A stretch of 32,000 nucleotides of DNA from Wolbachia endosymbiont of Cimex lectularius (GTDB taxonomy: Bacteria > Pseudomonadota > Alphaproteobacteria > Rickettsiales > Anaplasmataceae). The stretch is taken from positions 990,001 through 1,022,000 of the forward strand of contig NZ_AP013028.1 in NCBI RefSeq assembly GCF_000829315.1, given 5' to 3'. The notes under the pieces were generated by a model, which worked only from the letters and a program-made list of their open reading frames with translations, was not told the origin of the DNA and ran no database searches. This document shows positions 1-32,000 of this stretch, one piece after another; positions within the stretch are counted from its first letter, which is position 1, and each line of letters begins with the position of its first letter. Both the position numbers and the translations under genes were made by a program.

Positions 1-62
1 TTACACAAATTACCTGCTAATTGCAATGTTTGTACAGTTGTGCGCGTGACGCTGGAATCTAG
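1..62 (+). repeat. Type-A palindromic-module repeat copy, cut by the window edge
   Basis: 1-62 (ttacacaaattacctgctaattgcaatgtt.gtacagttgtgcg..gctggaat) is near-identical by eye to 7322-7383. Reverse-complemented, it also matches 6816-6873. Confidence 0.8.
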
Positions 63-87
63 GAATTTTATCAAGTAGGTGAACATA

Positions 88-248
88 CAATGGCGTCAAC
101 TTAAGAGCTTCCTTGTAAACTTCTTTGTTGAAATAAAATAGAAACAAAAGTGCTGCTTATTGCAGCTTTTGGATAATTTTATGGTAAAAATTTTAGAGAG
201 AAATTTTATACACGATCACTGACATTTTTCCTTAAGTTGACGCCATTG
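88..248. repeat. 161-bp MITE-like unit bounded by perfect 18-bp inverted repeats
   Basis: caatggcgtcaacttaag (88-105) is the exact reverse complement of cttaagttgacgccattg (231-248). An internal hairpin gctgc-ttatt-gcagc (152-166) is followed by tttt. Confidence 0.6.
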
Positions 249-315
249 AGAGATCTATTGCTATAATCTTCATTATTATATAGATTATACTAATAGATTA
301 AACTAAAGGAAGGTT

Positions 316-795
316 ATGAATAAAGAGATAATAATAAAGCATTTGAATAAATCACTCACTGGTGAGTTGACTTCTATACGTCAGTATTTTTTGCATTCTA
401 CAATTCTCAAAGATAGTGGGATCAATAAACTTGCAGAGAAAATGAAAGAAGAGCTTGACGAGGAACTTGAACATGCAAATAAGCTAGCAGAAAGAATTTT
501 ATTGCTTAAAGGTATACCAAACTTTCAAGACACAAATGAAATCTCAAAGTATGACGGGAAGTTCACAAAAGATACAATACGAAAAATCTTGGAAGATAAT
601 TTAAAATTAGAAGAAGAAGGTTTAAAAGACTATAGAGAAGCAATTTCTGTTGCTGAAAAAGAGAGAGATTTTGTTAGTGTAATCTTATTAGAGGAATTAT
701 TGAAAAATGAGGAAGAGCACTACCATTGGATCGAAGAGCAAATTGCTCTTATTGAACTTATAGGTGTTGAAAATTACCTAAAAACACAAATGTAA
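316..795 (+). CDS. bfr: Bacterioferritin
   Basis: 159-aa ORF of ferritin-like four-helix size. It has di-iron ligand-type motifs (EELEH, EEEH near the C-terminus) and a typical Bfr N-terminus (LNK.L..EL..I.QY..H). A purine-rich aaggaagg lies just upstream of the ATG. Confidence 0.85.
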   Translation: MNKEIIIKHLNKSLTGELTSIRQYFLHSTILKDSGINKLAEKMKEELDEELEHANKLAERILLLKGIPNFQDTNEISKYDGKFTKDTIRKILEDNLKLEEEGLKDYREAISVAEKERDFVSVILLEELLKNEEEHYHWIEEQIALIELIGVENYLKTQM

Positions 796-796
796 G

Positions 797-1411
797 GTGT
801 TAAAAAAAACAATATTTATCTTAATTATACCTTGCTTACTTCTTTTCTTGTTAGGGTTGTGGCAATTATTTAGATTAAACTGGAAGAACAATATCATCAA
901 AAATATGAGTCTTCCAGTTGTCTATCTGTTGCCCAATGATGATCTTGCAAAATTTAACTACAGACACGTCAAGATTGACGGGATTTTAAGTGACATAGAG
1001 CTATACGTTTTTGCAGGGCAACGCGGCTATCATGTGCTGTCTCCTATGCTACTCACTACTGGACATTATATGCTAGTGAATAAAGGAATAGTCAGAGAAA
1101 AAAAAGAGGAAAAAGCAAAAATTGAGAAAATAGCTGCGAGTGGAGTTTTATACTGCGATAGCAGTAAAAGCAAAAGTTGGTTAATCAAAAATGATACTGC
1201 TTTGAACACGTGGTTTACCCTAAGTACAGAAGAAATTTCCAATGAATTTGGTATTAAGCTAGAGCAGTGTATGTTATGGCAGAAAGGTTTCAGCAATAAG
1301 TTAACTATACAGCCGATGAAACACTTGGAATATGCGATAACTTGGTTTGCACTTTCCTTGATTTGGTGTGCAGTTTATTATAGACAAAATAAACGCCACT
1401 CAAGTGGCTGA
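797..1411 (+). CDS. SURF1-family cytochrome oxidase assembly protein
   Basis: GTG start 1 nt after the bfr stop. An N-terminal TM helix is followed by GLWQLFRLNWK (the SURF1 G.WQ..R..WK signature), and there is a second TM helix near the C-terminus (ITWFALSLIWCAVYY). Confidence 0.8.
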   Translation: MLKKTIFILIIPCLLLFLLGLWQLFRLNWKNNIIKNMSLPVVYLLPNDDLAKFNYRHVKIDGILSDIELYVFAGQRGYHVLSPMLLTTGHYMLVNKGIVREKKEEKAKIEKIAASGVLYCDSSKSKSWLIKNDTALNTWFTLSTEEISNEFGIKLEQCMLWQKGFSNKLTIQPMKHLEYAITWFALSLIWCAVYYRQNKRHSSG

Positions 1412-1459
1412 CATCAACGGTTACGAGTTGGGATAACAAGAGAAGAACTGAAGAAATAA

Positions 1460-3178
1460 TCATTTATCTATATCGCTACTAATATCCTTTATCATGCTAT
1501 AATTGCCTTTCCTAAATCTACTTTTTAAGGACTCAACTCCACTTTCGCTAATTCCACTTAGGCTCAGTGCTGCTCCACCAAGCTGCAACCCAATCTCAGA
1601 TGTCTCCGGAATAATTTTACTAGCCCCTAGATCTTTGTAAGCTTCTATATTACTCAGATCTGGTAGGCGTATTATAATATTTACATGTGGAAAATTTGTT
1701 GCAACTAAAGAAACAATCTTCTTTATAGTAACTTCGTTCTTTATTGAAATTACGAGGGCTTGGGCCCTTTCTATTCCTACTGATTTTAAAATTTCATATC
1801 TCGTGGCATCTCCAAGATATATAGGAAAGCTGTCACTTTTCCCTTCTTTGACTATCTTTGATTGAATATCTACAACAACGTAACTTAGATGCTCTGCGGT
1901 AAGCATTTTTGTTACCATATATCCTACCCTGCCGAATCCAGCAACTACTACATGGTTATAGAGATCTTGTGTGTCTGTCTCAATTGCCTCATCATCTAAT
2001 ATTACTTTTTCAGTGCTAAATGAATTTGCTATCCACTCTCCAAGTCCCGATAGAAGAGGAGTGAAAGCCATAGTTACCGTAGTTACCATCATAAGCACTT
2101 GAGCGATTTCACTTGGTAGTACATCTAACTCATCTGCTAAGCGAAACAGGATAAATGCAAATTCACCACCCTGTGCAAGCAATAATCCAGCTTGTATGGC
2201 AGGTGCACTCTTAAACCCAAAAAATCTACACAATACGTATATGATAGATGTTTTCAAAACGATAAGGATGATCGACAATAAAGTAATTAGCGGCAATTTA
2301 TTGAGTAAAAGGTCAATATCGATAGACATACCGACAGTCATGAAAAATAAGCCGAGAAACAAATCTTTAAATGGTAATACCGCGTGTTCCACCGAGTGCC
2401 TATGTTCTGTTTCTGCAACTAATAACCCAGCAACGAATGCGCCCAGTGCCATTGATAAATGAAATTGCTCGGTAATAAATGCTGCTCCTAATATTATTAA
2501 GAGTGTTGTTGATACAAAGACCTCGTTACTTTCCATTTTAGCAATAACCGAAAATAAGGGTCTGAGTAATAACCTACCAGTTATAAATATCAGAACTAAT
2601 GCAATAGCTGCTTGCACTAATGAACCTGCCAGTGAGCTTATCAGACTATTTGTAGAATTATCAGTAAGTAAGGGTACTAATACTATTAGCGGTACTACTG
2701 CAAAGTCTTGCATTAGTAGCACTGCTATCGACAACCTACCAACTTGACTTGCTTGGGAACCTTTTTCCTGCAGAACCTGTAACACTATTGCCGTTGAGGA
2801 CAATGCAAGCCCACCGCCGATAACTGCTGCCATGTTAGTGTTCACTCCAAAAGCAAGGGCAATGCACCATATCGCTACCATGGTAATTATTACTTGAAGA
2901 GAACCAAATCCAAATACATGGATACGCATGGCGATAAGGCGTTCAAAGGTCAACTCAAGACCTATAATGAATAATAGAAAAACTACGCCGAATTCTGCAA
3001 AATTATCCATTGCATCAGCTGAATGTATCAGATTAAATCCATGAGAACCAATCAACGCGCCTGCAACGAAGTAACCGAGCACTGGGCTGATATTCATTTT
3101 CCAAAACGCTATGACTATAAACACAGCAGCGGAAAGTAGAATTATAATATCAAACAAATACTGAGAGCTGCCGTGCAT
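1460..3178 (-). CDS. kefB: CPA2 monovalent cation:proton antiporter, KefB/KefC-like K+ efflux protein with a C-terminal RCK/TrkA-N domain
   Basis: 572 aa. About 12 hydrophobic helices are followed by a Rossmann motif VVVAGFGRVGYMV typical of TrkA-N/RCK. Confidence 0.8.
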   Translation of the reverse strand: MHGSSQYLFDIIILLSAAVFIVIAFWKMNISPVLGYFVAGALIGSHGFNLIHSADAMDNFAEFGVVFLLFIIGLELTFERLIAMRIHVFGFGSLQVIITMVAIWCIALAFGVNTNMAAVIGGGLALSSTAIVLQVLQEKGSQASQVGRLSIAVLLMQDFAVVPLIVLVPLLTDNSTNSLISSLAGSLVQAAIALVLIFITGRLLLRPLFSVIAKMESNEVFVSTTLLIILGAAFITEQFHLSMALGAFVAGLLVAETEHRHSVEHAVLPFKDLFLGLFFMTVGMSIDIDLLLNKLPLITLLSIILIVLKTSIIYVLCRFFGFKSAPAIQAGLLLAQGGEFAFILFRLADELDVLPSEIAQVLMMVTTVTMAFTPLLSGLGEWIANSFSTEKVILDDEAIETDTQDLYNHVVVAGFGRVGYMVTKMLTAEHLSYVVVDIQSKIVKEGKSDSFPIYLGDATRYEILKSVGIERAQALVISIKNEVTIKKIVSLVATNFPHVNIIIRLPDLSNIEAYKDLGASKIIPETSEIGLQLGGAALSLSGISESGVESLKSRFRKGNYSMIKDISSDIDK

Positions 3179-3183
3179 GATAT

Positions 3184-3756
3184 TTAACCTGTAGGATCAG
3201 ACCATTTAATTGAGCAACCAATGCTTGACTTTTGGTCAACCGGAGGATTACCAGTTTCTGCAACAAATTTCATAGCTTGGAATAAGTCACTACTTCCTAT
3301 TTTATAGTTTTGAGCCTTTTCTTTTTTTGCATCGTTAAAGCGTCCACGATAGCGGAGTTTTAAATTAGCATTAAAACCAAAAAAGTCAGGAGTACAAACA
3401 GCACCATACTTTTTAGCCACTTCTTGCGTACTGTCAATCAGATATGGAAATGTAAACTTATTTTCCTTGGCAAAATTAATCATATTTTCAAAGGAGTCTT
3501 CTGGATATTCATTTACATCATTTGGCATTATTGCAACAGTACTTACCTGATAATCTTTTTTTAACAAATCAACATCGCTCACCAGATTGCTAATAATTGA
3601 TCGAACGTAAGGGCAGTGATTGCATATAAACATTACAATAAGCCCATTTTTTCCACGACAGTCACTTAATGTATAGTGTTTGTTATCCACCCCCAAAAGA
3701 TTGAAATCCTTTGCAATAAAGTCAAAATCTACCTTAGGAGTATTCAGTGCAACCAT
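3184..3756 (-). CDS. Thioredoxin-fold thiol-disulfide oxidoreductase (AhpC/TSA-redoxin family)
   Basis: 190 aa with a CxxC active-site motif in the context MFICNHCPYV. Length and pattern are typical of redoxin-family proteins. Confidence 0.7.
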   Translation of the reverse strand: MVALNTPKVDFDFIAKDFNLLGVDNKHYTLSDCRGKNGLIVMFICNHCPYVRSIISNLVSDVDLLKKDYQVSTVAIMPNDVNEYPEDSFENMINFAKENKFTFPYLIDSTQEVAKKYGAVCTPDFFGFNANLKLRYRGRFNDAKKEKAQNYKIGSSDLFQAMKFVAETGNPPVDQKSSIGCSIKWSDPTG

Positions 3757-3870
3757 AGCTTACAGAGAATTGTGTATCACACACAACATATAATATTATT
3801 GTTTAAATGTCAAATGGTTCTTGTGTATACTGTTTGCATATTCTTTATTGACATTACGATTATAGAACTT

Positions 3871-4473
3871 ATGTTCATAACCTTCGAAGGAATAGACGGC
3901 TCCGGTAAAACAACGCAATCTGAGTTACTTGCGGATCATTTTAGGCAAATTCATGGCGAAAATCATGTGATATTGACCCGAGAACCAGGCGGTACTGACT
4001 TTGCAGAAAAGGTAAGAAGGGTATTACTTAAGGACAATATTGATCCCATCTCTGAACTTTTGCTGCTCACCTCAATGAGATATGAACATGTAAAAAAATT
4101 AATACTGCCAGCTCTAAAAGAAGGAAAGATAGTAATTTGCGATCGATTTATTGATTCAACTATTGCATACCAAGGGTATGGGCTTGGAGTTGACTTAGGG
4201 CTAATAGGGGACCTTCATAAGTTAGTAAAAATTGAACGTCCAGACATCACATTTATCCTAGATATTGATGTTCAAGTTGGGCTAAGCAGAGCAAAGGACA
4301 AAAACAAATACGAAGAGATGGACATTAATTTTTATAACAAAGTTCGAAAAGGATTCCAAGAAATAGCGCTAAAAGAGTCTGATAGATGCAATGTTATCAC
4401 TGAAATTGAAACTAAGGATGATAATCGAGTGCATAGTGAAATTATCAACAGAATTGCTAGCACTATACAATAG
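3871..4473 (+). CDS. tmk: Thymidylate kinase
   Basis: P-loop FEGIDGSGKTTQ lies immediately after the ATG at 3871. REPGGT and DRF..S..AYQG motifs are present. The track ORF start at 3676 would add 65 aa overlapping the divergent upstream gene, so the in-frame ATG at 3871 is preferred. Confidence 0.9.
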   Translation: MFITFEGIDGSGKTTQSELLADHFRQIHGENHVILTREPGGTDFAEKVRRVLLKDNIDPISELLLLTSMRYEHVKKLILPALKEGKIVICDRFIDSTIAYQGYGLGVDLGLIGDLHKLVKIERPDITFILDIDVQVGLSRAKDKNKYEEMDINFYNKVRKGFQEIALKESDRCNVITEIETKDDNRVHSEIINRIASTIQ

Positions 4474-5223
4474 AACTGGTTTTGCTAGCAAAATGAAAAT
4501 TAAGGCCAACTTCAATACCGCGTGTAGAAAGTGATCCATTGCAACTGAAGTTACTTTCACTAATTGGTGATGGAGTGACAACCTCAGAAATTGTCGCTGC
4601 GCCAAAATATCTATATCCTATTCTCATACTCACATATTTATGTATGTGGTAATCAATACCAGCTTTTAATTGATATGCGAGCCATATTGATGACTCGCTG
4701 AGCACTTTCATGTTTTTGTTGCACCAATCCCAGTCCCAACGTAAAGAGAAGAAGAAAAACGATCACTTCTCCAGTGATAATAAACGTTTGCTATTAAAGA
4801 TTCGCTTTTGATTTTCTTTACAGGTCCTATTTTCCATGAAGTTCTTCCGTTAAATTCAAAACCACAATTATTTGCTGTTATAACGGAATATATTCCTTCT
4901 AATTCAACTCTGTAGCTGTTTATTGAATAGCCAAATGCCATATTTGCAGCAAAAAGTGGACTATATTTTGATTGCAGTTTATTCGACTGATCTGATCTTT
5001 TTAGATTCTTCCTATTTACACTCTTATTATTATCATCCTGAAAGTTGAAATACATTGTGAAACTAGGCTTTTCAACTTGTTGTAGCTTTAATCTAGCTAT
5101 ACTACTAATACCATAATATCCACCACTAAGGTAAAATCCTTCTGTTTCATTTGCAAAAGACTGTTGTGACAACAACAAAACAAGGGCTATTATCACTAAC
5201 GTTTTTTTATTAATCATTACCAT
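4463..5223 (-). pseudogene. Surface-antigen (Wsp/Msp4/Omp25-like) beta-barrel OMP split by a frameshift
   Basis: The N-terminal ORF 4708-5223 has a signal peptide (..LLSQQSFANE) and ends ..YVGTGIGATKT*. ORF 4463-4711, in the adjacent frame, carries the C-terminal barrel strands (AYQLKAGIDY..MRIGYRYFG..GIEVGLNFHF). The frames meet at a 5-nt homopolymer (ttttt, 4713-4717). Adding one base there gives the continuous reading GATKNMKVLSESS. Confidence 0.75.
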
Positions 5224-5382
5224 TTTACTATTAAAGTTATGTCAATTCTCGCTGTTAACTAGACAAATAAGGGACTTGCAGGCTTGCCCAAAGCTGCGGC
5301 TGTAGACAATAAAGCAAATTGTTTTTTTATTTCTGAGAATTGCTTTAGTATAACACTAATTAGTTGAAAATTATTTAATGCA

Positions 5383-5875
5383 ACCCTCACTGGAAGGGTG
5401 TCATGAAAGTAGCACATTTCTTATCATCCAAGTAGCCCCTTCCTTGTCATCCCAGTGCTTCGACACTGGGATCCAGCCTTTCCATAACAATTAAATATTG
5501 TGTGTTTTTAATCAAGATTAGCTACTTTCTATGTTCACAAAATTAGTTTGCTTGCTTACAAGCAAACTTTTTTGGAATGACAGGTCTGTGGGTGCATCCA
5601 AGTAGCTCCTTCCTTGTCATCCCAGTGCTCCGACACTGGGATCCAGCCTTTCCATAATCATCAAAACGTCGTATTTTAACATAACTTTTATACTTACCAA
5701 CTTAATAAAATTCCTGGATGCCAGTGTCAGCTACTTGCATGACACCCTAGTGGTAGACTTCAAATCACAATGTTCGTACAGTTGTGCGTCAAGCGCTGGA
5801 ATGACAGGTCTGTGGGTGCATCCAAGTGCCCCCTCCTGTCATCCAAGTAGCTGACACTGGAACCTAGGATACTAC
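5383..5875. repeat. Nest of type-A palindromic modules (left arm)
   Basis: The hairpin module gtcatcccagtgc..cgacactgggatccagc occurs at 5446 and 5616. Related modules are gtcatccaagtagctgacactgg and accctcactggaagggt. 5446-5567 repeats directly at 6881-7003. 5613-5801 is inverted at 7127-7315. Confidence 0.85.
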
Positions 5876-5884
5876 TCTAGCAAT

Positions 5885-6245
5885 AAATATTAAGAATTTT
5901 ACCAAGTGAAAAAAAAGCAAAAGAATCCTTGAGTGGCGAGTTTTGACTCTATAATAATTTGCTGACGCTTAGTTCAAGCGCGATTTGGCTGAATGTAGAA
6001 AAAATGAAAAAGACATGCAGCCGCTATAATCTGATATAATCCGCCAAAAAATACCCTGAGTTTTTTACTGAATTTTGTCATTGAGCCTACAGATCAAAAA
6101 CAAGTTTTGAGTTAGAAATACCCTTATTATTATAATAAGGGGGTTGAAAGAATTTGTCAAGTAGTTTTTTTCGTTTCCACTGAATGACGTTATAACTTTT
6201 TTCCACTGTTGTCTATCCGCTTTCTGTGTAGTGGAATTGGTATTA
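5885..6245 (+). repeat. Type-B modular repeat, copy B1
   Basis: Shares ordered boxes with the other copies: taagaa.tttacc, aaaaaagcaaaagaa, ggcg, cgctt..aagcg hairpin, aaagacatgcag, cgcc, ttttgtcat, ataagg, ttgtcaagtagttttttt. Its tail 6154-6245 matches 25837-25927. Confidence 0.8.
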
Positions 6246-6309
6246 CATTAATTATGCAATAATATATATTGTTTATTAATAAATCTATACTATAATTTAA
6301 GGTAGTATT

Positions 6310-6744
6310 ATGACATATCACTTAACATTTACATTCCCAAAGGAACAATATTCCATAGACAAGGATAGTAATGAGTTCTCGGCAAAAGATAAAGAAGGCA
6401 ACAGATTTATCATTACCGCAGATAGCAACCAAAAAGGAAAATTTTCTTTTTGTAAAGATGACGGTAGTGAGTGTAAGTTTACATAACACTATGCAGTTAA
6501 AGATCCAAAAATATGTAACAAGCTTTCTGATATTGACAGTGCTGACTATATAAACGTTATTATGGAAGGCTATGGTGAAAAATATTTCCAAAGCAGAATA
6601 TTAGGTGGACTAAATAAGTGTAATATTGATTACGCAGTAGTGGATGATGGTAAAACGCAGGACGTGCTGCACAGTCCCTCAATGGATGACTATGCAACAC
6701 AGGAAGATGCCAATATACCTCCTTTAGAGGATCTTATAATTTAA
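6310..6744 (+). pseudogene. Small hypothetical protein gene (144 codons) interrupted by one in-frame TAA
   Basis: ATG at 6310 opens 58 codons (MTYHLTFTFPKEQYSIDKD..SECKFT) ending at TAA 6484-6486. The same frame then stays open through the track ORF 6562-6744 (6562-6310=252, a multiple of 3). aaggtag lies upstream of the ATG. Confidence 0.5.
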
Positions 6745-6770
6745 TCTTCACCTGTATACGCAAGAGCTTT

Positions 6771-7385
6771 CCTGGTTCCAGTTTCAGCTACTTGGATGAC
6801 ACCCATAACTTTGTCATTCCAGCGCGTGACGCACAACTGTACGAACATTGCAATTAGCAGGTAATTTGCGTAACAGACGGTGTCATCCCAGTGCCCAGAC
6901 ACTGGAATCCAGTCTTTCCATAATAATTAAATGTTGTGTTTTTAATTAAGATTAGCTACTTTCTATGTTCACAAAATTAGTTTGCTTGCTTATACCAACA
7001 TTCGTTATTGGGAAGACAAATGGGACACGTTATAAATTTGCTTAATTCCCCAATTATAGGCAAAAAGAGCTCTTTTTCATTTGTTCCGTTACCAATGAGA
7101 CTTGGTATTACAAGCAAACTTTCCTAGATTCCAGCGTCACGCGCACAACTGTACGAACATTGTGATTTGAGCCTACCACTAGGGTGTCATGCAAGTAGCT
7201 GACACTGGCATCCAGGAATTTTATTAAGTTGGTGAGTATAAAAGTTATGTTAAAATACGACGTTTTGATGATTATGGAAAGGCTGGATCCCAGTGTCGGA
7301 GCACTGGGATGACACCGTCTGTTACACAAATTACCTGCTAATTGCAATGTTCGTACAGTTGTGCGTCACGCGCTGGAATGACACC
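6771..7385. repeat. Nest of type-A palindromic modules (right arm)
   Basis: 6771-6803 is the inverted copy of 5838-5869. 6816-6873 is the inverted copy of 7322-7383 and 1-62. 6881-7003 is a direct copy of 5446-5567. 7127-7315 is the inverted copy of 5613-5801. Confidence 0.85.
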
Positions 7386-7410
7386 CTTCACAGGCTTTTG
7401 AATTGTTTTA

Positions 7411-7906
7411 GCTATCAATATTTAAGAAATTTACTAAACAGAAAAAAGCAAAAAAAACCCCAGCCATTGTCTATTTTAATAACTTGGCGTTAATGCTCTA
7501 TACGCTTGACAAGTAGCTGACCTTGGGGTTGTAAATACCCATAACTTATGATAAGGGAAACGTCAAAACTTGTCAAGCAATTTTTTTGTGAAAAAAATGA
7601 AGTTAATTAAATTTTTAACTAGTTTAAAAAAAAGACAAAAGAAACCCCGCAATGTGAGTTGTTTACTGTTCTCTCAAAAACTTGGCGTCCGGTTCTCTCT
7701 TACACCGCTTAGTAAGCGAGGCTCAGCTAATGTAGACAAAAAATTATAAAGACATGCAGTGTCCATGCTGCAAAAATTAAACATAACACGCCTTGTTTTA
7801 TACTGTGCTTTTGTCACTTAATACAAAGATTAAAGATAAATTTTAGGCCTAAAACACCCACAACCCTATTATAAGGGGACCAGCGAAGGTTGTTAAGTAA
7901 TTTTTG
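7411..7906 (+). repeat. Type-B modular repeat, copy B2 (two units in tandem)
   Basis: Unit a (about 7411-7600) and unit b (about 7620-7906) each run from the aaaaagcaaaa/gacaaaagaaacccc box to the ttgtcaag/ttgttaag + T-run box. Unit b also carries aaagacatgcag and aaaaattaaaca..acgcc. Confidence 0.75.
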
Positions 7907-7934
7907 TACCTAATTTAAAACTAGAGAGCTCAGG

Positions 7935-9473
7935 TTAAAGTGTACGTTCAATAGCACTTTCTATAAGAGAGATAGTATTATCTATTCCATAAAGCTTTAT
8001 AAAAGACCCCATTCTTGGCCCGGTTTTTTGGCCAAGCAGTGTTTCATACAGCAGCTGAAACCAATCGCGTAAGTTGCTGTAATTATGCCTTTTTCCGATG
8101 GAAAAGATCTGGGATTGAATCTCCTCAGCAGTGGCCGTAATAGGCAGGGAATGCAGGGTATTCTTTAAATCTAGCAATGCTTCCTTCTCTTCTTCATTTG
8201 GAGCCTTATATGCTTTCGTTGGCTTGATAAAGTCGTGATAATACTTAACTGCGAAATCTGAAAGCCTATTGAGCATTTTGCTATTTTCTGGTGTAACGTC
8301 CGGTGCATAGGTGGATATAAAACCCCAAAGAATCTCTTTATTTTCAGCATTACAGGCTGCTGCTAGGTTTAAAAGCAATGAGAAATTTATGCCTGAAGTT
8401 TCTATATTTGGAACTCTACCTTGGTGAATGTGCCATACAGGACTGTTTACATCCTTTTCTTCACTCTCATTGTAACGCTTAACAAACTCCAAATATTCAT
8501 CAGTTGATTTTGGTATAACATTGAAATATAAACGTTTAGCCTTTTTTGGGCTCTGAAAAATGTATAACGCCAAGCTCTCTGTCGGTGCATAAGTAAGCCA
8601 TTCTTCAATTGAAATACCATTTCCTTTTGATTTCGATATCTTCTTTCCTTCTTTATCAAGGAAAAACTCGTAGCAAAATAGCAGTGGTGGCTTTTCTCCA
8701 AGTATTTTGCATATTTGACTTGAAAGCACAGCAGATGGAGTTAAATCTTTTCCATGAGCTTCGTAGTTGACTCCAAATGCAGCCCATCTCATTCCCCAGT
8801 CTGGTTTCCATTGCAATTTGCATCTTCCTTTTGTCACTGGAACTTCTATTTTTTCTCCATTTGCATCTTCGTATGTAATTGTTCCTTTGTCTGTATCCCT
8901 TTCAATCACTGGAACTTGTAGAACTTGGGAAGTTTTTGAACATACCGGCAAGAATGGATTATAGGTCTGCTGTCTTTCTTCTCGGAAAGATGGAAGCATT
9001 ACATCCATCACTTTATCGTAATTTTTCAGCAAAAGTAAGAGCTTTTCATCGTAAACACCAGATTTATAGCACTCTGTAGCACTTCTAAACTCGTATTCAA
9101 ACTCAAATAAATCAAGGAATTTACACAGCAATGAATTCATGTGATGACCATAACTCTCATGAGTGCCAAATGGGTCAGGTATCATGGTTAGTGGCTTGTT
9201 CAAATGCTCTCTTAGCATCTCCTGATTTGGCACATTGTCTGGTATTTTTCGCAAACCATCCATATCATCGGATACTGCAATGATTTTGATTTTTATACTA
9301 GGAGCTATTTTCTTTAGTGCATTTGCAACAACTGTAGTACGAAAAACTTCTCCAAAAGTACCAATATGCGGCAAACCTGAAGGTCCATAGCCAGTCTCAA
9401 ATATTATCTCTTTTTTGTTAGGAAACTCTTGTAATATTTTTTCTGCTTCTTGAAACGGCCAACTCATCATCAT
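7935..9473 (-). CDS. lysK: Lysine--tRNA ligase, class I
   Basis: 512 aa. HIGH-type motif PSGLPHIGTFGE near the N-terminus and KMSKS-type motif KISKSKGNG. Length and pattern match the class I LysRS found in Rickettsiales. Confidence 0.9.
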   Translation of the reverse strand: MMMSWPFQEAEKILQEFPNKKEIIFETGYGPSGLPHIGTFGEVFRTTVVANALKKIAPSIKIKIIAVSDDMDGLRKIPDNVPNQEMLREHLNKPLTMIPDPFGTHESYGHHMNSLLCKFLDLFEFEYEFRSATECYKSGVYDEKLLLLLKNYDKVMDVMLPSFREERQQTYNPFLPVCSKTSQVLQVPVIERDTDKGTITYEDANGEKIEVPVTKGRCKLQWKPDWGMRWAAFGVNYEAHGKDLTPSAVLSSQICKILGEKPPLLFCYEFFLDKEGKKISKSKGNGISIEEWLTYAPTESLALYIFQSPKKAKRLYFNVIPKSTDEYLEFVKRYNESEEKDVNSPVWHIHQGRVPNIETSGINFSLLLNLAAACNAENKEILWGFISTYAPDVTPENSKMLNRLSDFAVKYYHDFIKPTKAYKAPNEEEKEALLDLKNTLHSLPITATAEEIQSQIFSIGKRHNYSNLRDWFQLLYETLLGQKTGPRMGSFIKLYGIDNTISLIESAIERTL

Positions 9474-9577
9474 TAGGGTTAAATTACTTATCTTACCTAA
9501 AGTGCTACTGATTTCAATAGATTTTTAATTAATGATGTAGTATTAGTGTTAGAGCTATTAATTAGAAGGTCAAGGAT
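9474..9577. promoter_or_regulatory. Divergent intergenic region between lysK and virB3 (presumed promoters)
   Basis: 104-bp AT-rich spacer between divergently oriented genes, with aaggtcaagg just upstream of the virB3 ATG. No promoter hexamers could be assigned confidently. Confidence 0.3.
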
Positions 9578-9874
9578 ATGTCTACAGGTAATATACAAAC
9601 AGATCAATTGTTTAAAGGTCTTACAAGACCTGCAATGCTTTTTGGTGTGAGTTATATGTTTGCAATATTAAACGTTCTAACTTGCATGCTAATTTTCATT
9701 AATTCAAATGATCTGAGAATAATTCTCTTGATGCTACCAGGAATACACGGACTTGGTTATATAGCTTCCGCAAAAGAACCATTGTTTATTGAATTATTTA
9801 TGGTAAAATTAGGAAAATGCTCCAAGTGTTTAAATCGTTTTTATCACGGAGCCAATTCTTACGATGTTGCTTGA
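9578..9874 (+). CDS. virB3: Type IV secretion system protein VirB3
   Basis: 98 aa with a hydrophobic hairpin (MLFGVSYMFAILNVLTCMLIFI, ILLMLPGIHGLGYI). It lies directly upstream of virB4, the canonical position. Confidence 0.85.
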   Translation: MSTGNIQTDQLFKGLTRPAMLFGVSYMFAILNVLTCMLIFINSNDLRIILLMLPGIHGLGYIASAKEPLFIELFMVKLGKCSKCLNRFYHGANSYDVA

Positions 9875-9883
9875 AAATATGCG

Positions 9884-12289
9884 ATGCTGAGATTTAGAGC
9901 TATTCAATCGAAGAATAAATCTATTCTAGGCAGGGAGGTTCACGCTGCAGAGTTTTTACCGTACTCTTGTTACTGGAACAGCACAACCTTAATAACAAAG
10001 CAAAATTGGTTAGTGAAGTTTATCAAATTAAATGGCTTCGCATTTGAAACAGCCGATGATGAAGATTTGGTAATACAAAACAAGATCAGGAATCAGATGC
10101 TAAGAAGCATTTCATCCCCGGCATTTAGTTTATATTTCCACACCATTAGGCGTAAGAAAAACATTTTTTCTGATGAATTTGCAAGTCAGAATTTGCCAAA
10201 TTTTTTTGCTAACCACGTAAATCTAAAATGGAGAGAAAAACACGCAACAAGGCAATCGTTTATTAATGACTTATACATTACAATTATTCGTAGGGCAGAT
10301 ACAAAAGGAGTAGAATTTTTATCACATCTACTAAAAAAATTTGGACATGTAACCTCAAAACATGCTTGGGAAAGCGATATGCGCGCTACTTATGAAGACT
10401 TAGAGGAGACAACAAACCGTGTGGTAACGAGCCTCAGGAATTACTCACCTAAAATCCTTGAAGTAAAAGAAACCCCAAATGGCCTATTCTGTGAAATAAT
10501 GGAATTTCTATCTAGGATTGTAAATTGTGGCTTTGTTACAAATACACTCCTTCCGCTAAAAACTGAAATATCAAGATACTTACCGGTACATAGGTTGTTT
10601 TTTGGCCGTAAGATGATACAGGTTGTGACTCATAATGAAAGTAAATACGCTGGAATAGTTAGCATCAAAGAGTATGGAAATAATACTTCTGCAGGTATGC
10701 TCGATTCCTTTTTACAACTTCCTTATGAATTTATCATCACACAGTCTTTCCAATTTACAAATAGGCAAATGGCAATTGCAAAAATGCAGATACAGCAAAA
10801 TCGGATGATACAATCTGCAGATAAAGCTATTTCTCAAATAGCAGAAATCTCTCATGCACTTGATGATGCAATGAGTGGTAAGATTGCGTTTGGTGAACAT
10901 CACTTAACTATCCTATGTATAGAAAAAAGCCCTAAATCATTGGATAATGCTTTGTCGTTGGTAGAATCAGAGCTTTCTAATTGCGGTGTTTACCCTATTC
11001 GTGAGAGAGTTAATCTTGAACCAGCATTTTGGGCACAAATTCCAGGTAATTTCGATTATATAGTAAGAAAAGGTACAATAAGTAGTCTTAATTTGGCTGG
11101 TTTTGCATCTCAACATAATTATCCTACTGGTAAAAAGTTCAATAACCACTGGGGAGATGCTGTTACAGTTTTTGACACAACATCTGGCACCCCATTTTTC
11201 TTCAACTTTCATATAAGGGATGTTGGACACACTATGATAATTGGGCCAACTGGTGCTGGTAAGACTGTTTTAATGAATTTCTTATGTGCTCAAGCAATGA
11301 AATTTTCTCCAAGAATATTCTTTTTTGATAAAGATCGTGGTGCAGAGATTTTTTTGAGAGCACTTGGTGGCATCTACACTATAATAGAACCTAGAACTAA
11401 AACAAATTTTAATCCTCTACAACTTGACGATACTCCTGATAATAGAACATTTTTAATGGAGTGGATAAAATCTTTAATCTCGGTGTACAATGATAAATTC
11501 ACTTCAGAAGATATTGCACGAATTAATGATGCAATTGAAGGAAATTTTAAATTGAGAAAAGAAGACAGATTTTTAAGAAATCTCGTACCATTTTTAGGGC
11601 TTGCAGGCCCTGATACTCTAGCTGGAGCAATATCTATGTGGCATGGTGATGGTTCTCATGCTGCAGTATTTGACAATAAAGAAGACTTGTTAGATTTTTC
11701 GAAAGCAAGGGTATTTGGCTTTGAAATGGCTAACTTGCTCAAAGATCCCGTTGCTCTTGGACCGGTCTTGATTTATTTGTTTCATAGGATTAGTATATCT
11801 CTTGATGGCACTCCATCTATTATTGTCCTTGATGAGGCATGGGCGTTAATAGATAATCCAGTTTTTGCACCTAAGATAAAAGACTGGTTGAAAGTGCTGA
11901 GGAAATTAAATGCTTTTGTGATTTTTGCTACTCAGAGTGTTGAAGATGCAAGTAAAAGTGCTATTAGTGATACGCTTGTACAGCAAACAGCAACACAGAT
12001 TTTTTTGCCAAATCTGAAAGCTACTAGTGTCTATCGGGATGTTTTTATGTTAACTGAACGTGAGTACATACTAATTAAACACACAGATCCAAGCACTAGA
12101 TTTTTTTTGGTAAAGCAAGGAGTCAATGCTGTTGTGGCTAGAATAGCCTTAAAAGGCTTAGATGATATAGTCAACGTGTTATCCGGACGTGCAGAAAGTG
12201 TTCTATTGTTACATGATATACTAAAAGAGGTCGGAGACGACCCAAAGGTGTGGTTGCCTATATTCTGTCAGAAGGTAAAAAATGTTTAA
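9884..12289 (+). CDS. virB4: Type IV secretion system ATPase VirB4
   Basis: 801 aa. Walker A GPTGAGKT and Walker B-like IIVLDEAW. Starts 10 nt after the virB3 stop. Confidence 0.95.
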   Translation: MLRFRAIQSKNKSILGREVHAAEFLPYSCYWNSTTLITKQNWLVKFIKLNGFAFETADDEDLVIQNKIRNQMLRSISSPAFSLYFHTIRRKKNIFSDEFASQNLPNFFANHVNLKWREKHATRQSFINDLYITIIRRADTKGVEFLSHLLKKFGHVTSKHAWESDMRATYEDLEETTNRVVTSLRNYSPKILEVKETPNGLFCEIMEFLSRIVNCGFVTNTLLPLKTEISRYLPVHRLFFGRKMIQVVTHNESKYAGIVSIKEYGNNTSAGMLDSFLQLPYEFIITQSFQFTNRQMAIAKMQIQQNRMIQSADKAISQIAEISHALDDAMSGKIAFGEHHLTILCIEKSPKSLDNALSLVESELSNCGVYPIRERVNLEPAFWAQIPGNFDYIVRKGTISSLNLAGFASQHNYPTGKKFNNHWGDAVTVFDTTSGTPFFFNFHIRDVGHTMIIGPTGAGKTVLMNFLCAQAMKFSPRIFFFDKDRGAEIFLRALGGIYTIIEPRTKTNFNPLQLDDTPDNRTFLMEWIKSLISVYNDKFTSEDIARINDAIEGNFKLRKEDRFLRNLVPFLGLAGPDTLAGAISMWHGDGSHAAVFDNKEDLLDFSKARVFGFEMANLLKDPVALGPVLIYLFHRISISLDGTPSIIVLDEAWALIDNPVFAPKIKDWLKVLRKLNAFVIFATQSVEDASKSAISDTLVQQTATQIFLPNLKATSVYRDVFMLTEREYILIKHTDPSTRFFLVKQGVNAVVARIALKGLDDIVNVLSGRAESVLLLHDILKEVGDDPKVWLPIFCQKVKNV

Positions 12290-14804
12290 GACTAAGCTGT
12301 CATTGCTATTAATTGCGATATTTTTATTAAATATTGATTTTTTACTCTCATATCCAGTGTTTGCAGATGAGGTAAGTGGTACTGAAAAGACGGAATTCGT
12401 TAGTAGGTTTAATTCTACTGGCAGCTTTAGTCGTGCCACTAACCCTGATTGTGGAGCATTTAAGACGGCTGCAGCACTTGCAGGAATAGCTATTGCTGTT
12501 GGTGCAATATTGACTGGCATCATTTTAAGTGTTTCTTCTACTTTCTTACTTGCTGCTTTTGCTGTCGTCGGAATGATAGCTGCAGTTATTGGGGTCTGGA
12601 AAGCTATAGGAGGGCTTGTTGTTTGTCAACATAGTTTTGTTAGACATCCAGTTGCACGCAATCACAAGGGAAAATATAAAAACTTCAAACTAGAAAACAC
12701 AAGTTATAGTGATTACACGGATAAAAATTATCAAACTGAGGATGAATATTTTTCTGCACTACAAGGAAAATCAGGAAAAGATGGAAAACAGACAGAAAAA
12801 GAGATTTTAAACTTTACTGATTGGAACGTTGTTAATGTCAATAGAGAAAACTATTACTGGCCAAAAAATGGTGCGCAATATAGTGAGTATATAGAAATAT
12901 GTCATCGAAATCCTTTAACATTTGGCAAGTTATTTCAATCATATGAAGAAATAGAAAAAGACTTCGATGTAAGAGAGAAAGAGCTTAACTATGGAAAGGA
13001 AGGATGGTCTCCAAAGGTTGATGGCGACTTAGAGTGCAAAGTTCTTAAAGCAGGGCAAAGCGAAACCATACATGGGTCAACATTCAAGGCAGTAAAAAAA
13101 ATGGGCAGGTTGTGTGTGGAGTTAGAAAGTGTTAGTACACTTGGTATTAAAATGACTCCTTGGCCACAAGGGGTTGATATGGGATGTACGGAATTGCCAC
13201 CCGACCCAATTGCTCCTATGTGTGAAAAATCTGTGATGATATTCAAAAATAAGGATGGCACAGGGAAAGAAGAAGTTTCTATGGGTATTGATGATGATTA
13301 TAGAACTACTATAAGAAATAAGAAAAAAGAAGGAAAAATTTTTGCAGGTTATAATAATGCCAGTTGTTTTAGCCAGTATGTCTCTGAAGCTTGCTACAAT
13401 CAAGCGGGAAGTAAGTCACTAGCTCCTGTTCCCATAACTTCTATGATAGTGCAATGCATTAAGGAATCGTTGGATAATTTAGTGGCTGGTCGTGATTCAA
13501 GCGGCAACCTACTGAAAGACGAGCGTGGAAATAGGAAGGGTAGTTTCTTATCTGTAGCACAGAAAAAGCTGAAAAACACCGTAACTGCCGTTTTAGTTTT
13601 AGCTTTGATACTATTTTCTATAAAAGCCATGTCTGGTGGTGTTCGCAGTCCTCAAGAAATGTACATGTTGATCATTAAATTTGCCTTAGTGATTTATTTC
13701 ACAACAGGCGATACCATGTCTCATTATTATGGAGAATTGACAAAACTTTCAAATGGTTTGTCAGAAATAGTGCTCAAAGCTTCATCTGAAAGTAAAGGTA
13801 TATGTAATTATAATGCAGGTACAGATTATGAATACGATCGTGCAGGAAAAAGGGTATCTTACAGTTATCTTGCACCTTGGGACAGACTCGATTGTAGAAT
13901 TCTATTTTACTTAGGAGCGCCTTTAGATGGAATTGGTGGCAAAATTGGTACTGGAAGTGTAGGGATATTGGCTGTTTTACTAGGTGCTGCTCCTGTTTTG
14001 TTAGCAGCAGGCTCAATAATCGGTATCATTTTTGCTGGTGGGCAAATTTTAATAGCTATTGTTGCCATATTCATGGCTGTTATGATGATGATGGTTATTT
14101 TGTGGATATGCTACGTATTTATTTTATCTTTAGTTGCTCTAAGTGTAATAATCATCTTGTCACCTTTGTTTATCCCTATGGTTTTATTCCAACGCACTAA
14201 AGGATACTTTGATGGGTGGATAAGGGAGTTGATTACCTATAGTCTATACCCTGTTATGCTTTTTGCGTTTTTATCCTTTATGTTTATAACATGTGATAAA
14301 ATCTATTTTAAAAACTTGAACTTTGAGCTGGATAGGAAATATGAAGAGAAGATAAAAGACTCGGGTAGTAGTAAAAAACAGTGGTTTAAACTGAAAAGCG
14401 GTGAATGTGATAAAAATGAAGATACTCTTGCATGTATGATGCAGAATTACAGCTTTAAGAAAAGCAGCATACTTGGTCTATTTAGCTTTACATACATGGA
14501 ATTTGGCAGTTCTCCTATCGGGGAGTTACTAAAATTGGCTCTAATATTGCTTCTGTTTTATCACTTTTTGCATATTCTGCCAGGGATGGCTGCAGAGCTT
14601 TCTGGTAATTACAGAGCAGCACTCGGCTCTGGTGATACACCTGCAAAAATGATGTCAAAAGCCTTTTCTGCAGGTAAAGCTATTGCTGGGGCCATTGGTA
14701 AAGCTAAATCCGGGGATGCTGCTGGAGCTGCTAAAGATGCTCAGAGGGTTAGAGATACTGTAGGTGGGTCTAGTAAGTCTAGTGAGTCTGCTAATAAGAA
14801 ATGA
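12282..14804 (+). CDS. virB6: Extended VirB6/TrbL-family T4SS channel protein, paralog 1
   Basis: 840 aa. Its ATG overlaps the virB4 stop by 8 nt. It has an N-terminal signal peptide (..SYPVFADE), a polytopic TM block and the paralog-conserved motif GYFDGWIRELITYSLYPVMLF. The C-terminal tail is Gly/Ala/Lys-rich. Confidence 0.85.
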   Translation: MFKTKLSLLLIAIFLLNIDFLLSYPVFADEVSGTEKTEFVSRFNSTGSFSRATNPDCGAFKTAAALAGIAIAVGAILTGIILSVSSTFLLAAFAVVGMIAAVIGVWKAIGGLVVCQHSFVRHPVARNHKGKYKNFKLENTSYSDYTDKNYQTEDEYFSALQGKSGKDGKQTEKEILNFTDWNVVNVNRENYYWPKNGAQYSEYIEICHRNPLTFGKLFQSYEEIEKDFDVREKELNYGKEGWSPKVDGDLECKVLKAGQSETIHGSTFKAVKKMGRLCVELESVSTLGIKMTPWPQGVDMGCTELPPDPIAPMCEKSVMIFKNKDGTGKEEVSMGIDDDYRTTIRNKKKEGKIFAGYNNASCFSQYVSEACYNQAGSKSLAPVPITSMIVQCIKESLDNLVAGRDSSGNLLKDERGNRKGSFLSVAQKKLKNTVTAVLVLALILFSIKAMSGGVRSPQEMYMLIIKFALVIYFTTGDTMSHYYGELTKLSNGLSEIVLKASSESKGICNYNAGTDYEYDRAGKRVSYSYLAPWDRLDCRILFYLGAPLDGIGGKIGTGSVGILAVLLGAAPVLLAAGSIIGIIFAGGQILIAIVAIFMAVMMMMVILWICYVFILSLVALSVIIILSPLFIPMVLFQRTKGYFDGWIRELITYSLYPVMLFAFLSFMFITCDKIYFKNLNFELDRKYEEKIKDSGSSKKQWFKLKSGECDKNEDTLACMMQNYSFKKSSILGLFSFTYMEFGSSPIGELLKLALILLLFYHFLHILPGMAAELSGNYRAALGSGDTPAKMMSKAFSAGKAIAGAIGKAKSGDAAGAAKDAQRVRDTVGGSSKSSESANKK

Positions 14805-14872
14805 GAGGGTCCTTAGTCTAAAAAATGAGTAACAGATGCTTAAACATTTAAGTAACCAAAATTTGGTAAGTT

Positions 14873-17266
14873 ATGCATAAGTTTTTGTTGATAGTGACAC
14901 TCTTTATATTGTCCGGTTGTGAGCGTCACTGTATTAAACCAGAAGATTTATCAGGCTTGCGCGAGAAATTAGATGTAGTGTCAACAGAGCAGAAGTGGGT
15001 TGATTCTGGTGTCCATATCTCAGGTAGTGTAAAAGTAACAGAAATTAGTATAGTGCTTAGCAAGGTTAATTTTTGTCCTAAGCGGTATGAAGATTTTGCA
15101 GTTCAACCTGGGAAAGATCCTGTTGTTGTTACATTACCATTTGCGCTTAAAGCTGGTGATTCAATAAGCTTTAGTGTCATTGGGAGTAAAATGTGTAAAA
15201 ACGATAATGGCACGGTCACCTATAAAAAAATTGACGAGAGTTGCGGTGAAGGAGAGACGGAGTATTTTGCACATGTTTTAAATCGAGAAGAATGTCAAGC
15301 AATATGGCAGAATGGAGAATATAAGTACACAATATGTCCTAATAAACTCATGATAGGCAGCGCAAAATGGCTGCCCGGCCAAGAGTACTGGAGTTCAGAT
15401 TTTTCAAAACCAGACCAAGAAAAAAGAAGAAAGGAGATTGGGAATATTAACTCTATAAAGCAGGGAGAAAATATAGACTGCAGCAAGCTTTCAAGCGATC
15501 AGAAAAGTAAGATGGATACGTACATTCTGAATCTTGCATGTAAAAATACATGTTATTACTCTGGCCAAAATTGTGTTGAAATTGAATCCAATACTATAGA
15601 TGATGGCAACTTGATTAAAAGCCTTGGTGATGCTTTAGTTGCTGCTGAAGATAAAGCAAGCGAAATTACTAAAGCCACTAAAAAGATTGCAGAAAAAGGA
15701 GGGATAAAGACTTATATCCCATCGTTAGTAGTGTCAACGCAGAGAGAAAGTTTTAATGCATGGACTAACTATGATCATAAAGTGGAGAAAGATCATCCTC
15801 AAGGTGAAAAATTAACTTTCACCTTTTCTTGTAAAGACCAATGCAAGGGTGGCTACAACATAAGAGTAACAAGAGTTCCTAATCCTACTAACCTAAAAAA
15901 TAGCTTATATATACGTGTGTCTGACACATTCCCTGAACATGACCCTGATGAAACCCAGGGAGATATACTTGTTGATATTAACGAAGTTCATGATACTAAG
16001 TACATGGAAGGCTTAAAAGACAAGCTAAAAAACAAAAGCGGCACCATATATTATGGAATAAGAGACCATGGCTGTGATTATAAGGAAAACGAAGGTCAGT
16101 TTAGCATTAACCTAACGACCAAAGAACCACCTACAAGAACTTTTAGTGTGATATATAATTTTTTTGATGAGAAAGTAAAAACTGCATTTTTTGGCTCTAG
16201 CTACAAAGATCCAAATGTGGTCCACTCTGATTCTAGCCCTGTAAAGTCTCTTTATCAAAGTTTTGTAGCGTCAAATAGAACGAAGACCATTCGATCCACG
16301 ATAGTATCGCTGTTAGTATTGTATATAGTATTGTATACTCTTTATTACTTTTTTGGCTTAACTCATGTTTCTATATATGAGTTTTTCATTATATGTGTAA
16401 AGATAGGAATTATTACCCAACTGTTGCGAGATAATAGCTGGGATTTTTTTTATAACAATGCTTTTTCTATCTTTATCAACACTCCAAAACAGTTGATAGA
16501 AATAGCAAATTTTAGAGGCACGACATCAAACGTTTTTGAATTTCTCGATTTGCCGTTGAATAGATTTTTGTCAGCACATTCAGTTTTATTAATAATATCT
16601 CTTATATTTTCTGGCCCTCTAGGCATTGTATCTTTTTGCTTAGTGATTTGGGGCTTAATAATAGTGGTATTATCTATTTTTAACGCCTTGTTTTCTTTTA
16701 TTACGTCTATAGCAATAGTTGCGTTATTGCTTTCTTTAACACCTATCTTTATTATTTGCCTTCTGTTTACATACACTAGACAGATGTTTCACAATTGGGT
16801 CAAAAACTTGGCAAGATTTGCGATTCATCCAGTGGTGCTTTTGATTTTTATATCACTAGTAAGCCAAGTTATGGATTATATTGTGTATTCAGTGTTTAAT
16901 TTCGAGGTCTGCACTACATGTATACTCAAAGTTGACCTAAAGATTTTTAAAATTTGCATCTTCTCTGGATATGCTTCCAAGTATACACCTAATATCGCCG
17001 CTATGATGGCCTTTGTTATCTTGGGTCATGCTATGAAAGCTTTAGTCGAAGCTTCTTCGAAAATATCTGACTCGTTGTTTGGTGTTTATGTGCAAGAAGG
17101 ACCTGGAAAACAATATCAACAGAGCCTAATGGGACTAGTAGGATTAGATGAGCAAAGCGTTCACAGAAGACAGGCTGGAAGAGGAGGAGGTGCTCAACCG
17201 TCAAGCAAAGGACCTCAAATGCCTACAATTCAAAGAACAGTACCACCACCACAACAAAAGCCATGA
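14873..17266 (+). CDS. virB6: Extended VirB6/TrbL-family T4SS channel protein, paralog 2
   Basis: 797 aa. Lipobox-type signal peptide MHKFLLIVTLFILSGC. TM block with the motif RQMFHNWVKNLARFAIHPVVLL. Pro/Gln-rich C-terminal tail. Confidence 0.85.
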   Translation: MHKFLLIVTLFILSGCERHCIKPEDLSGLREKLDVVSTEQKWVDSGVHISGSVKVTEISIVLSKVNFCPKRYEDFAVQPGKDPVVVTLPFALKAGDSISFSVIGSKMCKNDNGTVTYKKIDESCGEGETEYFAHVLNREECQAIWQNGEYKYTICPNKLMIGSAKWLPGQEYWSSDFSKPDQEKRRKEIGNINSIKQGENIDCSKLSSDQKSKMDTYILNLACKNTCYYSGQNCVEIESNTIDDGNLIKSLGDALVAAEDKASEITKATKKIAEKGGIKTYIPSLVVSTQRESFNAWTNYDHKVEKDHPQGEKLTFTFSCKDQCKGGYNIRVTRVPNPTNLKNSLYIRVSDTFPEHDPDETQGDILVDINEVHDTKYMEGLKDKLKNKSGTIYYGIRDHGCDYKENEGQFSINLTTKEPPTRTFSVIYNFFDEKVKTAFFGSSYKDPNVVHSDSSPVKSLYQSFVASNRTKTIRSTIVSLLVLYIVLYTLYYFFGLTHVSIYEFFIICVKIGIITQLLRDNSWDFFYNNAFSIFINTPKQLIEIANFRGTTSNVFEFLDLPLNRFLSAHSVLLIISLIFSGPLGIVSFCLVIWGLIIVVLSIFNALFSFITSIAIVALLLSLTPIFIICLLFTYTRQMFHNWVKNLARFAIHPVVLLIFISLVSQVMDYIVYSVFNFEVCTTCILKVDLKIFKICIFSGYASKYTPNIAAMMAFVILGHAMKALVEASSKISDSLFGVYVQEGPGKQYQQSLMGLVGLDEQSVHRRQAGRGGGAQPSSKGPQMPTIQRTVPPPQQKP

Positions 17267-20200
17267 TAAGTAAAAGATCACTATTATTGATACTGTACCT
17301 TGCAATCACTGGCTGTAACATGGATTGTGTCGAGCCTGGACTGCAAAGCAGAAATACTAGTGTTAATGTGAATGTTCCAGCTCGTAAAGCTGATAAGGGA
17401 GTTAAAATTCATTGGGTTGATTCTGGTCAAGTAATCAGTAAAGATGAGAAAATCAAATTTACCCTTGGTGGGTCATTAAATTTTTGCTTCCCTAAAGAAG
17501 GCAAGAATCCAAGAAAAGTACTTGTTCCTGCCGTATTTTGTCCTGATGGTTCAATACCAATTTATAGTAAAGCTGCAAATATTAACGATGTGTCCAATAA
17601 TTACGGCGTTGACGAAAAAGGCGTGAGTGGAAACGAACTGTGTGGTGGTAGAGGGTTTGGCAGCAATAGACGTTATGTAGACACTGGAATTAAAGTGAAT
17701 CCTGGTGATAAGTTAAACTTTAGCTTGGTTCCCAGAGAGATACCAATTGATTATGATAATCCAGAAGGAAAAGGCATCAGCTTTGATGACAATTGTTATA
17801 AAACTGGAAAAGAAGATGACAAAGACAGAACTACAATAAAAGAAATGCTCAATGGAGGAACGTTCTTTTGTGGAAGCAATGGCAAAAGGACTGCAGTAGA
17901 ATTTCCTAATTTTAACAAGGAGAACATGGAAAAAAGAAAAGTGCTAGTTGGTAATGGCTACACTCCATATGATAATAAAGTGCATTTTAATAAAAATTTC
18001 ATTAAGGGCGACGAACCATGGATAAATGGTGCGCTGTTAGATTTGCAACGAGCAAGAGTAGGACTGAATGAATTATGTAACAGAAAAAACTGCGATTTTA
18101 ACAAGGTAAAAGGGTATAGCTCTACTAAAATAGGGTTGGAGCAACTATGCGACGGAAAAAACTGTAATCTTAACGAGATAAAAAAGTATAGCTCTTATGA
18201 GCTTAATTGTTACTACCAGAATATATGTTACACCAAAGAAGGTATATTCAATAATGGTTTGCATAAAAAAGGAAACCGGAACTGTGTCTCTTCTATAAGG
18301 TATGAGAAGTATGATAAAAAAAATAAAGAAAATAAAAAAGAGTATAAGTGCGACATGTACTCTCACCTTAAAGAAGTTGAAGATAGGCTCAAGGAAATTA
18401 AAGAAAATAAAGGTAGCACTGGTTTTACATCAACCGGCGAAGAAGACATCGAAAATATCTTATGGGCCGAAGCTCTTGTTGCAAAAATTGGTAATTTTGA
18501 CCCTACAAAGAATCGTAGGTTTGATAGGGAGAATGGTGGCGCTAAGGGTGCTCAATGTCTTCCAAAAGAAAAGGGTGCAGGTAAAAATGGTAATCAAGAG
18601 TATAAGTGTTCAAAAACCAGTAACGATTTTGAAGATTTTTCTTTAAGGTTGAATTATAATTATGAAGTAAACGGAGGTGTACCGCCTGGTAGTGATGTAA
18701 TGCTTGCCATAGCAAGTAATGGCAGTTACCCTCTTCATAGAGGCGGGTACCATGTTGAAGTAACCAGATCATGTGAATACATTAATGGCCAAAAACTGTA
18801 TATGTATTTAGGTAATGAACCACCTAAAGATTTGAGTGGCGTGGGAACTAATGATTTCAAAAAAGTAGAGGAGTTGTATCAAAGAACAGAAGATAATGTA
18901 AACTATTATATAATAAATGGAAATCATTTAACAGATAAAGAATCTGAGAAGATACATTTCGGTATCGATGTAAGTAACGTAGAAAAAGAAGATATTACAG
19001 ACGAAAAAGGCAAATATTATGAAAACAATGAGTATAATATAACCTTGTTTGTCAAAAAAAAGATTAACGATTTCGTTTCATCAAATGTAAACAAGGTATT
19101 TGACTTTATAAAAAAAGAAGTAATTGGGGATAGCGTCAAAGATTTATACAAAGGGTATGCTAAAGGTCTTCTTCAAGGGGTAAGAGCTTTACTTACCCTA
19201 TATATTATATTTACTGTTGTTGGCTATATGCTTGGAATGATACAGCTAAGTAAATTTGACTTTATTGTAAGGATGATGAAGATAGCATTTATAGCTTTTG
19301 CCTTTAGCGATAATAGCTGGAAATTCTTTGGTACAACTTTATCCAAATTTTTTATGGATGGTAGCACTCATTTAGTAGATAGTTTCTCTGGTTATATAGG
19401 AGAAGGAGGTAAAAGATTTGCGTTCTTAGATTTAACAGCAGGAATATTACTCACAGGAGAAACATGGTTGAAGTTTTTATCGTTGATATTCGCTGGTCCT
19501 TTTGGTTTTATCGCTTTTTTGATAATACTTCATGCTAGTTTTATGTTCTTAAAATGTATTATTAGCGCTACATTTAGATATGTGATATCTACTGTCCTAG
19601 TAGTGTTTTTGCTGTCATTAACACCTTTATTTATCGTGTTTATCTTATTTCAACAGACTAAGTCCCTGTTTGATAACTGGATAAAGACACTTGCTCATGT
19701 TGCAGTACAGCCGATGATTTTATTTTCATCTTTATCAATTTTGAATCAATTGATGTATTCAGTTTTGTATAACCTCACAAATTTCTCTGCATGCTATCAA
19801 TGTTTAATTAGTATAAATTTCTTGTCCTATGATTTCTGTCTTATGAAATCTATACTGCCTCTTGGATATAGTCCTGGCATTAGTGTTGATGTTGCATTAA
19901 GTGATGGAACGAAAACTGGTGGGCACTTTGCAGCATTACCTATAGACCTAATCCAGGCAATTATATACTTCATTATTGCCAAAGCAATGGAAGTTTTTGT
20001 TTCCGCATCAGAAACTATGGCACAAGCAATATTTAGTGCTGGTTTTGGGATTGCTGGCAGTGTTGGTGGTGTTGCTAACAGCGCATCACAAGCTATTCTG
20101 TCAACTGTTGGACTTGACGATGCAACTCAAGGAAATAAGGAGAGAGGAATTGAAGGCATGATACCACATGTCAAAAGAATGACGAGTCAGCAAGATCGAA

Positions 20201-20397
20201 CACAAATTGAATATAAGTTGCCTAAGACGCTAAAGCAAGCAGACGAAAATGAAACTTTTGATGGAACAAGGGGATCTGAAATTAAAGGTAAGGAAGAAAA
20301 AGATCGAAAGGTGGCATTGCCTGAAACGCTAAAGCAACCAGAAGAGGAAGAAAAGCTTGGAGCTGAAGACAAGAAAGAAGGAAGGGGAAATGAGTGA
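17263..20397 (+). CDS. virB6: Extended VirB6/TrbL-family T4SS channel protein, paralog 3
   Basis: 1044 aa. ATGA start/stop overlap with paralog 2. Lipobox-type signal MISKRSLLLILYLAITGC. TM block with the motif KSLFDNWIKTLAHVAVQPMILF. Charged C-terminal tail. Confidence 0.85.
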   Translation: MISKRSLLLILYLAITGCNMDCVEPGLQSRNTSVNVNVPARKADKGVKIHWVDSGQVISKDEKIKFTLGGSLNFCFPKEGKNPRKVLVPAVFCPDGSIPIYSKAANINDVSNNYGVDEKGVSGNELCGGRGFGSNRRYVDTGIKVNPGDKLNFSLVPREIPIDYDNPEGKGISFDDNCYKTGKEDDKDRTTIKEMLNGGTFFCGSNGKRTAVEFPNFNKENMEKRKVLVGNGYTPYDNKVHFNKNFIKGDEPWINGALLDLQRARVGLNELCNRKNCDFNKVKGYSSTKIGLEQLCDGKNCNLNEIKKYSSYELNCYYQNICYTKEGIFNNGLHKKGNRNCVSSIRYEKYDKKNKENKKEYKCDMYSHLKEVEDRLKEIKENKGSTGFTSTGEEDIENILWAEALVAKIGNFDPTKNRRFDRENGGAKGAQCLPKEKGAGKNGNQEYKCSKTSNDFEDFSLRLNYNYEVNGGVPPGSDVMLAIASNGSYPLHRGGYHVEVTRSCEYINGQKLYMYLGNEPPKDLSGVGTNDFKKVEELYQRTEDNVNYYIINGNHLTDKESEKIHFGIDVSNVEKEDITDEKGKYYENNEYNITLFVKKKINDFVSSNVNKVFDFIKKEVIGDSVKDLYKGYAKGLLQGVRALLTLYIIFTVVGYMLGMIQLSKFDFIVRMMKIAFIAFAFSDNSWKFFGTTLSKFFMDGSTHLVDSFSGYIGEGGKRFAFLDLTAGILLTGETWLKFLSLIFAGPFGFIAFLIILHASFMFLKCIISATFRYVISTVLVVFLLSLTPLFIVFILFQQTKSLFDNWIKTLAHVAVQPMILFSSLSILNQLMYSVLYNLTNFSACYQCLISINFLSYDFCLMKSILPLGYSPGISVDVALSDGTKTGGHFAALPIDLIQAIIYFIIAKAMEVFVSASETMAQAIFSAGFGIAGSVGGVANSASQAILSTVGLDDATQGNKERGIEGMIPHVKRMTSQQDRTQIEYKLPKTLKQADENETFDGTRGSEIKGKEEKDRKVALPETLKQPEEEEKLGAEDKKEGRGNE
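18061..18204 (+). repeat. Intragenic tandem duplication, 2 x 72 bp (24 aa), in virB6 paralog 3
   Basis: GLNELCNRKNCDFNKVKGYSSTKI (18061-18132) is followed directly by GLEQLCDGKNCNLNEIKKYSSYEL (18133-18204). Both Cys positions are conserved. Confidence 0.8.
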
Positions 20398-20468
20398 TAT
20401 CATGGAGTAACTAATTAAAAAGATATTTTAAGTAAAGTTTTATTTCTATATTTGGAAAAAATTTAGAT

Positions 20469-23400
20469 ATGCAGTTACGCTTAGGCACATTTTGGTTTAG
20501 GTTACTACTTCTTGCAGCTTATGTGCTGATAACAGGTTGTAATAAGAACGATATGCCTTTTCCAAGGTGCATATCTGCTGATTATTTTGGCCCTGAACCT
20601 ATTACAGTTGGTGCTCATTTTCCAATCGGTCATGATGCGTTTTTTCCAGAAGGTGAAAGTGGAGAACCTATTGATCCTGAGACCGACGAAATCAATTATG
20701 GTTTTCACCCTAACCAAGTGGTGAAGTGGAAGGATACCGGATTCGAAACCAATGGAGATGATTTAATAGTACGAGTTAATGGTGCATGGACATCTTGGAG
20801 TAATGATAATAAGAAAGAATCTAAAGGCAGTTACAGTTTGCAAAGCTTGGAGCAGCTGAAATATGCAACCAAATTCGAAGGCAAACAAGGCGATAATAGC
20901 TTGCCTGACTTTCACTTGGTTTGCAATGATTATAAATCTAGTATGCAAAAATTTTCAAGTAGTTCTAGTACAAGTTGTACTGTAAACTGTAAGCGCATTA
21001 ATGAGGATGATGGCAAAAGCATAGTGTCACGTGGTGTTCCATGTTGGTTTACTAATGGTCATGGCGCTTACCTTCTGTTTAAAAAGCCGGGTGATAACAA
21101 CCCTAACGAAAGTTTGAAATCCATGCGCAATCCTCAATCTCACACTATACATCTAGGTTATAACTCTGTAGCAGAAAATGGAAGCGGGCTTTTTACTTTG
21201 AAAAAAGGCGAGAAAAAGTTAAAGGACAGAAATTGTAAACTACTGGAGTTAGAAAAGGGATGGAAAATATATGTAAAAATATTAGACAGATATTACTTAG
21301 ACAATGTAGGCGGCTACTCTTTTGAATTTTTGAGCGGAGTGCAGCAACCAAGTAGTTTTGGGTTTTTTGATTACGTTTATCACTACCTAAAGAGTGTATT
21401 GTTGATCAATAAAAACAGTGAAGGTGAACCTGCAGCCGCACAGGCTATGTTTCAGAATATAGCTGAAAAGAGTACAAGTTTTCATAATTTTGTTCTTTCC
21501 TTGCTTGTTCTATTTATAGTGATTTCATCGCTCCTTTACCTTTTTGGTATGATAAGAGAAACTAAGCATGATATGCTCGTCAGGATGATGAAAATCACTT
21601 TAGTAATAGTGCTTATATCTCCTGGAAGTTTTAAGTTTTTCTACGATCATTTCCTTACTTTGTTTGTTGAAGGACTTGAATATATGATAAATGTAATTAC
21701 TAGCTTTGCTCCTAATATGAATACAGATGCTAATTGGGACCCTGTCAAAGCTGGTGGGGACGCCCGTGTTAAATTGTTCAGCTTTATGGAGGACATGTTC
21801 AACAAGTTTTTTGCTTACTCTGTTTGGAAAAAGTTTGCAGCGTTTTTGCATTACCAAATGTGGGCAAGCATACTTATGATACCAGCAATTTTCATAGGGA
21901 TCGTTTTATATTTCCTGCTGTGTGTATATGCTTACATAATATTCCTTTCCGGTTTCGTGGGTATAGCTTTTCTTATAGCCATAATGCCACTGTTTCTAAT
22001 TTCTATCTTATTTTCACCGCTGAAAAGTCTATTTGAAGGTTGGATAAAATTCTGTATTAGTTTCTGTTTACAATCGATTATGATATTTGCCCTATTATCA
22101 TTGCTGGCTGCAATTATAATGAATACCTTTTATAGGCAGCTAGGTTTCACTGTATGCTACAATAAATGGTTTGAAATAAGATTGTGTGCTCCAAAATGGA
22201 TGTTTGGCGGTTTTTGTATCATTGATAAACAGTACTTTGGTTGGACTCCAGGACAAATTTTTGTACCTTACACTATCGGAGAGGCTTCCCCATTAAACGT
22301 AGACAAAAGCATAGAGGGCATAGAAAAACTAAGCAGAGCAGGTGGTACAATAAAATTCACTGGCGGTGCTGGATATATTCCTCTTCCACCGGATTACATT
22401 GGAAAAGGTTTCCGTTATATAGACTATCCCTTCTTTAACCCAGTTCCTGGTACTAAAGAAAATCCAGCAGACCATTATATAGCAGAAAGCGACATAGTGG
22501 TTAGTGGTAGTTGTAGTAAAAATGAGAAAAATCTAGTACACTTAACAAACAGTTTATCCCATGCATCAGAAAAGGCTGACATCTTATCGTTAATAGATAG
22601 TATAAACAATAAGATAGGTGGTGATGATATTAATAAAATAGTAGAACACCACTGTCAAGATATAAACAAGTGCAGCAGTTACAGGGAAATAATAAATAAA
22701 ATAAGGGTTTTAGTGCAGAATATAATTAAGCGAAGTGTAAACTGCGAATTAAAGAATTTTCATGATGTAAATAAAAAGGAATATCAAGAAAATAGCGACT
22801 ACCAAAGGGTGCAAGACATACAGAGAGGTTATTTAATCAATGCGGGGGAAATCTTTGTATTATTCTTGCTTTCATTTTTAATGTTCTCCTTACGCGAGTT
22901 CGTACAACAAATGGGCTCAAGTATCGCTGGTGGTGGATTCAGCGTTTATAGTATATCTAAGATGTATGAAGCATCGCCTTTAGTTCGAATAATGGAAGGA
23001 TTAAAACGGTCTTATTGGCAAGATACAATTGGTGGAAGACTAGAGTCTTTAGGCAGTTGGGCTACTCATTTACCGGATAGATTAGCCGGAGGTACGGCTA
23101 ATCTACTGGGCAGGATACCACGAGTTGGAGGTGTGTTGAAATACGCTATTGATGTGCCACGTAAATTTGTAGGTGCTACTATCGAAGCAACAAAATTTGC
23201 AACATCGCCTGAAAATGACGTTGATAAACTTGAGGAAAAAATTTACAAGGCGTTTGGAGTTGACAAGGAAGATATTACGCATAGAAGAATTGGTAGATAT
23301 TTAGATTATTACAAAGGATATGTGGGGTCACATTTGGGCTATACAATAAAAGACGCTATGAAGTTTACTTGGGAACATAGTGTTGATTCTATAGGAAAGC

Positions 23401-23660
23401 ATAGCTATAATCATAACTTACTCTATAGAGCAAAATCGCATAGGCGAGAATTCTTGGACAAACTTCATGATTACACCATAGGGCGCAAAAGAAAGCCAGA
23501 GAGATATAAGGATGAAGGTAATAGTAGTCAACCAAGTGCGCCATCACCAAGGCCTAGTGAGCCAAATTCGAAGAAATCAGATGAGTTTTTGGGGGATTCA
23601 TTAAAAAGAAGTGTACCGGGTGAGCCAAGAGAAGGGAATGAGGATAGCGATGGAGACTAG
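20469..23660 (+). CDS. virB6: Extended VirB6/TrbL-family T4SS channel protein, paralog 4
   Basis: 1063 aa. Lipobox-type signal ..LLLLAAYVLITGC. TM block with the motif KSLFEGWIKFCISFCLQSIMIF. A long C-terminal extension ends in a Pro/Ser/Glu-rich tail. Confidence 0.85.
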   Translation: MQLRLGTFWFRLLLLAAYVLITGCNKNDMPFPRCISADYFGPEPITVGAHFPIGHDAFFPEGESGEPIDPETDEINYGFHPNQVVKWKDTGFETNGDDLIVRVNGAWTSWSNDNKKESKGSYSLQSLEQLKYATKFEGKQGDNSLPDFHLVCNDYKSSMQKFSSSSSTSCTVNCKRINEDDGKSIVSRGVPCWFTNGHGAYLLFKKPGDNNPNESLKSMRNPQSHTIHLGYNSVAENGSGLFTLKKGEKKLKDRNCKLLELEKGWKIYVKILDRYYLDNVGGYSFEFLSGVQQPSSFGFFDYVYHYLKSVLLINKNSEGEPAAAQAMFQNIAEKSTSFHNFVLSLLVLFIVISSLLYLFGMIRETKHDMLVRMMKITLVIVLISPGSFKFFYDHFLTLFVEGLEYMINVITSFAPNMNTDANWDPVKAGGDARVKLFSFMEDMFNKFFAYSVWKKFAAFLHYQMWASILMIPAIFIGIVLYFLLCVYAYIIFLSGFVGIAFLIAIMPLFLISILFSPLKSLFEGWIKFCISFCLQSIMIFALLSLLAAIIMNTFYRQLGFTVCYNKWFEIRLCAPKWMFGGFCIIDKQYFGWTPGQIFVPYTIGEASPLNVDKSIEGIEKLSRAGGTIKFTGGAGYIPLPPDYIGKGFRYIDYPFFNPVPGTKENPADHYIAESDIVVSGSCSKNEKNLVHLTNSLSHASEKADILSLIDSINNKIGGDDINKIVEHHCQDINKCSSYREIINKIRVLVQNIIKRSVNCELKNFHDVNKKEYQENSDYQRVQDIQRGYLINAGEIFVLFLLSFLMFSLREFVQQMGSSIAGGGFSVYSISKMYEASPLVRIMEGLKRSYWQDTIGGRLESLGSWATHLPDRLAGGTANLLGRIPRVGGVLKYAIDVPRKFVGATIEATKFATSPENDVDKLEEKIYKAFGVDKEDITHRRIGRYLDYYKGYVGSHLGYTIKDAMKFTWEHSVDSIGKHSYNHNLLYRAKSHRREFLDKLHDYTIGRKRKPERYKDEGNSSQPSAPSPRPSEPNSKKSDEFLGDSLKRSVPGEPREGNEDSDGD

Positions 23661-24270
23661 TAAAAAAAATTTCAAAGGTCTTGATTATTATAAACTGCAC
23701 CAGGACAAAGACGGTAGCATAAAGATAAGTGACTACGATGACATTTTAAATGCGCGTAGAGCAAGAGTAGACTTATTGCTGGATAACACTAAGCAGGATG
23801 ATATTAATCTTTCAAAGCTCAATAAGGCTCTTAGTGAGAAACTCGTGGATGATAGAGAATTGTTGTCTGAATTCGACAAGGAAGATCAAGAAATTGCTCA
23901 GGAAGAACTCAAGATGTTTAACATTTTAGACAACCTTGATAATCTTGCAAACATTAAAAGCGAAGATCTACTCGAGGTTAGTTTATTACTATCGGACCTT
24001 AGCTTCATAGAGAGAAATGTTGTACTGAATACCGATCAGAATTCTGATCTAGCAGGGTTTAAAGACTTATTTATCGAAAGAAAGGCATCTGGTGAGGAAT
24101 ATAGTGATGAAGAATGTCAAAGCTTTCTCGATAACATAGATAAAATCAATACTATAATTAAACTAGAGCTAGAAGGTAGGATTGAAGGGCTAAATCATGA
24201 TGAAAAAAATGACCGTGATGATTTACAAGATGAAATTGGTCGTGCAATAGGTACAATCAAAAAAAAGTAG
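23650..24270 (+). CDS. Hypothetical acidic protein, last gene of the virB3-virB6 cluster
   Basis: The ATG at 23650 overlaps the virB6-4 stop (23658-23660); an alternative GTG lies at 23611. The protein is about 206 aa, very Asp/Glu/Leu/Asn-rich, has no signal peptide or TM segment, and ends in a basic tip GTIKKK. No family was recognised. Confidence 0.6.
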   Translation: METSKKNFKGLDYYKLHQDKDGSIKISDYDDILNARRARVDLLLDNTKQDDINLSKLNKALSEKLVDDRELLSEFDKEDQEIAQEELKMFNILDNLDNLANIKSEDLLEVSLLLSDLSFIERNVVLNTDQNSDLAGFKDLFIERKASGEEYSDEECQSFLDNIDKINTIIKLELEGRIEGLNHDEKNDRDDLQDEIGRAIGTIKKK

Positions 24271-24306
24271 TCGACTGATTTTGTGTCTACAACTTTTTCC
24301 TGATGC

Positions 24307-24843
24307 CAATGGTAAATTAAAAAGTTTCCCTACGGTCAGATTAGCGAATTTATTATGTATCTTGTTTGATAACGAAAGTCGGTATAACCTTTATGCTTAA
24401 GAAATTCATTAAATAGAAAAAAAGCAAAAGAAACCCTAGTCGGTATTTATTTTTAGTATTGGCGTTTTTATGCCTTAAACGCTGCAATTTAGCTGCTTTT
24501 AAACACAACTAGTCTAAGCTATAATATTTAAGAAATTTACCAGACAGGAAAAAAAGACAATAAAAACCCCGAGGTAGCTAGTTATTTCACTCTCTATTTT
24601 AAAATCCGGCGTTGGGTGATGTCTTAAACGACTTATAAGCGCGTTTCAGCTTGTATGGGCAAAAACCCGAAGTTTTAAAAAGACATGCAGTGCACATAGT
24701 GCGAAAAATTAAACAATAGTACGCCAAATACAAGTTTTCTTGTCATTTTAACCTGTACAGATTGGGAAGTTAAACAAATAGCTTCACTACTATGATAAAA
24801 GGAATGGCGAAGGTTGTCAAGTAGTTTTTTTCGTCTCTATTGA
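24307..24843 (+). repeat. Type-B modular repeat, copy B3 (left arm of the ~540-bp inverted pair)
   Basis: It is the reverse complement of 29123-29673 along its whole length. The core at about 24530-24780 differs at only a handful of positions by eye. It contains one short and one full type-B unit. Confidence 0.9.
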
Positions 24844-24984
24844 GTAACGGCCGGATCAAATTGCAATGTTCATGCAGTTATACGCTTGACACTAGAACCT
24901 ATGGGGACTACTTTGATGGTATGGCAGGCTATAAACAAAGCTGTTAATTCTGCACAAAAATGTGTATGATAATTACAATAATAT

Positions 24985-25776
24985 ATGGAAAATATGGACA
25001 TAACTATACATTCACAGGAAGACTTTGAATTTATGCGAAAAGCTGGCCGGTTAGCAGCTGAAACTCTTGATTTCATTGCACCGCACGTAGAAGTAGGAGT
25101 AACAACTAATGAGTTAAACGATTTATGTCATGACTTTATAATCAAAGCAGGCGCAATTCCAGCACCATTGAACTATAGAGGGTATCCCAAATCGATTTGT
25201 ACTTCAAAAAATGCTGTTGTGTGTCACGGCATTCCTGATGATAAGCCGCTTAAGGATGGAGATATTGTAAATATCGATGTCACGGTAATTTTAAATGGCT
25301 GGCATGGCGACACAAGTCGTATGTTTTGGGCTGGTAAGCCGTCAATAAAAGCAAAACGCTTGTGTGATGCTACTTATGGCGCATTGATGGAAGCGATAAA
25401 GCAAGTTAAACCTGGTAATAAATTAAATGAAATTGGGCTTGCTATAGAGAAATATATTGAAGATTTTGGCTATTCTATCGTACGTAACTATTGTGGACAT
25501 GGTATAGGAAAAGTCTTTCATGCTCCGCCAAATGTGGTGCATTTTTATGATAAAGATGAAGATCTTGTCTTAAAGGAAGGCATGTTTTTTACAATAGAAC
25601 CAATGATCAACGCTGGAAAACATGAAACTCTGCTCAGCAAGCTAGATGGCTGGACAGTAACAACACGTGACCTTTCACTTTCTGCGCAGTTTGAGCATAC
25701 GCTTGGGGTAACAAAAAATGGTGTTGAAGTATTCACATTGTCGCCTAAGAATTGGCATTTCCCGCCTTATAACTAG
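24985..25776 (+). CDS. map: Methionine aminopeptidase, type I
   Basis: 263 aa. MetAP-I motifs are VCHGIP, DIVNIDVT, GWHGDT, CGHGIG, FTIEPM and FEHT (metal ligand positions). Confidence 0.95.
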   Translation: MENMDITIHSQEDFEFMRKAGRLAAETLDFIAPHVEVGVTTNELNDLCHDFIIKAGAIPAPLNYRGYPKSICTSKNAVVCHGIPDDKPLKDGDIVNIDVTVILNGWHGDTSRMFWAGKPSIKAKRLCDATYGALMEAIKQVKPGNKLNEIGLAIEKYIEDFGYSIVRNYCGHGIGKVFHAPPNVVHFYDKDEDLVLKEGMFFTIEPMINAGKHETLLSKLDGWTVTTRDLSLSAQFEHTLGVTKNGVEVFTLSPKNWHFPPYN

Positions 25777-25794
25777 ATTCTTTAAACTCAATGT

Positions 25795-25927
25795 ACTTGG
25801 CGTACTGTACAGTTCCATGAATGGGACTGGAGGTATTTGTCAAGTAGTTTTTTTGTTTCTATTGGATGACGTTATAACTTTTTTCCACTTTCGTCTGTCC
25901 GCTTTCTTTGTAGTGGAGTTGGTATAA
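25795..25927 (+). repeat. Type-B repeat, partial copy B5 (3-prime module only)
   Basis: 25837-25927 (ttgtcaagtagtttttttgtttctattggatgacgttataacttttttccact..gtagtgg) matches 6154-6245. It includes the ttccact..agtgga(a/g) hairpin. Confidence 0.8.
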
Positions 25928-25945
25928 CTCCACTTGCTACGCAAC

Positions 25946-25968
25946 AAAAGCACAGCTAGGGGCTTTTT
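25946..25968. terminator. Possible bidirectional terminator hairpin between convergent genes
   Basis: aaaagc (25946-25951) pairs with gctttt (25962-25967). The hairpin is flanked by an A-run on one side and a T-run on the other. The stem is short and AU-rich, so this call is weak. Confidence 0.3.
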
Positions 25969-25979
25969 AGATAAGATGC

Positions 25980-26435
25980 TTATGAATCACGACTTTTCTC
26001 CTCGTGTTCCACTTGTTCAACACTACCCTGCTTAACTTTACTGCTTATTACTTTCTCGTGCTTACCACCCATGCAAATTGTTTTTGCCTCATCTTCCGCT
26101 TCACTGTAGTATTTGTTTCGTGACCTTTTATATGCTTCGTACGCCTCCCTGTTTTCATATATAGGGTTGCTGATAGTTTCTATTTTTTCGGCTGTGAAAA
26201 CTTTTGCTAAAAACCTTCCTATAATTGGTATTGATTTCAAGAAATTCCTTAGCTTTGAAGGTTGTTGTCCTGTTTCTAGAAACCGTGTTTTAACAGTTTT
26301 TACAGAATACCTTTCATCATTAAAATTCGGAAATTTCCTTCTTGTCACTTGAATCTTTGACTCATTGGTTCCCTTAGGTCCTGGAGGTGTAGATGTTGCA
26401 GGTTTAACCTTAGTTTCATCATACTTTTTGCTCAT
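25980..26435 (-). CDS. Hypothetical lysine-rich basic protein
   Basis: 151-aa ORF with no competing ORF of similar size. It has a Pro/Thr-rich N-terminus, one amphipathic/hydrophobic stretch (FLKSIPIIGRFLAKVF) and an acidic C-terminus. No family was recognised. Confidence 0.5.
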   Translation of the reverse strand: MSKKYDETKVKPATSTPPGPKGTNESKIQVTRRKFPNFNDERYSVKTVKTRFLETGQQPSKLRNFLKSIPIIGRFLAKVFTAEKIETISNPIYENREAYEAYKRSRNKYYSEAEDEAKTICMGGKHEKVISSKVKQGSVEQVEHEEKSRDS

Positions 26436-26574
26436 CTCTCACTTTACCACGTAATATTATTAATCTTGCATAAGAATAACTAAATTATGGTTAATTGCAA
26501 GGTAAAAATATTAAAACAATTGTAAATTTTGTCAGTGAAAATATAATATAACTTTAAGTCAGAGGTTCATCTAT

Positions 26575-27630
26575 ATGGGACATAAAATTGCTGTTGTTGG
26601 AGCAACAGGAAGAGTAGGACGCGAGGTGCTGAATATACTTGCTGAGTTTCAAGACGAAGAAAAAATTTCGATAGATTCTATTATCGTACTCGCATCAAAA
26701 AAATCAAAGGGAAAAAAGGTGAGTTTTGGTGATGAAGAACTAACTGTTTCATGTCTTGAAAATTGTGACTTTACTGGAGTCAATATAGCCATTTTCTGTG
26801 CTGGGACTCATGTTTCTGAAAAATATGTGCCAATTGCAACTGAGGCAGGATGCATTGTTATAGATAACAGTTTCCATTTTAGGATGAAAGAAGGTGTACC
26901 GCTGATCATTCCAGAGATTAACAAAGGAAAAATCATGGAATACAAAAACCACAACATAATATCCAATCCAAACTGTACTATAATACAGATGTTGCTAGTA
27001 CTGCACTTATTACACCAAAAAGCAAAAATAAAGAGAATTGTTGCTTCAACTTATCAATCGACCTCCGGCGCAGGCAAAGCAGCAATGGATGAACTTTATC
27101 ATCAGACAAAAAAGATCTTTATGAATGAAACCAAAAAACCCGAGGTATTTCCTAAGCAAATAGCATTTAACTGTATTCCTCACATAGGAGAATTCATGGA
27201 AGATGGTTCCACAAAAGAGGAATGGAAAATGCAAGAGGAAACAAAAAAAATCTTAGGAGAAGATATAAAAGTGACTGCAACTTGCGTGAGGGTACCCGTT
27301 TTTATTGGTCATGCTATAGCAGTGAATGTAGAGTTTTATCAGCCTATAACTGAAGAACAAGCTCGTAGAGTGCTAAGTGAAACCGAGGACAATGGAATTT
27401 TAGTGTATGATAGGCGCGAAGGTGGTGAATATACAACTCAAATTGATGTTGTACAGGAGGACGCTGTATATGTATCGCGTATTAGAAAAGACAACACCGT
27501 CGAACACGGATTAAACATGTGGATAGTGGCTGACAATCTGCGCAAAGGTGCAGCACTAAATATAGTGCAGATTCTGGAGATTTTGGCAAAGGAACACTGT
27601 AATTCCTGTACACCAAATGGCAGCGCGTGA
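26575..27630 (+). CDS. asd: Aspartate-semialdehyde dehydrogenase
   Basis: 351 aa. N-terminal NAD(P)-binding motif VVGATGRVG and active-site Cys context SNPNCTIIQM. Length is typical for Asd. Confidence 0.9.
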   Translation: MGHKIAVVGATGRVGREVLNILAEFQDEEKISIDSIIVLASKKSKGKKVSFGDEELTVSCLENCDFTGVNIAIFCAGTHVSEKYVPIATEAGCIVIDNSFHFRMKEGVPLIIPEINKGKIMEYKNHNIISNPNCTIIQMLLVLHLLHQKAKIKRIVASTYQSTSGAGKAAMDELYHQTKKIFMNETKKPEVFPKQIAFNCIPHIGEFMEDGSTKEEWKMQEETKKILGEDIKVTATCVRVPVFIGHAIAVNVEFYQPITEEQARRVLSETEDNGILVYDRREGGEYTTQIDVVQEDAVYVSRIRKDNTVEHGLNMWIVADNLRKGAALNIVQILEILAKEHCNSCTPNGSA

Positions 27631-27887
27631 TGCACGAATATTTTACATATGCTCAAGTTAAGGGAAAATAACAGCGGGAAGAGTTATTTCAATATTGAAT
27701 CAATTATGTTTTTTGAAAATTTGCCCTTAATTTAACGCGTATGGTTGTTGTATTTCTCTTGTTGATGTCCAGCCTATCCTGATTCCGTTACTTCTTTACG
27801 TGAGAGCAGTTTTGGTGAAATAATGAAAAATATTCTTTGCTAAACGCTTTAGATGCGCTACTTTTATCCATTAGTTAAAGATTTTAA

Positions 27888-29002
27888 ATGCTACTACCCT
27901 TTCTGTTGATCTTATCTTCGATTGCCAAGTTTATTGAAATTGATATTTCTGTACCTAGCTTTCTGGGTATAGTGCGCTATTTCAATGTGTCGGAAGATAC
28001 AATTTAATTAACTATTGCTTATAATTTCCTAGGTTTTTGCATAGGAGGGTTGTTTTTTGGTCCATGTCTGAATGCTATGGCAGGAGGAGAATTATGATCA
28101 TAGGTAACACTTTACTGCTCGTTGGTGCTGTTGGTTGTGTTTTTGCACCATCAGTTCTTTGGCTTTTAATTTCTCGCTTTATTCAAGGCATTGGTGTTAG
28201 CACATCTGTAGTTGTATTTGCAATCGTTGCAGATAGCTATAAAGGCGACGAAGCAGTGAAGTTTATCGGAGTCATGAATTCTGTTCTCACAGTTGTCATG
28301 GCAGTTGCACCGGTTTTGGGCAGTTTCATCAATGAAATTGTGGGATGGCGTGGCAATTATGCAAGTGTTGCAATACTTTGTTTAATCTCTTGGGTTTTGC
28401 AGCTTTTTCTGTTGCCGGAAACGAAAAAGGACCGCGATATCTTTAATTTGAAAAAAATGATGAAAGACTATGGGAAGCTATTATTGAGTTCAAAATTTAT
28501 GGCACTATCTTTGGTAATGAGCCTTTTTTCTGCTGCTTATATGTCATTTATCACTTGTGGACCTTTTTTATACATGGAGACTTTTGGCTTGTCTAGCGCT
28601 ATTTATGCACTACATCAAGGTGCAATAGTTGGATCCTTCTCACTCGTCAGTCTATTTACTGGCAAGATCTTACAAAAACTTGGGGCAATAAGGTGTATAA
28701 TTTATGGTACAGGTGTGGTTATTATCGGGTCTTTATTGCTTGTTATATTTAGTATAATCATGCCCAATTTTCCCTACTCAATAACACTATCAATGATTGT
28801 TTTCGTTATTGGTTGTGCAATTTGCCAGGCAGTGCTTTTTAATGCATCATTGAATGTTTTCCCTGAAATTAAAGGTACAGCTTCTTCTGCAGTTTCATTC
28901 ATCAGATCTTTTATCATGGCCGTTTTTATTGGCTTAACGAGCTGTGTTTATAATGGTCAAGCAATCAGTACAGCTATTCTTGTTTTGTCTGATCAGTACT
29001 AA
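27888..29002 (+). pseudogene. MFS drug-efflux-type transporter (Bcr/CflA-like), decayed
   Basis: The ATG at 27888 opens MLLPFLLILSSIAKFIEIDISVPSF..., which is stopped by an in-frame TAA at 28005-28007. The same frame then continues as LTIAYNFLGFCIGGLFFGP. The MFS loop motif (SECYGRRRIMIIG) and the remaining ~10 TM helices sit in another frame (ORF 28037-29002). The frame switch maps at or next to the T6 run 28053-28058. Confidence 0.7.
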
Positions 29003-29122
29003 CATTTATTTTTACTGTTTATTTATTGCTTTTAAAAGATGCAGTATAAATGAATAACTCCACCCAGGTTTAAGTTCTTTTATACCTGTATATTCTACTA
29101 TATGTTCAGAAGCCACGGGAAT

Positions 29123-29673
29123 TCAATAGAAACGAAAAAAACTACTTGACAAATTCTTTCAATCCTTTTATCATGGTATTGAAGCTATTTGTTTAACTTC
29201 CCAATCTGTGCAGGTTAAAATGACAAGAAAACTTGTATTTGGCGTACTATTGTTTAATTTTTCGCACTATGTGCACTGCATGTCTTTTTAAAACTTCGGG
29301 TTTTTGCCCATACAAGCTGAAACGCGCTTATAAGTCGTTTAAGACATCACCCAACGCCGGATTTTAAAATAGAGAGTGGAATAACTAGCTACCTCGGGGT
29401 TTTATTGTCTTTTTTTCCTGTTTGGTAAATTTCTTAAATATTATAGCTTAGACTAGTTGCGTTTAAAAGCAGTTAAATTGCAGCGTTTAAGACATAAAAA
29501 CGCCAATACTAAAAATAAATACCGACCAGGGCTTCTTTTGCTTTTTTTTCTCTATTTGGTAAATTTCTTAAGCATAAAGGTTATATCAATTTTCGTTATC
29601 AAACAAGATACATAATAAATTCGCTAAATCTCTCATCGTAGGGAAACTTTTCAATTTGTCCTATTACCATTGG
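29123..29673 (-). repeat. Type-B modular repeat, copy B4 (right arm of the ~540-bp inverted pair)
   Basis: Reverse complement of 24307-24843, from the tcaatagaaacgaaaaaaactacttgacaa end at 29123 to the ttaccattgg end at 29664-29673. Confidence 0.9.
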
Positions 29674-29692
29674 GATTTGGTATAAGATAGAC

Positions 29693-32000
29693 CTAACAAA
29701 CCTCAGTAGGGTGTCCAGTTGGGCCCATAAGAACTATTTGTTCACCTTCTTTGAAGTACTTACACAAATTAGTGGAACCACCGGTTTCAAGTACAATAGT
29801 GGAAATAATTCCTTTTTTTTTGTCTACTTCAGTGCCAGTTACAGCTATACCTTCCATAGCAAGGCTTGTGGCTTTTCTGTTGTTAGTTTCAAAACTTTGC
29901 AATCTAAAGAATTGGCCAGGCTTGAAATTTTTTGCAGCAAGTGGTGCTTTGATCACTATTTCTACTACTCTGTCAGTTAAATATTGAACTTTTATGACTT
30001 TTGCAGTGAACTGTTCTTTGATCTTATTGAAGAATTCTTCACTTGCCAGGTGTTCTGGCGTCATTCCAGCGCATAACACTGGTTGGTTAGTTGTTTGGAT
30101 AACTCCATTCAAAAGCTGGGAAATGATAGGGTAGCCGTTTTTGGCACTTGCCATAGCTTTCACAACACTACCACTATATGAAGGATGAAGATCACCGAAG
30201 AAACTAATTGCTTTACTGCCTTGCTTATACACTAATATTCTATCTTTATTTTGCATCTTAGGAGAGAATATTGGATCTACTTCTTCCCCTGATGAACTCA
30301 GGTGAGCGAAATATCCATTGCTTAATTTAAAATGCTTTCTATCTTCCGTTGCAATGACTGTATTTGGCTCAGTACCCACTGCTATAAGAACAGAACGTGC
30401 TTTTATACACTTGACTTTGTGAGACTTTGTGTCTATCAGTTTTATCGATTCAGCATGGTTATACTTACCCGTCACAAATTCAACTGGCTCTAGGTTTTCG
30501 ATAAAGTAAATCCCTTCTGACAGTGCGTTTTGCACCTCCTCACTATTTAGTCGGTAACTTGGTGAACTTTTTAGCTCTTTTCTATATACAACTTTCACTC
30601 CCCCTAAACTCTGCATTAACTCCAATATTTTTGCTTCTCTGTTCTCTTTTTTTGCTAATTCTTTCTCTTTTTGGATCGACTGTGCGTGCAATATAAACTC
30701 ATTCGCAATTTCACGTTCTTCTTCTGTCCAATCTTTTTCAACGTAGTCTTTCCCATATTTACCAACCAATGTCTCGTAGCGAAGAAGAAATTTTTCTACT
30801 TGAATCGGATAATACGCTAAAGCTTCAGTGGCAGTATCAATTGCAGTAAGTCCCGCGCCTATAACAACTATTGGCATGCGAATTTGCAGATTTGCTATAG
30901 AGTCAGATTTAAGAGCACCACTGAGTTGTAATGACATTAGAAAATCAGATGCCATGCGCACCCCACGAGCTAACATGTTTTTTATCTTGATTATTCGTGC
31001 TTTACCAGAGCCAAGCGCTAGGGCTATGTGGTCGAAACCAAAATTGAGCACATCACTAACAGTTACTGTGCCACCAAAGCGAATGCCTCCATAAGACGCA
31101 AAATTTTTGCGTCTTTCTAGTAATAATCTAATAATCTTTAAGTAATTCTTGTTCCACCGAGAAGTAATACCATATTCTGCTACTCCACCAAACCCACTGG
31201 CTGTACGCTTACTCAATTTTTCATGCTTGAAATCTCTGATCGGCTGAAAATTATCAATCAGAGGTTCTATCTTTAATCCATCGATGGCGATAACATTATG
31301 TCCATCATTCAACAGATGATGAGCTAAATTAAAACCAGCAGGACCAAGGCCTACAACCAGGACATTTTTTCCAGTGTTTTCTTTCGGCAACGGCCGCTGA
31401 AAATTTAAAGGATTCCAACGACTAAGCAGAGAATATATTTCAAATCCGTATGGCAAACTGAGCACGTCATCCAAAACTCTTGTTTCAACCATTGGCACAT
31501 TCACAGGCTCTTGTTTTTGATATATGCACGAATTCATGCAATCATTGCATATTCTGTATCCAGTGGCTGCACATAATGGATTATCTATCATCACAATTGC
31601 AAGGCTGGCTATACTGTACCCTTCACTTTTTACCAGATTCATTTCTGATATTTTCTGCTCCAGTGGGCAGCCGTGCAGTTCAACTTTAAGTGGAGATTTT
31701 TTAAAAATCTCGCTTGGTTGACAAAATGTGGCGCTAGAATCTGCGTATTCTTTCTGGATCCCAGTGTCAGCCACTCGGATAACAGATGGCTGCAACCCTT
31801 TTGAGCAGCTGTCCTTATTTTGCTTATGACAAAATATGCAGTAGTGAGCATTATCTAATGCTTTATCTAAACCCACCCTTTCACTTGTTAGATCAAAACC
31901 ATATCGTCTTTTTACTTCATTTGAATACAGAACTTCAATCTCATCCACTTCTTTTTTAGAGAATGATACGAGATTTTCATAATCGATTTTTTTATGAGTA
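29693..32000 (-). CDS. Large FAD/NAD(P)-dependent oxidoreductase: Cys-rich Fe-S-type region, GltD-like dinucleotide-binding domains and a C-terminal PyrK/FNR-like domain. Partial; N-terminus lies beyond the window.
   Basis: Dinucleotide motifs VLVVGLGPAGF and VVIGAGLTAIDTA. Cys clusters HYCIFCHKQNKDSCSKG and CNDCMNSC. The C-terminal FTAKVIKVQYL..GQFFRLQ resembles a ferredoxin-reductase-type FAD domain. The apparent start at 31946-31948 is a GTG, and the frame stays open to position 32000, so the gene continues off-window. Confidence 0.65.
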   Translation of the reverse strand, partial: THKKIDYENLVSFSKKEVDEIEVLYSNEVKRRYGFDLTSERVGLDKALDNAHYCIFCHKQNKDSCSKGLQPSVIRVADTGIQKEYADSSATFCQPSEIFKKSPLKVELHGCPLEQKISEMNLVKSEGYSIASLAIVMIDNPLCAATGYRICNDCMNSCIYQKQEPVNVPMVETRVLDDVLSLPYGFEIYSLLSRWNPLNFQRPLPKENTGKNVLVVGLGPAGFNLAHHLLNDGHNVIAIDGLKIEPLIDNFQPIRDFKHEKLSKRTASGFGGVAEYGITSRWNKNYLKIIRLLLERRKNFASYGGIRFGGTVTVSDVLNFGFDHIALALGSGKARIIKIKNMLARGVRMASDFLMSLQLSGALKSDSIANLQIRMPIVVIGAGLTAIDTATEALAYYPIQVEKFLLRYETLVGKYGKDYVEKDWTEEEREIANEFILHAQSIQKEKELAKKENREAKILELMQSLGGVKVVYRKELKSSPSYRLNSEEVQNALSEGIYFIENLEPVEFVTGKYNHAESIKLIDTKSHKVKCIKARSVLIAVGTEPNTVIATEDRKHFKLSNGYFAHLSSSGEEVDPIFSPKMQNKDRILVYKQGSKAISFFGDLHPSYSGSVVKAMASAKNGYPIISQLLNGVIQTTNQPVLCAGMTPEHLASEEFFNKIKEQFTAKVIKVQYLTDRVVEIVIKAPLAAKNFKPGQFFRLQSFETNNRKATSLAMEGIAVTGTEVDKKKGIISTIVLETGGSTNLCKYFKEGEQIVLMGPTGHPTEVC

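Follow-up and report, generated by a model that had tools for sequence, protein, structure and literature searches.

An inverted pair of promoter-carrying repeats, probably members of a dispersed Wolbachia family, brackets the map–asd block of a wCle-type strain

The window analysed here, a 32,000-nucleotide stretch of DNA, belongs to a wCle-type Wolbachia of supergroup F and contains a 4279-bp block (24844-29122) enclosed between two arms of an inverted repeat. As described in the earlier note, the block carries map (24985-25776, plus strand; Peptidase_M24), a minus-strand ORF of 151 aa (25980-26435) and asd (26575-27630, plus strand), as well as an MFS transporter gene (27888-29046, plus strand) that is indeed dead: compared to the intact 387-aa wMhie orthologue, it has one in-frame stop and two frameshifts. 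The label 'orphan' given to the 151-aa ORF proved incorrect, as this is a conserved Wolbachia hypothetical ORF: supergroups A, D, T and F have a homologue of 137-151 aa, divergent from asd and upstream of it. The block is flanked on the left by a WD_0853-family gene (23650-24270, plus strand), with which the virB3-virB4-virB6x4 T4SS operon ends, and on the right by the 3' part of an RP005_N/Pyr_redox_2 oxidoreductase gene (29693-32000, minus strand; 972 aa), which is cut by the window end.

The two arms, 24305-24843 and 29123-29680, are reverse complements of each other, in agreement with the ~540-bp inverted repeats originally proposed to bracket the map–asd block. Gapped blastn of the left arm against the reverse-complemented right arm yielded 93.9% identity over 537 columns, with 24 mismatches and 9 gap positions (800 bits, E = 0); an arm-to-arm alignment was also made with MAFFT. 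A repeat search of the window resolved three collinear inverted segments: 24550-24843/29123-29416 (294 nt, 94%), 24417-24569/29396-29548 (153 nt, 95%) and 24341-24423/29545-29627 (83 nt, 92%). On the left, homology begins at ~24296-24305 and ends at 24843; on the right, it spans 29123 to ~29680-29686. The initial arm coordinates were thus accurate within ~10 nt; the right arm ends 7-13 nt short of the stop codon of the convergent oxidoreductase gene. The centre is near-identical and the ends are more diverged, as had been judged by eye: only three differences fall within 24544-24786, and the rest crowd toward both ends. The longest difference-free run in the list of arm differences is a 168-nt core (24588-24755, identical to 29211-29378), which is also the best-conserved portion of the repeat family to which we assign the arms.

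Both arms have the same architecture, consisting of one full unit of ~300 nt (24544-24843 in the left arm) and a ~240-nt outer module (24305-24543 in the left arm), with the predicted transcribed strand being minus in the left arm and plus in the right. Searching with an nhmmer profile of this family, against which the left arm scores 662 bits, we obtained 67 matches that amount to 5.2% of 329 kb of Wolbachia loci and are spread over supergroups A, D, F and T, including a copy in wLbra (L088, supergroup D), five copies within 21 kb of W. massiliensis (L090, supergroup T) and a 183-bit match in wAu (L272, supergroup A). Family copies are also found at many contig ends of one metagenome Wolbachia, and the contigs of short-read drafts end within the arms (L002/L003, 4571 nt; L004; L087). 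Further copies, all on the minus strand, lie in the window itself: a diverged full unit of another subfamily (5871-6189; promoter TTGACA-17-TATTAT), a diverged full unit just downstream of lysS (7627-7905; promoter TTAACA-17-TATAAT), a partial copy corresponding to the outer-module part (7418-7519; profile and blastn matches) and, inside the block, the remnant of a third copy (25810-25870), in which A-tract, -35 TTGACA and spacer survive and the sequence breaks off at the -10. In L285, wPaur, L087 and wMoz the orthologue of this remnant, which also occurs truncated in L084, L086 and L280, is a complete left copy adjoining the conserved ORF; the sequence running on from the remnant to 25928 is 88% identical to 6166-6246.

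Identity of the left arm (W_L) is 93-94% to the right arm (W_R), 94.8% to T_L and 93.1% to the right copy of L285; for unlinked metagenome copies it is 91-95%. As the identity between the arms matches that to unlinked copies in other strains, it reflects family-wide conservation rather than recent duplication. In the arms we found no transposase or recombinase, no match to an Rfam family, no conserved ORF (the largest, of 51-52 aa, showed no conservation) and no conserved RNA structure or covariation (consensus energy -2.8 kcal/mol, z = -0.54); there is likewise no recombinase nearby. Convincing terminal inverted repeats are absent from the unit, whose ends show a weak A-rich symmetry of 14 nt (AGACAGGAAAAAAA / TTTTTTTCGTCTCT, 86%). 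Plasmids gave no match to the family, and WO phage records gave marginal matches only. Judging the explanation as a whole, we consider it probable from these sequence comparisons that both arms are members of a dispersed intergenic Wolbachia repeat family, not a private duplication, and that the structure is an ordinary substrate of repeat-mediated recombination, the repeat family itself being moderately interesting.

At the start of each family unit lie an A-tract and a near-consensus sigma-70 promoter. The predicted left-arm promoter occupies 24792-24820 on the minus strand (TTGACA at 24820-24815, 17-nt spacer, TATCAT at 24797-24792; predicted start G 24785), and the right-arm promoter occupies 29146-29174 on the plus strand (TTGACA at 29146-29151, 17-nt spacer, TATCAT at 29169-29174; predicted start G 29181), each with 11/12 consensus matches. 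Both lie at the inner edge of their arm and point outward from the block, facing the 3' ends of the convergent WD_0853 gene on the left and the convergent oxidoreductase gene on the right. Of 40 motif matches, 39 are family copies and one is a chance match; 35 of the 40 have TTGACA as the -35, and 30 have TATCAT, TATTAT or TATAAT as the -10 at a fixed 17-nt spacing, while the sequence of the spacer differs from copy to copy. Decay of the arm promoters is seen in sister genomes A, B and D (TTTACA, TTGATA, TATCCC, TATCAA), suggesting that selection on them is not uniform.

Published data from wMel, a supergroup A strain, connect the family to transcription. The 5'RACE inserts for IGR-1047 (ispH/WD1275) and IGR-1021 (WD1243/WD1244) reported by Woolfit et al. 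2015 (PMC4349823, S1 File Table C) match the family profile with 123 and 111 bits, respectively, and nucleotide 1 of the IGR-1047 product aligns at 29181(+) and 24785(-), that is, at both predicted starts. Primers for IGR-446, -1021, -1047 and -1049 sit within family copies with 0-3 mismatches. Like the arms, IGR-1047 and IGR-1021 have the same 5' end sequence (GAAGCTATT / GAAGGCATT) directly after the conserved -10; they are transcribed in vivo, and family members rank among the most highly expressed wMel intergenic regions (PMC4349823). Unlike the arms, they represent a different subfamily with ~70-81% identity to the arms, and they are not an inverted pair around a gene block. Woolfit et al. 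set both aside as probable 5' UTRs or operon parts, with the IGR-1021 transcript running on into the flanking gene, and presented them neither as a repeat family nor as substrates of recombination (PMC4349823). By analogy with wMel we infer that the arm promoters are active in wCle, in which case each unit would be transcribed end to end from its promoter.

Such transcription raises the possibility, which we regard as tentative and rather unlikely, that the arms are primarily functional, with the outward transcripts acting as antisense or convergent regulators of the WD_0853/virB6 operon end and the oxidoreductase gene, or being multi-copy small RNAs that work in trans, and with the inverted layout as a by-product. 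Conservation of the promoter despite a variable spacer, the RACE-mapped starts and the high expression of wMel members are all compatible with this reading, as is the behaviour of the left copy, which keeps its position and orientation after WD_0853 in six supergroup F genomes, even with a different downstream neighbour, and is better conserved relative to T_L than the adjacent virB6-4/WD_0853 coding DNA (90.1%). Against it, conserved structure, covariation and an Rfam family are lacking, supergroup B has no element after WD_0853 and the promoters decay in sister genomes; the co-transcription of one wMel member with its flanking gene suggests a plain promoter or 5' UTR role.

Gene order around the repeats differs between genomes. 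In L084, L086, L280, L281 and L287 an orthologue of the left arm adjoins the end of the T4SS operon, and in L281 the same left arm is followed by YhdP, RNase H and cox genes. In L285, also of supergroup F, the series unit / conserved ORF / asd / MFS / inverted unit has DnaJ/Ank genes on one side and prfA genes on the other, with the copy adjoining the MFS gene being 93% identical to the right arm; in supergroups A, D and T, amino-acid permease genes flank the conserved ORF and asd. The presence of the cassette in the quite different L285 neighbourhood indicates that the repeats mark rearrangement breakpoints, and we infer that the breaks in synteny arose by homologous recombination at these repeats. 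In other supergroup F strains the right copy and the now truncated left copy already bracketed the conserved-ORF / asd / MFS cassette; a rearrangement in the wCle clade then probably joined the T4SS operon, with its own copy attached, and map to this cassette, and the inverted arrangement is inherited in that clade, fixed in one orientation.

The earlier note regarded the arms as a substrate for inversion, and being long, highly similar and inverted, they are a legitimate RecA-type substrate: a crossover between them would invert the 4.3-kb block. That the block flips continually, with both orientations coexisting in the population, is nevertheless improbable. The order T4SS(+) / WD_0853(+) / map(+) / ORF(-) / asd(+) / MFS(+) / oxidoreductase(-) is the same in all five contiguous wCle-clade assemblies (L001, L084, L086, L280 and L287), which cover ~10% sequence divergence, and the suggested synteny comparison thus revealed no inverted block among them; nor is there a recombinase nearby. 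Since the promoters lie in the arms and point outward, inversion would leave both as before with respect to the neighbouring genes and would not act as a switch. What favours ongoing inversion is the geometry (540 bp of 94% inverted homology with an identical core, 4.3 kb apart), the inability of short-read assemblies (L002/L003) to orient the block, and evidence of exchange in the sister lineage L287. There, judged by derived changes shared between its two arms (44 substitutions and a ~61-68-nt deletion in common, versus 9 and 16 private changes), non-reciprocal arm-to-arm exchange has clearly taken place, and the proposed gene conversion between arms holds for that lineage. The window's own arms have no derived substitutions in common. 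Compared to the right arm of the closest genome, the window's right arm is a mosaic, with right-type ends and a centre that is left-type at 19/21 informative sites; this could reflect recent conversion in this genome, and thus more dynamic arms, although the pattern is ambiguous and does not prove conversion here, given the L285 outgroup copy and widespread A/B-shared sites.

We attach very little probability to the arms being a recent duplication, or to the whole structure being a composite mobile element by which the block was transposed in one piece, both of which had been suggested. High arm identity could be read as a sign of duplication; however, unlinked copies are equally similar, derived substitutions common to the window's arms are lacking, and wMhie arms at the same positions are only 71-73% identical. 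For a composite element one may cite the L285 cassette and the weak symmetry of the unit ends. The movement of the block is in part corroborated by that cassette; the composite transposon is not, as transposase, conserved ORF and convincing terminal inverted repeats are missing, plasmids and phage offer at best marginal matches, and in L281 the left arm is tied to the T4SS end independently of the block. Finally, an assembly artefact, with a repeat collapsed or wrongly joined when a metagenome was assembled, is conceivable given that the source assembly is a draft and that repeats break short-read contigs. It is effectively refuted: four other independent assemblies, two contigs >1.1 Mb and wMhie among them, show these arms with the same flanks in the same order, and the window's proteins are identical to those of the finished wCle genome.

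Site-specific switches such as Hin, Gin, Fim and shufflons rely on short recombination sites and a dedicated invertase, and the segment that they invert contains a promoter or a coding end; the arms share with them the geometry only, all of these components being absent here. Neisseria Correia elements (CREE), of 100-155 bp, are short, non-autonomous, high-copy intergenic repeats that occur at rearrangement points; they have 26-bp terminal inverted repeats, duplicate a TA target and carry functional, outward-reading promoters at their ends. The arm family is likewise a short, non-autonomous, high-copy and promoter-carrying intergenic repeat at rearrangement points; its unit differs in being ~300 nt long, in lacking convincing terminal inverted repeats and in its predicted full-length transcription from one end. 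Inverted IS copies and rRNA operons resemble the arms in providing long inverted homology that flanks a chromosomal segment, is acted on by general recombination and coincides with synteny breakpoints, with Wolbachia treated by Ling and Cordaux 2010 (PMC3004938) and by work on IS-mediated rearrangements; in contrast to such cases, the arms are not IS elements and the five assemblies show no inversion. Lastly, Wu et al. mention uncharacterised repeat families of wMel that are multi-copy, non-coding, a few hundred bp long and scattered, with which the copy density of the arm family is compatible, a likeness by description that provides a lead.

The two arms that enclose the map-asd block are genuine inverted repeats, as the earlier note had read from the sequence: in a gapped blastn alignment the left arm matches the reverse complement of the right arm at 93.9% over 537 columns (24 mismatches, 9 gap positions, 800 bits), and a repeat search of the window returns three collinear inverted segments, 24341-24843 versus 29123-29627, at 92-95%. 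Homology extends from ~24296-24305 to 24843 on the left and from 29123 to ~29680-29686 on the right, the outer boundaries being fuzzy. Positions 24588-24755 and 29211-29378 form a core of 168 nt without a single difference, and the differences between the arms are concentrated at both ends. The left arm adjoins the end of the virB3-virB4-virB6x4-WD_0853 T4SS operon and the right arm a convergent gene for a 972-aa oxidoreductase; the block between them (24844-29122) holds map, a conserved 151-aa Wolbachia ORF, asd and an MFS gene. In the block and flank ORFs Pfam detected Peptidase_M24, Asd, MFS, TrbL and Pyr_redox_2 only. The window's Asd and WD_0853 are identical in sequence to BAP00316.1 and BAP00312.1, respectively, from the Cimex lectularius endosymbiont, which assigns the window to a wCle-type Wolbachia of supergroup F; its DNA also matches JBPETB010000001.1, a contig of GCA_051710345.1. 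The MFS gene (27888-29046) is indeed a pseudogene: compared with the intact wMhie orthologue it has one in-frame stop and two frameshifts. It is broken further in three related genomes (L086, L280 and L287) and intact (387 aa) in wMhie, contig L087 and the Ctenocephalides strain. The T4SS operon is complete (9578-24270, plus strand), with an overlap of ~11 nt between WD_0853 and the 3' end of the final virB6 gene.

Both arms are copies of a widespread, promoter-bearing, transcribed Wolbachia intergenic repeat with a unit of ~300 nt. As judged by an alignment of 19 family copies, an A-tract and CTACTTGACAA form the start of the unit, after which come a 17-nt copy-variable spacer, TATCAT and AGTAnTGAAGCTATT; its 3' end consists of a GGGG-T-rich tract followed by GGTAAATTTCTTAA. 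Of 40 matches to the motif, 39 are family copies and one is due to chance; the -35 element is TTGACA in 35 of the 40 and the -10 element is TATCAT, TATTAT or TATAAT in 30, always at a distance of 17 nt; since the hexamers are conserved and the spacer between them is variable, the element has the appearance of a functional promoter. Each arm comprises one full unit and an outer module of ~240 nt that repeats the 3' part of the unit, which explains the internal direct repeat of 131-134 nt. The consensus scan scored both arm promoters at 11/12, at 24820-24792 (minus strand) and 29146-29174 (plus strand); both sit at the inner arm edge and are directed outward from the block. The scan predicted no intrinsic terminator in either arm, although the unit closes with the conserved GGGG-T-rich tract.

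Evidence for transcription comes from wMel, for which cloned 5'RACE products of highly expressed intergenic regions are listed in a supplementary file (Woolfit et al. 2015, PMC4349823). Two of these products match the arm profile, IGR-1047 with 123 bits and IGR-1021 with 111 bits. The first nucleotide of the IGR-1047 product aligns at window positions 29181 (plus) and 24785 (minus), in both cases a G seven nt past the -10 element, which matches the expected sigma-70 start; the product runs beyond the GGGG-T-rich tract. The primers for IGR-446, -1021, -1047 and -1049 all map within family copies with 0-3 mismatches. As these RACE products of wMel are family members, the family is transcribed in vivo in wMel, and by extension the arm promoters are probably active in wCle. 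The original authors noted that repetitiveness made primer design harder, and that the IGR-1021 RNA reads on into its flanking gene and is co-transcribed with it, for which reason they discounted it as a possible 5' UTR (PMC4349823). Several wMel 'highly expressed intergenic regions' are now tied to one repeat family, and Wolbachia candidate small RNAs and orphan start sites need checking against it. The published RNA ncrwmel02 has no similarity to the window. A separate observation concerns wMel IGR-781 (WD0955/WD0956), in whose region the Cappable-seq paper places a highly expressed orphan start site, at 915,471: its primers match exactly at 9183-9213 of the wAu locus (L272), with an IS110 transposase gene on one side and, on the other, the conserved ORF that lies upstream of asd. 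This is the position taken by the left family copy in supergroup F, and the sequence there is without similarity to the family.

The family is abundant: 67 arm-profile matches make up 5.2% of 329 kb of Wolbachia loci, and the 32-kb window alone contains five copies or remnants. Diverged copies lie at 5871-6189 and 7627-7905 (profile and repeat search) and at 7418-7519 (profile search and blastn), and a truncated copy, cut at its own -10 element, lies directly downstream of map at 25810-25870. Copies were found in supergroups A, D, F and T, including wAu (A), wLbra (D, L088) and W. massiliensis (T, five copies within 21 kb of L090). The metagenome Wolbachia Ga0209755 carries many copies located at contig ends; it was uncovered by exact-pattern scans with TTGTCAAGTAGTTTTTTT, a pattern so short that its matches to metagenome and viral contigs are mostly chance. 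Short-read draft contigs likewise end inside the arms: L002 and L003 (4571 nt) consist of the block plus ~140-156 nt per arm, and breaks of the same kind occur in wPaur (L004) and L087. With many intergenic copies common to several strains, the unit behaves like families of the REP/BIME, ERIC, Correia and RPE/WPE kind, yet it belongs to no named one. REP and RPE/WPE units are palindromic or hairpin-forming, and Correia and ERIC elements have long terminal inverted repeats, whereas the Wolbachia unit has no intra-unit inverted repeats beyond A/T runs. Two family copies are directly preceded at their promoter end by related sequence (25848-25928 and 6166-6246), 88% identical over 81 nt; some copies thus have an extra module that the arms are without.

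Comparison across supergroups indicates how the bracket arose. In the complete genome of the supergroup-F Ctenocephalides strain (L285), a cassette of the conserved ORF, asd and the MFS gene is bracketed by inverted family copies with their promoters outward, and lies between DnaJ/ankyrin genes and prfA, without the T4SS, map or the oxidoreductase gene. Contigs from wPaur, L087 and L286 start and stop in bracket copies of this type and are likewise without map; in wMoz (L005) just the left copy is present. What survives in the window of the ancestral left copy of this cassette is the truncated unit at 25810-25870. The copy that forms the window's left arm is a separate one, which lies 3' of WD_0853 in every supergroup-F genome examined; in L281, one of these, the genes that come next are YhdP, RNase H and cox genes. 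Amino-acid permease genes adjoin the conserved ORF and asd in supergroups A, D and T. In supergroup B a methyltransferase gene follows WD_0853 after 105 nt with no family copy between, so the association with the T4SS end is not universal. Given these differing neighbourhoods of the WD_0853 copy and of the ORF/asd cassette, the repeats coincide with synteny breakpoints, and homologous recombination at the repeats is the probable cause of the breaks.

Of the processes that the earlier note had raised to account for the similarity of the arms, gene conversion is the one that stands, albeit in a relative. In L287 (GCA_051710485.1) the arms (7775-8268 and 12553-13053) have 44 shared derived substitutions and a shared deletion of ~61-68 nt, as against 9 and 16 private changes; the deletion takes out part of the transcribed core, and in both arms the -10 element is weakened to TATCAA. 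From this pattern of substitutions, concerted evolution through arm-to-arm conversion is unambiguous, and L287 offers a small, clean case of inverted repeats evolving in concert in an endosymbiont. The window arms have no shared derived substitutions (0). The right arm looks mosaic when set against that of the closest relative: its ends are right-type, 19 of 21 informative sites in its centre are left-type, and this centre contains a 134-nt segment absent from the right arms of L086 (12532-12989) and L280 (15437-15891), which have the same gap, bounded by the internal direct repeat GGTAAATTTCTTAA. The outgroup copy in L285 has the 'left-type' states as well as the 134-nt segment, and sites at which L086 and L280 share a state that differs from the window occur across the whole 12 kb and are common throughout the flanks, which suggests recombination between strains of this clade. 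On these grounds we do not claim recent conversion in wCle; in the right arm of the window it is possible but unproven.

Active inversion of the block, for which the arms had been proposed as a substrate, fares less well. That the arms can serve as a recombination substrate is borne out by the conversion seen within the clade. Five contiguous assemblies, however, have the same gene order and strands: the window's own contig (L001), L086 (98% identity in the flanks), wMhie (L084, 95-97%), L280 (93-95%, a 1.15-Mb contig) and L287 (89-92%, a 1.14-Mb contig). The common order is T4SS, WD_0853, left arm, map, truncated unit, ORF (minus), asd, MFS gene, right arm and oxidoreductase gene (minus), and at the assembly level none of the five has the inverted arrangement. 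An Asd-anchored locus search gave 3 Wolbachia loci among 80, and synteny was rebuilt via protein look-ups. GC skew tracks gene strand alone and is uninformative on past inversion. Switches of the Hin/Gin/Fim type are bordered by short inverted recombination sites of about 14-30 bp and are seen in both orientations, whereas the wCle borders are homologous repeats of ~540 bp around a block of constant orientation. Nor does the segment have a dedicated serine or tyrosine recombinase in or beside it (none within 10 kb on either side by L001 gene calls and Pfam), or flip-dependent expression, given that the strong promoters sit in the arms and face outward on both sides. With the promoters positioned on the block side of the identical core, a crossover within the core would exchange the two promoter ends and restore the same outward-firing layout; inversion would do no more than turn map, the ORF, asd and the dead MFS gene around on the chromosome. 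The logic would therefore not be that of a phase-variation switch. As an inversion candidate the locus is ordinary, and nothing suggests that the block flips.

Recent duplication, the other explanation offered for the high arm identity, is not supported by comparison with unlinked copies. The left and right window arms are 93-94% identical. For the left arm, identity is 94.8% with the L281 orthologue (where neighbouring coding DNA reaches only 90%), 93.1% with the right copy of L285, and 91-95% with unlinked copies in the metagenome Wolbachia. Arm-to-arm identity is thus the norm of the subfamily and no sign of recent duplication. The right arm of wMhie is an outlier at 71-74% identity.

A composite-element reading, in which the arms moved the block, could draw on L285, where the series of unit, ORF, asd, MFS gene and inverted unit occurs in a different context; the left arm of the window is, however, a different, T4SS-anchored copy, and breakpoints at repeats fit the L285 pattern as well as transposition does. 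Composite transposons are flanked by IS elements with a transposase, whereas the wCle arms encode none: Pfam detected no transposase or recombinase in the block and flank ORFs, arm ORFs are not conserved, and the unit ends have a low-complexity 14-nt A-run/T-run symmetry (86%) but no convincing terminal inverted repeats. On this evidence a composite transposon is not supported. A small protein or type I toxin encoded by the hydrophobic 51-52-aa arm ORFs, the largest in the arms, was rejected, as these have no Pfam match and are frameshifted, stop-interrupted or deleted in B_L, T_L, C_R, A_R and B_R (left, _L, and right, _R, arms; A/B, L086 and L280; T, L281). A structured non-coding RNA was rejected as well: the RNAalifold consensus of 15 diverse copies is near-empty (-2.79 kcal/mol, 14 pairs, 1 compensatory change), the fold of the arm RNA is no better than shuffles (z = -0.54), and Rfam returned nothing at gathering thresholds across the whole window and, with E-value thresholds, noise for the left arm (E >= 0.97). 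A plasmid or phage origin was rejected too, with no plasmid match and two marginal matches of 94-130 nt at the edges of WO records. The window contains no tRNA or tmRNA integration site.

The useful by-product of this analysis is the identification of the repeat unit, with its near-consensus promoter, a start matched by wMel RACE and a distribution from supergroup A to T; it sits at synteny breakpoints and breaks short-read assemblies. Wolbachia genomes are repeat-rich and heavily rearranged. A bolder view, which we regard as a long shot, is that selection maintains the unit as a promoter cassette, possibly a mobile one, and that paired inverted copies delimit reshuffled gene cassettes. Dozens of copies would then give neighbouring genes strong sigma-70 promoters and long leaders or, alternatively, fire convergently into operon ends such as that of virB3-virB6-WD_0853 of the T4SS, acting as antisense regulators or insulators. 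If true, the family would be a major transcription organiser in a regulator-poor endosymbiont and also the main driver of its genome rearrangements. More modestly, the repeat may account for the origin of some strong promoters in such a genome, and it merits modest follow-up.

The window contains further repeats. A second family forms an inverted pair of 145 nt at 99% (5615-5759 and 7170-7314, 1.4 kb apart), recurs at 5443-5476, 6881-6912, 44-90 and 31751-31784, and contains the palindrome TGTCATCCCAGTG...CACTGGGATGACA. Over 90 nt it matches, at ~80% identity, the 5'RACE clone of ncrwmel01 (IGR-60), a published small RNA of wMel, and this 'sRNA' is therefore apparently also a member of a dispersed repeat. 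The stretch 5224-7934, between an OMP-like gene and lysS, is 2.7 kb without a long ORF (only 58-60 aa, at 6310-6486 and 6562-6744); it is a mosaic to which at least three repeat families contribute, two of its parts being arm-family units. Finally, a ~58-nt repeat (AATTGCAATGTTCGTACAGTTGTGCG...) adjoins the inner end of the left arm at 24841-24898 and occurs also at 1-58, 5745-5802 and 7322-7379; in wMhie the same motif makes up the right arm's outer part and, given these varied settings, the repeat families occur as modular mosaics.
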